Shown piece after piece: positions 1 to 64,000 of a stretch of DNA of 64,000 bases. The first letter of the stretch is position 1. Each line of letters opens with the position of its first letter. The notes below the pieces were generated by a model, which saw only the letters and a list, made by a program, of their open reading frames with translations, did no database searches and had not been told where the DNA came from. This DNA comes from an uncultured Gemmatimonadales bacterium (GTDB lineage: Bacteria > Gemmatimonadota > Gemmatimonadetes > Gemmatimonadales > GWC2-71-9), in NCBI GenBank assembly GCA_963842945.1, contig CAWJIM010000019.1, positions 352,001 to 416,000 on the forward strand, in the 5' to 3' direction. Made by a program: the position numbers and the translations under genes.

Positions 1-1
1 T

Positions 2-121
2 CTGGGTATCAGCCACCGCACCGTCGAAACTCATCGGGAAAGCCTGATGCGAAAGCTGGAGATTCACACCGTCGCCGAGCTGACCCGGTTTGCCATCGAA
101 GCCGGAATGTTGCCGACCTGA
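2..121 (+). CDS. 3' end of LuxR/NarL-family HTH regulator (partial)
   Basis: Manual translation from base 2: LGISHRTVETHRESLMRKLEIHTVAELTRFAIEAGMLPT*. This is a typical LuxR HTH C-terminus, absent from the ORF track. Confidence 0.85.
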   Translation: MGISHRTVETHRESLMRKLEIHTVAELTRFAIEAGMLPT

Positions 122-146
122 TCAGAGTAGCCATTATGTTCCGCTC

Positions 147-1292
147 ATGACTGACGTTCAGCCCTGGACACCCCAGACCGCCCTACCGGAGGCATCTTCT
201 CGGCCCAAAACCGGCGTGGTGATGCTCAACCTGGGCGGCCCTGCAACCCTGGACGACGTCCAGCCTTTTCTCCTCGAGCTGTTTGCCGACCGGGAGATCA
301 TTCAGCTCCCATTCCAGCGCTGGCTCGGTCCTTTTATCGCTCGACGGAGAACGCCGAAGGTTCGCCAGCTCTACGCCAACATCGGCGGCGGCTCACCCAT
401 TCTGCGCTATACGGAAGCACAGGGTCAGGGAATGGTGGCGCGACTGGACCGGATCTCTCCGGAAACTGCGCCTCACAAGTTCTACGTGGCTTTTCGGTAT
501 ACCCGGCCCACCAGTGACGACGCGCTTCGCGCCATGCACCAGGATGGCGTTGACCGTGCCATCGCCTTTACTCAGTATCCCCAGTTCTCCTGCAGCACGA
601 CCGGCTCCAGCTTGAACGAGCTGTGGCGTGCCGCGGATCGGACCGGGCTCCGCGAGGCCTTCCACTGGAGTATTGTGGATCGGTGGCCGGTTCATCCCGG
701 CTTCATCGAGGCGATGACCGAGACGGTGAGGGAGGGCCTCAGCCGCTTCGCTCCCTCGATTCGCGACCGAGTGATCATCTTGTTCAGCGCCCACAGCTTG
801 CCCCTGGATGTGATCGACCGGGGTGACTCGTATCCTCAGGAGGTCGGGGCCAGCGTGCAGCGCGTAGTGGAGTCCCTTGCGGCTCCGAATCCCTTCATCC
901 TGGCCTATCAATCGGACGTGGGCCCGGTTCGCTGGCTGGGGCCGAGCACCGAGCAGGTGATCCGCCGGCTGGGGGAAAGGGGCCAGCGGGAACTGCTCGT
1001 GGTGCCTATCGCATTCACCAGTGACCACATCGAAACGTTGTCGGAGCTGGATCGGGAGTACGGCGAGGTGGCCCACGAAGCGGGGATTACCCAATACGAG
1101 CGGGCACCGGCTCTGAACGCGCGGCCCCGGTTTTTGGATGCGTTAGCCGAAATCGTGAGAGATCATCTTCGGGCGGGCGCGCCCCACAGCACGCAGTACA
1201 CCACCCGCTGTGCCGGCTGCACCAACCCGCAATGCCGGAACATTCTCAATCCGGTGGGAAGCCCCGCCATGCCGCCAGGGAAGCGGGCCTAA
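147..1292 (+). CDS. hemH: Ferrochelatase, animal/fungal-like with [2Fe-2S] cysteine motif
   Basis: Motifs NLGGP, GGGSP, FSAHSLP, GDSYPQE, WLGP and [16 protein letters not shown]. Also [12 protein letters not shown] and a C-terminal CAGCTNPQC. Confidence 0.95.
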   Translation: [381 protein letters not shown]

Positions 1293-1296
1293 GTGT

Positions 1297-2521
1297 CTAG
1301 CTCTCTACCCTGAGATTCTGACTAAGGGGAAAGAGCACCCGTCTGACCAGCCGGTCGGCCATTTTCCGCACAACCTCGCGCTCGGCCGGAGACAGCGTGT
1401 CCAGCTGAGCCAATGCCCACTCCGATTCCTGCTCTGCCATCTGCCGGCTGATCTGATGTAATTCTGCCAGCCGGGAGGCGGCCGTCCGCCCTCGCAGGCT
1501 GAGGCCCAGGCGAATCAGCTCGTCCTCGATGATGCCTTCGGCATCCGCCAGTGCCGCGGAAGGGCGACCGGCGGCCGGACAACGGAGCCGTTGCAGGTCA
1601 TCGAGGTCGAGCAACTGAAGGTCTGGGATGCCGCGGGACTCGGGTTCAACATTCCGCGGAATGGCGAGATCTACCACTACCAGTTTCGACCGCGAGCGCG
1701 CCGCGATGGCCTTTGAGAGCTCGGCGGCCTTGACCACCGGCCGAGAGGACGCGGTGGCGACCATCAGAATATCTGCCTCAGCTAACCTGCGCTCGAGCTC
1801 CGTCAGCAGGCCAACCTTGGCTCCCCAGGCGGCAGCCAGAACGGCCGCCTTCTCCGGAGCTCGGCTCAAAAGGGTGACTTCGCCTGCTCCGCGCTGATTG
1901 AATGCCCGCAGCACTCCCTCTGCCGCTTCACCGGCGCCGAGGACGATCACCTCCGGATGACGGGATTCCTCCCACTCCTGAAGCACCAGATCTACTGCAG
2001 CCGAGCTCACCGACGACGGATGCCGACCCAGCAGGGTCTCTCGCCGAACCCGGCGACCTGCCGCCAGGGCCGCAGAGAAGATGAGATCCATCTCTCGAGT
2101 GGTTGCTCCGGAGGCACGTGCGGCATCATATGCCCGGCGCACTTGCCCGAGAACCTCGACCTCACCCAGAATCTGAGAATCGAGACCCGAGCAGACCCGA
2201 AACAAATGGCGAACCGCGGCCATGCCCTCGTGCCGGGTGAGCACCAGGCCTGCCGACAGCGGGTCGGCTCCATCCCGGCTCAGGCGATGAAACCAGGCCT
2301 CCCCCTCAGCCCGAGCCCGCCCAATAGAGCTCACATCGGTTGCAGGTAGAAAGCAGAACGGCCGGCATCCCGTTCGCCTTGAGCAACTCCAGGATCGCCG
2401 CAGTCTCCGCCGGGTTGAATGCGAACCGTTCCCGGACCTCGACCGGGGTCGTATGGTGGCTTACACCAATGAGATGGAAGGACAGATTACGGGGCACGCC
2501 CAAGGGTACGGGTCCCATCAA
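1297..2521 (-). CDS. hemA: Glutamyl-tRNA reductase (split by a frameshift near 2310-2330)
   Basis: The N-terminal part has GVSHHTTPVEVRERFAF and LSTCNRCELY (catalytic Cys). The second frame has HLFRVCSGLDSQILGEVEVLGQV, GAGE and DLAIPRNVE. Confidence 0.9.
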
Positions 2522-2570
2522 GTCCTCACAATCCGCGACTCCCCGGATCGGATCTCCGTAGTACTACGGG

Positions 2571-2603
2571 CAAACAAAACCCCCCGGCATTGGCCGAGGG
2601 GTT
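2571..2603 (-). terminator. Putative intrinsic terminator downstream of the hsp20 fragment
   Basis: GC-rich hairpin (CCCC-CGGC / GCCG-AGGGG) followed by TTTTGTTTG on the minus strand. Confidence 0.55.
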
Positions 2604-2621
2604 GGATCAGGTGACTAGTGA

Positions 2622-2987
2622 CTACCGGCCGCTCTTGGCTGCCGAGCCCTCTTCCTCGGGATCGCGTGCGCTAGCGTTGCCGCTCGATCGCTGACTGTTG
2701 CCGCTGCTTACCCGCTGCGAGGGAGATCGCGTCCGGATCTGAGACGAGCCCGAGCTCGAGGCGTTCACCCGAATCTCGCGAGGCTTGGCGCGCTCGGCCT
2801 TCGGGAGGCTCACATGGAGCACGCCGTTTTCATACTGGGCGTCAATCCGATCGGTATCCACGGTATTGGGAAGTACAAAGGTCCGCTCGAACATTCCGTA
2901 GGTGCGCTCGAACCGATGGACCCGCTCGTTGTTGTCATCGACTTGTTGCTTCTTCTCGCCCCGGATGGTCAGGACGTTGTTCTCCAA
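2622..2987 (-). pseudogene. Hsp20/alpha-crystallin small heat-shock protein, 5'-truncated
   Basis: ENNVLTIRGEKK...ERTYGMFERTFVLP...AQYENGVLHVSLPK...PREI is present. The N-terminal half is missing and the upstream gene stops about 11 nt before it. Confidence 0.75.
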
Positions 2988-2998
2988 CGGCAGGACAG

Positions 2999-3478
2999 TT
3001 ACCTTCGTTCGGCAGCCCTTCGCATCGTTTGCTGATATTGCCGAATCAGGCGCTGCATTCTATCCACGTGCTGAGGAAGCTCGGATCGATCGAGCTCGGC
3101 CGATGTACCGGCACCCCCACCCAGGTCATCCAGGACCGAGTCGCCGAGGGCCCGGAAATTCCCCGAGTCGGCATATCCTGCCCGGTACAAATCGGCAATC
3201 ATGGAGTTGATCAGATCCCCAGCCATGTTCTTGTACGCCGTCAGATTGTCAGGATCCGGAGGCCGGGTTCCGTTCGCCATCAGGTTCAGCTGATTCTGCG
3301 TGGCTGGAATGAGGCGGGGGGCCTCCAGCTCAGAACCGCTATTGGTTCCCGCCACCCCATCCTCGCGGGCACTGCTATCGGAGTCTGAGGTGTAGGCGGA
3401 GGCCGAGGCGTTCCCGGCCTTTTCCCGGCTGCACGCGACTGAAAGCCCGAGGGCCAGCAAAAGAAGAGCTCGATTCAT
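2999..3478 (-). CDS. Hypothetical lipoprotein
   Basis: MNRALLLLALGLSVAC lipoprotein-type signal, preceded by a GGAG RBS. Confidence 0.7.
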   Translation of the reverse strand: MNRALLLLALGLSVACSREKAGNASASAYTSDSDSSAREDGVAGTNSGSELEAPRLIPATQNQLNLMANGTRPPDPDNLTAYKNMAGDLINSMIADLYRAGYADSGNFRALGDSVLDDLGGGAGTSAELDRSELPQHVDRMQRLIRQYQQTMRRAAERR

Positions 3479-3536
3479 GTGCGCTCCTGACTGAGTGGCG
3501 GACGTTCCTGCAATCAAGGGTCGAAACCGGCGTGAC

Positions 3537-4464
3537 TCAGTGTCCCGGGTCACCCGGTGTGCGAGGCGACTGGAGCGGTGAGATCAGACTCGTCCGGTTC
3601 AGGATCACCATGGCGTCCACCGCGCTTCGCAACGCGAATCTCGAGGGCCAGAACTCCAGCCGGAAACCTTCCTGCTCGACGTCATAGAGCGGCTCGCGGA
3701 CCTGGTCAGTGGTGGAATCGAGTACCACCCCGAAGTTGCGCCCAGCCTCTTCGGAAGACAATCGATCGAACATGCGGGTGGCAGGGTTGGCGCCCGCCTG
3801 TCGCGCATCGGTCAGGATGGTGTACACCGAAGTCCCGGCCTCGGCCAGGTAGCCGGCAAACCAGTGGTCGAAGCGATCGTGCACCCTCCCCAGCGCAACC
3901 TGTCCTCCCACCTGCTTGAGACCATGATACCCCCCCATGAAGATCAACACCCGCCAGGCAGGATGCTCCTGAAGGGTTTTGCGGAATGCTGCGGCCATCC
4001 AGACGTCACGGTTGGCGAAGCCCCCCGTAGCCATGTGTTGGGTCAGGGGAGCAATGGGCCAGCCGCGCAGGTCGGCCGCGAGAATTCGGATGGGGTGGCC
4101 CGGGTGCTCGCGGTTCCAGCGATACACACGCGCGATAAATCGAGAGGTACTCGGCGCTGACTCCCCAGTGCGCCCGAAGCGTGCGGGGATGGTCCAGAAG
4201 GACGCTGATATCTTCGGGCTGGGAGGCGAGATACTTATCGACCCACTCCTGCTGTTCCGACGCAACTTCGAGCGCCAGCAAGTCTATAGCCTGGTCCTCC
4301 CGCTGCGAGGCGATGAGTTCGGTAACCAGGAGCTTCGGCTCTGCCAGAGGATGAATGTCGCCCAGGAATACGACCTGGTGGTCGCGCACCGCGGACTGCA
4401 GGAGTCGAAGCGGCTCCAGCGGGGTGCCGAGCCACGAGAGTATGGAAACCAGCAGGACGAACAT
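3537..4464 (-). CDS. ChaN/EreA/TIKI-like superfamily exported protein (frameshift near 4130)
   Basis: VVFLGDIH and LALE in the N-terminal frame. NRDVWMA and LIFMGGYH in the C-terminal frame. Confidence 0.55.
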
Positions 4465-4467
4465 GCC

Positions 4468-5553
4468 CTACCGCTTGAACAGCCTGCTGAACACACCGGT
4501 GGTAGCGGTGGACTCGAGCGCGTGGGCCATCTCCTCCATCGACCCGTAACGATCCGTGGGATTTACCGAAAGCGCCTTGTTGATCACCGTCTCGAGTTTG
4601 GACGGGAGGTCAGTTTTGACCTCACGCAGCTGGGTGGGAGCGCCTCTGAGCCGGGCAATCATGGTCTCCTGCGCGCTCTTTCCGGTGAAGGGCAACTGAC
4701 CAGTGAACAGCTCAAACGCAAGGACCGCAAGCGCATAGATATCACTGCGCCCGTCGAGTGGCTTTCCCCGAATCTGTTCCGGGCTCATGAACTCAGGAGT
4801 GCCGAGGACAATGCCGGTGGCGGTCAGCTTGACCACATCAGGCCCGGCTCGCCGCTCCTTTGCCAGTCCGAAATCCATGACCACGGCCCTGAATCCGTTG
4901 GCAGCGGTGGAGTCCGGGACCAGCATTACGTTTTCCGGCTTCAGATCTCGATGGATGATCTGAAGATCATGGGCATGTCCCAGCCCGTGACACATCTGGA
5001 CCAGCAGAGGGATTCCATCCGCCAGCGAAAAAGGACCTCGACGGGTTTCATGCTCGCTCAACGGCTCCCCCTCGAGGAATGGCATGACGAGGTAGAGCAG
5101 CCGATCCGCGGTCTCGCCCAACCGGAGAATGGGGCAGACATTGGGATGGTTGAGGCGAGTGGCAATGGTCGCCTCGCGGCGCAGCCGTTCTACCGAGGCC
5201 GGGTCCCGGGACAGGCGGGGAATCAGAATCTTGACCGCGACCGGCCGGCCGGTGTCGATCTCCTGGGCCTGATAGACGTAGGACATCCCGCCTTCGCCCA
5301 GCTTACGGGTAATGTGGTATCTCTGGTCGAGCACCTGACCGGTGAGCGAGGCCAGGCTGGGCGGGATATGATCGGGTGCCGGCCGGGACCCCAAAGGATC
5401 GGCAGAGTCTCTGGCGGAAGCCCGGGCTGCGGCTGAAGGTGCGGGGTCGGCCGGCTTGGTGTCGCTCTCGACCAGGAGCGATCCGTCCTTGACGCAGAAC
5501 CGGGCGGGCGCTGCATAGGTGGTCTGGCAGCGGGGGCAGCGCCTGTTGCTCAA
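4468..5553 (-). CDS. Hanks-type Ser/Thr protein kinase with N-terminal zinc ribbon
   Basis: CPRC...FCVKDG, LGEGGMSYVY, VAVK, HRDLKPEN, DFG and GTPEFMSPEQ. No transmembrane segment. Confidence 0.93.
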   Translation of the reverse strand: MSNRRCPRCQTTYAAPARFCVKDGSLLVESDTKPADPAPSAAARASARDSADPLGSRPAPDHIPPSLASLTGQVLDQRYHITRKLGEGGMSYVYQAQEIDTGRPVAVKILIPRLSRDPASVERLRREATIATRLNHPNVCPILRLGETADRLLYLVMPFLEGEPLSEHETRRGPFSLADGIPLLVQMCHGLGHAHDLQIIHRDLKPENVMLVPDSTAANGFRAVVMDFGLAKERRAGPDVVKLTATGIVLGTPEFMSPEQIRGKPLDGRSDIYALAVLAFELFTGQLPFTGKSAQETMIARLRGAPTQLREVKTDLPSKLETVINKALSVNPTDRYGSMEEMAHALESTATTGVFSRLFKR

Positions 5554-6981
5554 TCCCTGAACCGATTCCGGCCGTCGCTTTTGGCCCGATACAGATGCGT
5601 GTCTGCCACCCGCAGCAGCGACTCCCCATCACTCACGCTCTCGTCGGGGTAGGAGGCGATCCCGATGCTGATGGTGACCCGCACCGGACGGCCGGGCTCT
5701 CCAAAGTCGTGGGTGGCAACTCGCCGGAGAATGCGCTCGGCGAAGTTCCGGGATTCGGCGCTGGTCGTCTCGGGCAACAGCACCACGAACTCCTCCCCAC
5801 CATAGCGCGCCACAATATCCACGGAGCGCTGTTCCCGCTTCAACAGGTTGGCCAGCTGCTTCAGCACCCGGTCACCCACCAGGTGGCCATACGTGTCGTT
5901 GATCTGCTTGAAATTGTCGATGTCCACCATCATGCCGGTGAGCATGGTGGCGTAGCGTGCCGCGCGATCCATTTCCTGCTCCAGCTTGTCCATCAGCGCT
6001 CGACGGTTGAAGCAGTTAGTGAGGGGATCGGTTTCGGCCAGGTGCCTCATCTGCTCCTGGCCCAGCACCGCATTCTCCAGGTCGTAGGCTCGTTCCAGCG
6101 CGGCCACGGCGGCGTTGGTGACTTCTTCGGCAAACTGGACGTCGTGCTCGTTCAGCGGCGGGTCTTCGCTCGTGGTTCTGAGAAAGAACACACCGAAGGG
6201 CTGCTGCCGCAGAGAGAACCGCAGTGCCACGGCTGAGCGGGTGTCCACCGGCCGTCCCTGCGACCCCCAGTCGTCCCGAACTCCGCCGTACAAGGGGTCG
6301 GTCTGGACGTCCCGGACCAGCACCACTTCGCCGGTCTTCAAGGCGTGCCTGATCTCGGGATACCGCTTGAGGTCTACCGGCAGATTGTGCAGCATGGGGT
6401 TCTCAAAGGCGGCCACGACAGTCCCAACCTCCTCGTCCGGCCCCGCCATGATGATGGAGCATCGCGCAATGCTGAGCGCCTGGGCCACTCGCCGCACCAG
6501 GATGCCGTAGATCTCGTCCGGCTTCAGTGAAGCAGTAACCTCCTGCATGATGTCCATCATCTCCGAGCGGGACCGGGCCTCCGCCCGCGCCTGGTTCAGC
6601 TCCCGTCCGACCCGCAGATGTGCCTTGACCCGGGCCAGGAGCTCGCGCACCCGAAATGGCTTCGGAATGAAGTCCGCTGCACCGAGTCCCAGTGAACGGA
6701 CCGTGGCTTCCTCCGGCGGCATCGAGGAGATCATCAGCACCGGAAGGTCCTTGAACCTGGGATCGGCCTTAATCCGCTGGAGCAGCTGGAGACCGTCCAC
6801 CTTAGGCATCATGATGTCGAGCAGGAGAAGATCGAATTGCTCGGCGGTGAGATGCTCGAATCAAATGCTCACCACCGGGGGCGGTGAACACATCGTAGCC
6901 GTTCTCTTTCAGGATCCACGACAGGGTACGGGAGAGCGCCTGATCGTCGTCCGCCACCAGGATTTTGGGTGCAACGGTCAT
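5550..6981 (-). CDS. REC-GAF-GGDEF diguanylate cyclase (frameshift near 6860)
   Basis: REC domain KILVADDD...LLDIMMP...KPF split across frames, then a GAF domain, DIDNFKQINDTYGH, an RSVD I-site and GGEEF. Confidence 0.9.
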
Positions 6982-7985
6982 GGTTGCACCAGCCGCTGAA
7001 ACACCGCGGGCTCCACGTTTCCGCCGCTGATCACGGCGACCGTGGGTCCGGACGGCCGGACCCGCCCGGCCAGAAGAGCCGCGGTCGTGACTGCCCCCGA
7101 GGGCTCCACCGACAACCCGCCTTGATGGTAGAGGAATCGCAGCGCCTCGACGATCTCGGACTCGTCCACCAGGACCGATTGGCGGACGATGCCGGACAGA
7201 ATGCCAAAGGGAATCGTGCCGATGGACAACGGGAGCAGCCCGTCGGCAAGGCTCTCGGTGTGATCGAGCTTGACCGGTCGGCCCGCCTCCAGCGCACGGG
7301 CCAGCTTGGGGGCCCCCGCCGGCTCGACCCCGATAACCTGAACCTCGGGCTTCAGTGCTGCCGCTGCGGCCGCGATCCCGGCGATCAGGCCGCCGCCGCC
7401 GACCGGAACCAGGATGGTCTCCACCTCGGGACATCGCTCCATGATCTCCAGGCCGCAGGTGCCCTGCCCGGCAATAACGTCCAGGCTCTCGAACGGCGGC
7501 ACCATGATAAAGCCCTGCTCCTCGACCATCTGCTGTGCTTTGGTATAGCGCTCCGTGGAGCTGTTCCCGGCGATGATGACCTCCCCGCCCAGCCGGCGGA
7601 CGCCCTCTACCTTGACGGCGGGGGCCCGCTCCGGCATCACCACCACTGCCCGAGTGTCGAGGCGGCGGGCCACAAAGGCCACCGCTTGCCCATGGTTGCC
7701 ACTGGAGTAGGTGATCAGGCCGCGGGCGCGCAACTCGGCTGGAATCCGGGAGGCAGCGGTGTAGGCTCCGCGGACCTTGAACGCGCCCATGGGCTGGAGA
7801 TGCTCGCCCTTGAGGAAAATGGGAACGCCGCACTGCGCATCGAGACTGGGAATGCGCAAGAGCGGCGTTTCCACGGCCACGCCTTGCAGGCCTTCCGCGG
7901 CGGCCCGGAGCGCTGCAAGGGACACCACGGAGCGCGGCGGAGAGTCAGCTCGGGGGTCGGTCCACCTATCGGCGGCTGGGGTCAT
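6978..7985 (-). CDS. PLP-dependent threonine/serine dehydratase family protein
   Basis: AFKVRGA, SSGNHGQA, GQGT, PVGGGGL, EPSGA and ISGGN. Confidence 0.9.
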   Translation of the reverse strand: MTPAADRWTDPRADSPPRSVVSLAALRAAAEGLQGVAVETPLLRIPSLDAQCGVPIFLKGEHLQPMGAFKVRGAYTAASRIPAELRARGLITYSSGNHGQAVAFVARRLDTRAVVVMPERAPAVKVEGVRRLGGEVIIAGNSSTERYTKAQQMVEEQGFIMVPPFESLDVIAGQGTCGLEIMERCPEVETILVPVGGGGLIAGIAAAAAALKPEVQVIGVEPAGAPKLARALEAGRPVKLDHTESLADGLLPLSIGTIPFGILSGIVRQSVLVDESEIVEALRFLYHQGGLSVEPSGAVTTAALLAGRVRPSGPTVAVISGGNVEPAVFQRLVQP

Positions 7986-8000
7986 TGATAATCATAGCGA

Positions 8001-10496
8001 CTACTCCACCGCCGCGGTCGGGGCGACCTCATCACCGCCCGCCGCGGGTTCCGCCCCTCCTTCGTCTTCCTTGACCACCCGGGCAACATCGACCACGGCG
8101 TCGCCTGAATCCAGGTTCATGACCCGGACGCCCTGAGTGTTTCGCCCGATAACCCGGATTCCGTCTACCGGAAGCCGGATGATTACCCCTTGCCGGGTGA
8201 TCATCATGAGCTCGTCGTCGGGGATGACCTCCTTCAGGGCCACGATCGAGCCGGTCTTCTCCGTCTTCTTGAGGGTGATGATGCCCTTCCCGCCCCGCTT
8301 TTGCACTCGGTAGTCAGCCAATTCCGATCGCTTGCCATAGCCCTTCTCGCTTACCACCAGAATGCTCGCGTCGCGCCGCACCACTACCATCCCGATGACC
8401 TCGTCATTCTTCTCCAGCTCGATCCCTTTGACTCCAGTGGTGGCCCGGCCCATGTCGCGCACGTCGCCCTGATGGAACCGGATGCTCATCCCGCCCTTGG
8501 TAGCCAGAATGATGTCGCTGTTCTGGTCGCACACCTGGACGTCGATCAGCTCGTCGCCCTTTTCGATGTTGATGCCGCAAATGCCGGTGGCTCGTACGTT
8601 GCCGTAGGCCGACAGCACCGTCTTCTTCACCGTCCCCTGCCGGGTGGCAAAGATCAGGCACTTGTCTTCGGTGAACTCCCGCACCGGCACCAGGGCCGCG
8701 ATCTGCTCGTCCGGTTTGACGGCGATGCAGTTGATCACCGGCTTGCCTCTGGCTGCCCGGCCCGCCTGGGGAATCTCGTGCACCTTGAGCCAGTAGACCT
8801 GGCCCTTGTTGCTGAAGAACATCAGATAGTCGTGGGTGCTGGCGATGAACAAATGCTCCACCCAGTCATCGGCCTTGAGATCGGCCCCCGTGAGTCCCCG
8901 CCCTCCGCGCCGCTGCCGCTTGTAGGTCGTGATCGGGATTCGCTTGATGTAGCCGCTGTGGGAGATGGTGATCACCATATCCTCTTCGGCGATCAGATCC
9001 TCCACCGTGAACTCGCCCTGATCGGCCACGATCTCGGTGCGGCGGTCGTCTCCAAAGGTGCCCGCGATCTCCTCCATCTCCTCCTTCAGAATGGCCATCC
9101 GCTTGGACTTGGAGGCCAGAATCCCCTTCAGCTCCTTGATCGTGGCGCGCACCTCCTTCAGCTCCGCCTCCAGCTTCTCGATCTCCAGCCCGGTGAGCTT
9201 GGCCAGCCGCATGTTCAGAATGGCGTCGCTCTGCTTCTCAGTGAAGCCGAACCGCTTCCGCAGCCGAGCATCCGCCTGGGCGGTATCATTCGATCCGCGG
9301 ATGATTTTGATCACCTCGTCGATGTTGTCGACGGCGATCTTCAACCCGTCCAGGATGTGCTCCCGGGCCTGCGCCGCGTCGAGATCGAACTGCGTGCGCC
9401 GGACGATGACGGTGTGCCGGTGATCGATGAAGTGCTGGAGCAGCTCCTTCAGATTCATGATCTTGGGCGCGCCGTTGGTGAGCGCCAGCATGATCACCCC
9501 GAAGGTGGTCTGCATCTGGGTGTGCTTGTACAGCTGATTCAGCACCACGTTGGGAATGGCGTCTCGCTTGAGCTCGATGACGATCCGCATCCCGTCTTTA
9601 TCGGACTCGTCATTGATCCCGCTTATCCCCTCGATCTTCTTCTCGGCGGCAAGCTCAGCGATTGCCTTGACCAGGTTCTCCTTGTTCACCTGGTAGGGGA
9701 TCTCGGTCACCACGATCTGTGACCGGCTGGTGGTCTCCCGCTCCTCGATCTGGGCCCGGGCCCGCATCACCACCCGGCCGCGACCGGTTTCGTAGGCTTC
9801 CTTTATTCCCTCCCGCCCGTAGATGTAGGCGCCGGTGGGAAAGTCGGGTCCCTTGATAACCTTCCGCAGCTCACCGATGGTCGCTTCGGGATTGTCCACC
9901 AGCAGATGGACGCCTTTGACGATCTCACGGAGGTTGTGCGGCGGGATGTTGGTTGCCATGCCAACCGCGATGCCGCTGGAGCCATTCACCAGCAGGTTGG
10001 GGATCTTGGCAGGAAGAACCGTTGGTTCCTGCAGCCGGTCGTCAAAGTTGGCCTGGAAGTCGACGGTGTTCTTGTCGATGTCCTCCAGCATGGCCATGGC
10101 GATTCGGGTGAGCCTCGCTTCGGTGTACCGATATGCGGCCGCGGGGTCACCATCGACTGAGCCAAAATTCCCCTGACCGTCTACCAGCGGGTACCGCAGG
10201 GAGAACTCCTGGACCATTCGCACCAGGGCATCGTAAACCGACCCGTCGCCATGCGGATGGTACTTGCCGAGAACATCGCCTACGACGGTAGCCGATTTCT
10301 TATACGCGCGGCCGGGCACCAGTCCCAGCTCATTCATCGCGTACAGGATCCGCCGGTGGACCGGCTTCAAACCATCACGCACGTCCGGCAGAGCGCGGGA
10401 AACGATGACGCTCATCGAGTAATTGATGAACGACTGCTGCATTTCCTCTTCGATGAGCCGGGGCAGAATCCGTTCGCGCGAGTTCGGTGCTGTCAT
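8001..10496 (-). CDS. gyrA: DNA gyrase subunit A
   Basis: [29 protein letters not shown] (catalytic Tyr) and the GyrA-box QRRGGRG. Confidence 0.98.
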
Positions 10497-10749
10497 GGAG
10501 TTCCTGTGCTGGGGCTATGACGGCCAAGGGAGGCGTCGAGTCGGAGAAATATAGTCGGGCATGAGGCCGGGCAGCAACGCCGCGGTACCGGGGAAAGCTG
10601 GTCTGCAATAAGGACTTAGACGCCGGGCCGGGGCTACTCTTTGCTCGGACCGGGTTAAGCTGAACGGACTTCCGCCCGATACTTCGCTCGATACTTCCAA
10701 GTACAGCTTCTCTCGACCCCTGTGGCCGCCGGCCCAAGGATTCTCGCAT

Positions 10750-11433
10750 ATGGCTAGATGCTCGATGCTGCTTCTGACTCTCCTCCTGATGGCTCCTCCC
10801 GTTCTGGGGGCTCAAAGCAAGGGCGGAGGCACCGCGCCGAGCGGCTTCGACAGCTTCATCATGCTGGTACCGCCGCGGGATACGGGCAGCATCAAAAAGC
10901 AGATCCGTGTGACCACTGCCGCCATCCAGGCGGCAGAAAAGGCTCGGCAGCAGGCGGAGACCATGCGGCTCGGCGCCACCTCCAGGATCGAGTTCAAGAA
11001 GGTCGAGATCGTCCGGATCAAGGACCGCATCAATGTGGCCAAGAAGGAGAAGCGCGAGGCGGACCGGGTTGGACTCGAGGCAGAGCGGAAAGCGGCTGAG
11101 CGGGAGATCGAGCTGTTGAAGCGGCGCGAGGAGCTGCGGGAGGCAGAAACCGAGCTTGAGAGCAAGCGGGCCGAGTTCGCCAACCTGAACAAAAACGCCT
11201 TGGAGCTGGAGCTCCAGTTAGCGACGCGTCGTGCCGGACGGCTCCGGGCGCCCGTTGGGGGCACCGGGGGAGCCAGCCTGGATCGGGTGATCGGGGAGTT
11301 GGAGAAGCAGACCCTCGACGCCCAGCGGGCCCAGGCCGCCGTCAGTATCGAGGTGTCCGATCAGGAAATCCGGGTGCTCGACAGCCGCCTGGAGCTGCTC
11401 GATGCGCAGCAAAGAGTCTTGGGAGGAAAGTGA
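10750..11433 (+). CDS. Exported coiled-coil hypothetical protein
   Basis: Hydrophobic signal-like N-terminus and long E/K/R/A-rich helical stretches. Confidence 0.65.
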   Translation: MARCSMLLLTLLLMAPPVLGAQSKGGGTAPSGFDSFIMLVPPRDTGSIKKQIRVTTAAIQAAEKARQQAETMRLGATSRIEFKKVEIVRIKDRINVAKKEKREADRVGLEAERKAAEREIELLKRREELREAETELESKRAEFANLNKNALELELQLATRRAGRLRAPVGGTGGASLDRVIGELEKQTLDAQRAQAAVSIEVSDQEIRVLDSRLELLDAQQRVLGGK

Positions 11434-11713
11434 GATCAGCTCTGTAGCAGCCTTTCTGCCCCGCGCTCGCCTCGCACCAGCAGTACCGTCCTCGCGCCTA
11501 CCCCTACCACTGGAGAAGTCTTTGGCTGAATAACCTGGCCAATCTGCTCTCCGTTGCGGTCCAAAACCCTGAAAATCATTACCGGCTTGCGGTTGGCAAT
11601 CTCTACCATGAGTCCCTCGCGTTAGCTTCGTTGCCTGGGGGCCGTGCTTCTGTTGTGGTGTTGAGATGCCAGGATCTTCCAGAAGGTTGCTTGGTCCCGG
11701 GAGGATCCCGGAC

Positions 11714-11742
11714 GCAACCGTATCGCGGCGAAGCGTGTCAGA
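11714..11742 (+). promoter_or_regulatory. Candidate ECF sigma promoter (autoregulatory)
   Basis: GCAACC-N16-TGTCAGA lies upstream of the sigma gene, with the same spacing as the motif at 15243. Confidence 0.45.
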
Positions 11743-11779
11743 GGTGCGATTCAGTCGAACGACCTACGCTCCGGAGCCG

Positions 11780-12312
11780 GTGGAAGAACGCGAACTGATC
11801 AGTCGAGTCTTGGCGGGAGACCCGAGCGCCGAGCGTGCCCTCTACGATGCGCACGTGGACCGGGTCTTTCGACTGGCGTACCGGATGGCAGGAGATATGG
11901 ATAAAGCTCAGGACTATACCCAGGAGACGTTTATCCGCGCGTTCAGCCGGCTGCAGACCTTCCGGGGTGACGCAGCCCTGTCAACCTGGCTGGGATCGAT
12001 TGCGATTTCGGTGACGTTGAATGGTTTGCGGAAGGTACGTCGCCGCAACGAGCGCGAGGTTGGGCTGGAGGACTTCACCCAGCCGGGCACACGAGACCTG
12101 AAGCCGACCCGGACCTCAAGACCCGGCTCAACCAGGCGATCGATGATTTACCCGAGGGATATCGAGCGGTGTTCATCATGCATGACGTCGAGGGGTACAC
12201 CCACGAAGAGATTGGCGCTACGCTCGGCGTGCACCCCGGAACGTCGAAGGCGCAGTTATTCCGGGCCCGGGCTCGGCTCCGGGAAACGCTGGCCGACTTT
12301 GCCAAGGACTGA
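11780..12312 (+). CDS. ECF RNA polymerase sigma factor (frameshift near 12095)
   Basis: Region 2 reads [13 protein letters not shown]...STWL. Region 4 is in a shifted frame: [41 protein letters not shown]. Confidence 0.9.
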
Positions 12313-12315
12313 GGA

Positions 12316-13004
12316 ATGATGGACGACCGATTCGACGATCGGCTGCGCGACTCCGCTCGCGAGTATAACGAACCCCCCGAAACACCCCGGGAGGAGCTCT
12401 GGCAGCGCATTACGGCGGCCCGGGAGGCGGAGAGGGCGGCGCCGAAGGAGAAGACCGAGAACCTGGAGCGCCCCCGCGTGCTCCCATTCCGTCGTCTTCG
12501 CAATGTCCGTCCGAATCGCCCGCTCACCTGGGCCGCCGGGGTTGCCGCCATCCTGGCGCTCGGTATCGGCCTGGGTCGCCTGAGCGTGGATCGTCCGACC
12601 ACTGTGCCCCAGCCGCAACCGGTGGCGGTGGTGGAGTCTCCTCGAATCAACGCAACGGCCTATCGGCTCACCACCACCGAGCATCTCAGTCAGTCCGAGG
12701 CCTTTCTCACCCTGTTTCGGGCCTCCGTGCGGAAGCCCGGTACCGAGCGGTTGGCCTCGGCGACGGCTCGGCAGCTCCTGGCAACCAACCGCCTTTGCTC
12801 GACTCGCCTGCGGCGAGTGATGCCCGGACCAAGTTGCTGCTGCAGGATCTGGAGCTGGTACTCGCGGAGATCGCGCAGCTTTCCCCCGAGCCTCGGTCGC
12901 GCGATCTAGAGCTGATCACTGATGGAATGGAGCAGGGCGGCGTGCTGTCCCGGCTCAGAACCGCCGTGCCCGCCGGCACGAGTGCAAGCCAAGGAGCGTT
13001 GTGA
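12316..13004 (+). CDS. Putative single-pass anti-sigma factor (frameshift near 12795)
   Basis: Directly follows the sigma gene and has one TM helix (WAAGVAAILALGIGLG). The C-terminus is in ORF 12795..13004. Confidence 0.7.
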
Positions 13005-14491
13005 TGTACTACTTGCAGTTTGGGGTTGCGTTGGCTGCTGTTGCCAGCGTGGCAGGCTATCCACTGACGGTGACGGGATCGGACTTCCCATCGACGGCGG
13101 TGCATACCACCATGGATTCGGTCAGTCCCCGGATCCCTGCAGCCTGGCTCCAAGGTGATCCGGCCGACTCGCTGTACCGCAGGGCCCGAGAGACGCTCAA
13201 TCGGCGCGACTATCGTGCTGCAGCCGATCTGTTTGCCCAGATTCACATCCGCTTTGCCCGGTCCGGGTATGCGGGGGATGCGCTCTACTGGGAGGCCTTT
13301 GCGCTGTATCGCCTGGGAGGCGATAACGACCTCAGAAGGGCTCGCACGGCCCTGCGGCAACAGCGGAAGAAGTATCCTGAGGCGGCCACCCACGGCGATG
13401 CCATGGCTCTCGAAAGCCGGATTCTGGGCGAGCTCGCCCAGCGAGGAGACGGCGAAGCGGCCGCAGAGATAGCGAGAAGGGCGGACAGCATTGCGCCTTT
13501 CACTCCGCCTATAGGACCGACGCCTCCAACGCCACCGACGCCACCGACACCGCCGACGCCACCGAGCTATGGGTCATCCAGCTCGTCGTCCCGCTCGAGC
13601 TCGAGCCATTGCGCCAGCGACGATGACGACATGAAGGTGGCCGCGCTTAACGCCCTGCAACAGATGGACGCGGCACGGGCCCGGCCCTTGCTACGACGCG
13701 TGCTTGCCAAGCGGGATTCTGCCTCGGCCTGCATCCGTCGGAAAGCCGTCTTCCTCGTAGCGCAGCAGGATGAGCCAGGAACCGAGGATATCCTGCTGGA
13801 ATCGGTGCGGAGCGATCCCGACCCCGAGGTTCGGCGCCAGGCGGTATTCTGGCTTTCCCAAGTCGGAACCGACCGTGCCGTCGGGGCTCTGGATTCCATC
13901 CTCCGATTCTCTCGCGATACCGAGATCCAGGAGCGGGCCGTGTTCGCTCTGTCGCAACACGACAGCCCTCGGGCCCAGCAGGCGCTCCGCACCTATGCCG
14001 AGCGCAAGGAGATTCCGGATGCTATTCGGGAAAAGGCGATCTTCTGGTTGGGCCAGCGCCAGACGCCGGACAACGCCGCTTTCCTCCGAAGTCTCTATGG
14101 TCGCCTGGACAGCGAGGAGCTGAAAAAGAAAGTCCTGTTCTCCATCTCCCAGATGGGTGGAGAAGCGAACGGACGGTGGTTGCTCAGCGTTGCTCGGGAC
14201 AGCTCGGAGAAGCTGGAGACCCGGAAACAGGCCCTCTTCTGGGCCGGCCAGGGCGGGGTCTCTATCGAAGAGTTGACCCGGCTCTACGCCAACGTAAGCG
14301 ACCGGGAAATGCGCGAGCAGCTGGTGTTCGTGTACTCCCAGCGGGATGAGCCGGCAGCGCTGGACAAGCTGATCGAGATTGCCAAGAAGGACCCTAACCC
14401 CGAGCTCCGGAAACGCGCCCTCTTCTGGCTGGGGCAGTCGGACCAGGCTCGTGCGGTCCAGGCCATCCAGGACATCATCGATCAGCCCTAG
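13004..14491 (+). CDS. Exported TPR + HEAT-repeat protein
   Basis: Signal peptide, a TPR-like region (DALYWEAFALY), a (PTP)n linker and repeated RxxAxFWL(G/S)Q HEAT units. Confidence 0.85.
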   Translation: MYYLQFGVALAAVASVAGYPLTVTGSDFPSTAVHTTMDSVSPRIPAAWLQGDPADSLYRRARETLNRRDYRAAADLFAQIHIRFARSGYAGDALYWEAFALYRLGGDNDLRRARTALRQQRKKYPEAATHGDAMALESRILGELAQRGDGEAAAEIARRADSIAPFTPPIGPTPPTPPTPPTPPTPPSYGSSSSSSRSSSSHCASDDDDMKVAALNALQQMDAARARPLLRRVLAKRDSASACIRRKAVFLVAQQDEPGTEDILLESVRSDPDPEVRRQAVFWLSQVGTDRAVGALDSILRFSRDTEIQERAVFALSQHDSPRAQQALRTYAERKEIPDAIREKAIFWLGQRQTPDNAAFLRSLYGRLDSEELKKKVLFSISQMGGEANGRWLLSVARDSSEKLETRKQALFWAGQGGVSIEELTRLYANVSDREMREQLVFVYSQRDEPAALDKLIEIAKKDPNPELRKRALFWLGQSDQARAVQAIQDIIDQP

Positions 14492-14499
14492 GCCGAATC

Positions 14500-15240
14500 A
14501 TGCTGCGAGCCTGTCTTATACTGATCGTGGCCGGAACGCTGCCCGCGCCCTCTTCGGCTCAGAGTCTTCAGCAGCGGATAGCGGCGATTGACAGCGATAG
14601 AGTGCACTTGAGCTTCGCCGCTCGGACCGGCGTCTGTGGCGACGGAAATCAGAACATCAACGTCCAGGACAGCGAAGACTGGGAAGTAGAATGTGAGAGC
14701 CAGCCGGTCCGGGTGACTCTCGACATCCGCAACCACCATGTGGTTGCCCTTCGAACCTTTGTCGGTGGCCGCTGGCGCAACGCTTCACCGGCCAAGGATC
14801 TCGGCACCATCCGCCCGCAGGAGGCCGCGGAGTACTTCCTCGATCTCGCAGGAAGCCGGAGCGATCTGAGGGGTGATCCCGTGCTGCCCGCCACCCTCGC
14901 AGATAGCGTCACCATCTGGCCTTCGCTACTTCAGTTGGCACGCTCTCCCCGGCTCCCGCTGGAGCGGCGTCGCAGCGCAGTATTCTGGCTGGGCCAAGCC
15001 GCAGGAGCGGCGGTGGATGGAGCCCTCGACTCCATTGCCGGCGACACAGGCACCGATCGGGAGGTGCGGAAGCAAGCGGTATTTGCCCTGTCCCAGCGTA
15101 GTTCCGAGGAGGCGGTTCCGGCGCTCATTCGCGTCGCTCGAACCAGTCGGGACCCGGAGCTCAGGAGAACCGCGTTGTTCTGGCTGGGCCAGAGCAACGA
15201 TCCCCGAGCCATCGATGTTTTTGAGGAAATTCTGCGGTAA
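14500..15240 (+). CDS. Exported HEAT-repeat protein
   Basis: Signal peptide followed by RRSAVFWLGQ, RKQAVFALSQ and RRTALFWLGQ. Confidence 0.85.
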   Translation: MLRACLILIVAGTLPAPSSAQSLQQRIAAIDSDRVHLSFAARTGVCGDGNQNINVQDSEDWEVECESQPVRVTLDIRNHHVVALRTFVGGRWRNASPAKDLGTIRPQEAAEYFLDLAGSRSDLRGDPVLPATLADSVTIWPSLLQLARSPRLPLERRRSAVFWLGQAAGAAVDGALDSIAGDTGTDREVRKQAVFALSQRSSEEAVPALIRVARTSRDPELRRTALFWLGQSNDPRAIDVFEEILR

Positions 15241-15242
15241 GG

Positions 15243-15271
15243 CCAACCTTCTGACCGGATCCTCCGTCTAA
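15243..15271 (+). promoter_or_regulatory. Candidate ECF sigma promoter
   Basis: CCAACC-N16-CGTCTAA about 40 nt upstream of the GGAGG/GTG start at 15311. Confidence 0.5.
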
Positions 15272-15310
15272 GCCTCGCGTATCAGCACTGGCTTGCACGA
15301 CGGAGGTTTC

Positions 15311-17965
15311 GTGGGAGATCCCACAACCACATTGGCACTGTACCTTGCCCTGTCCGGTCTGGGTGCTGGGCAGACCGATACCATTCCCGGTGGTCCAATC
15401 AAATCGAAGGTACACGCGGCACGCGCCTCGGCTGAAATCACTCTCGATGGGCAGCTGGCTGAAGCCGTGTGGGCGGCCGCTCCGCCGGTCTCCGGTTTCA
15501 TCCAACGCGAGCCTAACGAGGGAGCTCCCGCCAGCGAATCGACCGAAGTACGAGTGCTCTACGATGACGATGCGCTCTACATCGGCGCTCGGCTTTACGA
15601 CAGCAAGCCAGACAGCATTCGAGCCCAGCTCGCCCGCCGAGACCGGATCACCAACTCAGATCGGTTCCTCGTCTTCCTCGATTGCTACCACGACCGCCGG
15701 ACCGGCTTCTACTTCGGCATCAACGCGGCAGGCACCCTCTACGATGGCACGCTGTTCAACGATGACTGGGACAGCGATACCTGGGACGGGGTGTGGGAGG
15801 GCAAGGTCGGCCGCGATTCGTTGGGCTGGACCGCAGAGCTCCGGATTCCCTATTCCCAACTTCGGTTCGAGCGACGGAAAACGCAGTGGGGCATCAACTT
15901 CAAGCGTGAAATCGCGCGTCGCAATGAGCGCGCCTATCTGGTGCCCACCCCGAGCAATGGCAGTGGATTCGTCTCCCGGTTCGTGGAGCTGGCCGGCATC
16001 GAAGAGGTCTCGCCACCGCGCCGGTTGGAGGTTCTCCCGTATGTCACCACTCGCGCCGAATACCTGAATCATGAGGCTCAGGATCCCTTCAATGATGGCT
16101 CCTATCTCGGGGCTGGTATGGGAGGCGACGTCAAGCTTGGTATCGGCAGCAATCTGACCCTCGACGCCACCGTCAATCCGGACTTCGGCCAAGTCGAGGT
16201 CGATCCAGCGGTGGTCAATCTCAGCGATGTCGAGACGTTCTTCGACGAGCGTCGGCCGTTCTTCGTGGAAGGGGCCAGCATTTTCAACTTCGGAGAAGGG
16301 GGGGCCAACGACTTCTGGGGCTTCAACTGGGCCAACCCGAGCTTTCTCTATACCCGGAGAATTGGCCGGGCTCCCCAGGGCGAGTTGCCCGATGATTACG
16401 ACTATTCGGAGGTGCCGTCAGGCAGCAACATCATTGGAGCAGCCAAGCTCTCGGGAAAGGTGGGCACCTGGAGTTTGGGTGCGCTCAGTGCGTTCACCAG
16501 CCGCGAGCACGGCCAGTTTGCGCTGGACCAGCAGCACTGGCAGGAAGAAGTGGAGCCGCTCACCTATTACGGGGTATACCGGGCCCAGAAGGAAATGCAG
16601 GGAGGGCGTCATGGCCTCGGCTTTATGGGCACTCTTACGGCCCGCTCCTTCGATGAGCCCAAGCTGCCAACGGAGCTGAGCTCCACCGCCACCGGCCTGG
16701 GCATGGATGGTTGGACTACCCTGGACCCAGCGGGAATGTGGGTGATCAGCGGCTGGGCCGGCGTGAGCCGCTCCCATGGCACTCCCGAGCGGTTGCAGAG
16801 TCTCCAGGAAAGCTCGGTGCATTATTTCCAGCGGCCTGATGCGTCGTACCTCGGCGTTGATTCCAGCGCTACCTCCCTGGGCGGCTATGGTGCCCGGGTC
16901 TCGCTCAACAAGCAGAAGGGCAACTGGATGTTCAACTCTGCCCTGGGAATCATCGACCCGAAATTCGACCTGAACGATCTCGGGTTTCAGTTCCGCAGCG
17001 ACCAGATCAATAGCCATATCATGGTCGGACACAAATGGACCAGGCCCGGTCGGCTCCTGCGAAGCTGGCGGCTGAACCTCGCAGGATTTCGGAGCTACAA
17101 CTACGGTGGCGACGTGACCTGGACCGGGCTGTTTCTGACGGGACTCTACGAGATGCGGAACTTCTCGACCGGACGCTGGTTCGTGGCCTACAACCCGAGC
17201 ACCCTGAGCGACCGCCGAAGCCGCGGTGGTCCACTCATGATCAATCAGCCTGGAGTGGAGTGGGACTTCCAGATGGACTCTGATCCGAACAAGCGATGGA
17301 TCTACGGCTTCGGTCTGCACGGCAACCATTATCAGGAGGACTGGGAGCAGAGTTGGAGCGCCAGGGCCGCACTGGAATGGAAGCCCGGAGCACGCCTCTC
17401 GTTTCGCGTGGAGCCGCAGATCGAGCGAATCGGCACCTCGTCCCAGTACGTCGACACCTTCGACGACGTGCTGGCCACGTCCACCTATGGTCACCGCTAC
17501 GTCTTCGCTACGCTGGACCAGACCACCGTTTCGGCCAGCGTGCGCTTGAACTGGATCTTCACTCCGAAGCTCAGCCTCGAGGTCTACGCCCAACCGCTGG
17601 CCTCTTCGGGGCGATACACCGGGTTCAAGGAGCTGGCCCGGCCTAGGAGCTACGACTTCACCCCCTATCCCGACCCGGTGGACACCAGCGATCCCGACCG
17701 ACTCGCGATCGATCCCGATGGAGCCGGCCCCGCCGCCCAGCAGGAAATCGACGACCCCAACTTTTCGCTGGTTTCCCTCAGAGGAAACGCGGTGCTGCGC
17801 TGGGAATACTCACCGGGATCGACCCTGTTCCTGGTCTGGACCCAGAATCGGTCCGACAGCCAGAGCATCGGCGGCTTCTCCACCGGTTCTGCGCTGGGGC
17901 GGCTGTCCTCAGCTCCGGGCGACAACATCTTCCTGGTGAAAATTTCCTACTGGTGGAATCCCTAG
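15311..17965 (+). CDS. CBM9-like / DUF5916-type outer-membrane protein
   Basis: ITLDGQLAEAVW, TEVRVLYDDDALYIG, WTAELRIPYSQLRF, DATVNPDFGQVEVD and ERRPFFVEG, ending in a barrel-like FLVKISYWW. Confidence 0.8.
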   Translation: MGDPTTTLALYLALSGLGAGQTDTIPGGPIKSKVHAARASAEITLDGQLAEAVWAAAPPVSGFIQREPNEGAPASESTEVRVLYDDDALYIGARLYDSKPDSIRAQLARRDRITNSDRFLVFLDCYHDRRTGFYFGINAAGTLYDGTLFNDDWDSDTWDGVWEGKVGRDSLGWTAELRIPYSQLRFERRKTQWGINFKREIARRNERAYLVPTPSNGSGFVSRFVELAGIEEVSPPRRLEVLPYVTTRAEYLNHEAQDPFNDGSYLGAGMGGDVKLGIGSNLTLDATVNPDFGQVEVDPAVVNLSDVETFFDERRPFFVEGASIFNFGEGGANDFWGFNWANPSFLYTRRIGRAPQGELPDDYDYSEVPSGSNIIGAAKLSGKVGTWSLGALSAFTSREHGQFALDQQHWQEEVEPLTYYGVYRAQKEMQGGRHGLGFMGTLTARSFDEPKLPTELSSTATGLGMDGWTTLDPAGMWVISGWAGVSRSHGTPERLQSLQESSVHYFQRPDASYLGVDSSATSLGGYGARVSLNKQKGNWMFNSALGIIDPKFDLNDLGFQFRSDQINSHIMVGHKWTRPGRLLRSWRLNLAGFRSYNYGGDVTWTGLFLTGLYEMRNFSTGRWFVAYNPSTLSDRRSRGGPLMINQPGVEWDFQMDSDPNKRWIYGFGLHGNHYQEDWEQSWSARAALEWKPGARLSFRVEPQIERIGTSSQYVDTFDDVLATSTYGHRYVFATLDQTTVSASVRLNWIFTPKLSLEVYAQPLASSGRYTGFKELARPRSYDFTPYPDPVDTSDPDRLAIDPDGAGPAAQQEIDDPNFSLVSLRGNAVLRWEYSPGSTLFLVWTQNRSDSQSIGGFSTGSALGRLSSAPGDNIFLVKISYWWNP

Positions 17966-18001
17966 AGTAAGGAACGGCATGCAGGCCATTACCTTTCCTG
18001 C

Positions 18002-19099
18002 ATGCATCGCGGATTGATCTCTGGCGGCCTCTTCCTGCTCGCACTCCTGCTCGCCGGATGTGGAGCCTCGCAACCCAAAACGCCTGTCGTCGAGCTCACC
18101 GCGAGTGGTGATACGGTTCTGGCACCCTACGGAGAGATCACCGAAGCATCCTGGCTGGGGGGAAGTCGGTGGGCCGTCATCTCCCCGGCCGAGGAAGCAG
18201 TCGCGATCGTTGATCCCGCTCGACACACCACCACCCCGCTTGGTGGGCGCTCCTCGAAAAACCTGCGCAATCCGGCAAACATCTTCGTTGCCCAGGATAC
18301 GCTCTTCGTGGGAGACTGGGGACTTCGGCGGCTGACCTTGTGGGCCCCGCCGGGCCATCTCGCCCGGGCGATCGCAGCTCCCGCTATAACCCGTGGCACG
18401 CTGCCGCGGTCCCGCGATGCGGCTGCGCGGTACTACCTCGACCTCTACCCCCAACCGGGACCGGACGGCAGCGGCAACCGAGATTCCGCCGCGGTGGTCC
18501 AGGTGAACCCTGAATTAACCCGGATCGATACCATCGCTCGGCTGGCCCCTCTGGACATTGCCGAGGTAATCGGTGACGCCGGACGTCGGTTCGAGCGGCG
18601 GGTATTCAGCGGGGTGGATCGCTGGGGCGTACTACCTGACGGATCGCTCTGGGTGGCACGGGTGTACGAAAACCGGGTGGACTGGCGCTCACCCGAGGGG
18701 AAATGGTCGAAGGGTGTGGCGCTGCCCGACCGGGTTCTGGAGGTCACGAGGTATGACCGGGAGCTCTTTCTCCGGAAATTCCCGGCTGAGCTCAGGCGTA
18801 CCGCCCAGGACCTTCCCTTTGCTGCTCTCAAGCCGCCCTTTGAAGCGGGAGTGTCCGACCCCACCGGCCAGGTCTGGCTGGAAAAGAGCCGGGCACCTGC
18901 TGATTCATCGAGGCGCTACCATGTAGTGAACCGGGCCGGCCAGTTGGTGCGCGAGGTCAGAATTAGAGGATCAGGTCGCATCCTGGCCCTGGGAGAGCAC
19001 ACCGCCCTGGTGGCCGAGCCTGCGGCCGATGGCACCCGACTCATTGCGCTGCCGACTCCCGGCCCATCGCCCACGTCGATTACGCTTTCCCGCCCGTAG
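18002..19099 (+). CDS. Lipoprotein, probable beta-propeller
   Basis: LAGC lipobox. Shares GVLPDGSxWVAR...RVDWRSPxGxW with the next gene. Confidence 0.7.
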   Translation: MHRGLISGGLFLLALLLAGCGASQPKTPVVELTASGDTVLAPYGEITEASWLGGSRWAVISPAEEAVAIVDPARHTTTPLGGRSSKNLRNPANIFVAQDTLFVGDWGLRRLTLWAPPGHLARAIAAPAITRGTLPRSRDAAARYYLDLYPQPGPDGSGNRDSAAVVQVNPELTRIDTIARLAPLDIAEVIGDAGRRFERRVFSGVDRWGVLPDGSLWVARVYENRVDWRSPEGKWSKGVALPDRVLEVTRYDRELFLRKFPAELRRTAQDLPFAALKPPFEAGVSDPTGQVWLEKSRAPADSSRRYHVVNRAGQLVREVRIRGSGRILALGEHTALVAEPAADGTRLIALPTPGPSPTSITLSRP

Positions 19100-19113
19100 A
19101 AGAAGGATTGCCC

Positions 19114-20220
19114 ATGAAGCGAGCCCTCCTGATCTGTGTCCTGGCCGTGGCCGGTGCCCTCGCCTGCCGTTCGGCGCAGAGTCAGAGCGTACTCTCCCAC
19201 GACGCGCGATTCCCGAACAAGTTCGGGATGCTCAGCAATGTGGTGGAGCTGGCCAATGGGGGCGTGGTATTCACAGACACGAAGAGCAAGTTCTTTTTCA
19301 GAGGCAACCTCGCCAGCGGAAAAATTGACACCCTCGGTACCCGGGTGGATTCAATCGCTGAGGGAAGCCCGGCGGGGCAGTACAAGTTCCCCGGATGGGT
19401 CGCTCATCTCGCGGGCGACACGATCGCGCTGGTCGACTTTAGTGGGCTCCGCACCACGCTGTGGAGCGAAGCCGGTAAGCCGCTCGGGGTACTTCCCTCC
19501 CATAATGCCGCGGGCAAAACACCCATTCTCCTCTACGACACGCTGGGGCGGGGTTACAAGATCGACTACCAGGCAGTCCTCGGTGGTGGAGAGCCCGGTC
19601 GAGCCATCCGGCCGGACAGCATTCCGGTTCTCCGCGTGGCTCTCCGGAGCGGCAGAATAGACACGGTCGCCCATCTCACCTCTCCGGAGTATGGTGACGC
19701 CGTCTTTGGTGAGCAGGTACAACAGGCGGCGAAGGTCTTTGCCCCGAACGACTTTTTCGGCGTGCTGCCGGATGGCAGTGCCTGGGTGGCCCGGGGCCGG
19801 GAAGGCCGGGTGGATTGGCGCTCGCCCAACGGAGAGTGGCTGCAGGGACCGCCGCACAAGTTTGCCAGGATCCCGGTAACCGAAGCCGACAAGGCACGGG
19901 TGCTGGCCCAGGTCCGGGAGCAGGGAAAAGAATTCGGCATGCCCCAGGATCTCGCGATTGTCTATCCCTTCGCCGAGACGAAAGCGCCTTTCGATTTCGC
20001 CCTGGGCCGACCGAACGGTGATGTGTGGCTCCAGCAACCGCGCAATGACGAGAAGGCTGCGCTGGCCTATGCGGTCTTCGACCGCAAGGGACGCTGGCAG
20101 CGGGATGTATCATTCCCCAAGGATGCTTCGCTGGCTGGATTTGGTGCGAAGGGAGCGGTCTATGCCTCGATCCGGAACGCCGACGGTTCCAGATCGGTGG
20201 CGCGGTTTACCCTGAAATAA
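19114..20220 (+). CDS. Exported probable beta-propeller, paralog of the upstream gene
   Basis: Signal peptide ending ALAC, and GVLPDGSAWVARGREGRVDWRSPNGEW. Confidence 0.7.
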   Translation: MKRALLICVLAVAGALACRSAQSQSVLSHDARFPNKFGMLSNVVELANGGVVFTDTKSKFFFRGNLASGKIDTLGTRVDSIAEGSPAGQYKFPGWVAHLAGDTIALVDFSGLRTTLWSEAGKPLGVLPSHNAAGKTPILLYDTLGRGYKIDYQAVLGGGEPGRAIRPDSIPVLRVALRSGRIDTVAHLTSPEYGDAVFGEQVQQAAKVFAPNDFFGVLPDGSAWVARGREGRVDWRSPNGEWLQGPPHKFARIPVTEADKARVLAQVREQGKEFGMPQDLAIVYPFAETKAPFDFALGRPNGDVWLQQPRNDEKAALAYAVFDRKGRWQRDVSFPKDASLAGFGAKGAVYASIRNADGSRSVARFTLK

Positions 20221-20243
20221 CGGCGGGCGCGTTTACTGGGAGC

Positions 20244-20984
20244 CTACCCCTCGCGACTCATGACCGGTGACTCGTGACTCAGCTCTTCTCCCGCCTTGCT
20301 GCCATTCCGATCTGACGTCCGCCGGTCCCGGCGCTGACCCTCCTCGTACCAGCGCCGGGTGATCTCTCCGGCCAGCTCCCGGTTACCCAAGCCAAACGCC
20401 AGTCCGACCGCCAGAGCTGCGGCCCCGAGAATCAGGGTGAACGCGGCCGTGACGATCTCCTCCGCCACCCCAACCTGCTGCAGGGCCATGAACAGGGCGA
20501 TGGTGATCACCGCACCCTTGGCCAGCTTGGCCACGGTCGGCACCCCGGACACACCCCCGGCCGACGCCAGAATCAGCCCCCGGACAAACTCACCGACGAT
20601 GATGCCCAGGATTACGATCACAATCCCGGCGATCAGCGTGGGGATGAAGGCCAGCATCGCACCGAACATCTCATTGATGCTCTCGAGCCCGAGGGCAGTG
20701 CTTGCCAGCAGAATCACCACCAGCATTACCAGCCAGAAGATCAGCTTCGCCAGGGCCCGCACCGGATCCAATCGAAGTCCCGCACGATCCACTACCTCAT
20801 CGAATCCGCCGGCGCTGACCATCCGGTCGAACTTGAGCCGCTTCAGCGTCTCGTCGGCCCAGCGCTGGACCTGGCGGGCGAGGAAGTAGCCGGTCATCAG
20901 AATGACGAATGCGCCAACCAGCGCGGGCACCACGCTGCTGATTTGTTCGCCGCCGGCCACCATCCGCTGCCAGAGCTCGTTCAC
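20244..20984 (-). CDS. MscS-like TM-helix repeat membrane protein (CmpX-like)
   Basis: VPALVGAFVIL and IPTLIAGIVIV repeats, plus LAFGLGNRE. Confidence 0.75.
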   Translation of the reverse strand: MNELWQRMVAGGEQISSVVPALVGAFVILMTGYFLARQVQRWADETLKRLKFDRMVSAGGFDEVVDRAGLRLDPVRALAKLIFWLVMLVVILLASTALGLESINEMFGAMLAFIPTLIAGIVIVILGIIVGEFVRGLILASAGGVSGVPTVAKLAKGAVITIALFMALQQVGVAEEIVTAAFTLILGAAALAVGLAFGLGNRELAGEITRRWYEEGQRRDRRTSDRNGSKAGEELSHESPVMSREG

Positions 20985-22018
20985 TGGGCAACCTCGATCA
21001 CGAGTTTTCCAACTTGCTCACTCCGGTCCAATCGGCCGAAGGCGTCAAGGGCCCGGCTCAGCGGCACTACCTGGTCGATTACCGGCCAGAGTTTGCCGTC
21101 GCCGGCCAGCCTCACGATTTCGGCGTATTCACGTCGGCTTCCCAGGGTGGAACCCAGAATGCTCCACTGATGCCAGAACAGCCGTCGCAGGTCCATCGAG
21201 ACCATCGGACCAGTCGTGGCTCCACAGATCAGGAGCCGGCCCCCTCGTCTCAACGACCGGAGCGACTGCGGCCAGCTCTCCTCGCCCACACTGTCCACGA
21301 TGGCATCGACTCCAAGCCCATCTGTCAGGCGCCGGACCTCGCTGACCACATCGGCCCGGCGGTGATTGAGAATCGCATCGGCCCCCCGGGATAATGCGAA
21401 CTGCAGCTTGGCATCCGAGCCACTGGTGACAATGGTGCGGGCGCCGAGCGATCGGGCAATCTCTAGTGCGGCCAGGGCTACACCGCCGCCGATGCCCCAG
21501 ATCAACACGGTCTCACCCGCTTGAACCCGGCCACGGGTGGTCAGCAGGCGCCAGGCGGTGAGCGTCGCCAAAGAGAAGGCGCCGGCCTGGGGCCAGGGCA
21601 TCGAGTCAGGCGCTCGCGCCAGGTTCTCCCCGGGGACGACCATGTACTCCGCGGCCGACCCCGGCCGATGCTCCCCCAGCACCTGCAGCTTTCGGCACAG
21701 CGATTCCTCGCCTTGCAAGCACCATGGACAATTGCCGCAGGAGAACGTCGGATTGATCATTACCCGGTCGCCCGGCCGGATCCCGTCTACCTCGCCTCCA
21801 ACCTGAACGACAGTGCCCGCGCCATCGGAGCCGACGATATGGGGAAAGCTGTAGTTCGCCCCCGGCAACCCCTCCGCCACCCACAAGTCGATGCGATTTA
21901 GACCGACGGTATGGATCCGGATGAGCGCCTGGTTCGGCGCCTGAATTACTGGCTTCGGCAACTCCTGTACCCGCAGGTGTTCGATTCCGCCTGCGGCCTC
22001 CAGGACAAGCGCTCTCAT
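20981..22018 (-). CDS. Zinc-binding (MDR family) dehydrogenase
   Basis: GSDGAG, a CGNCPWC...C structural zinc site and GIGGGV. Confidence 0.88.
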   Translation of the reverse strand: MRALVLEAAGGIEHLRVQELPKPVIQAPNQALIRIHTVGLNRIDLWVAEGLPGANYSFPHIVGSDGAGTVVQVGGEVDGIRPGDRVMINPTFSCGNCPWCLQGEESLCRKLQVLGEHRPGSAAEYMVVPGENLARAPDSMPWPQAGAFSLATLTAWRLLTTRGRVQAGETVLIWGIGGGVALAALEIARSLGARTIVTSGSDAKLQFALSRGADAILNHRRADVVSEVRRLTDGLGVDAIVDSVGEESWPQSLRSLRRGGRLLICGATTGPMVSMDLRRLFWHQWSILGSTLGSRREYAEIVRLAGDGKLWPVIDQVVPLSRALDAFGRLDRSEQVGKLVIEVAQ

Positions 22019-22023
22019 GATCT

Positions 22024-24198
22024 CTAGAAAGTAGGACTGAGGATCTGCTCGCCGGGCTGTAACGGAACACTTACTGGGGGACTGCCGGGTGCGGTGGCCT
22101 GGAGGAAAAGGCTGAACTCGATTTTGCCCTTTGCGGCGTCCCGAATCTGCCCTACCACATAGGCCAGCCGGTCGCCCTCGCGGGAAACAGCCAGGGAGGA
22201 AATTGGATCATTGGTCTGCAGCACCTGTGAGATATTGCCGTTCGCCGCGATCAGCCGCATGACCCGCGAGCCCCTGGATCCGCCGCCTCGTTCGACCACA
22301 TAAAACAGATCCCCATTTCGAGCGTAGCGAGGATTGGTCTCCCGCGCCGAGCCCTTGGTGAGTCGCCGCTGATTGGTGCCGTCGAGATCCATGGTGTAGA
22401 TGGCGTGGTTACCGCTTCGCGCCGATACGAAAGCGATCGTTCGGCCATCGGGTGAGACGCTGGGCGAATGATTTCCTCCCGACGCCGTTGTCAGTTGGCG
22501 ATTATCGCCGCCCTCCGCCGTCACGATCGCGACCTGGGTCACCGTCCCCGTGGTCGCGGTGTACACGATCCGCCCCCCATCCGGGGTCCACGCTGGCTCT
22601 CCCTCACCGCCTGAGCTGGAGGTGAGCCGGCGCGGTCTCTGACCGTCGGCATCCATCAGGTAAAGATCGAAGCTGCCGGACCGGTTGGAGCTGAAGGCCA
22701 GACGAGTCCGGTCGGGCGCTAGGGCAGCCTGAATATTCGTGGCACTGTCCACCAAGACCGGCAGCATTGGGGAGGGTCCCGGCACCCTCATCTGGTAAAT
22801 CCCGCTGTTGCCACGCCGATTCGAGCTGAGGAAGAGATCCGCGACCACAAAGACGTCTGCGCTGGCCTGTCTTCCCCAGGGCGTCAGTGCCGTGATCACG
22901 GCGTGACCCGGGGCCACCGCCTCAACCTGGCCGTTTTCCCGCACCGTCGCGGCCTCGCCCCGGTCCGAGGTCCACTTGGTGGCTGGCGTCTTGGTCGCTG
23001 CAGGGTCCTGGTCCCGGGGCACCGCGGACAATGTGGCCCGCTGTCCCACCAGCAGGCCGGTTCGGGAGGGCTCGATAGTGATCTCGCCGGTGACAACCTG
23101 AATAGTCCACACTGCGGGCGTAATACCGGGCAGTCTGGCGGTGAGCGTGGTAGTGCCCAGGGCCTTGGGCGTGAGTATGCCGGTGACCGGATCAAAGCGG
23201 GCGACCAGCGTATCGCTCAGCTCCCAGTTTACCTGGACATCGGCGAGCGGAGTCGAATCGGCGGCCTCGGCCACTGCGCTGAACTGCTGCTTTGACCGAA
23301 GCGGCAGCTGCAGGGTGCCGCCCTGGTGAGGGGACACGACCAGGGCATCGGGAGTGGCGTGGACGGTAATCGTGGCTCGCCGTTCCTGAGAGAACGCGGT
23401 GCCGATGATCTCGGCTTTACCGGCCGAGCGACCGCGAACCACCCCGCTTGAGGTAACCCCAACTACCGATGTATCGGTGGACCGCCACTGTACCACTCCC
23501 TTTAGTTCGCGATTCTGGTTCGGAATCAGTGCGTGAAGAGTGTCAATCTCATCCACTCCAAGGCCCAGGGACTCGGGATTGACGGTGAAATCACCGGGCA
23601 CCACTTCCACCGGCAGTGTGGCCATTAGCCCGCCGGACGCCGCCTGCAGGATGGTACGTCCAACCCCGGTTCCGGTAACCAGTCCTCCCGAGTCAACTCG
23701 GGCAACGTCAGGCTTGAGGGATTTGATCGTTACCCTTCCTACCGAGACCGGGGTGCCGTCTTCCTTCAAAGCCTGGGCCCGGATCCGTGCGGTCTCACCG
23801 GGCATCAGGGTGAGGGAGGGTGGCTCCAGAGTGAGGACCGATGCGGTGGAGGTTCGGGTGCCAGCCGGATCGCCCGGCGCGCTGCCGGTGATGAGCACCG
23901 CCAGGGAAGCCCGCTTCCCCTGCGAGCGCGCCTCGATCTTCGCCAGACCGGGCTTTATGCCGACTACCGTCCCGTCCTTTCTGACCTGGGCGATCAGACT
24001 GTCCGAGCTCCAGAAGCTGAATTTGGCGGTGGGAATGAGGTTGCCTCGCTGGTCGAAGGCCGTGGCGAATAGCGCCTGTTTCTGGCCTACGCCCAGAGTC
24101 ATCGTCTCCGGGGTAACCTGGACCTCGGCCACGGTCTGCGCCCTGCTCGGCGTACTGATCGAGGCTACAACAACAAATACCGCAACGAGATGAGACAC
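22024..24198 (-). CDS. Exported protein with multiple Ig-like (Big_2) domains and TolB-like PD40 repeats
   Basis: Repeated WSSSDSLIAQV / WRSTDTSVVGV Ig units, and C-terminal PDRTRLAFSS and SPDGRTIAFVS. Confidence 0.85.
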   Translation of the reverse strand: MSHLVAVFVVVASISTPSRAQTVAEVQVTPETMTLGVGQKQALFATAFDQRGNLIPTAKFSFWSSDSLIAQVRKDGTVVGIKPGLAKIEARSQGKRASLAVLITGSAPGDPAGTRTSTASVLTLEPPSLTLMPGETARIRAQALKEDGTPVSVGRVTIKSLKPDVARVDSGGLVTGTGVGRTILQAASGGLMATLPVEVVPGDFTVNPESLGLGVDEIDTLHALIPNQNRELKGVVQWRSTDTSVVGVTSSGVVRGRSAGKAEIIGTAFSQERRATITVHATPDALVVSPHQGGTLQLPLRSKQQFSAVAEAADSTPLADVQVNWELSDTLVARFDPVTGILTPKALGTTTLTARLPGITPAVWTIQVVTGEITIEPSRTGLLVGQRATLSAVPRDQDPAATKTPATKWTSDRGEAATVRENGQVEAVAPGHAVITALTPWGRQASADVFVVADLFLSSNRRGNSGIYQMRVPGPSPMLPVLVDSATNIQAALAPDRTRLAFSSNRSGSFDLYLMDADGQRPRRLTSSSGGEGEPAWTPDGGRIVYTATTGTVTQVAIVTAEGGDNRQLTTASGGNHSPSVSPDGRTIAFVSARSGNHAIYTMDLDGTNQRRLTKGSARETNPRYARNGDLFYVVERGGGSRGSRVMRLIAANGNISQVLQTNDPISSLAVSREGDRLAYVVGQIRDAAKGKIEFSLFLQATAPGSPPVSVPLQPGEQILSPTF

Positions 24199-24354
24199 GA
24201 CATATCGGCGCCGGACTCGCGCGGCGATTAACTGGCGAAACCAGCGCTGAGTTCACCAGGGCTTGACCCAAGGGAGAGGCGGAATAGCGATAAAATAGCT
24301 CACTCGAATGGGGGGGGACTAGCACGTCCCAGCCGTGTCAGTCTCCGAATACGG

Positions 24355-24381
24355 CTTGCACAAGCCTTGAGGATGTGCAAG
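24355..24381. promoter_or_regulatory. Inverted repeat, candidate operator (CIRCE-like spacing)
   Basis: CTTGCACA-N11-TGTGCAAG in the divergent intergenic region. Confidence 0.4.
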
Positions 24382-24466
24382 TTATATGTCCTGTCTCACC
24401 GGGTGGCGCTTGTGCGCCTCGGACCGGCGGCGGGTGGCGCCGCACACGCGTTCGGAGGAAGCTAAG

Positions 24467-24994
24467 ATGGCCGAACTTCATAATATGGAGATGGGCTGGT
24501 CGGGCTCTGGGTGGATGGATCCCCTGCCTTCCGAGAGCAGTTCGTCAAGTCCCTCGTCGTCCCGTTCATTCGATTTCGGAGACAGTTCCGATAGCCAGTC
24601 AAGACGTCGGGAGGCAGAAGAGCCAAGAGGTCAGCTCGAAAGGCCGCCCGGAAATCTGGCAGAGCGACGAAGACGCTCGGCCCGCAAGACCGCCAGGAAA
24701 GGCCGTCGGGCGGCGCGGAAGAGCGGCGAGGGCCACCAAGCGTGCGGCGCGGAAGAGCGGCCGGGCAACCAAGCGTGCGGCGCGGAAGAGTGCCCGGACC
24801 ACTAGGCGTGCGGCGCGGAAGGGTGGCGCGTCCAAGAGCGCGGCACGAAAGAGTGGCAGAGCGTCCAAGAGCGCGGCGCGCAAGAGGCGCGCTCGCGAAA
24901 GGGCCGGAAGGCTGCCCGGAAAGCTGGACGCACGACCAAGCGTACAGCCCGGAAGAGCGCCCGCAAAGGCAGGAAATCGGCCCGGCGCTCCTAG
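24467..24994 (+). CDS. Histone H1/Hc2-like basic repeat protein (multiple frameshifts)
   Basis: GGAGG RBS and ATG at 24467. Roughly 33-nt repeats encode AARKS(G/A)RATKR, and the protein ends RKSARKGRKSARRS* at 24994. Confidence 0.7.
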
Positions 24995-25018
24995 CAGTAT
25001 CAAGCGCGGGTCTGACCC

Positions 25019-26875
25019 TCAGCCCCGCGCGTCGAGGCCGGCCAGCGCAGCGGCACAGTTGATCAACGCAATGTGAGTAAAGGCTTGGGGAAAGTTTCCC
25101 AGGAATTCACCGCTGTAGGGGTCGATTTCCTCGGAGTATAGGCCTACATGATTGGCGTGTCGGAGCATCCGGCGGAACACCCGATCCGCCCGTTCCCGCT
25201 CGCCAATCATGGCCAGTGCCTGGGCCAGCCAGAAGGTACAAATCGAGAAGGCGCCCTCCTCGCCCTCCAGCCCGTCGGGGTGGCGGTACCGGTATACCAG
25301 CTCGCCGTCCTGAGTGGTCAGCTCCCGGGCAATCGCGTGAACCGTTCCATGGACTCCGGGGTGGTTCCACGGGAGGAACCGCACCATGGGGATGGCAAGG
25401 GCCGCCGCATCCAGCGCGTCGTGATCGTAGGACTGAACAAAGGATTGTCGCTCTTCGCTCCAACCCCGCTCCATGATCTCAGCGTGCAGTCGGTCCCGGG
25501 CAGCCCGCCAGGTAACGGTATCAGACTCGAGGTTCAGCTCCTCCGCCATGTGAACCCCCCGATCCAACGCCACCCAGCTCATCACCTTGCTGAAGACGTA
25601 GTGGCGGACCTCACCCCGGACCTCCCAGATGCTGGAGTCGGGCAAGTGCCAGTTCCGGCTGACCCAGTCGACCAGCCCCCGCAGTACCCGCCACGTGCCT
25701 TCGGTCATCTCGTGATTGCGGCGCCAGATGTCGGCCGTTTCGAGGACCTCTCCGTACACGTCCAGCTGGAGCTGACCCACCGCTCCGTTGCCCACCCGGA
25801 CCGGCCGCGAGTTGCGATACCCGCTCAGATGATCCAACTGCCGCTCGATCAGGTCCCGCCGCCCGTCGATACCGTACATGATCTGGAGGTGGCCGCCGCC
25901 TTCGTGGCGGCAGACCTTCTTCAGGAAGCGCATGAACTGGTCGGCTTCCCGGTAGTGGCCTACGGCATCCAGTGCCGCCAGGGTGAAGGCGGCATCGCGG
26001 AGCCAGACGAAGCGGTAGTCCCAGTTGCGGATCCCGCCCACCGTCTCCGGAAGCGAGGTGGTGGGGGCCGCAATCAGGGCCCCGGTCTCGGCATGGGTCA
26101 GGAGCTTTAGGGCTAGCGCCGAGCGCTTGACCATGCCTCGATAGGGACCGCGGTAGCGAACCTTGGCCGACCAGCGCTGCCAGAAGGCGGCGGTATTGTC
26201 CAGCTTCCGAGAGCTCTCGTACCGATCCACCGGGTGGATATCGTCATCGTCGTAGCGCAGGACCATCCACCGCTCTTCACCCTTCTCCAACTCGAAGCGG
26301 GCACTAGCGCTGGACTGCTCGACCTGCCACTCGAACGGCTTGGCGCTGGAGAGAGTGAGCACCTGGTCAGTACGGTCGGTCGCGAAGAGTCCCGCCCGGA
26401 GCAGCTCCAGCCGGGTGGTCCGGGCGCCATACTCGAAGCGGGGCATGAAGATCATGCTCATGCGCACCCGGCCGCGGCTGCAGCGCATCCGCCGGTGGAT
26501 CTCCGGATGCTGGCCCGACGGACGGCCATCTTCGGCCACCGGCATGAAGTCGGTGAGGCTGACCACCCCACCTTCGGCGGTGCGGAACGTGGTCTCCAGA
26601 ATATTGGTGCGGGGAAGGTAGCGTTGGGTTGAGGTCCAGCGGCCTTCGGGATGGATCGCCCAGGTGCCGCCCCGTTCCGTGTCGAGCAGCGCGGCAAACA
26701 CACTGCCGCTGTCGAAGCGGGGCAGACAACACCAGTCGATTGCTCCATCCAAGCCGACCAGGGCCGCCGTTCGCATATCGCCAATCAACCCGTAGTCGGA
26801 GATCGGACGATGGCGAACCGCGCCCGAGCGCCGGCCGGGGGCATCGGCCGGCGACTGAGGCTGGACGTCAGTCAT
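25019..26875 (-). CDS. Glycoside hydrolase family 15 (trehalase/glucoamylase-like)
   Basis: DYGLIGD, AAPTTSLPE, RNWDYRFVWLRDA, QLDVYGE, EGAFSIC and GNFPQAFTH. Confidence 0.93.
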   Translation of the reverse strand: MTDVQPQSPADAPGRRSGAVRHRPISDYGLIGDMRTAALVGLDGAIDWCCLPRFDSGSVFAALLDTERGGTWAIHPEGRWTSTQRYLPRTNILETTFRTAEGGVVSLTDFMPVAEDGRPSGQHPEIHRRMRCSRGRVRMSMIFMPRFEYGARTTRLELLRAGLFATDRTDQVLTLSSAKPFEWQVEQSSASARFELEKGEERWMVLRYDDDDIHPVDRYESSRKLDNTAAFWQRWSAKVRYRGPYRGMVKRSALALKLLTHAETGALIAAPTTSLPETVGGIRNWDYRFVWLRDAAFTLAALDAVGHYREADQFMRFLKKVCRHEGGGHLQIMYGIDGRRDLIERQLDHLSGYRNSRPVRVGNGAVGQLQLDVYGEVLETADIWRRNHEMTEGTWRVLRGLVDWVSRNWHLPDSSIWEVRGEVRHYVFSKVMSWVALDRGVHMAEELNLESDTVTWRAARDRLHAEIMERGWSEERQSFVQSYDHDALDAAALAIPMVRFLPWNHPGVHGTVHAIARELTTQDGELVYRYRHPDGLEGEEGAFSICTFWLAQALAMIGERERADRVFRRMLRHANHVGLYSEEIDPYSGEFLGNFPQAFTHIALINCAAALAGLDARG

Positions 26876-26958
26876 CGCCCAAGTATAAGTCGGCGGAGCC
26901 GGATCTTGCATCGTTCGCTGCGAGTCATCCACCTTGAAGCACCTTTTCCCCTATCTCC

Positions 26959-27427
26959 ATGCGTCCCTCCTTGCCCATTCTGGTGCTGCTGCTGGTGGCA
27001 TGTCGGCCCGCCGGACAGCCCACGGCGGACTCCTCCCTCGATCGTGCCGGCGCTCACCCGACACACTGTCGGCTCAGCTGGACCGGGCCGCCGGTGACTG
27101 GAACCGGGGCGACCTGGACGCGTTCATGTCGGACTATGCCGCCGAGAGCACGACCACCTACGTGGACGGCCGCCGGGCACGGCATGGGTTCGACTTCATT
27201 CGCAACAACTATGCTCCCCGGTTCGCCCCCGGTGCCCGGCGGGACAGTCTCCACTTCGAGGAGGTCGAGGTTCGGCCGCTCAGCCCCACTCTGGCGCTGG
27301 TAACCGCCCGATTCATTCTTCAGAGAGGCGACAGCACCACCGCGAGTGGTCCGTTTACTCTGGTCATGGAGCCAGATCTGAGGGCTGGAAGATCCTTCAC
27401 GATCACTCATCCAGTGATCCGCGCTAA
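26959..27427 (+). CDS. NTF2/SnoaL-like (DUF4440) lipoprotein (frameshifted)
   Basis: LVAC lipobox, WNRGDLDAFMSDY, and GPFTLVM...GWKILHDHSS in shifted frames. Confidence 0.8.
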
Positions 27428-28787
27428 ACGACTCGTCGTTGGCACATTTGCCGGCTGCCTGTTCCTCGCGGCTTGCAAGCCCGGCTCGCCAGGACGGTGT
27501 GGCGCTGGTAGGCGCCACCTTGATCGACGGGACCGGTGGACCTCCCCTGGCCGATGCAGCCGTACTGGTCCGTCGCGGCAAGGTCGAATCGATCGGACCT
27601 CGCTCCGGATTCGAGCTTCCCCGCGGGGTCAACCAGGTCGATGTCTCCGGCCATTGGATCATCCCCGGACTGATCGATGCCCATGCCCACCTGGCCCAGG
27701 CTGCTGGCTGGGCGCCGGCGAGGTATCTCGCCTGGGGAGTCACCACCGTGCGCGACATGCACGGGCCGCTGAATTCTGTCATCTCGGTCCGGAGGAGATC
27801 GAACACCCCGTCGAATGGGTCCCCCCGTATGTACGCGGCCGGGGCAATGATCGATGGCCTGCCGACCACCTACCCCGACGCGATCGGCGTCAACAGCGAG
27901 CAGGACGCGCGCAAGGCTGTCGATCGCCTGGTGAGCGCGGGTGTCGACTTCATCAAGGTCTACACCCACATCGACCCGCCGCTGCTCCGCGCCATCCTGG
28001 ATGAAGCCCACACGTTCAATATTGCCGTGGCAGCCCACCTGGGTATGACCGACGCGCTCGCTGCGGCCAAGGACGGGATTTCATCGATTGAGCATCTGAC
28101 CGGCGTGCCCGAGGCAATCTCGCGCGAGCGGTCGTCGCTGCTCGCGGCGCACTACCGCGGTTTTTTCCCCGGCTGGACCGCGTTCGAGCGCCGCTGGGCC
28201 GATCTCGACTCGGCGGCGCTGAGCCAGCTGGCAGGACGGATGGCCCAGGAACGGGTAACGCTCGTGCCGACGCTGATACTGCACGAGACTCTGAGCCGGC
28301 TGGATGATCCGGCTGATCCTCCGGGATTCCGCTCTCCAGGAGGTTCCGGAAGGTGCCAGACGAGAGTGGGACGTGCCGGGGATGATCAGCCCGGGCCGGA
28401 TGGGACCCGGCCGACTTCGCCGCGTTCCGGCAGTCTCGGCCGATGCAAAATCTCTTCATCCGTGCCTTCGTCGCGGCCGGGGGAAGGATCGCCACCGGAA
28501 CCGACTCTCCCAACCAGCTTCTGGTTCCGGGTTATAGTGAGCACCGCGAGCTCGAGCTGCTGGTTGCCGCCGGCATCAGCCCGAGGGAGGCGATCCGGGC
28601 AGCGACCCGGAACGCTGCAGTGTTGCTGGGCGTCGATTCCCTAGGATTGATTGCTCCCGGCAAAGTGGCCGACCTCATTGTCCTCACTAGGGATCCGCTT
28701 ACCGACATCCGTAACACCCGGTCGATCCAGGCCGTCATGTCCCGTGGTCACCTGCTGGACGTCGATTCCATCCGGGCAACTTGGTAA
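27414..28787 (+). CDS. Amidohydrolase family lipoprotein (frameshifted)
   Basis: GATLIDGTG, IPGLIDAHAH, GVTTVRD, SIEH, GTD and GKVADLIVL across three ORF pieces. Confidence 0.85.
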
Positions 28788-28838
28788 CGGTGCTGCCGGG
28801 GTGCCGCCCCCGAACATGAGGCCCTTCTGAACCCACCG

Positions 28839-29721
28839 GTGCCCGCAACCGAGGGAATCCAACGCCTCGCCCTCTTTTTCGCCTCCGCTCCCACCCGCCA
28901 GGGCCTGCTGGCTCGACGCGCCCTCGCTCGCCCTGCTCCCGATGAGGAGGAGCTGGTGCAGCGTTTGATCCGCCAGTTGGAGGAGGAGTCTGCGGCCGTC
29001 GAACGGATCGAGGGCGCGGTGGTGCCCACGATCTGGCGGGCCCATGAGCTTATGGATCTCGGTGCTGCGCGAGGGCCGCTGCGGTCGAGTGATGGAATGG
29101 ATCCTGGGACTTCAGGGTAAGCCCGGAGCTTTCAGCCAGGGCTGCAGCCGGATCCGCCACGCCCAACGCGTCTGCGAACATTTCATCTCCGGGTTCTTCT
29201 CACCCGCTCCGCCCGAGCAACGGGTCGCGCCGGTCATGTTGCCGAACGGGAAAGTGTTTCGCGCCGAGCCCGCAGCCCGGTTCGTCATCAGTTGCCTGGC
29301 TCTCCGCGCAGCATTGCGAGGAGGGTGGGGAGATCGCGCGGCGGTCCAGCGCCACCTGGCCAGCCTGCATCAGCTTCAGGAGCAGTGGTCCGATTGGAGC
29401 GGATACTTTGCGGCAGACGCGATCGTCGCCGGAATTCACGCTCTGGCTCTGAGCCCGCTCAGCCACCAGCTCCGTGACCGGCTGTCGTCCTTGATCGCGG
29501 CACACCAGGCGCCCGACGGCACCTGGCCCACGGCGGATCTGTTCCATACCCTCGAAGCGCTGCTTGCCCTGGGTACTTCCCCCGCTCAGGCAGCCATCCG
29601 CCGGGCTGTTCCCGCGCTGCTGTCGCGTCAGCGAATCGACGGCACCTTCGGCTCGACTGCGCAGCAGGAGCGGGCCTTGATTGCCTTGCGCTCGTTGATC
29701 TGGGCCGAGCAGGAAGGCTAG
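28839..29721 (+). CDS. Hypothetical protein with prenyltransferase/squalene-cyclase-like QxxDGxW/F repeats (frameshift near 29060)
   Basis: HQAPDGTW and RQRIDGTFG, in two overlapping ORFs. Confidence 0.55.
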
Positions 29722-29743
29722 ACTGCTCGAGGGAGGAGGTGCC

Positions 29744-30817
29744 ATGAGCGACGCACCCATCGATCAGAAACCGCGCATCCGGCTGACCGCCCTTTCGCAC
29801 GGCGCCGGTTGAGCCTGCAAGCTCGGCCCCGCCGATCTGGCGCAGGTCCTGCGCCTTCTGCCGAGTGTGGAGGATCCCCGCGTTCTCGTCGACGCCGCCA
29901 CGAGGGATGACGCCGCGGTTTTTCTGTTGTCTCCCGATCGAGCGCTGGTATCGACCGTGGACTTTTTCACGCCCATCGTGGACGACCCCTCCGCCTGGGG
30001 CGCCATCGCCGTCGCCAACGCGCTGAGCGATATCTACGCGATGGGAGCAACTCCGTTGTTCGGGCTCAACCTGGTGGGCTGGCCCCGGGAGCAGCTGCCC
30101 TTCGAAGTCCTGGGGAAAGTGCTTGAGGGAGCGGCCGATGTTGCCCGGAGAGCCAAGTGCCTGGTCCTCGGGGGTCATTCGATCGACTCGGCCGAGCCAA
30201 TGTTCGGTATGGCGGTGGTGGGAGAGGTCCATCCGGACCGGATGCTCACCAACGCCGGCGCCTGCGCCGGTGACCGGCTGGTGCTCACCAAGCCGCTGGG
30301 AACCGGGATCCTGGCGACCGCGCTCAAGCGCGACGCTCTCCTCGAAACCGGAATGACTGAGGCAGTCCGCTCCATGACCACGCTGAACGACGGCGCCGCC
30401 CGAGCCGCACTCAGGGTCGGAGTCAGCGCCGCCACCGACGTGACCGGCTTCGGACTGCTGGGACATCTGACCAACATCCTGGATGCGAGCAAGGTGGCGG
30501 CCGAGATCGCCTTCGACAGCGTCCCCGTACTTCCGCACACGCGAAATCTCGCCTCCCGCGGAGTGATTCCCGGGGGCACTCAGCGTAACCTCGCCGCAGC
30601 TGACCGGGTGGAGTGGGCGCCCGACCTGACCGTCACTGACCGTTATCTCTGCGTGGACGCGCAGACTTCTGGTGGCCTGCTGTTGGTGGTGCCTCGCGAG
30701 CACGAGGCCGCGTTGCTGGCGGCGCTGGTCGAGGAGGGAACTCCTGCGGCTGCGGTAATCGGTCGCATTGTGGCCGGCAGCCCGGGTACTATCCGGGTCA
30801 GTCGGCAGCTGGGCTAG
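29744..30817 (+). CDS. selD: Selenophosphate synthetase containing selenocysteine (UGA at codon 23)
   Basis: GGAGG RBS. MSDAPIDQKPRIRLTALSHGAG-TGA-ACKLGP is in frame with DDAAV, TVDFFTP, NALSDIYAMG, TDVTGFGLLGH and QTSGGLL. Confidence 0.95.
29822..29865 (+). promoter_or_regulatory. Putative bacterial SECIS hairpin
   Basis: Downstream of TGA 29810-29812 there is a CTCGGC...GCCGAG outer stem and a GGCGCAG-GTC-CTGCGCC apical stem with G in the loop. Confidence 0.6.
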
Positions 30818-30877
30818 CCCCCGTTCCTTGCTGGCCTATCGGAACTCTTGGCAAATCTGGAAGAACGGAGTTGGTAG

Positions 30878-31102
30878 ATGTCTACAGTTCGCTGGACCAC
30901 TGAACGCATGGATCAGTTGGAACGGGCGGCCAGGGACGGCCTCCGGGTCGCCCTATCGCGCCGGGGAACCGAGTATGTCGTGGTGGCCCAGCGGGTCACC
31001 TCGATCGACCAACACGAGGCGCTGGTCGGCTGGCTGCCCATGACGGGTGAAGAGCTCACCTTTCGCCTGGAAGAGATCGAGAGCTTTCAGGTGATCGAGT
31101 GA
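30878..31102 (+). CDS. Small hypothetical protein
   Basis: GGAG RBS, and its stop overlaps the rnhA start (GTGA). Confidence 0.7.
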   Translation: MSTVRWTTERMDQLERAARDGLRVALSRRGTEYVVVAQRVTSIDQHEALVGWLPMTGEELTFRLEEIESFQVIE

Positions 31103-31719
31103 GCCGGGTGGCCATCGTTCATCTGGATGAGAGCTGCCTGGGAAACGGTCGCGAAGGTGAGAACCCGGGTGGAGCGGGTGGTTTGATCGAGGCCCGGGCC
31201 TCCAAGCAGATTCAGCGCCGCGACTTCTACAGCTACACCCCGAACAGCACCAACAACCGGATGGCCCTGAGTGGGGCCATCACTGCGCTTCGAATCCTGG
31301 CTGGAAAGCGCAATCGTCTTCGAGTGCTCATGGTCTCCGATTCCGAGTATCTGGTGAAGGGTATGCGGGAATGGGCCCCCGGCTGGGCCTCCCGCGGTTG
31401 GGTTCGGAAGGCCGGCCCGATCGAAAACCTGGAGTTGTGGCAAAACCTGGCGGAGACCGCCCGTTTGCATGAGGTACAGTGGACCTGGGTTCGGGGCCAC
31501 CAGGGACACCCCAAGAACGAATACGCCAACGACCTGGCGATCGCCGCAGCTCGCGGTGGCAAGAGCTCGGAGGGTGCCATTGATTCGGGGTTTTTACCCT
31601 GGCTCGAGATCAAACAGGCCAAGGGAAAGTTTGTCGGGTACGATCCCGACGTGGCCTTTGCCACGCTGGAAAGGAGGGTTGCGGAAGGCGAGAGCTTTCC
31701 CCTGGCCGAGAAGGTGTAA
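31099..31719 (+). CDS. rnhA: Ribonuclease HI
   Basis: DESCLGN, STNNRM, SDSEY, NLELWQ and WVRGHQGHPKNEYANDLA. Confidence 0.9.
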   Translation: MSRVAIVHLDESCLGNGREGENPGGAGGLIEARASKQIQRRDFYSYTPNSTNNRMALSGAITALRILAGKRNRLRVLMVSDSEYLVKGMREWAPGWASRGWVRKAGPIENLELWQNLAETARLHEVQWTWVRGHQGHPKNEYANDLAIAAARGGKSSEGAIDSGFLPWLEIKQAKGKFVGYDPDVAFATLERRVAEGESFPLAEKV

Positions 31720-31834
31720 CCTCCCCTCAGCGAGCCCAACCCCTCAGCACGAAACCTGCTGGCAGCCGCGGCAGTTAGACCGTCAAATTCCGGTGCAAAG
31801 AATTGCGTCCCTGAGCCGAGCCAGGAGAGCATAC

Positions 31835-32476
31835 GTGGATCTGGAGCGACTCTTTCGTCAGATCGTGCTGAACCTTGCCACCAGAGATCCTGGCGGTCTT
31901 CGCCGAGCCCTTAGCCTGGCCGAGGTCCGGGACGGGGTTATTCCCTATCGAGCCAACCGGCGAGCCCTCGGCATCGAGACCAGCGAAGACTACGAGTTGG
32001 CATTGCTCCGGCTCTATGCCGGCGAAAGCGGCTTGGCCCGCACCGCGCCGGCCGAGGCCCGGATCGAGCTCGCAGCGGAGCTCAGCCGCCCCCATCCAGA
32101 TCTGGCTATCCTCCAGCAATATGAGACGGCAACGATCCGGCTCGATCCCGCTGCCGTGGACAGGGTTTTGGATCCGGAACCTGAGCTGAGGTTTGCTCCC
32201 AGCAATTCCGCGAGCTCTCCCGAGCCCAAGACCCCCCGGAAGCGCAGCCGCAGCAAGCCGGAGATTCGGCCGGCCGACCCTCCACAATCCTGCTGCATCC
32301 GCTGTAGTGCCACCTTGCCCTCAGGTCGAGTCGTCAACTTCTGTCCCCAGTGTGGGCAAAATCTGGCGATCCGGTACTGCGCCGAGTGCGATACCGAGCT
32401 CCAGGTCACCTGGAAGCACTGCGTTCACTGCGGAGTCTCGGCGGCGCCCAGACGACGTACCGGCTCCGATCGCTGA
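31835..32476 (+). CDS. Double zinc-ribbon domain protein
   Basis: C-terminal CIRC, CPQCG, CAEC and CVHCG. GGAG precedes the GTG start. Confidence 0.75.
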   Translation: MDLERLFRQIVLNLATRDPGGLRRALSLAEVRDGVIPYRANRRALGIETSEDYELALLRLYAGESGLARTAPAEARIELAAELSRPHPDLAILQQYETATIRLDPAAVDRVLDPEPELRFAPSNSASSPEPKTPRKRSRSKPEIRPADPPQSCCIRCSATLPSGRVVNFCPQCGQNLAIRYCAECDTELQVTWKHCVHCGVSAAPRRRTGSDR

Positions 32477-32544
32477 GCTTTGCGGCGACCGGCCAGCCGG
32501 GCATATTTCAATCCTCCACACTTCACCCCCCGGGGTACCTCAAG

Positions 32545-33747
32545 GTGAGCGACAGCGCTGACATCGTCTTTCTATCCGGTGTCCGAACCGGCTTCGGCAG
32601 CTTCGGCGGGTCTCTCAAGGATTTCTCAGCCACAGACCTGGGTACTCACGCCGCGCAGGTTGCCATCCAGCGGAGTGGTGTGGAACCTGGGACCTTCGAT
32701 CACGTCGTCTTCGGCAACGTGCTCCAGACTTCAGCCGATGCGATCTATCTCGCCCGGCACGTAGGACTCCGGTCCGGCCTCCCGGTCGAAACTCCGGCGG
32801 TAACAGTGAACCGGCTCTGCGGATCCGGCTTCGAAGCTGTCATCCAGGCTGCTCAGCAGATCCTCTTGGGAGAGTCGCGAGTGGTCTTGGCCGGCGGAAC
32901 CGAGTCGATGAGCCAGGCTCCTCACGTGGTCCGTGGCGCCCGTTGGGGACTGCGGCTCGGGCCGGCAGCTCCGCTGGAGGATACGCTCTGGGAGGCACTG
33001 AGAGACCCCGCTTGCGGGTTATCGATGGCCGAAACGGCGGAGAATTTGGCCCAACGCTATCGAATCAGCCGGCAGGCGGTCGACTGCTACGCCGCGCGAA
33101 GCCAGGCCTGCGCCGCAGAGAGCTGGAAGGCCGGAGCCTTCGCCGACGAAGTCATTCCTGTCCCCATTCCTAATCGAAAGACAAAGCAGAGCGAGCCTTG
33201 GGCGGCCGACGAGCACATTCGCCCCGGCACGTCTCCTGAGGCGCTGGCCAAACTTCCGCCCTACTTCAAGAAGGATGGTGTGGTGACCGCCGGTAACGCC
33301 TCCGGCATCTGCGACGGTGCGGCAGCGCTGGTTGTCGCCAGCGGCCGTGTCGCGGCCGACCGGGGTCTCCGTCCGCTGGGACGGCTGGTGGCATGGGCCA
33401 CCGCCGGCGTCGAACCCAGCATCATGGGCATCGGGCCAGCTCCGGCCTCGCGCAAGGCTCTATCCCGCGCCGGCCTCAAGCTGGATGATATGGACTTAGT
33501 CGAGGTGAACGAGGCATTCTCGGCCCAGTATCTTGCGGTCGAGCAGGAGCTGGGGCTCGACCGGGAGCGCACCAACGTCGACGGCGGCGCTATTGCCCTG
33601 GGTCATCCGCTCGGAGCCAGCGGAGCCAGGATCACCCTGCATCTACTGCACGCCCTCCGGCGTCGCGGCGGCCGCTACGGTCTGGGCAGTGCCTGCATCG
33701 GCGGAGGTCAGGGCGCCGCAGTGGTCGTGGAGTCCTATTCAGCCTGA
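32545..33747 (+). CDS. Thiolase (acetyl-CoA C-acyltransferase)
   Basis: [31 protein letters not shown] and CIGGGQG. Confidence 0.95.
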
Positions 33748-33757
33748 GAGCATAATC

Positions 33758-34621
33758 ATGGACGTTCTGCTTCCTGCGCTCGCCGTTGCGGTGATCTATT
33801 CCTTCCTGAGCCTCAGGGTTCTGCGCCAGTACGAGCGTGGAGTCACCTTCTTTCTGGGACGGTCATGGGGCACCAAGGGCCCCGGCCTCATCTTCCTGCC
33901 CGCCGGCTTCGCCACCCAGAAGCGGGTCTCGCTCAGGATCGTAGCCTTGGACATCCCGCCCCAGGACGTGATCACCCGGGATAACGTCAGCGTGAAGGTG
34001 AACGCGGTGTTGTACATGCGGGTTACCGATCCGGGCAAGGCCGTGATCGAGATCGAGGACTACCTCTACGCCACCAGCCAACTTGCCCAGACGACGCTCC
34101 GATCGGTGCTCGGCGAGGTCGAGTTGGATGAGCTTCTCTCGGATAGAGAAAAGATCAATGCGGTACTGAAGAAGATCATCGACGAGCGGACCGATGCCTG
34201 GGGCATCGAGGTCTCCGCCGTTGAAGTCAAGGACGTCGATCTGCCGGATCAGATGAAGCGGGCCATGGCCCGGCAGGCCGAGGCCGAGCGCGAGCGGCGC
34301 GCCAAGGTCATCGCGGCCCAGGGCGAGTTGCAGGCATCCGAGACCCTGGCGCAGGCAGCGCGAACGCTGGCCACGGAGCCCAGCGCCATACAGCTTCGGT
34401 ACCTCCAGACCGTCACTGAAATTGCCGCGGAGAACAACTCGACGACCATCTTCCCTATTCCTATCGAGTTGTTCAGACCCTTCCTCAACCCGGCCCGCTC
34501 CACCACGCCTCGCCCGGAGGACACCGCCGAGCCGGCCGGACCGGCCCTGCCGGCAGCGGACATCTCTTCCCTCATGTCCCAGCTCCGAATCCAGGCGGCA
34601 CGGACACCTCCGTCCGAGTAG
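33758..34621 (+). CDS. SPFH/band-7 (slipin) family protein
   Basis: [41 protein letters not shown] and LRYLQT. Confidence 0.93.
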
Positions 34622-34623
34622 CG

Positions 34624-35466
34624 ATGAGTGAGGGTCCCCTGAGCCCTGCCCCCACCCGGATCGACCGAGCGGCACTCGAGCGGATCATCCGGCGCGCCGC
34701 CGAGCTCCAAACCGCAGAGCGCGAGGTTGGCGAGACGCTGACCTCGGACGAACTGATCTCGCTGGGACGCGAAGTCGGCATTCCGGTCCGCTACCTCCAG
34801 CAGGCTCTGCTCGAGGAGCGTTCCCCGCTGGGCACGCCGAGAGCTCCGGGATTGATGGACCGTATTGCCGGACCCAACCAGGCAATTGCCCACCGGGTCG
34901 TGCCGCTGGATGCGGATCAGGCCGAAGTGGCCCTGCTCCGCTGGATGGAGCGCAACGAGCTGCTCTGCGTGCAGCGGCAGCAGCGCGGGCGGATCAGCTG
35001 GGAGCCGCTCGGCGGATTTCAGGCGGCTGTCCGTCGTTCCGCCGCGGCACTCGGGGCCGGTAAGCAGCCGTTCATGCTTTCCCGAGCCGCCACCGTTTCG
35101 GCCACCATCCTAGCTTTGGAATCGGGCTACTCCCATGTCAGTCTGCTGGCCGATGGTCGTAAAGTGAGGAACGAGTACCTTGCCAGTGGGACCGCGCTGG
35201 CCGGCACGGGAGCGGCGGCAACGGGTGCGATGGTGGCACTCGGCGCCCTGCTTCCGGTGGCGATCTTGCCGCTGCCGATAGCCGCGGCCGTGGGCTACAC
35301 CGTTCTTCGGCGATACGGGCCGGCCCTTGCCCGCATGCAACTCGGGCTGGAGAGAGCGCTCGATTCGCTCGAGAGCAGCGGTGGTGCGCCACCCTCCAAA
35401 GGGAATGACCGTTCCGGGCTCATGGGTCTGCTAACCGACGAGCTGAGAAAAGCCCTCAAGTCGTAA
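34624..35466 (+). CDS. Hypothetical membrane protein
   Basis: Lies within the operon and has a C-terminal hydrophobic hairpin. Confidence 0.7.
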   Translation: MSEGPLSPAPTRIDRAALERIIRRAAELQTAEREVGETLTSDELISLGREVGIPVRYLQQALLEERSPLGTPRAPGLMDRIAGPNQAIAHRVVPLDADQAEVALLRWMERNELLCVQRQQRGRISWEPLGGFQAAVRRSAAALGAGKQPFMLSRAATVSATILALESGYSHVSLLADGRKVRNEYLASGTALAGTGAAATGAMVALGALLPVAILPLPIAAAVGYTVLRRYGPALARMQLGLERALDSLESSGGAPPSKGNDRSGLMGLLTDELRKALKS

Positions 35467-35479
35467 TCAAGGACTCTGG

Positions 35480-36376
35480 ATGAACCAGATCAAAAGAGTG
35501 GGCGTGCTCGGCTGCGGACTCATGGGCAGCGGCATCGCCCAGGCGTCGGCGAGCGCCGGATTCACCACCGTGGCGCGCGATATCGCCGCTCCGTTCCTGG
35601 AGAAAGGTCGAGCCGGGATTCAGAAATCGATGAGCAAACTGGTCGAGAAAGGAAAGCTGTCTGCGGCTGACCGAGACGCCGCCTCGGGCCGACTCTCCTT
35701 CACTACCGACATGGCCGACCTGAAAGAGTGTGACATCGTTATCGAAGCGGTTACCGAGGACTTGGTCCTCAAGAACGAGCTCTGGCGCGAGCTCGACCGA
35801 CTCTGTCCGCCCACCACCATCTTTGCGTCGAACACGTCCAGTCTGACCATCGCGGCCATGGCGGCTGCCACGCAGAGGCCTGACCGTTTCGTCGGTCTCC
35901 ACTTCTTCAATCCGGTTCCTCTGATGCCGCTGGTCGAAGTGGTGAGGACGGTCACGACCAGCCCGGAGACCTTCGATCGGGCGTTCGCCTTTGCCCGGGC
36001 TCTGGGTAAGGAGCCGGTTGCCGCCACCGACAATCCCGGCTTCATCGTCAATCTGCTGCTGGTTCCCTTTCTCCTGGATGCCGCTCGCGCCCTGGAGCGC
36101 GGGATTGCCTCCACGGCTGATCTGGACCGGGGAATGCAGCTTGGCTGTGGGCACCCCATGGGTCCACTGGCCCTCATGGACTACATTGGCCTCGACACGG
36201 TCGTCCGGATCGCCGAGATCATGTTCGACGCCTACCGGGAGCCGCGCTACGCCGCGCCACCCCTGCTACAGCGAATGGTTGTCGCCGGGTTTCAAGGCCG
36301 CAAAAACGGCCGGGGGTTTTATGATTATTCGGTCGATCCCCCGGTGCCGGTTGACCTTGGATTGGGGAAAGCGTGA
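35480..36376 (+). CDS. 3-hydroxybutyryl-CoA dehydrogenase
   Basis: GCGLMGSGIA, EAVTE, SNTSS, GLHFFNP, HPMGP and GRKNGRGFYDY. Confidence 0.93.
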   Translation: MNQIKRVGVLGCGLMGSGIAQASASAGFTTVARDIAAPFLEKGRAGIQKSMSKLVEKGKLSAADRDAASGRLSFTTDMADLKECDIVIEAVTEDLVLKNELWRELDRLCPPTTIFASNTSSLTIAAMAAATQRPDRFVGLHFFNPVPLMPLVEVVRTVTTSPETFDRAFAFARALGKEPVAATDNPGFIVNLLLVPFLLDAARALERGIASTADLDRGMQLGCGHPMGPLALMDYIGLDTVVRIAEIMFDAYREPRYAAPPLLQRMVVAGFQGRKNGRGFYDYSVDPPVPVDLGLGKA

Positions 36377-36450
36377 ACAGTCAACGGTGAATAGTGAACG
36401 GGGCCCCACCCGTCACCTCCTGTTTACTGTTCACCCTTTACCGTTCACGC
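36371..36450. repeat. Inverted heptamer array (GTGAACA/G type)
   Basis: GTGAACA GTCAACG GTGAATA GTGAACG ... TGTTTAC TGTTCAC CCTTTAC CGTTCAC. Confidence 0.8.
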
Positions 36451-36462
36451 TTCGGAGAAAAC

Positions 36463-37080
36463 ATGCTCGGCTACGACTGGCCCCGCCTCCATGCCGCCCT
36501 GAACGACCTTCCCACCGCCCTGTTGCTCACTGCCCTCCTGTTCGACCTGGCGGCACTAGCCACCAAGCGTGAAGGATTCCGCCTGGTCAGCTTCTGGACG
36601 CTGATGGTTGGGGCTATCGGCGGAGCGGCGGCAGTAATCTCCGGCCTGCAGGCAGAGGAGCACATCGCCCACGGCGAGGCCGTGCATGAGGTCATGGAGA
36701 CGCACGAGAAGTTTGCCCTGATCACCCTGGGAATCTTTGCCGTGCTGGCGCTCTGGCGCATCGTCCGCGAGCGCAAGATGCGCTCGGGCGAGCGCTCCAT
36801 CGTTTTGGCCCTTACCCTGATCGGCGTAGGCATCCTGTTCGTAACAGCAAACTACGGCGGCAGGCTGGTCTTCGAGCATGCGGCAGCCATTCCCACGCCG
36901 GTGCTGCAGGAGGAGCTGCACGAGCGGAGTGAAGGGCACCACCACCACGATGGGGAGGAGGAGTCGCCCGCTACATCCGCCGACTCCGTCAGCTTCCAGG
37001 CTCCGGCGCACGTGGATTCGCCGGGCACCCCACCACACACACACTCGCATCCTCCCGGCACTCCGCCGCACCAGGATTAG
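36463..37080 (+). CDS. DUF2231-like membrane protein with His-rich tail
   Basis: LHAALNDLP, four TM helices, YGGRLVFEH, GHHHHDG and PPHTHSHPP. Confidence 0.75.
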   Translation: MLGYDWPRLHAALNDLPTALLLTALLFDLAALATKREGFRLVSFWTLMVGAIGGAAAVISGLQAEEHIAHGEAVHEVMETHEKFALITLGIFAVLALWRIVRERKMRSGERSIVLALTLIGVGILFVTANYGGRLVFEHAAAIPTPVLQEELHERSEGHHHHDGEEESPATSADSVSFQAPAHVDSPGTPPHTHSHPPGTPPHQD

Positions 37081-37081
37081 G

Positions 37082-37606
37082 GTGCGCGGTCACATCTTGT
37101 GGCTGACTCTGATCCTCGGCGTGGCGTGCCAGCCCAACACCGGCCGACCGGTCTTCAGCCCGCTCCCGGAAGCTGCCGGCACCGAGGTTCGTCTCACCCC
37201 GGCGGAGGCCACCCGGCAGCTGGCTGCCGCGCTGCGCGCGGACTCGGTACCGGTGAGCAAGGTCCTGGTTCGGGATGCTTATCTGGAAACCGGCTGGTTC
37301 GACGCGAAGACAGGGCGGACCCGGGGCAGTTCTCTGGGCACAGGAGTGGTACGGGTGCGCGCGTGGGCCGATCCCGCCCGGCCGGGTAGCTCTCAATTAG
37401 CAGTGGAGACCGCGTACCGGCCCCTGGCCGACCCGTCACTACCTCCGCGGGAGCTCGATCGGCAAGTCCCCGCGAAGCATCCCGTGGCAGTCAAAGTGGA
37501 TTCGGTACTGCAGCAACTGGTTAAGCGATTCGGGGGACCGCCGCCACCTCAGGCGGAAACGCCAGCACCCGCCGCGGCCCGCCAGGCGCCGCCTGACGTT
37601 CAGTAG
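37082..37606 (+). CDS. Hypothetical lipoprotein
   Basis: LTLILGVAC lipoprotein-type signal. Confidence 0.65.
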   Translation: MRGHILWLTLILGVACQPNTGRPVFSPLPEAAGTEVRLTPAEATRQLAAALRADSVPVSKVLVRDAYLETGWFDAKTGRTRGSSLGTGVVRVRAWADPARPGSSQLAVETAYRPLADPSLPPRELDRQVPAKHPVAVKVDSVLQQLVKRFGGPPPPQAETPAPAAARQAPPDVQ

Positions 37607-37612
37607 ATCGGA

Positions 37613-38407
37613 TCAGACCACGTAGGAGCGAACCCACTGCTCCAGCTGGACGAGGTCGAGCGCCGCGTCCTTGCAGGGACCGGATGGCAGCGTCATCGTC
37701 AGTCCCAGAACCGGGATCTTCCCCGCTACATCGTGCAGGCCGCTGACCATGTCGCGCTCGCACGCCACCGCTACAACAGCTCGCGGCCGCCGCTCGCGAA
37801 TGACCCGCCGGGCCAGTTGACCCCTCGTTGCCACGAAGACGGGCACCCCGTACTTCCCAGCGATACCGAGCACCCCATCCAGCGTCACCTTGGACAGGCA
37901 GCGGGGGATCAGTAGCAGCAGCTCGCCCTGCCCAACCTTCCGGCCGCGAGCCGCGGCCAGCGCGTTGTACACCTTCACCGCTGCATTCTCCACCCAATCT
38001 CTTCGGCCAAATCGATCCGCCAGCCGGGAGGTCAGACGCATCAGCCTCAGAAACGGTCCCCGCTCGGCCAGGCGTTCGGGCAAGAGCGACCGGCCGGCAA
38101 TGAACGAAACGAGGAGGAGCCCCCACCACACCCACAACACTGCAGCAGCTACGAGTAGCGCACTCCAGAGAACGGCCGGAGCTCGGGAGTGAACCGCGCC
38201 CAGTCTGGGCCCCAGAAGGAACAGGGCGAGGGCGACGACTCCTGGAAGCAAGACCAGGGTCAAGGCTGACCACGCGAAGTACAAGGCAGGCGGGGAGTCG
38301 TAGTTGCCCTGATTGGGCAAAGGCCGGCCGTCCCACTCGTCCCACTCGTGGCCCAGCCGTCGATCCACATCGATATGGATGAGTTGAGCGCGAGGAAGCT
38401 CGGCCAT
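37613..38407 (-). CDS. DUF116 domain membrane protein
   Basis: LLIPRCL, VFVATRG, AVVAVACERD and GPCKD. Confidence 0.75.
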   Translation of the reverse strand: MAELPRAQLIHIDVDRRLGHEWDEWDGRPLPNQGNYDSPPALYFAWSALTLVLLPGVVALALFLLGPRLGAVHSRAPAVLWSALLVAAAVLWVWWGLLLVSFIAGRSLLPERLAERGPFLRLMRLTSRLADRFGRRDWVENAAVKVYNALAAARGRKVGQGELLLLIPRCLSKVTLDGVLGIAGKYGVPVFVATRGQLARRVIRERRPRAVVAVACERDMVSGLHDVAGKIPVLGLTMTLPSGPCKDAALDLVQLEQWVRSYVV

Positions 38408-38433
38408 GGTGACAAGATAGTTAGCTTAGGGCC

Positions 38434-40074
38434 ATGCTGCCGCCGCCCGACATCAAGGGTCAATACCGGGACGACTCCCGCGCTCGAGCCGCCTACGCCG
38501 AGGGAGCCGGGATCTACCGAATTCTTCCCCGAGCGGTCTGCCTGCCCAGGGATGAGGCCGATCTCGTCCGCCTGGTCGGCTGGGCAACCGACCTGGGCAT
38601 CGGGCTGATCCCGCGGGGTGCGGGTAGTGCCATGGGCGGCGGGAATGTCGGCGAAGGCGTGATCGTCGATCTGACTCAGCTCAGCGGCATGCGCCTGCAG
38701 GTCGAAGCCGGCGCGCGCCAGGCCGTCGCCAGCGCCGGAGTGACCCTGGGCCAACTCAATGAGGCCGCGGCCGCCCATGGTCTTCGGCTTCCTCCCGATC
38801 CCAGCAGCGGAGCATGGGCGACGTTGGGCGGGATGGTGTCCACCAACGCGGCGGGCCCGAGATCCGTTCGGTACGGCAGTGTGCGCCAGTGGATCGAATC
38901 GGTGGTCCTGGTAACGGCGGATGGAGAATCGGTGACGCTTCGGCGCGGAACTCCTCGGCCCGGCTCGAGCGCAATCCATCGCTTCAACCAGGACGCAGCT
39001 CCGGCGATCCTCCAAGCATCGGCCCAGATCGAGAGTCGGTTTCCTCACACTCGCAAGAATTCCTCCGGGTACGCCCTGGACGCGTTCGTGAGATCCGGAG
39101 ATGTGCTGGATCTGGTCATCGGCTCGGAAGGCACTCTGGGCATCATTACCCAGATGGAATGGCGGTTGGACCATATGCCGGCGCATCGTGCCGGGCTCCG
39201 CGCCTCCGTGCGGTCGATCGATTCTCTCAGCGAGGCCGTGCGCGCCGTCCTCCCCTGCCAGCCCTCCGCGGTTGAACTGCTGGATCGCACCTTCCTCGAC
39301 CTGCTCGCCGGAAATCCGCTCGGGGGAGCTGCCTTTCGCTTCAGCGAAGCCGAGGCGGTGCTCCTGATCGAGCTGGAGCGAGACGATCCCGGTTCCCTGA
39401 GGGAGGCGCTCCAGCTGGCTACCGCACGCCTCCGGCCCATCGCTCATGCGGTGGATACCGCATTCACCGCGGAGGCGGCGGAACGGCTCTGGAGCATCCG
39501 TCGCGCCGCCAGCCCGATCCTGGCTGCTCTGCCCGAGCAGCGCCGATCGCTTCAGGTGATTGAGGACGCCTGCGTGCCCATCGAGCAGATGGGGCGCTAC
39601 CTCCGCTTTGTCCGGCAGGCGTCCGCCGCACGGGGCCTCCCCGTCGTCATGTTCGGTCACGCCGGCGACGGCCATGTCCATGTGAATCTCTTGCCCGACA
39701 CTCGCCGAGCCGGTTGGGAGCGTGCCGTCGCCGAGCTGCTGGAGGAGGTGACCGAATGCGTGGTTGAGCTGGGCGGCACGCCATCCGGTGAGCACGGCGA
39801 TGGCCGGCTTCGGGCCCACTTGCTCGATCGGGTCTATGGGCCGGACATCGTCTCCCTCTTCCGGCTGGTGAAGAACAGTTTCGACCCGGGCGGCATTCTG
39901 AATCCTGGTGTCATCCTGCCGTCGGACCGGCCCGCCATCAGCCGGCTGAAGGTGGGTGAAGGCGCCCTCCCCATCCCTCCGGACGTGGAGCTCGCGCTTC
40001 GCGAGATCGAACGGACGGGTGGATATGGGAGGTCGAGATTGGAATTGGCCGATGAGCTAGGAGCTAGGAGCTAG
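38434..40074 (+). CDS. FAD-linked oxidoreductase (GlcD / D-2-hydroxyacid dehydrogenase-like)
   Basis: PRGAGS, PDPSS, GGMVSTNAAG, GSEGTLG, GHAGDGHVH, GEHGDG and DPGGILNPG. Confidence 0.9.
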   Translation: MLPPPDIKGQYRDDSRARAAYAEGAGIYRILPRAVCLPRDEADLVRLVGWATDLGIGLIPRGAGSAMGGGNVGEGVIVDLTQLSGMRLQVEAGARQAVASAGVTLGQLNEAAAAHGLRLPPDPSSGAWATLGGMVSTNAAGPRSVRYGSVRQWIESVVLVTADGESVTLRRGTPRPGSSAIHRFNQDAAPAILQASAQIESRFPHTRKNSSGYALDAFVRSGDVLDLVIGSEGTLGIITQMEWRLDHMPAHRAGLRASVRSIDSLSEAVRAVLPCQPSAVELLDRTFLDLLAGNPLGGAAFRFSEAEAVLLIELERDDPGSLREALQLATARLRPIAHAVDTAFTAEAAERLWSIRRAASPILAALPEQRRSLQVIEDACVPIEQMGRYLRFVRQASAARGLPVVMFGHAGDGHVHVNLLPDTRRAGWERAVAELLEEVTECVVELGGTPSGEHGDGRLRAHLLDRVYGPDIVSLFRLVKNSFDPGGILNPGVILPSDRPAISRLKVGEGALPIPPDVELALREIERTGGYGRSRLELADELGARS

Positions 40075-40116
40075 GAGCTAGGAGCTAGGAGCTAGGAGCT
40101 AGGAGCTAGGAGCTGG
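40054..40116. repeat. Tandem heptamer (GAGCTAG)x8 plus GAGCTGG
   Basis: Copies counted directly. A complementary (CCAGCTC)-type arm lies at 40238-40267. Confidence 0.95.
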
Positions 40117-40267
40117 CGCTGCCGCGGATGATATTGTACGGAACCAGACCGAGTGACGTCGCACCCTGCGAATCTACTTCGACTAAGACTACGAGGACTC
40201 GATCGTGGCCCCCGCTGAATCAAGTACCTTCGGGTCCATAGCTCCCAGCTCCCAGCTTCCAGCTCCC

Positions 40268-41020
40268 ATGGAAATCATCCGCGGTCCCCGCGTCACGCTC
40301 ATCGCCCGTCCCCAGTTCCTGGAGCCGGCCCATCTACCGGTCCAGTGGAAGGGTGAATCCAGCGACGGCGAAAGGATCGCGGAGTTTGCCGGTCGCCTCT
40401 GCTACATGAGCCAGCACAATCCGGCGGGCCGGAGCACCGCCGAATATCTCCAGAACATCCTCAAGCAGGGTCACGGGTCGGTCTTCGAGCACTCGACCTA
40501 CGTGATGCTGATCGAGGGGATCTCCCGCTCCTGCAGCCACGAGCTGGTTCGCCATCGCGCCGGCTGGGGCTACTCCCAGCTGTCGCAGCGGTATGTCGAT
40601 GAGTCACACGCCGCGTTTGTCATGCCCCCGGCCATCATGGGCGATGCGGCACTGGAAGAGGCCTGGACCAGGCAGGTGGAGCAGGCCCAGGCAGCCTACG
40701 TGGAGGCGGTGGAGCGGCTGATGGACCGCTACGCCTGGGTCGAGAACAAGGTTCACCGGAGGAAACTGGCGCGGGAGGCGGCGCGAAGCGTTCTGCCCAA
40801 CGCCACCGAGGTGAAGATCGTGGTCAGCGCCAACGTCCGGGCTTGGCGCACCATGCTGGAGCTCCGTCTGGGAGAGGGGGCCGAGCTGGAGATTCGCCGG
40901 ATGGCTGCGGCCTGTCTCCGGGTCCTCCAGCAGGAAGCGCCCGCGCTCTTCGCCGACTTCGAGCTCTATGAGTCGGGTGAGGGTGGAGAGGCCGGCCGGG
41001 TCGGGTTCCACAAGGTGTAG
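40268..41020 (+). CDS. thyX: FAD-dependent thymidylate synthase
   Basis: GHGSVFEH, ISRSCSHELVRHR, SQLSQRY, REAARSVLP and ELEIR. Confidence 0.95.
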   Translation: MEIIRGPRVTLIARPQFLEPAHLPVQWKGESSDGERIAEFAGRLCYMSQHNPAGRSTAEYLQNILKQGHGSVFEHSTYVMLIEGISRSCSHELVRHRAGWGYSQLSQRYVDESHAAFVMPPAIMGDAALEEAWTRQVEQAQAAYVEAVERLMDRYAWVENKVHRRKLAREAARSVLPNATEVKIVVSANVRAWRTMLELRLGEGAELEIRRMAAACLRVLQQEAPALFADFELYESGEGGEAGRVGFHKV

Positions 41021-41115
41021 TCGCGAGTCACGAGACTAGAGTCCCACCAGGATGGACACCATCCTCATGCCGAAACCGCTCAAGGCTCGTGACTCGCGAC
41101 TCGGGACTCGCGACT
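41019..41115. repeat. Inverted heptamer array (GAGTCGC/GCGACTC type)
   Basis: AGTCGCG AGTCACG AGACTAG AGTCCC ... GTGACTC GCGACTC GGGACTC GCGACT. Confidence 0.8.
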
Positions 41116-41152
41116 GTCTAAAAACTCACTGCCACTTTTTCCCCAAAAAGTA

Positions 41153-41181
41153 TTGTGCCGCAAAAACGTTTTTCTTACTTT
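41153..41181 (+). promoter_or_regulatory. Candidate sigma70 promoter of the ATP-grasp/KamA operon
   Basis: TTGTGC-N17-TACTTT in an AT-rich patch. The spacer contains the palindrome AAAAACGTTTTT. Confidence 0.5.
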
Positions 41182-41251
41182 AGTTGCGTCGATCGTTCGA
41201 CCCGTCCTGGCTCGTCTCTCTCGGACGGCCTTTTTTGTAGAAGGGGATCAT

Positions 41252-42355
41252 TTGGCAGTTCGGATCGGACTCGCCTTTAATCTCAAACCCGAGGCGCCGG
41301 CTAACCCAGCCGGGGCGAACTCCGAATCCCCTTCGTCTGACGAGCCTCCCAGTCGGGCCCTCCGCCCAGACCTCTCTCAACCAGATCTCTACGCCGAGTG
41401 GGACGAGCCCGCCACCATCAACGCGGTGGAGCGGGCGCTCAGCACTGTGGGCCAGGTCTACCGCCTCGAGGCCAACAGCAGCTTCCCCGCTCGGCTCGCG
41501 CTGCTCCGTCCCGATTTCGTCTTCAACATCGCCGAAGGCCTCTACGGACCGAGCCGCGAGGCGCACGTGCCTGCAATCTGCGAGTTTCTCGGGATCCCGT
41601 ATCACGCCTCTGATCCGCTCACCTGCGGTCTCGCGCTTCACAAGGGTCGAGCCAAGGAGATCCTCTCCTATCACGGCGTCCCCACCGCGCCTTTCATGGT
41701 GGCCCGATCGCCGGCCGATGCCCGGCGAGTGACTCTCCCCTTTCCGCTCTTCGTCAAGCCGGCCTTCGAGGGGTCCGGCAAGGGTGTCACGACTCGGAGT
41801 CTCTGTAAGAACCGCTCGCAGCTGGTGCGGCAGGTCTCTCATCTGCTGGCTACCTACGCCGAGCCGGTGATCATCGAGACCTATCTGCCGGGCCAGGAGT
41901 TCACCGTCGCCATCCTCGGCAACGGCGAGGAAGCGCGCTGTATGCCGATCATCGGCATGCGTTTTGATATGCTGCCCAAGGGAGCGCCACCGATTTACGG
42001 CTATGAGGCAAAGTGGATCTGGGATACTCCGAGCAATCCCCTGGAGATCTACGAGTGCCCGGCCCGCATCTCCGAGAGTCTCGCCCAAGAAATTCGGGCG
42101 GCCGCGCTCGGAGCGTACCACGCCCTGGAATGCCGCGACTGGTGCCGCGTCGATATACGCTGCGACGCGGATGGTCGCCCGATGGTCGTCGAGCTCAACC
42201 CGTTGCCGGGCGTTTTGCCCGACCCGCGGGACCATTCCTGCTTCCCCAAGGCCGCTGCTGCGGCCGGAATGGGCTACGACGATCTGATCCGCGCTGTCGC
42301 CGACGTTGCCTGGCGGCGGATCAGCGGTCGTTCACTCCTGGCGGAGGTGGCCTGA
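41252..42355 (+). CDS. D-Ala-D-Ala ligase-like ATP-grasp enzyme 1
   Basis: FNIAEG, VKPAFEGSGKG, ETYLPGQEFTV, RVDIR and ELNPLPG. Lacks the canonical Ddl GGxSxEH N-terminal motif. Confidence 0.88.
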   Translation: MAVRIGLAFNLKPEAPANPAGANSESPSSDEPPSRALRPDLSQPDLYAEWDEPATINAVERALSTVGQVYRLEANSSFPARLALLRPDFVFNIAEGLYGPSREAHVPAICEFLGIPYHASDPLTCGLALHKGRAKEILSYHGVPTAPFMVARSPADARRVTLPFPLFVKPAFEGSGKGVTTRSLCKNRSQLVRQVSHLLATYAEPVIIETYLPGQEFTVAILGNGEEARCMPIIGMRFDMLPKGAPPIYGYEAKWIWDTPSNPLEIYECPARISESLAQEIRAAALGAYHALECRDWCRVDIRCDADGRPMVVELNPLPGVLPDPRDHSCFPKAAAAAGMGYDDLIRAVADVAWRRISGRSLLAEVA

Positions 42356-43365
42356 TGAAAGTCGCGATCCTCTTCGATGCCGGTAGCGAAGAGTGGAGTC
42401 CCCAGGACGTGGCCGCGGTGGTGGCCAATGTCCACGAGGTGCGCGATGTGCTCCGGCGGCGGGGGCACGAGGTGGAGCTCCTGCCCGTCCGGTACGGCGA
42501 TTTCCGCTGGCTCTCCCGGGTACGGCGCTCCGATCTGGTCTTCAATCTCTGCGAGGGCATCAACGGGCATGCCCGGTTCGAGGATCTGGTCGTGGGCACC
42601 CTCGAGCTGACCGGCGTCCCCTTCACCGGGTGCCTGGCCTGGCCCACCACGGTCTGCCATCGCAAGCACGTGGCCAATACCCTGCTCTCGTCGGCTGGTG
42701 TGCCGGTGCCGGCCTTCACCCTGGCCCAGGCCAACAAGGGACCGGCCGAGTTCCCCCTTCCTGCCATCGTGAAGCCGGCCGCCGAAGACGCCAGCGTCGG
42801 CATCGACAACAGTGCCGTGTGCACCAGCAAGCGTGCCCTCAAGCGGAGGGTCGCCCAGATGCTGGAGCAGTTCGAGGAGGTCGTCATCCAGGAATACGTC
42901 GCCGGACGCGAATTCAACGTCGGCTTCGTGGGCAAGCGGATGCTGCCCATCGCCGAGATCCGGTTCGACGATCTGCCCGAGGGAACCTGGCCCATCGTGA
43001 GCTACGCGGCCAAGTGGATCCCGGGGAGCCCGGAGGATGAGGGCACCATCCCGGTCTGTCCGGCCGAGCTGGAGACGGACCTCCATCAGCGGATCTCCCA
43101 GGTAGCCCGCACGGCCTGGGAGCAGATGTCCGACGGCGAAGGCTACGGCCGCATCGATATGCGTCTGAGCGAGGACGGCCAGCCTTACGTCCTCGAGGTC
43201 AATCCTACCCCGGACCTCTCCAGCAACGCGGGCCTGGCCCGGATGGGCCGCGCCTTCGGCTGGAGCTACGACGACCTGGTCATGCAGATCGTTGACGAGG
43301 CACTCACTCGCTCGCAGAGCCATCGGGCAGCCGCGGCTCTGGTCAGCGGGGTGTCCGCCGCTTGA
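42355..43365 (+). CDS. D-Ala-D-Ala ligase-like ATP-grasp enzyme 2
   Basis: FNLCEG, VKPAAEDASVGI, QEYVAGREF, RIDMR and EVNPTP. TGATG coupling with the upstream gene. Confidence 0.88.
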   Translation: MKVAILFDAGSEEWSPQDVAAVVANVHEVRDVLRRRGHEVELLPVRYGDFRWLSRVRRSDLVFNLCEGINGHARFEDLVVGTLELTGVPFTGCLAWPTTVCHRKHVANTLLSSAGVPVPAFTLAQANKGPAEFPLPAIVKPAAEDASVGIDNSAVCTSKRALKRRVAQMLEQFEEVVIQEYVAGREFNVGFVGKRMLPIAEIRFDDLPEGTWPIVSYAAKWIPGSPEDEGTIPVCPAELETDLHQRISQVARTAWEQMSDGEGYGRIDMRLSEDGQPYVLEVNPTPDLSSNAGLARMGRAFGWSYDDLVMQIVDEALTRSQSHRAAAALVSGVSAA

Positions 43366-43862
43366 GCGGCACCATTGTCTCCCCCCATCTTCGCGATCTC
43401 ACTCAAGCCGACCGGGAGCGCATCGAGGCGATCACCCGGTCGGTGGGACTGTTCCGCGAAGATGAAATCGGGATCGCGCTCGAGGTCTTCGATGAGGCAG
43501 TGGGGGCCGGACCGGCCAACACCTATGACCTACTCGGCGCAGAGCTGGACGGCGGCCTCGTCGGCTGGATCTGCTGGGGTCCGACTCCCTGCACCCTTGG
43601 CACCTACGACCTCTACTGGATGGCGGTCGATCCCGGAGCTCAGGGCACCGGGGTCGGAACCGCGCTGCTGCGGGAGATGGAGCGGCGGCTCGTAGGAATC
43701 GCCCGGCTCATCGTCGTCGAGACCGCCGGGCGGGCGGACTATGGGGCCACCCGGGCGTTCTATCGGGCCCGGGGCTACTCGCCGGTCTCGGTCATCCCGG
43801 ACTTCTATGCGCCCGGGGACGATCAGGTGGTGTTTGTGAAAAACGTGAGCGGTGAACGGTGA
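43362..43862 (+). CDS. GNAT family N-acetyltransferase
   Basis: YDLYWMAVDPGAQGTGVGTALL and TRAFYRARGY. Confidence 0.9.
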   Translation: MSGTIVSPHLRDLTQADRERIEAITRSVGLFREDEIGIALEVFDEAVGAGPANTYDLLGAELDGGLVGWICWGPTPCTLGTYDLYWMAVDPGAQGTGVGTALLREMERRLVGIARLIVVETAGRADYGATRAFYRARGYSPVSVIPDFYAPGDDQVVFVKNVSGER

Positions 43863-43946
43863 GCGGTAAACGGTAAACGGGAGAGAGACCGGGATGAGGG
43901 CTCATCGGCCCCGTCCCGTTGACCGCTCACTGTTTACCGTTCACGC
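43845..43946. repeat. Inverted heptamer array (GTGAGCG/GTAAACG type)
   Basis: GTGAGCG GTGAACG GTGAGCG GTAAACG GTAAACG ... CGTTGAC CGCTCAC TGTTTAC CGTTCAC. Confidence 0.85.
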
Positions 43947-43959
43947 TCTTGGAGGGACT

Positions 43960-45095
43960 ATGGCGGAGACCTGGCAAGAAGTCCTCAAAAAGAACTCGAT
44001 CGCCTCGCTCGAGGCGTTGGCCCAGAAGTTCGGTCCCGAAAACTTCCCCGAGCTTGACCGTCTGCGGCAGGCGGCGGAGAACTTCGAGTTCCGGATCTCG
44101 CCGGCCATGGTCGAACTGATCAAGTCGCCCAACGACCCGATCTGGCGTCAGTACGTTCCCTCGGTCGAAGAGCTGGACGTGGTGGACGGTATGGTGGACT
44201 CGCTCAACGAGGACGCCGACAGTCCGGTTCCCAACATCACCCATCGCTACCCTGATCGGGCGCTCTTTCTGGTCTCTCCCGTCTGCGCCACCTACTGCCG
44301 CTTCTGCACTCGCCGGCGGAAGGTGGGCGACCCGGAGAAGATCCCCATGTCGCAGTTCGAGAGCGCCTTCCAGTATCTGGAGGCGCACACCGAGATCCGC
44401 GACGTCATCATGTCGGGGGGCGATCCGCTGCTGCTCAACGACCGGCGGCTCGAGGCCATCCTCACCCGGCTCAGGGCCATTCCCCATCTCCAGATCATCC
44501 GGATCGGGAGCCGGATTCCCTGTCATCTGCCGGAGCGGATCACGCCCGAGCTCTGCGCCATGCTCAAGCGGTTCCACCCGCTCTTCATCAATACTCACTT
44601 CAACCATCCCGACGAGCTGACCCCAGCCGCGGTAGCGGGCTTGGGCCGGCTGGCCGATGCCGGCATCCCGCTGGGCTGCCAGACGGTGCTGCTGAAGGGC
44701 GTGAACGACACTCCCGCCGTCATGATGGAGCTGATGCATCGCCTCCTGATGGCGCGGGTCCGGCCCTACTACATCTACATGGCCGACCAGGTGGCTGGGG
44801 CCGAGCACTTTCGGACGACAGTCCAGACGGGGATCGAGATCATGCGGGCTCTCCGCGGCTGGACCAGCGGCTTGGCCATCCCCTACTTCGTCATCGACGC
44901 CCCGGGCGGCGGGGGCAAGATCCCGATCCTGCCGGAATACGTCGAGAGCATGAATGAGGACGAGGTGGTGCTCAAGAACTTCCGGGGCGAGCGCTACATC
45001 TATCGTCAGCCGAGGGAAGAGGCGGGGGTCATCGAGCTGAAGAAGCCCCGGAAGCGAGCCACGAGGAGACGGAAGACCGCGTACACCACGGGCTA
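43960..45095 (+). CDS. kamA: KamA-family radical SAM enzyme, probable lysine 2,3-aminomutase (3' end uncertain)
   Basis: THRYPDR, CATYCRFCTRRR, SGGDPL, HFNHPDE, RPYYIYMAD and IDAPGGGGKIP. The ORF runs on to 45855 antisense to the neighbour, so the end given is approximate. Confidence 0.88.
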
Positions 45096-46679
45096 CCTCG
45101 CGACCCATCTTCCATCTCCCATTCAACCCGCTGGCCCACGAATACGGATCGATCTTCACATCCGACAATCTCCGGCTGACCGCGGCGACATTGGCCAGCG
45201 AGTAGAGGAAGATCGCGGGCACGTCGGCATTCAGCGTGTCCATCGCCTCACGCCAGACTCCCTTCGCCTTTCCGGCACCCTCCTCCAGCGACGCTGCCCG
45301 TACCAGCGAGTCGAACGCGGGATTTCCATAGTGCCCGTAGTTCAGCGCCGCCCAGCCGGATCGGGTCCACTGGTCACCCAGTCCCCGGGGACTGGGCTCA
45401 TCCAGGTACGCGCCGATGTAGCTGTCGAAGCGCCCCTTGGCCAATCGCTCCTGAAATACTGGAAACTCGACCGTGGTCACCGTCGCCGGCACGCCCACCC
45501 GTCGCCAGGCCTCTTGTATGGCCACGGCAAGCTGCCGCCGGGTGGCGCTGGTAGCGGGAACCAGAATATCGATGCTCCGCAAAGACTGTCGCGCCTTGAT
45601 CCGGCCGATCTCCTGTCTTGCTCGAGCGGTGTCGAACGGCAGTGGCGAATCCCGTCGTCCCAGATCCAAAGCAACTGTGACATCGGTCCCGGTGGCGGCT
45701 TGGTTCCCTCCCCAAAGAGCGCCGTGGCCAGCGTCCGGCGGTCCACCGCCTGGGCCAGGGCCTGGCGCAGCTGCCGGTTCCCCAGATGCGGATGGGCCCG
45801 ACCTCTGGCGTCGGCAACGTTGAATGCCAGGAACCCGTACACGCCGGCCGGGTAGGTGATCAGCCGGAAGCTGGAGTCGCGAGCCACCCGCGCTGTGCGC
45901 TCTTTCGAGCCCACCGTCTCCATCAGGTCAGCCTGATGAGCCAACAGCAGATTGAGCGCAGCGTCGGGGTCAGGCGCGAACCGCCAGATGGCCCGGCGAA
46001 TCGAAGGCTTCTCGCCGGTCCACGCCGTATCCGCCGCAAGCGTCAGGAAGCTGCCGCGCCCCCAGTTCTGAATCCGGTAGGGCCCACTACCGACCAGATG
46101 TGAGAGGCTGGTGTCGGCCTCCCAACGCTTCCGCGGGATCGAGTCCCAGACATGCTTCGGCAAGACCCTGACATGGTAGGTGGCGTCGTACAGCTGCTCC
46201 GGTGAGCGCTCGCTGAACCCCACCCGCACTGTCATGGAGTCCTCCGCGGTCGCAGTGACCTTGCCGGCCAAATAGCTCTGGGCTCCCGACGCCAGCGTCG
46301 AGTCGCTGAAGACGTCGAACGAGAAGACCACGTCCTCCGCCAGCACCGGCCGACCGTCCTGCCAGCGGGCGTTCGGCCGGAGACGAAACCGCCAGTTCAG
46401 GGAGTCGACTCGCTCCCAGCGCTCGGCCAGCCCCGGCCGGTAGGCGCTCTGGTCAACCGGCGAAGCGCCAGGCGACAGGTAGGCCAGCCGCTCGTAGATC
46501 TGATCGCTGATGTCGCGGGCCACGGTTTCACTCACCAGCGGAGGGATGAGCGTCGAAGGCTCACCAGTCGCGGCAATGACTACCGTCGAACACTCGGGGC
46601 AATCCTTTCCCCGCTCTCCGCAGCTCGCCAGCCATCCGCCGAGCCATAGTAGAAGTGTTGTCCGGAGCGCTGACCTCAT
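45093..46679 (-). CDS. Peptide/nickel ABC transporter substrate-binding lipoprotein, family 5 (frameshift near 45650, 3' end uncertain)
   Basis: LASC lipobox, PGLAERW, LRPNARWQDG, EDVVFSF, VGSGPY, LRQALAQAVDR, NYGHYGNPAFD and DVPAIFLY. Confidence 0.88.
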
Positions 46680-46859
46680 TGAGTGCCTCATGGAAGGATG
46701 AAAAGCCGATCGCCCCACCCGGAACAGCTCAAGCTCAGGTCGGAGAATACAGCAACATATAACTTTGGCTCAAAGGGCATGCCCGTGCAGCCACTGTGCG
46801 CTTGTGCTCGCCCTGGTGGGTGGGCTCTGCAGCGATGCAAGGGGAAGGACCTGCGGGGA

Positions 46860-48473
46860 CTAGGCCGCGGCGGACATCCTGCCGATCGACCGAAGGAAAG
46901 CCTCGAAGATGTCGGGCCGCCACCAGCTACGGCATTCCTGCATCCGGCCGAGCGCGTCGGCCACGGTCAGCGCGCCGCGATAGCTCCGGCTGGTGGTCAG
47001 CGCGTCGAACACGTCCACGATGCAGATGATCTGGGCATTGACCGGGATCTCGTCGCCCTTGAGCCGGTCGGGGTATCCCGTCCCGTCGTACTTCTCGTGG
47101 TGCCAGCGAATGATCGGCTTGATGTCCCAGGGAAATTCCACCGTCGCGAGCAGCTCGAGCCCCCAGACCGGGTGCATCTGAATTACCCGGAACTCCTCCG
47201 GCGTGAGCGAGCCCGGCTTGTTGAGGACCTCGTGCGGCACCCGGACCTTGCCCAGATCGTGCAGATACGCGCCGATCCGGATGGTGGTCTGCTGCTGCTC
47301 GTCCAGCCCCAGCTCGCGGGCCACGCCAAGGGCATAATCGGCTACCCGCTCGCAGTGACCGAAGGTGTAGCTGTCCGACGATTCAATTGATTGACCCCAC
47401 TCGCGAACCACCGCGAAGTAGGTCTCTTCCAGCTTGAGCACTTTGGTCGAGACGTCCACCAGGTCCACCCGAGCGTCGAGCCGCCCGAACAGCCGGTGCG
47501 CCGCGTTCAGCAGCTTCAGCGCCTCCTGGTTCCGCCCCATGCTCTGATAAAGCAGGGCCAATTCCCGAGACGCTTCCGCCTCGCTCAGGATCGAGCCGGT
47601 GCTCACCGCCAGATCCACCGCCGAGCGGAGCCGGGACTCGGCCAGCGCATGCCGTCCGGTTTCCCGGTACACTCGCCCGATCAGCTTGTAGGCATCAGCC
47701 TTGTCCAGCCGGGAGCCCACCTGATCGAAGATGCCGAGCGCGGCCTCCGCATTCTGCCGGGCCTGCTCGTAATGTTGGCGAGCCAGGTAGACCTCGGCGT
47801 GGTTCAGCAGCCCCAACCCCTGGAGGTGGATGTCGCCGATCGACTTGGCCATGTCCAGGCTGCGGCGGAAGTAACCGTCGGCGTCGTCCCACAGCTCGCG
47901 GTCGGCGCTCACCATGCCGAGGTTGTGATAGGCAATGGCGCAGCCGCGGTCGTCGGCGATGCTCTCGAAGGCGCCCAGTGAGCGCTGGTAGTGAGCCAGG
48001 GCTTCGGCCAGAGCACCCTGGATGTTGGCCAGAATGCCCAGGTTCTGCTCGGTCCGTCCCCGGAGCTCGGCGCTGGCTCCGCCCAGCTCCAGTGCCCGGT
48101 AGAACTTCTCCCTTGCCTGCTCGATGGCGCCGGCCTCGAAGTCGAACCCGGCGAGCGCATTGAGGGCTTCGGCGGCCAGCACCGAATCGCCCATGAGCAG
48201 GCCGGTCTCGTAGCTCTTCTGGCAAAGCGAGCGGGCCCGATCGCCTTCATTGCGGTGATGGTGAACCACTCCCAGCCGGCGCAGCGCCTCGGCCAGCACC
48301 CCACGCTCGCCGGTGCGTTCGGCCGCCTCGATCGCGGCGGTGTAACGCTGCACCGCCTCGGTCATGGCGCCGGCGCGCTCGTGGGCCCGGGCCAGCTGCA
48401 GGAGCTCGGCGGCGGAGGTCAGCTCCGCCGATGGCTTCAGCTTGGGGGGGATGCGCTCGCCCGGGCTCTTCAT
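46860..48473 (-). CDS. TPR + HD-GYP cyclic di-nucleotide phosphodiesterase
   Basis: About 8 TPR-like repeats, then TFGHCERV, LHDLGK, HHEKYDGTGYP and DVFDALT. Confidence 0.92.
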   Translation of the reverse strand: MKSPGERIPPKLKPSAELTSAAELLQLARAHERAGAMTEAVQRYTAAIEAAERTGERGVLAEALRRLGVVHHHRNEGDRARSLCQKSYETGLLMGDSVLAAEALNALAGFDFEAGAIEQAREKFYRALELGGASAELRGRTEQNLGILANIQGALAEALAHYQRSLGAFESIADDRGCAIAYHNLGMVSADRELWDDADGYFRRSLDMAKSIGDIHLQGLGLLNHAEVYLARQHYEQARQNAEAALGIFDQVGSRLDKADAYKLIGRVYRETGRHALAESRLRSAVDLAVSTGSILSEAEASRELALLYQSMGRNQEALKLLNAAHRLFGRLDARVDLVDVSTKVLKLEETYFAVVREWGQSIESSDSYTFGHCERVADYALGVARELGLDEQQQTTIRIGAYLHDLGKVRVPHEVLNKPGSLTPEEFRVIQMHPVWGLELLATVEFPWDIKPIIRWHHEKYDGTGYPDRLKGDEIPVNAQIICIVDVFDALTTSRSYRGALTVADALGRMQECRSWWRPDIFEAFLRSIGRMSAAA

Positions 48474-48565
48474 CAGTAGGACACCGCGTAACGGGAAATG
48501 TGGTGGATCAGGCTACCCGCTTATAGTGTCGGACGTTGTCGCAATTCTTGTAGCTCTAGCTGACG
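48473..48565 (-). pseudogene. Degenerate remnant of a third ZU5-like gene (SYKNC...SRYAVSY*)
   Basis: The minus strand reads AGC TAC AAG AAT TGC (SYKNC) and TCC CGT TAC GCG GTG TCC TAC TGA (SRYAVSY*). These match YENC and SRYAVAY* of the two upstream paralogs. Confidence 0.75.
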
Positions 48566-48571
48566 TTCCAG

Positions 48572-49636
48572 CTACGCAAGACTCTCCTCCACCTGGTTGA
48601 TCCGGGTAGCGACATCCACCAGATCGCGCCGGGCATCCAGCCGGCCAAACAGGGTACGGGCAATGTTCAGATAGGCCAGCGCCTCCTGCCCTCGGCCCAT
48701 GGCCTGATAAAGCAACGCCATTTCCCGCGCCACCTCCGCCTCGGTCAGGATGGAGCCGGTGCTGGCCGCCAGCTCCATGGCGCTCCGGAGCCGCGACTCC
48801 GCCAGGGGGTAGCGGCCGGTCTCTCGATAGGTTCGGCCGATCACTCGGTACGCGTCGGCCTTGTCGATCTGGCTGCCCAGCTGATCGAAGATCCCCAGGG
48901 CCGACTCGGCGCTATGCCGCGCCTGGTCGTAGTCCTGCCGGGCCAGGTGGACCTCGGCGTAATTCAGCAGCCCCAGGGCTTCCAGATGGAGGTCGCCGAG
49001 CGCCCGGGCGATTCCCAGGCAGAGCCGGAAGTAGCGGTCGGCATCGTCCCACCGCTCGCAGTCAGCACTCACCATCCCGAGGTTGTGATAGGCGATCGCG
49101 CAGCCACGGTCGTCCCCAATGCTCTCGAATGAGAGGAGGGACTGGCGATAATGCGCGATTGCCTCGTCCGGGTCGCCCTGGACGTTGGCCAGGATGCCGA
49201 GGTTCTGCTCAGCCCGTCCTCGGAGATGGGCGCTCGCTCCGCCCAGCTGCAGGGCCTCCTGGAACTTCTCCTTGGCCGAGTGCATGGACCCGCTCTCCAG
49301 ATCGAACCCGGCGAGCGCGTTCAAGGCCTCGGCCGCCAGCACCGGGTCGCCCAGATCCACCGCGATCTTGTGGCTTCGCTCGCACATCTGTCGGGCCAGA
49401 ACCGGCTGGCTCCGACGGTGATGCACGATCCCCGAGCGGCGCAACGACTCGGCCACGATGGCCCGTTCACTGGCCCGTTCGGCGGCCTCGACCGCCGCGG
49501 TGTAGCACTGCAGAGCCTCGGCCATGCAGCCGCCCAGCTCGTGGGCCCGTCCTTCCCGAAGGAATTCCGCGGCGCGAGTGGACCCCTTGTCCTCGGTCCA
49601 CCGGGCCAGCGGGAACGATCGCAGTCTGTTTCTCAC
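48572..49636 (-). CDS. Stand-alone TPR protein, paralog of the TPR region of the HD-GYP protein
   Basis: Shares AAEALNALAGFD, EQNLGILAN, DDRGCAIAYHNLGMVSAD and FGRLDAR with 46860..48473, but ends before the HD-GYP domain. Confidence 0.9.
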   Translation of the reverse strand: MRNRLRSFPLARWTEDKGSTRAAEFLREGRAHELGGCMAEALQCYTAAVEAAERASERAIVAESLRRSGIVHHRRSQPVLARQMCERSHKIAVDLGDPVLAAEALNALAGFDLESGSMHSAKEKFQEALQLGGASAHLRGRAEQNLGILANVQGDPDEAIAHYRQSLLSFESIGDDRGCAIAYHNLGMVSADCERWDDADRYFRLCLGIARALGDLHLEALGLLNYAEVHLARQDYDQARHSAESALGIFDQLGSQIDKADAYRVIGRTYRETGRYPLAESRLRSAMELAASTGSILTEAEVAREMALLYQAMGRGQEALAYLNIARTLFGRLDARRDLVDVATRINQVEESLA

Positions 49637-49638
49637 GT

Positions 49639-50183
49639 TCAGTAGGCCACCGCGTAACGAGAGAAATGCTCGATCGGGCTGGTGACGTACTCGTACTTTG
49701 GGTAGTCCAGCGAGAACAACGGCTGGAGAATCGAGAGCCCCTCGCTGGTGTAGACGATGCCCTTCGGGCCGGCCACCGCGGCGCAGTTCTCGTAGCTCAT
49801 CCTGAGCTCGGCCGGCCGGGCAAACTTCAGCCCCTCAGGACTGAAGCGCACCGAATTGACCGGGCCGGTGATCTGCTCCGCCACAATCTTCACGTCCCTC
49901 GACAGCGCCCCGGCAGGAATGCGCAGGACGTGCTTTCCGACCTGTACCTCACCGCCTTTGCGCCCCACTACCTCGCTGCGGACGAGATACTTCTGCGGGC
50001 TGCAGGCGAGCAGTACATCGGCTGCCCCCTGAGGGACCAGGCCCGTCTTGGAGAAGGAAGAGGTGATTGCTCATTCGAGACAGTTGATGGTCCGGTCGGC
50101 TCGAAGTCACCGGTGGTACAGCTCACCGCCACGCTCAGCCCGAGTATCAGGCCGAGCAGTGGCCGGATCCGCATTGATCTCAT
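49639..50183 (-). CDS. ZU5-like domain lipoprotein B (frameshift near 50060)
   Basis: Signal LGLSVAVSC. The shifted frame reads DVLLACSPQKY...GRKGGEVQVGKHVLRIPAGAL...FSPEGLKFARPAELRMSYENC...IEHFSRYAVAY*. Confidence 0.75.
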
Positions 50184-50197
50184 CGCGCCGTCCTGGG

Positions 50198-50794
50198 TTA
50201 GTAGGCCACCGCGTAGCGGGAGAAATGGTCGATTGGAGCACTGACGGTACGCGACCGGAACAGGTCGAGCGACCGCAAGACCTCCAGGACTTTGAGCTGC
50301 TCGTCGGTGTAGACGATCTTTTTCTGTAGCAGCACCAGCGCGCAGTTCTCGTAGTTCATCGTGAGTACCGCAGGCTTCTGGAACTGCAGGCCCTCAGGGC
50401 CGAAGCGGACCGAGTTGGTCTTCCCGGGGACTTGTTCCGCGGTGATCCTTACCCGCTCGGTCAGGGCACCGCGGGGAATGAAGAGCGAGTTCCTGCCCAC
50501 GGTGATGAGCCCGCCCTCGGGACCGATCGTTTCGCTGTCGCTGTCGTAGGGCAGGGCAGAACAGGTGAGCAGGTCGGTCACCGAGCCCACCGTCCCCACC
50601 ACCGTGTTGGTCAAATCGCCTACGGTGTTGGTGAGGCCACCGGTGAGATCCCCGATCAGGCCGAACTGAGGCTGCGGCTGATCCGACTCCACGAGCGGAG
50701 CCTCGGTTAGCGCCGTATCGCTCGAGGTACAACTCACCCCGGCGAAGAGCAGCAGAGAGAATCCGATGACGGAGAGTCTGCGAGTCCAGCTCAT
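50198..50794 (-). CDS. ZU5-like domain lipoprotein A
   Basis: GGAG RBS and signal LLLFAGVSC, then GPEGGLITVGRNSLFIPRGAL...FGPEGLQFQKPAVLTMNYENC...IDHFSRYAVAY*. Confidence 0.8.
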   Translation of the reverse strand: MSWTRRLSVIGFSLLLFAGVSCTSSDTALTEAPLVESDQPQPQFGLIGDLTGGLTNTVGDLTNTVVGTVGSVTDLLTCSALPYDSDSETIGPEGGLITVGRNSLFIPRGALTERVRITAEQVPGKTNSVRFGPEGLQFQKPAVLTMNYENCALVLLQKKIVYTDEQLKVLEVLRSLDLFRSRTVSAPIDHFSRYAVAY

Positions 50795-50960
50795 GGCGCT
50801 ACTCCAGGCTAGGGTGAAGAGCATGCGACGATACCGCGACCGCTGGGCGGCCGCCGAACGGATCGGGCGCATGGAGCCTTTCCCCTTTAACCGGGGCTGA
50901 GGCTTGACATGCGCTGCTCGTTCGGTACGCGGAACTTTAAGTCAGGCGGGCACTTAGCGG

Positions 50961-50976
50961 GCAAGGAGCATGCCCC
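50961..50976 (-). promoter_or_regulatory. Candidate sigma54 (-24/-12) promoter
   Basis: Minus strand GGGGCATGCTCCTTGC is GG-N10-GC with GGCA and TTGC cores, about 165 nt upstream of ZU5-A. Confidence 0.5.
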
Positions 50977-51196
50977 TCAAAATCGCGGGTGTCAGTAGAT
51001 TTTGGCGGCTAAATACCTTGCGATCGGGAGTCTTCGGGCAATTCAAAACTTGACGGGTCGGTGAGCCGAAAATCGTCTGATTTCCCGACGATGTGCAAAG
51101 AAGCGTGCTGCGGAATTCCGCGCGGTAGGACATGGCATCTTGCTGCGATTTGCCAGCGAAGTTGTGGTGCAGCGGGTTGGCGGTCAGGTTCGCCGG

Positions 51197-51563
51197 CTAG
51201 ACGGCGAAGCCATGACGGGCGCTCCGCAGCACGACGGCATAGACCGCCAGGTTCAGCCCGATCACCAACCCAGGCCCAGCACCAGCTGAACGTTCCGGGT
51301 CAGTCCTGAAGGGTACAGCACCGGCAGCAGGTAATGCTCGACGAATCCTCCCTGGTAGCCCTGCAGCCCGGCGCTCTCCCGCAGCCGCTTCTCCAGTGGT
51401 GTCAGCGGGCAGATCCAGCCGACCAGCTCGATGAGCGCACCATAGAGCGGCCACCGGCAGGTGCACATACGCCAGCCTTCGGCCACCGCAGCGCCAGCAG
51501 CCCGCCGAAAACGACGAAGAGGACGAAGGCAAAGTGAACGAGAACGACCAGGTCGGCGAGCAT
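51197..51563 (-). CDS. DUF2784-like membrane protein (frameshifted)
   Basis: LADLVVLVHFAFVLFVVFGG...HLP...WICPLTPLEKRLR...GGFVEHYL across frames. Confidence 0.8.
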
Positions 51564-51573
51564 CTAATAAAAA

Positions 51574-51653
51574 GCGTGAGCGGGACAAGGGCGAGCGTGA
51601 GCGGTAAGCGGGAACAACCTCACCGCTTACGCCTGTCCTAGTCCCGCTTACGC
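51574..51653. repeat. Inverted heptamer-like array downstream of the EF-G gene
   Basis: GCGTGAGCGGGAC...GCGTGAGCGGTAAGCGG / CACCGCTTACGC...GTCCCGCTTACGC. Confidence 0.7.
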
Positions 51654-53696
51654 TGGTTGCAGTTCTCGCTCCTTCTGATTCTCCGCCGCCACCTTCGCCG
51701 AGACCTCGGGCGGCGCCTCGGCGTACCCGTGGAACTTCTGCCGGTGGGTGCCCCGCCCGTGGGTGATCGAGTGCAGCGTGGTGGAGTACTTGTACAGCTC
51801 CGCTTCGGGTACCACTGCCTTGACCTTGGTCAGCCGTCCATCCTGCTCGGTGCCGAGGATGTGCCCCCGGCGCGAGCTGAGGTCGCCCATCACGTCACCC
51901 AGCACGTCGTCCGGGGTCCAGACCTCCACGTCTATCAGCGGCTCCAGCAGCACCGGCCGGGCCTTGGGAGTCACATTCCGGAAGGCCATGATGCCCGCCA
52001 TCTTGAACGACATCTCGTTGGAGTCCACGTCGTGATATGACCCGTCGAAGCACTCGACCTTGAAATCGACTAACGGATATCCGGCAATGACTCCTCGGAC
52101 CGCTGCCTCCTGGATCCCGCGATCCACCGCCGGGATGTACTTGTTGGGGATCACGCCCCCGACGATCTCGTCCACAAACTCGTAGCCCGACCCTCGTGGC
52201 AACGGTGCTACCCGGATCCAGCAGTCGCCGTACTGGCCCCGGCCGCCGGACTGTTTCTTGTGTTTCCCCTGGCCCTCCGCCCTTCCTTTAATGGTCTCGC
52301 GATAGGCTATCCGGGGCCGGGCCAGCTCGGCATGGACCCCGAACTTCCGCTCCAGCCGGTGGAGGATGGTGTCGAAGTGCCGCTCGCCCATGCCGTGGAT
52401 CAGGGTCTGGCCCAGCTCCGAGCTGTATTCGAAGTGGAAGGTGGGATCTTCCTCATGCAGCTTGTGCAGGCCGGCAGCGAGCTTGTCCTCCTCTCCTCGC
52501 TGTTTCACCACCACCGCCGACGTGGCAACCGCCTCGGGGAACGGAATAGGCGGCAGCCTGACCGGAGCCTCCCGCCAGCAGAACGTGTCGCCGGTGTGAG
52601 TGTCCTTCAGCTTGGCCACCGAGCCAATGTCCCCGGCGGAGAGCCGCTCCACCTCCATCCGCTCCTTCCCCTGCTGAATGGAGAGGTGGTTCAGCTTCTC
52701 CACCGTCTCGTGCTCGGCGTTGAAGACCTCACCGCCGTTGCGGATCTCGCCGGTGTAAAGCCGGAACAGGGTCACGTCACCCACGTGCGACTCGGACAGC
52801 GTCTTGAACACCCGCCCCACCAGCGGCGCATCCACTGGCGGCTTCACCTCGGCGGGAGAGGGGAACAGCTCCACCATCTTCTTGAGCAGCGTGCGAGTGC
52901 CGTAGGTCAGCTCACCGCTGCCGCAGAAGAGCGGAACGATGGCGCCCTCGATCACTGCCCGCTTGATCGCCCTGATGAAAGCATCCCGCGAGATCTCCTG
53001 GCCCCCCAGGTAACGCTCGATCAGCTCGTCGTCGGTGGAGGCCACGGCCTCGGTCAGCTGCTCGGTGTACTGCTGAAACAGGGCCTGGTACTCGTCGGGA
53101 ACCGGTACGATGTCGTACTCTCCGGTCTTGGTGCCCTTCTTATAGAAGTGGCAGTGCCCGGAGAACAGGTTGATGATCCCGTGGAAGTCGTGCCCGTCGC
53201 CGATGGGAATCTCGACCGGGACGACCTTGGGGCTCAGATGGGTCTTCACATCGTTGAAGACCCGCTCGAAGTCGGCGTGCTCCTTGTCCATCAGGGATAC
53301 GAAGAGGACCCGGGGCAGGTGCAGCTGGTCGCAGACTTCCCAGACTTTTTCGGTGCCCACCTCCACCCCACCCGTCCCGCTGAGAACGACGACGGCGGCA
53401 TCGGCCGCGTTCAGGCCGCTGACGACCTCGCCGAAATAGTCGAGGTAACCCGGGGTGTCGATGAGATTGATCTTGGTGTCGAGCCACTCGGCGTAGCCGA
53501 GGCCCAGATTGATGGAGTGCTTGCGTTCGATTTCGTCGGGAGAATAGTCGGTGAGCGTCGTACCGTCTTTGATGGAACCGTGGCGTCGGCTGGCGCCGCT
53601 TACGAAGGCCAGGGCATCTACCAGGGACGTCTTTCCGCTGGCCCCGTGCCCGACAAACGCCACGTTTCTTATGGCGTTGGAGCCATAGACCTTCAT
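51648..53696 (-). CDS. fusA: Elongation factor G paralog (EF-G2 type)
   Basis: GHGASGKT, DTPG, GMGERH, HKKQSGGRGQYG, DGSYHDVDS and LLEP. Stand-alone, not in the str operon, and lacks RGITI and NKxD. Confidence 0.9.
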   Translation of the reverse strand: MKVYGSNAIRNVAFVGHGASGKTSLVDALAFVSGASRRHGSIKDGTTLTDYSPDEIERKHSINLGLGYAEWLDTKINLIDTPGYLDYFGEVVSGLNAADAAVVVLSGTGGVEVGTEKVWEVCDQLHLPRVLFVSLMDKEHADFERVFNDVKTHLSPKVVPVEIPIGDGHDFHGIINLFSGHCHFYKKGTKTGEYDIVPVPDEYQALFQQYTEQLTEAVASTDDELIERYLGGQEISRDAFIRAIKRAVIEGAIVPLFCGSGELTYGTRTLLKKMVELFPSPAEVKPPVDAPLVGRVFKTLSESHVGDVTLFRLYTGEIRNGGEVFNAEHETVEKLNHLSIQQGKERMEVERLSAGDIGSVAKLKDTHTGDTFCWREAPVRLPPIPFPEAVATSAVVVKQRGEEDKLAAGLHKLHEEDPTFHFEYSSELGQTLIHGMGERHFDTILHRLERKFGVHAELARPRIAYRETIKGRAEGQGKHKKQSGGRGQYGDCWIRVAPLPRGSGYEFVDEIVGGVIPNKYIPAVDRGIQEAAVRGVIAGYPLVDFKVECFDGSYHDVDSNEMSFKMAGIMAFRNVTPKARPVLLEPLIDVEVWTPDDVLGDVMGDLSSRRGHILGTEQDGRLTKVKAVVPEAELYKYSTTLHSITHGRGTHRQKFHGYAEAPPEVSAKVAAENQKERELQPA

Positions 53697-53847
53697 GGCC
53701 TCCACCTCCTAGGAAAAGGGTATTTCCAAGGTGGCTGCCGCACTGGCGGTTGTCAAATGAGCTGGTATCAGCTGGTCGCGGGGGCTTGCGGACTGTGGAC
53801 TGGAGACTGAGACACCAGTCTCCAGCCACCAGACCCGGGTTAAACTT

Positions 53848-54489
53848 TTAATGATCTGGATGATGAGGGGCGAACGAGTCGATTCCACCGGCACCGGAAC
53901 CGGCTGAGTTCTGAGCCACCGTGCTGTTATTCAGGGTAAGCGGACCATGGCTGTCAATTCCACCGCCATGCTGACTGGTAGTGTTTCCCTCGACGGTGCA
54001 CCTGGTCAGAGTCAGCGCGCCAAAGTTGCTGATGCCTCCACCGGGCCGGTCTGTCCTACCGTTACGCAGGGTCAAATTCGTCAAACTCACGACGCCCTGC
54101 TCATCTATGGTCAGAAGCCGAAACGCGGGATCGGTACCCCGACGCCGGACTGTAACGCCGCTGTTGGGACCGACGATGCTGAGGGATTTGTTGATCCTCA
54201 GGGTCCCACCCCCCGCTAACGGTCGAGCGAGCGTGATGGTACCGGTGAGACCCGGGGCAAAATTGATAGTGCTGCTTCTCGAGTCTTTGATCGCCTCACG
54301 AAGCGTACACTCCTTGGCGTTGCAGATGCCGTCCCCCGGGTCAGCCAAGCTGTTCACCACCAGAACGGCAGCAGCTGAAGCGGATTCCCGGTTATTCGAA
54401 GACGAGGCCGACGGGTCGGATAACTGGTCCTCTCCGCAAGCAGCGAGCAGGAATGGCAGCGCGATCAGGAAGGGAGAGAGTCTTAACAT
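53848..54489 (-). CDS. CSLREA-domain lipoprotein with GGGI repeats, apparently truncated
   Basis: LAAC lipobox, VVNSLADPGDGIC...CTLREAI, then GGGISN, GGGIDS and AGGIDS before an abrupt end. Confidence 0.7.
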   Translation of the reverse strand: MLRLSPFLIALPFLLAACGEDQLSDPSASSSNNRESASAAAVLVVNSLADPGDGICNAKECTLREAIKDSRSSTINFAPGLTGTITLARPLAGGGTLRINKSLSIVGPNSGVTVRRRGTDPAFRLLTIDEQGVVSLTNLTLRNGRTDRPGGGISNFGALTLTRCTVEGNTTSQHGGGIDSHGPLTLNNSTVAQNSAGSGAGGIDSFAPHHPDH

Positions 54490-54654
54490 TGGAGCCTCCG
54501 TGAGCTGCCCGACCGGGACACGGTCTCACAGGCGGGCCCTGATCACATTGGAATGGTCCTTCGTGGCGTCAATTGCGCCTGCGGCGTCGCGGAGGAAAGG
54601 ACACCGGCATGTGGAGATTCGGTAGCCAGACCTTACGGCGCGGTACCGGGTACG

Positions 54655-54966
54655 TCAATAAGGGCTCTTCACGCCGGCCGTCTTCAAGGCCAGCGATGCC
54701 CGAACCGCATCCCGCGAGGAATCGATTGGCGCCATCCGTAGCGCCGCATATACCACGGGAGCCGACCCACCCGACTCCTGCACCGACCAGGCGTAGCACA
54801 TGGTGGCCGCCGGATGACGGCTGAGCCCGAACAGCGATACCTCGCCGTCGAACACCAGGGTATCTCCCAGGCTCTCGCGAACATGCTCGCTGGAGATGTA
54901 GTTGGCCTCGCAGCCGTGAAGCTCCTCCACTGACTGCTTGAGTACCATGAAATCCGCCCGGCTCAT
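54655..54966 (-). CDS. Hypothetical protein
   Basis: GGAGG RBS upstream. Co-oriented, 12 nt after the upstream gene. Confidence 0.7.
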   Translation of the reverse strand: MSRADFMVLKQSVEELHGCEANYISSEHVRESLGDTLVFDGEVSLFGLSRHPAATMCYAWSVQESGGSAPVVYAALRMAPIDSSRDAVRASLALKTAGVKSPY

Positions 54967-54978
54967 CCGCCCTCCGCC

Positions 54979-55545
54979 TTACCGGTCAGCCCGGTCGATC
55001 TCCGCACCACTTAACCGCCGCTCGGCGCCGACGTTGGGCGGGGTACCGGTCAGCATCCCCTTGGCCACCTCAAAGAGCACGACCGGAGCAGGCTTATCGA
55101 CCTTGAGGTACATCACCGACTGGACGTCCACCAGAATCAGGGCGAGTCGGGGGTCTTCCGGGCCTCCGTCCCGCTCTCCGCCCTGATCTCCGAACCAGGC
55201 CTTCCAGTCCTTTTGGTAGAGCTCCCGAATCGCCTGGCGGTCCTGGCTGATTGTGGCCGTTCCGCTGACCGAGACCCATTCCCGGGTCCGATCCTTATAG
55301 TAGGCCAGGTTGACGTTGGGATCTGATTCGAGCTCGTCCAGCTTGTTGGATTCGATGTCGGTCACGAACCAGAGATCGGTCCCTTCGGCCTGGGTCTGGG
55401 TCGCCATTGGGCGGGAGACCAGCTGCCCATCGGGCCGCCGGGTCGTGAACATGGCGATCTCGATTCCCTCGATCAGGTCATAGAGATCCTTCAGCTTCTT
55501 GCCGAGCGGAGCGTTGTCGCGATTGCGGTCCTTGGCTGTACTCAT
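54979..55545 (-). CDS. Pyridoxamine 5'-phosphate oxidase-like general stress protein
   Basis: AMFTT, LVSRPMATQ, LWFVT, VSVSGTA, KAWF and GPEDPRLALI. Confidence 0.85.
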   Translation of the reverse strand: MSTAKDRNRDNAPLGKKLKDLYDLIEGIEIAMFTTRRPDGQLVSRPMATQTQAEGTDLWFVTDIESNKLDELESDPNVNLAYYKDRTREWVSVSGTATISQDRQAIRELYQKDWKAWFGDQGGERDGGPEDPRLALILVDVQSVMYLKVDKPAPVVLFEVAKGMLTGTPPNVGAERRLSGAEIDRADR

Positions 55546-55653
55546 GATGGCCTTCACTGTGAGGACGGGAACTTCGGATGGGGCAGAGATTACCGCGCGG
55601 TGGGCCGGAGCGAAAGGTCGCCCGTCACATGAGATACTCGTGAGAGACGTTTC

Positions 55654-56103
55654 CTATTTGACAGGGACCTTTCCCTTGCTGATGGCCTTGCGCCGCGCCG
55701 CCGCCCGCTCCCGCAAGGCTTCCTTGGCGCTCTTCCAGTTGAATGCCGCGGCCGTCACGGCGCCCAGCGGGGTAAAGAACGCGGCTCCGCTGAAGCCGCC
55801 CACCAGGAGACCGGCAACCACACCGGCGCCGGCACCGCAGAGCACCAGGGGTCCCAGCTGCGCCGCCATGCCGGGAGTATCCGCCAGGGAGTCCCGCCAG
55901 TCCTCCGTCAGCAGCATCAGCGCGGTATAGAGGATCCCCATGCCCAGTCCACCGGCGGCCGCGGCCAGACTGAGGGAAGGGATCCAGGAGACCTGCCCGG
56001 TTCTCAGGACCTGGGCAATCCCCAGAACAAGACCGGTCACGGCCCAGGTTATGGTCCACAGCAGTATCGTGTCCTGTAACTGCCGAAGTTTCGATTTCCT
56101 CAT
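55654..56103 (-). CDS. Hypothetical membrane protein
   Basis: Four hydrophobic segments. Confidence 0.65.
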   Translation of the reverse strand: MRKSKLRQLQDTILLWTITWAVTGLVLGIAQVLRTGQVSWIPSLSLAAAAGGLGMGILYTALMLLTEDWRDSLADTPGMAAQLGPLVLCGAGAGVVAGLLVGGFSGAAFFTPLGAVTAAAFNWKSAKEALRERAAARRKAISKGKVPVK

Positions 56104-56176
56104 GCTCTCGGCTCCAGTATTCAGCGTATCGAGCCATAAGGATCGGACGCTGGAGCCGGGTTCTTCAGTCCGAGGA

Positions 56177-56213
56177 TTAGACCCCCTTTGAGCTCACCAC
56201 AAAGGGGTTAAAA
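56177..56213. terminator. Hairpin, possible terminator
   Basis: CCCCTTTG-loop-CAAAGGGG just past the hydrolase stop. Confidence 0.45.
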
Positions 56214-56216
56214 CGG

Positions 56217-57267
56217 TCATCTAGCCGGAATTTTCTGGTGTTCCGAGAACATGAACTTCCCAACAGCGGCTGCGATCGTGCGCCGTTCACACCAGAGTGC
56301 CATGTGGCCACAGTGGCTGGTCACCCACAAGGTGTCGGAGGAGACCATCCGGGCGAACTCGCGACTGGGCTCGATGGTGACGATGTGGTCCTGGGGTGAG
56401 TGGATGATCAGCAGGCGGGATCGGACCTTCGAGGCAGCTTGGGAGATATCGCCACCCAGTCGACTGCGAGGCATCATAGTGGCGAATGGCCGTAGTTGTG
56501 CCGCGAAGTCCGCCAGGTCCCAGGTTTTCGCCAGGAGCGCGGCCTCGCGAACGGATGGACGCCTCTACACTGTCCCAGCTTTCTCGGTTCACTGCGGAGG
56601 GCGTTCGCAGCATGAGGGTCATCGAGGCGCGCCACCCGGAACCACGCCTCCTCCCGGCCGACCAGGCCCGCCAGACCAGCCCCACTTCATCGAGATACTT
56701 GGTCCAGAGCAGCCGATCGAAGTTGCCAACCCGGGGAGAGCCACTGATGGGAATCGCCAGGTCCAGCTCAGTCGGATACCGAACCGCCCACTCGAAGGCC
56801 TGCATTCCGCCCATGGAGAATCCCAGGACCGCGCGGAGGCGCTCGATCCCGAGATGCTCGTGAACCAGCCGGTGTTGCGCTACCACCATGTCGCCTATGG
56901 TGAGCCCGGCGAATACGCCGCGAGCCGACGGAGAAGTGTTCGAGGGGGAGGAGGACAGCCCGTCGGCGAAGGCGTCAACTACTACCACGTGGAACTTCGT
57001 GGTATCCAGGATCGCATCCGGGCCAAGGAGTGGCACCCACTCGTCGGATCGGCCCAGAAGCCAGGTGGGGATCAAGACGGCATTGTCCCGGGCCGCGTTG
57101 AGTTGGCCGAACATGCGATAGGCCAGGCGACAATTGGGAATGACCGCGCCGCTGCTGAGCGAGCATGAGCCCAAGAACGCAATCTTCGGAGCAACCTGGG
57201 GAACTGCCTCGGAGGACAAGACGAGAATCGCCGCGAGGGCGGGCAAGAGAGCGCTTTTTCGAATCAT
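56217..57267 (-). CDS. Exported alpha/beta hydrolase, homoserine O-acetyltransferase (MetX)-like (frameshifted)
   Basis: YRMFGQLNAARDNAVL, SSSPSN, TIGDMV and GFSMGGMQAFEW. The C-terminal QDH and CGH motifs are in ORF 56217..56477. Confidence 0.8.
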
Positions 57268-57309
57268 GTCGGTTCACCTGATATGAGAAGAAAACTCCCA
57301 GCCAGGTTT

Positions 57310-58518
57310 CTACTTCAAATAATTGACGAAGAGCGTGATGATCAGCGCGTTGGTGAAATCGATGAAGAACGCGCCCACCAGCGGCACCACCAGAAAGGCC
57401 CTCGGCGCCGGCCCGAAGCGCGCCACCAGCGCCCGCATGTTCGCCACCGCGTTGGCCGTGGTGCCCAACACGAATCCCACGAACCCGCTGGCCATCACCG
57501 CCGAATCGTAGTCCCTGCCCATCAGCCGGAAAGACGCAGTCAGAGCGAACACCAGGACCACCACAACCTGCACCACCAGGATCACCGAGAGCGGCAGCGC
57601 CAGGTGGGCCAGCTCCCAGAGCTTCAGGTTCATCAGCGCCACCACCAGGAAGATGTTGAGCGCGAGGTTGCCCACGAATTCCATGGTGCGCTCGTCGATC
57701 CGGAACCAGCGGGTCGCGTCGTCCACGTTCCGGAGCAACGACGCAACCAGCATCGCCCCGATGTACGCCGGCAGCGTCACCCCGAGCGACTGGATGTAGC
57801 CGCTCACGATGCTGCCCAGACCCATGGCCAGCGCCAGCACCACCAGGTTCCGCACCAGGGAGGAATCCTCCCGGTCCACCTCCACCACCAGCGTCTCCGA
57901 AGACGTGCTCAGCTCGGCCTTGAGCTCCGTCCGGGAACTGCTCTCCGGGGCCAGCCGGTACCGGCGAATGAGACTGGTGCCGACCGGACCTCCCACCAGG
58001 CCGCCGCATACGATACCGGCAGTGGCCGAAGTCAGGGCCAGCTCCCCCGCGCCGCGGAGTCCCGCCTGCTCGAAGATCGGGGCGAACGCCAGGCCAGTCG
58101 CCGGTCCGCCGACCAACGTGACCGATCCAGCCATGACGCCGAGCAGCGGATTCTCCCCGAAGAGGTGGGCGATGCCCATGCCCGCGAAGTTCTGCACCAG
58201 ACAGAAGACGCTGGCGAAGAGGAGGAATACCAGAACCTGGAGTCCTCCGGCCCGGAGCAGCGCCAGGCTCGCCCCCATGCCGATCGAGGTGAAGAAGGCG
58301 ACACTGAGGGTCGCCTGCATCGAGGTGTCGAGCTGGATGGTGATGGATTGCTGGCGGAGCAGGAGGACGAGCGTGGTGAAGAGCAGGCCGCCGATCACCG
58401 CGGCGGGAATGTTGAGCCGGTCGAGCCAGACGATGCGCTTCCGCAGCTGGATGCCGGTGAAGTAGACCACGGCGCCCAGGGTCAGCGTCTGGAGCAGGTC
58501 GAGCTTGAGCTCAGTCAT
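57310..58518 (-). CDS. gltS: Sodium/glutamate symporter
   Basis: NIPAAVIGG, FFTSIG, GSVTLVGGPATG, GGLVGGP, GTTANAVANM and AFLVVPLVGAFFID. Confidence 0.92.
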   Translation of the reverse strand: MTELKLDLLQTLTLGAVVYFTGIQLRKRIVWLDRLNIPAAVIGGLLFTTLVLLLRQQSITIQLDTSMQATLSVAFFTSIGMGASLALLRAGGLQVLVFLLFASVFCLVQNFAGMGIAHLFGENPLLGVMAGSVTLVGGPATGLAFAPIFEQAGLRGAGELALTSATAGIVCGGLVGGPVGTSLIRRYRLAPESSSRTELKAELSTSSETLVVEVDREDSSLVRNLVVLALAMGLGSIVSGYIQSLGVTLPAYIGAMLVASLLRNVDDATRWFRIDERTMEFVGNLALNIFLVVALMNLKLWELAHLALPLSVILVVQVVVVLVFALTASFRLMGRDYDSAVMASGFVGFVLGTTANAVANMRALVARFGPAPRAFLVVPLVGAFFIDFTNALIITLFVNYLK

Positions 58519-58559
58519 GGCTGATGAGGGCCAATCTACCGCCGTTCCGTCGTTCCGTC

Positions 58560-59108
58560 CTAGTATGCGCCGTGCATCGAACCGAGAGCGGGACGAGACA
58601 CCCCGCAGCTCTCGGCGAAAACCGCCAGGGACGCCCGCACTCCACGCTCGTCGTGCTCCCACAACTCGGACAGCCGAACCGCCTCGCCGCCTCGAAGCCG
58701 CATTATCGGCCGCCACATCGGATCGCCGTCGCTATCCTTACCCTCCTCCACTTCGACACTCTCGATCTGGTCCAAGCGAAACTGCCGCGTCCGGCGGCCC
58801 AGAATCCCCCATCGTATCACGGTCACAGAGCGGCGGGTAAGATCGAGCCGAAGCATCGTGCCCGGGTTCTGCGCCAGCCACCACAGCGCGCCGCTCGATA
58901 CACCCATCCCGATGAGGAGGCTGGTGAGCCGCTCCCACGGCTCCAGGTCGCCCGCATTGTTCGCCAGCCCGAGGGGCATGGCCATCCCGATGATGCCGCC
59001 GGCCAGGAGGAAGAGACCGAGGAGCCAGAACGGAGCGGCTCGGTCCCGCATCGAGATCACACCGCCCTCCCGCTGGATTCGCATCGACCCACCGTCGCGC
59101 GGGATCAC
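58560..59108 (-). CDS. Hypothetical membrane protein (2 TM + soluble domain)
   Basis: Two TM helices and DSDGD. Overlaps the upstream stop. Confidence 0.65.
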   Translation of the reverse strand: MIPRDGGSMRIQREGGVISMRDRAAPFWLLGLFLLAGGIIGMAMPLGLANNAGDLEPWERLTSLLIGMGVSSGALWWLAQNPGTMLRLDLTRRSVTVIRWGILGRRTRQFRLDQIESVEVEEGKDSDGDPMWRPIMRLRGGEAVRLSELWEHDERGVRASLAVFAESCGVSRPALGSMHGAY

Positions 59109-59587
59109 TTCCGGTTTCCCACCCGCTGGTTGATCAGGTCGGTGATCGCCCGGGGGTCGCCGTCGGTGCCCACCAGCGTGAGGTAGAGTGCGGGGGGTCC
59201 TGCCTCGAGAGCCTTGCGCGCGATGAACTGCCGGGCCGGAGGCAGCCGGCGAATGAACCGCTCGGAGTCGCGGACCTCCAGCGCTACCACCGACACGCTG
59301 CCGATGGTTTGCACCGCGGCCGTGCGAATCTCGCTCCAGTCGATCGGGCCCACCGGCAACATGCTGTCACGGATCCCCGAGTCGTCAATCACCAGCCGCT
59401 CGGTCTCTTCGCCCAGCGCCCGAACCAGGAGCAACGCCCAGCCGCTGCCCAGCACGGCCAGACTCCAGCCGGCAAGCCGCGGCAGACCCAGCACCAGAAG
59501 CGCCGCGCCTGCGCCCAGCAGGAGCAGCGCGACTCCCAACTTGCGATAGAGGTGTCTGGGCGAGGTGTGGAGCACGATGCGGGACAT
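59105..59587 (-). CDS. Membrane protein with PH-like domain
   Basis: Two TM helices, then LVIDDSGI...GPIDWSEI. Confidence 0.65.
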   Translation of the reverse strand: MSRIVLHTSPRHLYRKLGVALLLLGAGAALLVLGLPRLAGWSLAVLGSGWALLLVRALGEETERLVIDDSGIRDSMLPVGPIDWSEIRTAAVQTIGSVSVVALEVRDSERFIRRLPPARQFIARKALEAGPPALYLTLVGTDGDPRAITDLINQRVGNRK

Positions 59588-59620
59588 GCTGAGAACTATC
59601 GGATGATGTCCCGCCTCCCT

Positions 59621-60238
59621 CTAGTGCAGCGTTTTCCCTTCCCTCAGCATCCGGACGAACTCCTCCAGCCTGCGCGACCGGGTCTCCGGCCGCTTGGCGT
59701 CGTGCAGCCGGTACAGAATGGCGTAGCGGTTCTGGCTGTTCAGTCCCTCGAAGAACCGGCGGGCCTCGGGGTACTTCTCCAGTGCAGCCTGGAGATCTTC
59801 CGGCGGCCGGATCTGGCTGGGCGACGGGTAGGCCGCGTCCCAGCGGCCGTCCCGCTGCGCCTCCGCCATCTGTCGCACTGCCGCCGGCGCCAGCCGCCCC
59901 ACGGCGTGCAGCCGCTCGACCGCCGCCCGGTTGATCTGCGACCACTTGCTACGTGCGCGCCTGGGCGTGAACCGCTGCCGGTACACCTTGGCGTCGACCC
60001 CCGCGACCAGCCCGTCGATCCAGCCGTAGCAGAGCGCCACCTCGAGCGCTTCCTTATAGGAGACCGTGGTCAGGCCGCTCTCCTTCTTGGCGAATTCCAG
60101 CCAGACCCCGGGCGACAGTTCGTGGTGTTTCTCCAGCCACTTTTCCCAGGCGGCCTGTGAGCGGAATCGTTTGACCACCAGGTCGGGTTTGGCCGATTTT
60201 TTCTTTGTCGCCGGCTTCGTCTTTTTCGTCGCCTTCAT
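59621..60238 (-). CDS. YdeI/OmpD-associated family protein
   Basis: WEKWLEKHH, ALCYGWIDG, FTPRRARSKWSQIN and AKRPETRSRR. Confidence 0.9.
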   Translation of the reverse strand: MKATKKTKPATKKKSAKPDLVVKRFRSQAAWEKWLEKHHELSPGVWLEFAKKESGLTTVSYKEALEVALCYGWIDGLVAGVDAKVYRQRFTPRRARSKWSQINRAAVERLHAVGRLAPAAVRQMAEAQRDGRWDAAYPSPSQIRPPEDLQAALEKYPEARRFFEGLNSQNRYAILYRLHDAKRPETRSRRLEEFVRMLREGKTLH

Positions 60239-60251
60239 CTAAGCTTCCTCC

Positions 60252-61473
60252 ATGCGCTCCAGCGTCCGCGCTCTGGTTCTGCTGCCACTCCTGCTCGTCC
60301 TCGCCGGAAGCCACTCACCCGGCCACGTCCCCGGTGCGCCGGCGGGCCCCACTGTCGTGCTGATCGGACTCGACGGATTTCACCCCAGCTACCTGAGCCG
60401 CCCACCCAGCCGGCATCTGCGTGAGCTGGCCCGCCAGGGGGTTCAGGCCACATGGATGATCCCGGTTTTTCCGACTCTCACCTTCCCCAACTTCTATAGT
60501 ATTGCGACCGGGCTCTACCCCGAGCATCACGGCATCGTCTCCAACACCATGGCCGATTCGGCGCTGGGCAACTTTTCCCTGCGCGACCGAAGCTCGGTGG
60601 AGGACCCGCGCTGGTGGGGCGGCGAGCCGATCTGGGTAACCGCGGTCAAGCAAAACCAGCGGGCCGCGACCTATTTCTGGCCCGGCTCCGAGGCCCAGAT
60701 CAAGGGGGTCAGACCCACGTACTACAAGATGTACGACGCGAGCGTCCCCAACGCCGCGCGGGTAGAGCAGGTGCTCCAGTGGCTCTCGCTTCCATCCGAC
60801 CAGGCGCCATCCCTGGTGACGCTGTATCTCAACGACGTGGACGACGCCGGCCACCGTTTTGGGCCGAACGCGCCGGAGACTGACTCCGCTATCGCCCGGG
60901 TGGACAGCGCGGTCGGAGCATTGATGGACGGAGTGGAACAGCGCGGTTTGACCGGCAGGGTGAATCTGATCGTGGTGTCGGACCACGGCATGGCGGAGGT
61001 GGCTCCGGATCACATCATCCATCTGGAGCAGTTCATCGATACCGCGGCGGTGCACCTGGTGGACCAGGGCGCCATCGTGTCGCTCTCGCCCAAGGCCGGC
61101 CGGGGCGACGAGATCATCGCTCGGCTCCGGCGGGCGCCCCATCTCAAGGTGTACCGGAAATCCGAGATCCCGGCCGCCTTCCATTATCGAGCGCACTCCC
61201 GGATCCAGCCGATCGTCGCCGTTGCCGATGAGGGCTGGATCGCCACCGCCCGAAGCGGCGGCCCAAGTCCCCGAGGGAATGCACGGCTACCCGACCGATC
61301 TGCCATCGATGCGGGCGCTCTTCCTGGCGCGCGGGCCCGACTTCGCCCGGGGTGCCGTCGTCCCGCCGTTCGGGAACATCCATATCTACGATCTGGTCGC
61401 CCACATACTGAGACTCACCCCGGCACCCAACGACGGGAGTCTCGATTCCCTGAGGGCGGTGCTCTCGAAGTGA
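60252..61473 (+). CDS. Nucleotide pyrophosphatase/phosphodiesterase family protein (frameshift near 61265)
   Basis: LDGF, PTLTFPNFYSIATG, DDAGH and SDHGM. GMHGY...PAPNDGS is in ORF 61222..61473. Confidence 0.9.
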
Positions 61474-62395
61474 GCCGGGCCGCGGATGGTCCGGCCTGGA
61501 AGACCATTCTCGCTTTCGCCGCCATCTACTTCCTCTGGGGCGGAAGCTTCCTGGCCATCCGGGTGGGGGTGCAGGAGGTGCCGCCCCTCCTCTTCGCCGC
61601 GCTCCGATTCCTCGCCGCCGGCCTCATCCTCTCCTGCTGGGCCTTGAGCCGACGCCAGGCCTTGCCCACCCGGGAGCAGTGGGCCTCGGTGTCGCTGCTG
61701 GCGTTTCTGATCTTCGTGCTGGACTACGGATTCCTCTTTTGGGCCGAGCAGCGGGTGCCCTCCGGCGTGGCGGCGGTGATGCTGGCGTTGATCCCCGCGT
61801 TCACCGCGTTGTCCGAAATCGTCTTGCTGGGCACCCAGCGGCTCACGCTCCGGCTGGCGTTGGCACTGGCCATCGGGATCGCCGGGGTCGCGGTGCTCAT
61901 GAGCCGCTCTCTCGAGCTGGGCGGCGCGCCGGTCGACCGGCTCGGGGCCGCGGCGCTGATCTTCGCGGCGCTCAGCTGGTCGGTGGCCTCGGCGCTGTCC
62001 CGGAAGGTGAAGCTGCCGGAGTCCAAGGTCATGAGCTCGGGCGCGCAGATGCTGGTGGGCGGCGGATTTCTGGGCCTGGGGGCCGCCGCCCTGGGTCAGC
62101 TGGGCGGGTTTCATCCGGCCGCTGTTCCGCCCCGGGCCTGGATCGCACTTCTGTACCTGATCGTTCCCGCCTCGATCATCGCGTTCACCGCCTATGTCTG
62201 GCTGATCCAGCGCGAGTCGCCCACCAAGGTGGGGACCTATGCCTACGTCAATCCGGTGGTGGCGGTGCTGCTGGGGCACTTCGTGGCGGGGGAGGCGCTC
62301 GACCTGAGAACCGTGCTGGGAACGGTCTGCGTGCTGATCAGCGTCCTGGTGATCACGTTGACCCGTAACTCGCGCGGACGACGGCTGTTTCCTGA
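61470..62395 (+). CDS. EamA/DMT family transporter (3' end uncertain)
   Basis: IYFLWGGSFLAI, LRFLAAG, AEQRVPSG and TYAYVNPVVAV. The GTG start overlaps the NPP stop. Confidence 0.88.
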
Positions 62396-62398
62396 AGT

Positions 62399-62728
62399 TC
62401 AGCCGCAGGTGATTGCGAAGTCTACGATGGTGGTGTTCGGGGCGGTGACGCTCACGGTGCGCGGGTTGTCACCGGCGGCGGTGCAGCCGGCGGGCAGGGC
62501 GAGCTGCACGACGTGGGAGCCCTCATCTACGTCGCTGATGGTGAGCGTGGCGCTGGGCCCGATCACCCGGGGAGACGCCCCGTCTACGATAATGGTGAAT
62601 TCTCCAGGCGGGGTTCCGGTCGTTACCGTGGTGATCTGGAGCGTGCCGACAGCGGGCGCCAGGGTGCCGTCGTCGTCACCGCAGGCCACCACCCAGAATG
62701 CCGCCGCCAGCAGGAATAGCCGTCGCAT
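62399..62728 (-). CDS. Small lipoprotein
   Basis: MRRLFLLAAAFWVVAC signal followed by a beta-rich domain with two Cys. Confidence 0.7.
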   Translation of the reverse strand: MRRLFLLAAAFWVVACGDDDGTLAPAVGTLQITTVTTGTPPGEFTIIVDGASPRVIGPSATLTISDVDEGSHVVQLALPAGCTAAGDNPRTVSVTAPNTTIVDFAITCG

Positions 62729-63464
62729 GAGTCTCTGCCCTTCTTCTGAATGTTCTGTGCCAGGGACTGCTGGCATCCGGCGGCGATGGATTACGGGATG
62801 ACGTCGCCGCTTCTGAGGCATAGCAAGTCCGAATTCGTCAAAAGAGGACCACTGTCCCTTTTCGAGGCTCCGACCTTCGTGTCCAGCGAGCAAGACCTAA
62901 ATCTCGTTCCGAGCCCGTGTAGACCACAGCGATCTCGAGTCGCGACCAGGCCACGCTGTACTCGTCAGCTCGTGATGTCACCGGCTGACTCCGTCGATGC
63001 CACGGATCGCGCGATGTATCGAGGACTGCCATTGCATCGCCCCGGCTCGCATCGTAGTTCGACTGGTAGCAGCTGTACTTCTCCCGGCCCTTATGTAGCA
63101 TCAGAGCTCGATCGTGTCCGGCAGTGCCGTCTCGTAAGTCATCCGTCTGCCGCTCGTATTCCGACCGACGCGCATCGTAAACCGACCCAGCCAGATTGTA
63201 TTTGCACCATCGCGGCTTCGCACCCACTTGACTCGGCTTCAGTTGCCGCGCTGCCGGAAAAGAGTCAAGCTCCTCATTCGACTGCCAGATCGTGTGGTCC
63301 CCGAAAATCGTCATCGAGGGACAATGAAACTTCTGGCACGATCTACGCATCTACATGGCGCGCCGAGCGAAGTCGGCGTCGCTCGGACACACGTCGTTCA
63401 CCCTTCACGTGTGCCGCTGCGACGAGCCGACCACCGCAGGGACCAAAGTCGGAGGGAGCTTCGT

Positions 63465-64000
63465 ATGAATCGCAAGTACGCGGAGTCGGCTGGAGATGGG
63501 TGCGCGCGCACTGGAGTTCAGCCGGGCCCACCCGACGAGAGTTCGGGGTACGCCACCGCGCTCAAAGAGCTGGAAGCGCAGCTGGCCCGCTCCAACCAGC
63601 TCGCAGAGGAGCAGAGAATCCGGCACGGTCGAAGTCCGCGCCGCCTCAGCCCGCAAGAGGGCACTCCAGCGGTCGATTCGGCGGAGCCAGCTGGTCCACC
63701 TGGCCCGGGTAGCCCAGCGGGCGACAAAGGAGGTTCCCGAGCTGGCGAAGAAGTTTGACCTGCCCCGGCTGCCAAACAGATACCTTCCATTCAAGAATGT
63801 TGCCCGCGCCATGGTGGTTGAGGCGCACCAGCAGAAGGAGCTCCTGGTGAAGCACGGCTTGGTGGAAAGGGTACTCGACGGCCTGCGGCCAATCCCTCAC
63901 GAGTTCGATCAGGTGGTTGAGCGGGGGCAGAGGGCCGGCGGCTCCACATCGGCGCCGCGGCCAATCTGGATGTTGTCGCCGACGAGGTCGTGCAGATCGT
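63465..64000 (+). CDS. Helical hypothetical protein, multiply frameshifted, runs off the window
   Basis: GGAGG RBS and ATG. Stitched frames give RSRLEMGARALEFSRAHP / DESSGYATALKELEAQL / EVRAASARKRALQRSIRRSQLVHLARVA... Confidence 0.55.

Follow-up and report, generated by a model that had tools for sequence, protein, structure and literature searches.

A candidate peptide-signalling cassette of a predicted self-cleaving ZU5 lipoprotein and a TPR protein in Gemmatimonadota

GAIN, MAIN, PIDD1 and Nup98 domains cut their own polypeptide chain by an N-O acyl shift. In bacteria, the MAIN domain described by Brogan & Rudner in a 2026 preprint is an exported, GAIN_B-related beta-sandwich that carries H-x-S/T (HFS in YfkN) in the turn before its last strand, and Edman sequencing and Ser-to-Ala mutants place the cut between the F and the S of HFS, after which the cleavage products remain associated (10.64898/2026.05.12.724683). 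MAIN proteins, which are enriched in Bacillota, consist of a signal peptide, large ectodomains, the MAIN domain and, at the C-terminus, an anchor to wall or membrane; that study states that signalling is not tied to the C-terminal fragment, and its main text does not contain the words lipoprotein, Gemmatimonad, TPR or ZU5 (10.64898/2026.05.12.724683). Bacterial ZU5 autopeptidases were predicted in polymorphic toxins by Zhang et al. 2012, who also name the HF/S motif of PIDD1; these predicted ZU5-superfamily self-processing domains of secreted proteins form the N-terminal end of giant RHS/SpvB toxins, their suggested role being to free the toxin filament, and the forms described there include no stand-alone lipoprotein, seven-residue C-terminal product or TPR partner (PMC3482391). 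In animals, the self-cleaving ZU5 domains of PIDD1 and the NLRP1/CARD8 FIIND, and those of ankyrin, UNC5 and ZO-1, which are not known to cleave, are cytosolic and have UPA or death-fold domains after them.

Two further systems resemble the downstream genes. The RRNPP cassettes of Firmicutes include PapR-PlcR, Phr-Rap and AimP-AimR (PMC10075063), and their precursors are short propeptides trimmed by secreted proteases. In Vibrio vulnificus, the RcbA/RcbB operon pairs a TPR-only protein with a c-di-GMP enzyme fused to TPRs, and the two interact via their TPR domains; the enzyme is described as a GGDEF cyclase rather than an HD-GYP protein, and no ZU5 lipoprotein is part of the operon (PMC12282931).

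In this paper we describe a locus in which a ZU5 lipoprotein gene is paired with a TPR gene. Unlike MAIN proteins, to which it is likened by fold and motif, the lipoprotein has an N-terminal lipid anchor, lacks an ectodomain and belongs to Gemmatimonadota; the piece beyond its predicted cut is a free heptapeptide with which the protein ends, and the next gene typically encodes a cytoplasmic TPR protein. In contrast to the animal ZU5 proteins it is a bacterial exported lipoprotein whose chain ends with the first post-cleavage strand. With RRNPP cassettes the locus shares an exported precursor with a candidate C-terminal signal, an adjacent cytoplasmic TPR receptor and a proposed Opp-type import, but the precursor here is a folded 198-residue lipoprotein with a predicted built-in cutter, the receptor is an LGN-like TPR_12 solenoid whose output is HD-GYP or none, with no HTH or phosphatase domain, the host phylum is diderm, and the tail is nearly invariant rather than diversified. 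Compared by description, RcbA/RcbB may serve as a model of how the TPR-only and TPR-HD-GYP proteins pair. The initial annotation of this DNA knew of no description; this stands for the architecture and its TPR pairing, which were not found in print, but not for bacterial ZU5 autopeptidases, which had been predicted (PMC3482391), or for an HF/S-cutting exported domain, which has been shown (10.64898/2026.05.12.724683). The locus looks like an undescribed candidate peptide-signalling cassette.

Genes of the locus

The window is the whole stretch of 64,000 nucleotides analysed, and all positions refer to it. Its open reading frames give five genes at 45093-50794, and the ORF list places all five on the minus strand, in agreement with the co-orientation first proposed:

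50872, minus strand: alternative upstream ATG of ZU5-A
50198-50794, minus strand: ZU5-A, intact lipoprotein ORF, 198 aa
50729-50794, minus strand: signal peptide and lipobox Cys22 of ZU5-A
50201-50227, minus strand: ZU5-A codons H190-F191-S192 and tail S192-R-Y-A-V-A-Y198
49639-50183, minus strand: ZU5-B, second lipoprotein paralogue, split over two frames
49968-50183, minus strand: signal-peptide part of ZU5-B (domain part, 49639-50055)
49642-49668, minus strand: HFSRYAVAY end of ZU5-B
48572-49636, minus strand: TPR-only protein, 354 aa (PF13424, 1.2e-36)
49295-49297, minus strand: codon of Glu114 in the TPR-only protein
46860-48473, minus strand: TPR-HD-GYP protein, 537 aa (PF13487 HD_5, 2.7e-39; PF01966, 6.7e-23; PF13424, 2.6e-31)
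46926-47387, minus strand: HD-GYP domain, residues ~363-516
~45093-46718, minus strand: SBP_bac_5 substrate-binding lipoprotein (SBP) of Opp/Dpp/Nik type (PF00496)

Alignment with the intact relatives L009 and L007 shows one base missing from ZU5-B near 50058/50059, a break known from the MAG assembly at a site where public reads have no coverage. The TPR-only gene starts 2 bases past the ZU5-B stop. The SBP is frame-shifted at ~45480-45670 in the assembly, so that PF00496 matches its N-terminal part at 2.5e-48 and its C-terminal part, in another frame, at 5.2e-07; NCBIfam gives Opp/Dpp/Nik matches, all of them sub-threshold.

The SBP had been counted as part of the system, a claim weakened by its loose linkage. 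It is absent from many cassettes, including most paralogous ones, its place and strand vary among cassettes, and its neighbours include neither permease nor ATPase genes. The source genome has a single Opp/Dpp-type ABC locus, on contig C23, and several orphan SBP_bac_5 genes.

The lipoprotein, its fold and its C-terminal tail

ZU5-A consists of a signal peptide, the lipobox Cys22, a low-confidence Gly/Thr-rich linker and a beta-sandwich at residues ~75-198. In a 142-row family alignment Cys22, which follows a hydrophobic leader, is at least 90% conserved. Judged from these sequence features, the protein is Sec-exported and lipid-anchored, with the sandwich as its sole folded part.

The AF2 model of residues 75-198 (pLDDT ~97) is a beta-sandwich of ZU5/GAIN_B type and has no helix of four or more residues. 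In VIA-align it matched ankyrin ZU5 domains (Z 12.3, 11.4 and 11.1), UNC5b (9.2), the GAIN domains of CD97 (8.7), CELSR1 (8.3) and BAI3 (8.1), the FIIND of CARD8 (5.8) and NLRP1 (5.5), and Nup98 (4.7), with alignments that extend to model residue 198. Foldseek gave E 1e-6, and every one of its 15 matches at E <= 0.001 is a ZU5 domain. As a group, ZU5 domains are thus the best structural matches and leave a weak Pfam signal: the lipoprotein scores 18.7-19.1 bits, below the gathering cut-off of 21, and 25 of the 142 family members match at E <= 0.01. The ZU5 fold first suggested from a sequence pattern is therefore what AF2, VIA-align and Foldseek agree on. The nearest structural matches, the ZU5 domains of ankyrin, UNC5b and ZO-1, are not known to cleave. 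In the model HFS sits in a beta-turn between strands 183-190 and 193-197, and the tail is predicted to be a buried, regular strand. Adhesion GPCR GAIN domains likewise have their cleavage motif before the final strand, and the small and hydrophobic residue pattern of the Stachel consensus is like that of the strand after HFS. Unlike those receptors, the lipoprotein has no helical GAIN_A and no 7TM in cis, its strand would be untethered after the predicted cleavage, and the receptor proposed for its tail is a soluble cytoplasmic TPR protein.

The family comprises 1164 clusters at 50% identity. Its invariant or near-invariant columns in the 142-row alignment are C78, G94, G95, P107, A110, L111, P133, G135, L136, F138, C151, H190, F191 and S192. 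The residues of the ZU5-like pattern recognised in the initial annotation fall on such columns, and the conserved Cys pair noted there corresponds to Cys78 and Cys151, which are invariant. ZU5-A and ZU5-B were likewise correctly seen as divergent proteins with one ending: they are 49-52% identical and both have HFSRYAVAY directly before the stop, an ending found also in two further paralogues of the source genome.

Among the 150 best cluster representatives, 134 have the His exactly nine residues from the C-terminus and the stop six residues past the Ser. Mean column identity is 0.86 over the last nine residues versus 0.56 over the remaining domain, and 0.83 for the final strand versus 0.40-0.63 for the ten other strands. 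In 252 members the nucleophile position is S in 234, T in 10 and C in 1, and the chain almost always closes with an aromatic residue (Y 122, W 110, F 6). The tail consensus is S-[R/x]-Y-A-[V/I]-A-[W/Y], here SRYAVAY (~828 Da by arithmetic). On these comparisons, the common HFSRYAVAY tail is a family signature beyond chance. The proposed HF/S cleavage motif holds in that H190, F191 and S192 are invariant in the 142-row alignment and lie in the turn that leads into the last strand, but in 22 of the 252 members Gly replaces His (GFS/GFT). These members lack the Cys pair and keep the tail, the lipobox and the TPR partner, so conservation of the tail is independent of the canonical catalytic His.

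Pairing with TPR genes

Linkage was surveyed at 183 loci with 262 ZU5 ORFs, 251 of them evaluable for the next gene. That gene was TPR-HD in 117 cases, TPR in 69, a TPR gene truncated where the contig ends in 12 and another ZU5 gene in 36; the remaining 17, two source-genome paralogues included, had no TPR neighbour. A ZU5 gene is thus directly followed by a TPR gene in 198 of 251 cases, with gaps that mostly lie between -11 and +30 bases (extremes -71 and +211), and some loci carry alternating ZU5-TPR-ZU5-TPRHD arrays. A TPR gene also lay next to ZU5 in 19 of 20 extra places, among them several paralogues per genome, and came next in 75 of 80 acidic-tail ZU5 genes on metagenome contigs, 4 of the other 5 having no downstream DNA. 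Across 401 genomes, a set that contains the two unpublished genomes G057 and G182, on neither of which our claims depend, 136 had both genes, 33 ZU5 only, 15 TPR-HD only and 217 neither. The linkage to TPR and TPR-HD-GYP genes expected from the single locus is therefore conserved and close, paralogous copies included. At the core is a cassette of two genes that recurs, also in duplicate, in Gemmatimonadota, and its TPR solenoid is in most cases fused to HD-GYP. The two genes are translationally coupled, and very probably functionally coupled as well.

The translation of the TPR protein has no signal peptide. The TPR-only protein contains eight 40-residue TPR repeats and a capping helix (AF2 pLDDT 93.4, 17 helices), and the best Foldseek matches of its model are LGN/Pins TPR domains (E 1e-10), with Rap-CSF at rank 50; as modelled, it is a solenoid of peptide-groove type closest to LGN/Pins. 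Columns N106, N145 and N185 are invariant. Pfam and NCBIfam give no RRNPP family match for the TPR proteins. The TPR-HD-GYP protein begins with a TPR domain that shares 64% identity with the TPR-only protein, and its HD-GYP phosphodiesterase domain, rightly identified at the outset, is canonical by the motifs HDLGK and HHEKYDGTGYP and by the PF13487 match. HD-GYP is the sole output domain among TPR partners, many of which have no output at all.

The proposed signal and its alternatives

We give a probability of roughly 40% to the whole reading, in which the heptapeptide of a self-cleaving lipoprotein signals to TPR/HD-GYP. The exported, folded domain would cut its own F191-S192 bond by an N-O acyl shift; going by motif and fold, HFS-type members probably do cut themselves at Phe-Ser. 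SRYAVAY would then be held only non-covalently as the final strand, and since none of the studied relatives (GAIN, MAIN, FIIND and Nup98) lets go of the cut strand its release needs an additional step: unfolding, pulling or degradation of the sandwich in the envelope may set the pre-cut peptide free. A heptapeptide of this mass made in the periplasm requires an importer, plausibly of Opp/Dpp type and served by orphan family-5 binding proteins like the neighbouring SBP, although import through the SBP itself is doubtful. In the cytoplasm the peptide would sit in the TPR groove and alter HD-GYP activity and hence c-di-GMP, and the TPR-only paralogue might bind the same ligand as a buffer or partner of the enzyme. 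The nearly uniform tail points to an envelope-state or self-signalling device and not to a strain-specific quorum code, and the quorum-sensing option raised initially is accordingly disfavoured.

That the heptapeptide tail is the TPR ligand, also claimed at the outset, can be held only tentatively: co-folding leans towards it and a charge pattern does not survive correction for ancestry. Complex prediction of the TPR-only protein (TPR354) with residues 165-198 of ZU5-A, an uncut 34-residue C-terminal piece, gave an ipSAE of 0.40 against 0.02 for the best of 3 controls and the verdict 'weak support'; of 157 solved complexes 116 pass the ipSAE mark, as do 2 of 215 mismatched pairs, passes at ipSAE <=0.60 comprise only 18 of the 157 and both passing mismatches, and in the 0.40 band a pass is wrong more often than right, except where the guess had been likely from the start. 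The runs share at least 66% of contacts, with a partner pLDDT of at least 46. Where tail position 2 is Arg or Lys, 118 of 120 pairs have Glu or Asp in the TPR column of Glu114; with Asp/Glu tails (22 pairs) it is R in 7, A in 5, E in 3 and K in 2, with others making up the rest. The 3 E rows belong to double-TPR partners, and E occurs once among 59 more acidic-tail metagenome pairs. This pattern fails phylogeny control, with ~7 tail-state changes on the TPR tree and independent-pair sign tests at p 0.125 to 1, and with so few independent changes shared ancestry can explain it.

It is somewhat unlikely, but deserves weight, that the genes are linked and the tail is no ligand. The lipoprotein would be a part of the envelope, such as a binding module, adhesin or mechanical element, whose cut strand stays permanently, as it remains bound in all studied relatives (10.64898/2026.05.12.724683), and TPR-HD-GYP would merely be co-expressed, for instance in a c-di-GMP-controlled envelope programme, while the TPR senses something else. 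The non-significant covariation, the weak complex score and the TPR-only partners that lack enzymatic output fit this account, and burial of the tail as a regular strand, if the model is right, is alone enough to explain strong conservation. It leaves unexplained, however, why the stop falls exactly at the strand's final residue, why this strand is so much better conserved than the ten others, why each ZU5 paralogue comes with a separate TPR gene only a few bases downstream, and why the tail Arg goes together with an acidic residue in the TPR.

Clamping of C-terminal peptides by TPR domains is well known, with EEVD for Hop and SKL for PEX5 as recognition tags. The TPR protein might accordingly read the tail of unexported, unfolded precursor and convert a jam of Sec/lipoprotein export into c-di-GMP, with self-cleavage serving a separate periplasmic role. 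We consider this improbable: it gives no reason for His-Phe-Ser and a nucleophile confined to Ser/Thr/Cys in 230 of 252 members, precursor accumulation is purely hypothetical here, and we know of no comparable export sensor. Its appeal is that neither a release step nor an importer is needed, that it suits the Gly-for-His subfamily and the nearly fixed free C-terminal aromatic, and that the piece which passed complex prediction, if weakly, was uncut.

A last alternative, that adjacency is inherited gene order without function and the HFS end a structural quirk of lineage-specific lipoproteins, is very unlikely even though all named relatives belong to one phylum, Gemmatimonadota, are non-independent samples and, in the best 80 loci, share wider synteny (EF-G, KamA and GNAT genes), for these neighbours shift or disappear while ZU5-TPR stays paired with gaps of a few bases, paralogous pairs occupy unrelated contexts within a single genome (four in G001), the pair is jointly present or jointly missing inside one genus, and the tail is kept in a family as diverse as 1164 clusters at 50% identity.

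The Gemmatimonadota that carry these genes are soil bacteria.

A lipoprotein family with a ZU5-like fold and a nearly fixed C-terminus

The source MAG (4.3 Mb, 24 contigs, completeness 86.9%, contamination 6%) carries in the window, on contig C19, two lipoprotein genes, followed on the same strand by two genes for TPR proteins and one for a family-5 solute-binding lipoprotein.

Genes of the locus in the window
50198-50794, minus strand: ZU5-A, 198-aa lipoprotein
49639-50183, minus strand: ZU5-B, second lipoprotein, frame-broken in the assembly
48572-49636, minus strand: TPR-only protein, 354 aa
46860-48473, minus strand: TPR-HD-GYP protein, 537 aa
about 45093-46718, minus strand: SBP, family-5 solute-binding lipoprotein, frame-broken

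Fourteen bases lie between the ZU5-A stop and the ZU5-B start, and 2 bases between the ZU5-B stop and the TPR-only start. ZU5-B is one base short near 50058/50059 when compared with two intact relatives, and the SBP frame switches around 45480-45670. Because a ZU5 paralogue on contig C18 of the same genome (locus L004, 1498-2192) is likewise split between frames, assembly indels are a likely cause of these breaks; split genes are seen too in related long-contig MAGs, for example in the TPR gene of locus L006. This suggests, without settling the point, that the split genes are single-base assembly errors and not pseudogenes. Four public runs leave 49576-50163, including the ZU5-B frameshift site, uncovered, and the share of sampled words in any public run was at most 0.16.

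ZU5-A and ZU5-B are 49-52% identical and both end in HFSRYAVAY, as do two further paralogues elsewhere in the genome. In both lipoproteins the C-terminal tail is the heptapeptide SRYAVAY that follows HF, starting at Ser192 of ZU5-A. Structure was predicted by AlphaFold2 with an alignment (A1) of 142 rows, made of 140 of the 150 best representatives and the two window proteins; eight short fragments and two much longer proteins were left out. The model is an all-beta domain with pLDDT of about 97 for residues 75-198, preceded by a low-confidence linker (residues 23-74), and it places HFS in the turn that joins strand 183-190 to the final strand, 193-197. All 15 Foldseek matches with E <= 0.001 are ZU5 domains (ankyrin, UNC5b, ZO-1); Foldseek matches to solved ZU5 domains have E values from 1e-6, the best, to 1e-4 and probability 1.00. 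An independent structural search against representatives returned the ZU5 domains of ankyrin-B/ankyrin-R at Z 12.3 (rmsd 2.3, 110 aligned), 11.4 and 11.1 and of UNC5b at 9.2, the GAIN domains of CD97 (8.7), CELSR1 (8.3) and BAI3 (8.1), the FIIND of CARD8 (5.8) and NLRP1 (5.5), and the Nup98 autoproteolytic domain (4.7). The structural alignments extend to model residue 198, so the tail strand belongs to the shared fold. Pfam ZU5 (PF00791) scores the window protein at 18.7-19.1 bits (E 0.0016-0.0022), under the gathering cut-off of 21, and is reached at E <= 0.01 by 25 of the 142 relatives (best 2.1e-5). The initial annotation, which had guessed a ZU5-like domain, was therefore right at the level of fold, as judged by AlphaFold2, Foldseek and the structural search, with a Pfam sequence score below cut-off.

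The predicted beta-sandwich superposes on solved ZU5 domains, and it carries before its last strand the His-hydrophobic-Ser/Thr(/Cys) triad of self-cleaving autopeptidases, with the motif geometry, in the model, of the self-cleaving members of the superfamily. ZU5 autopeptidase domains have been predicted in bacterial polymorphic toxins, and ZU5, GPS and Nup98 domains were joined in one superfamily in the same work (Zhang et al. 2012, PMC3482391). Brogan and Rudner (10.64898/2026.05.12.724683) describe bacterial GAIN-like MAIN domains which are cut between F and S of HFS; the cut is blocked by Ser-to-Ala and rescued by Thr, and the products remain associated. By analogy with these tested bacterial domains, self-cleavage at Phe-Ser is likely in the lipoproteins. 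The architecture differs from those known. MAIN proteins run in the order signal peptide, ectodomains, MAIN and C-terminal anchor (10.64898/2026.05.12.724683), whereas ZU5-A carries an N-terminal putative lipobox, lacks any further domain and stops six residues past the Ser; unlike GAIN proper, the ZU5-A model has eleven strands and no helix of at least 4 residues, and so no GAIN_A. This is a putative cutter of the GAIN/MAIN/ZU5 type in an architecture not described for GAIN, MAIN or ZU5 systems. The words lipoprotein, Gemmatimonad, TPR and ZU5 are absent from the main text of the preprint (10.64898/2026.05.12.724683), and full-text literature searches yielded no description of the family or of the cassette (a ZU5 lipoprotein gene with its downstream TPR gene); the supplementary tables of the preprint could list members.

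The family counts 1003 proteins of similar length at E <= 0.001 (90% clusters) and, at the same threshold, 1164 50%-cluster representatives, 623 of which reach 1e-10. Present annotation calls its members hypothetical proteins and nothing more; no NCBIfam model covers the lipoproteins, and A1 used as a profile against PDB sequences hit just lipoprotein signal-peptide look-alikes (E 0.33-0.62). All named relatives are from Gemmatimonadota, the one named among ten distant representatives being Gemmatimonadaceae, and matches in the ESM Atlas were only Gemmatimonadota clusters and one set with ZU5 on 55% of its members. Common in soil Gemmatimonadota, the family extends the ZU5/GAIN fold, known from animal death-fold and adhesion-receptor signalling, by a stand-alone bacterial member. 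No longer (fused) relative of 348-2000 aa was found at E <= 1e-5 in a search whose negative outcome counts as weak evidence.

The His stands exactly nine residues before the end in 134 of the 150 best representatives; HFS lies at another distance in 12 and is absent in 4. Invariant columns of A1 are C78, G94, P133, G135, F138, C151, H190, F191 and S192, and at least 90% of the 142 rows retain the putative lipobox Cys22, which follows a positively charged N-terminus and a hydrophobic stretch. A set of 183 loci gave 252 distinct complete ORFs; of these, 212 have HFS as the triad, one each has HFT, HFC and HYS, and 22 have GFS/GFT/GLS, the nucleophile position being S in 234, T in 10 and C in 1. 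Most of the tail is nearly fixed (Y in 241 at position 3; A in 233 at position 4; V 173, I 53, L 17 at position 5; A in 228 at position 6; Y 122, W 110 at position 7), and the variable position is the second (R 162, N 19, D 14, S 12, Q 11, E 10, T 7), which can differ between paralogous cassettes of one genome; the tails of genome G001, for example, are SHYAVAW, SHYAMAW, SQYAIAW and SDYAVAY. Mean column identity is 0.86 over the last nine residues against 0.56 for the remaining domain, and the last strand is conserved at 0.83 against 0.40-0.63 for the ten others. The tail varies too little to be a quorum code specific to strains. In four ORFs it is duplicated in tandem, so that two Ser/Cys-x-Tyr units stand in succession (L144, 3477-4133; L152, 5245-5955; L133, 6079-6981; L143, 3213-3932).

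Linkage of the lipoprotein genes to genes for TPR proteins

A tail-pattern scan of one genome per species with a 22-row alignment gave 260 relatives. The best 80 of their loci are all from Gemmatimonadota, one of them (L080) from a MAG labelled Gemmatimonas aurantiaca, and where enough downstream DNA is present nearly all show a ZU5 gene followed by a TPR-HD-GYP gene on the same strand, around which the EF-G, SBP, KamA and GNAT genes shift or drop out; some loci (L023, L033, L074, L082, L085) alternate as ZU5-TPR-ZU5-TPRHD. Since these 80 loci are mostly orthologues, a search across the phylum, positive in 169 of 401 genomes, supplied 100 further places, with preference for second and third copies per genome. 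A TPR gene comes right after the ZU5 gene in 19 of the first 20, and G001 holds four separate ZU5-TPR pairs. Gaps between ZU5 and TPR genes are mostly -11 to +30 bases (range -71 to +211).

The 183 pooled loci, in which some places may be double, contain 262 ZU5 ORFs; one was cut by a contig end and 10 had less than 1500 bases downstream, so that 251 were judged. A TPR gene is next in 198 of these, and after de-duplication 178 distinct tail-TPR pairs are left.

Next gene after the ZU5 gene (251 judged)
TPR-HD-GYP: 117
TPR without HD: 69
TPR cut by contig end: 12
Another ZU5 gene: 36
None of these: 17

The 17 genes without a TPR neighbour have heterogeneous genes downstream and include the two other paralogues of the window genome. 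In an independent collection of metagenome contigs (best 80 of 512 relatives), acidic-tail ZU5 genes have a TPR gene next in 75 of 80, and four of the remaining five have less than 1200 bases downstream. Of the 401 genomes, 136 have both ZU5 and TPR-HD-GYP (E <= 1e-60), 33 have just ZU5, 15 just TPR-HD and 217 neither; both are missing from five genomes of the genus to which the window belongs. No conclusion depends on the two unpublished genomes in the set (G057, G182). As the relatives are not independent, these counts describe the linkage and do not test it. The initial observation in the window is confirmed and extends to a large family, and a repeated, translationally coupled pairing of a lipoprotein with a cytoplasmic TPR sensor is well supported, as are the fold, the cleavage-type motif and the exact C-terminal end. 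Mere synteny is a very improbable explanation of a pairing that recurs while the genes around it shift or drop out.

Partners are of three kinds: double-TPR (about 670-860 aa), TPR-only (about 330-350 aa) and TPR-HD-GYP. Fifteen TPR partners, picked from 66 without an HD match, were scanned, and none showed another output domain. In the window the HD-GYP domain matches PF13487 at 135.1 bits (cut-off 27.2; 2.7e-39) and PF01966 at 81.6 bits, and the translation contains HDLGK and HHEKYDGTGYP. The hallmark motifs of HD-GYP domains are HD and HHExxDGxGYP, and by its residues the domain is of the canonical c-di-GMP phosphodiesterase type. Both TPR proteins start without a signal peptide and without a hydrophobic stretch; given this and the canonical HD-GYP domain, they should be cytoplasmic. 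The predicted structure of TPR-only (pLDDT 93) has eight 40-residue repeats and a cap. Its closest folds are the peptide-binding TPR solenoids of LGN/Pins (E 1e-10), a shared fold which shows no function, and the list also has kinesin light chain. Asn recurs in the first helix of successive repeats, with N106, N145 and N185 invariant and N225 nearly so; in LGN, an Asn ladder of this kind holds extended peptides.

The cassette shares with RRNPP systems a gene for a precursor that is exported, side by side with one for a TPR receptor in the cytoplasm. Membership of the RRNPP family (Rap/NprR/PlcR/PrgX/AimR) was considered and rejected: Pfam and NCBIfam give only generic TPR and HD-GYP matches, and a Rap-peptide complex appears in the TPR-only fold list at rank 50. 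The cassette would work like RRNPP and is not a member of that family.

The SBP is recognised by PF00496 (N part 165.5 bits, cut-off 32.4; C part 29.6 bits, in another frame). No NCBIfam equivalog reaches its cut-off. No permease adjoins the SBP gene; a single Opp/Dpp-type ABC locus is present in the genome, on contig C23, and there are several orphan binding proteins of family 5. Of the cassettes in EF-G synteny, 43 have an SBP gene nearby in the same orientation, 14 one in the opposite orientation and 13 none; for cassettes in other contexts these numbers are 18, 8 and 27. With strand and presence so variable, the SBP was rejected as a core part and may be an accessory, so that of the five-gene system of the initial annotation the lipoprotein and TPR genes stand and the SBP drops out of the core.

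The heptapeptide as a candidate TPR ligand

The best single explanation of the cassette is that the freed heptapeptide is the ligand of the TPR protein, to which we give a probability of about 0.4. In complex prediction, TPR-only with ZU5-A residues 165-198 scored 0.40, 0.41 and 0.35 in three runs, and the highest of three controls reached 0.02; contacts agree between runs to at least 66%, the output names no individual contacts, the partner pLDDT is at least 46, and the verdict of the tool is 'weak support'. The mark is reached by 116 of 157 solved complexes and by 2 of 215 mismatched pairs, and passing scores of 0.60 or less comprise 18 of the 157 solved complexes and both passing mismatches.

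The second tail position offers an indirect view. Over 174 tail-TPR pairs the column that best tracks its charge class, itself in the top three by mutual information, is Glu114 of TPR-only, the residue at which the first helix of repeat 3 ends.

Residue at the Glu114 column by charge of tail position 2
Arg/Lys tails (120 pairs): E 117, Q 2, D 1
Asp/Glu tails (22 pairs): R 7, A 5, E 3, K 2, others 5
Asp/Glu tails, metagenome contigs (59 pairs): A 31, T 12, S 6, R 4, Q 3, E 1, L 1, N 1

Alongside Arg tails the Glu persists also in those TPR-only clades that diverge most (25-35% identity); rows with Glu and acidic tails occur among double-TPR partners, where the aligned half is ambiguous. In the 59 metagenome pairs Glu is avoided (1/59) and an Arg swap is rare (4/59), and these pairs add no independent transitions. 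The pattern is what a salt bridge would give, and is suggestive and not demonstrated. On the TPR tree there are about 7 changes of the tail basic state and 5-7 independent pairs; TPR column 492 changes the same way in 2-3 of these, the opposite way in 0-1 and is unchanged in 2-3 (p 0.125-1), and acidic tail against basic column gives p 1. Since the tree-controlled tests are non-significant, the charge pattern is given as a raw association.

Besides the uniformity of the tail and its tandem duplicates, two observations count against the peptide model. In all studied relatives the cut strand stays bound. In addition, the 22 of 252 Gly-type members keep the tail and a TPR-only partner without the His. 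This subfamily also lacks the Cys pair and retains the putative lipobox, behind a likewise charged and then hydrophobic N-terminus; its tail reads G-F-[S/T]-R-Y-A-[L/I]-A-Y, and its own TPR-only gene of about 325 aa lies next downstream (L017, 11183-12268 with 10199-11170; L026, 4008-4631 with 2998-3993; L083, 2787-3422 with 1787-2770). The pair is often found on the opposite strand just past the main cassette, and the window has no copy. The Gly-type members are either cut in some other way or show that the tail matters even when uncut. The leading rival reading, that the genes are linked and the tail is not the ligand, is in our estimate rather unlikely. That the TPR protein senses the tail of an unexported precursor we consider improbable.

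If the freed heptapeptide is the ligand, a lipid-anchored ZU5/GAIN-like domain would pre-cut its own last strand and hold the heptapeptide latent, force or damage would release it, and the freed peptide would be imported and read by the cytoplasmic TPR-HD-GYP enzyme, by which envelope state, or cell density, would be coupled to c-di-GMP. The complete chain, a protease-free peptide signal of Gemmatimonadota that is pre-cut, releasable, imported and read by TPR-HD-GYP, is tentative and somewhat doubtful. Were it true, RRNPP would have a counterpart in a diderm, and a bacterial GAIN-like 'tethered peptide' would for the first time be given a physiological role. Provided that the tail is the ligand, peptide-to-TPR signalling would not be confined to Firmicutes, and a pro-peptide could mature without any protease. 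To our knowledge few inputs to HD-GYP enzymes are known, and the finding gives a defined, synthesisable candidate ligand for one. According to the main text of Brogan and Rudner (10.64898/2026.05.12.724683), no signalling has yet been tied to the MAIN C-terminal fragment, and the physiological role of the post-cleavage peptide is posed there as a question; the present family reduces this question to a domain, a predicted seven-residue product and a dedicated cytoplasmic TPR partner.

Flanking genes and other observations

The cassette in the window is flanked upstream by an EF-G paralogue and a DUF2784 gene, and on the opposite strand by lysine-2,3-aminomutase-like radical-SAM, GNAT and ATP-grasp genes. 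The latter, an ATP-grasp (D-Ala-D-Ala-ligase-like) gene, a GNAT acetyltransferase and the aminomutase-like gene, form a row at 42355-45093 (plus strand), convergent with the SBP gene, and KamA and GNAT stay close to the cassette in most related loci. As a guess, the row may be a pathway of the beta-lysine or acetyl-beta-lysine type. The aminomutase frame is stop-free to 45855, so its 3' end may also carry an indel. The DUF2784 small membrane protein gene (51262-51588, minus strand) lies between EF-G and the cassette; its match spans only profile positions 40-98, and the 5' part may therefore be in another frame. A promoter and terminator scan gave 0 promoter-like sites and 2 terminator-like sites, the latter under the shuffle mean.

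The paralogues on contigs C21 and C18 without a TPR neighbour are flanked by small ORFs without a Pfam match and have a coiled-coil-like, Lys/Glu-rich N-terminal half. The small ORFs share the motifs HFEFRD and RLKPE.aH.YP, the arrangement is repeated (L003, 1093-1488 and 2729-2998; L004, 1129-1455 and 2738-3007; L106), and a Ser/Thr kinase gene adjoins on C21.

In the public run X20, a rhizosphere metatranscriptome, two 151-base contigs are at least 99% alike over 50610-50900, that is, the 5' part of ZU5-A and the sequence upstream, and one has an extra G after 50811. As DNA can occur in RNA libraries, this is a hint of ZU5-A expression only. Finally, 53848-54489 (minus strand) is a lipoprotein-like ORF of 213 aa without a Pfam match, with a CTLREAI motif and Gly/Asn-rich repeats that are beta-helix-like in look.
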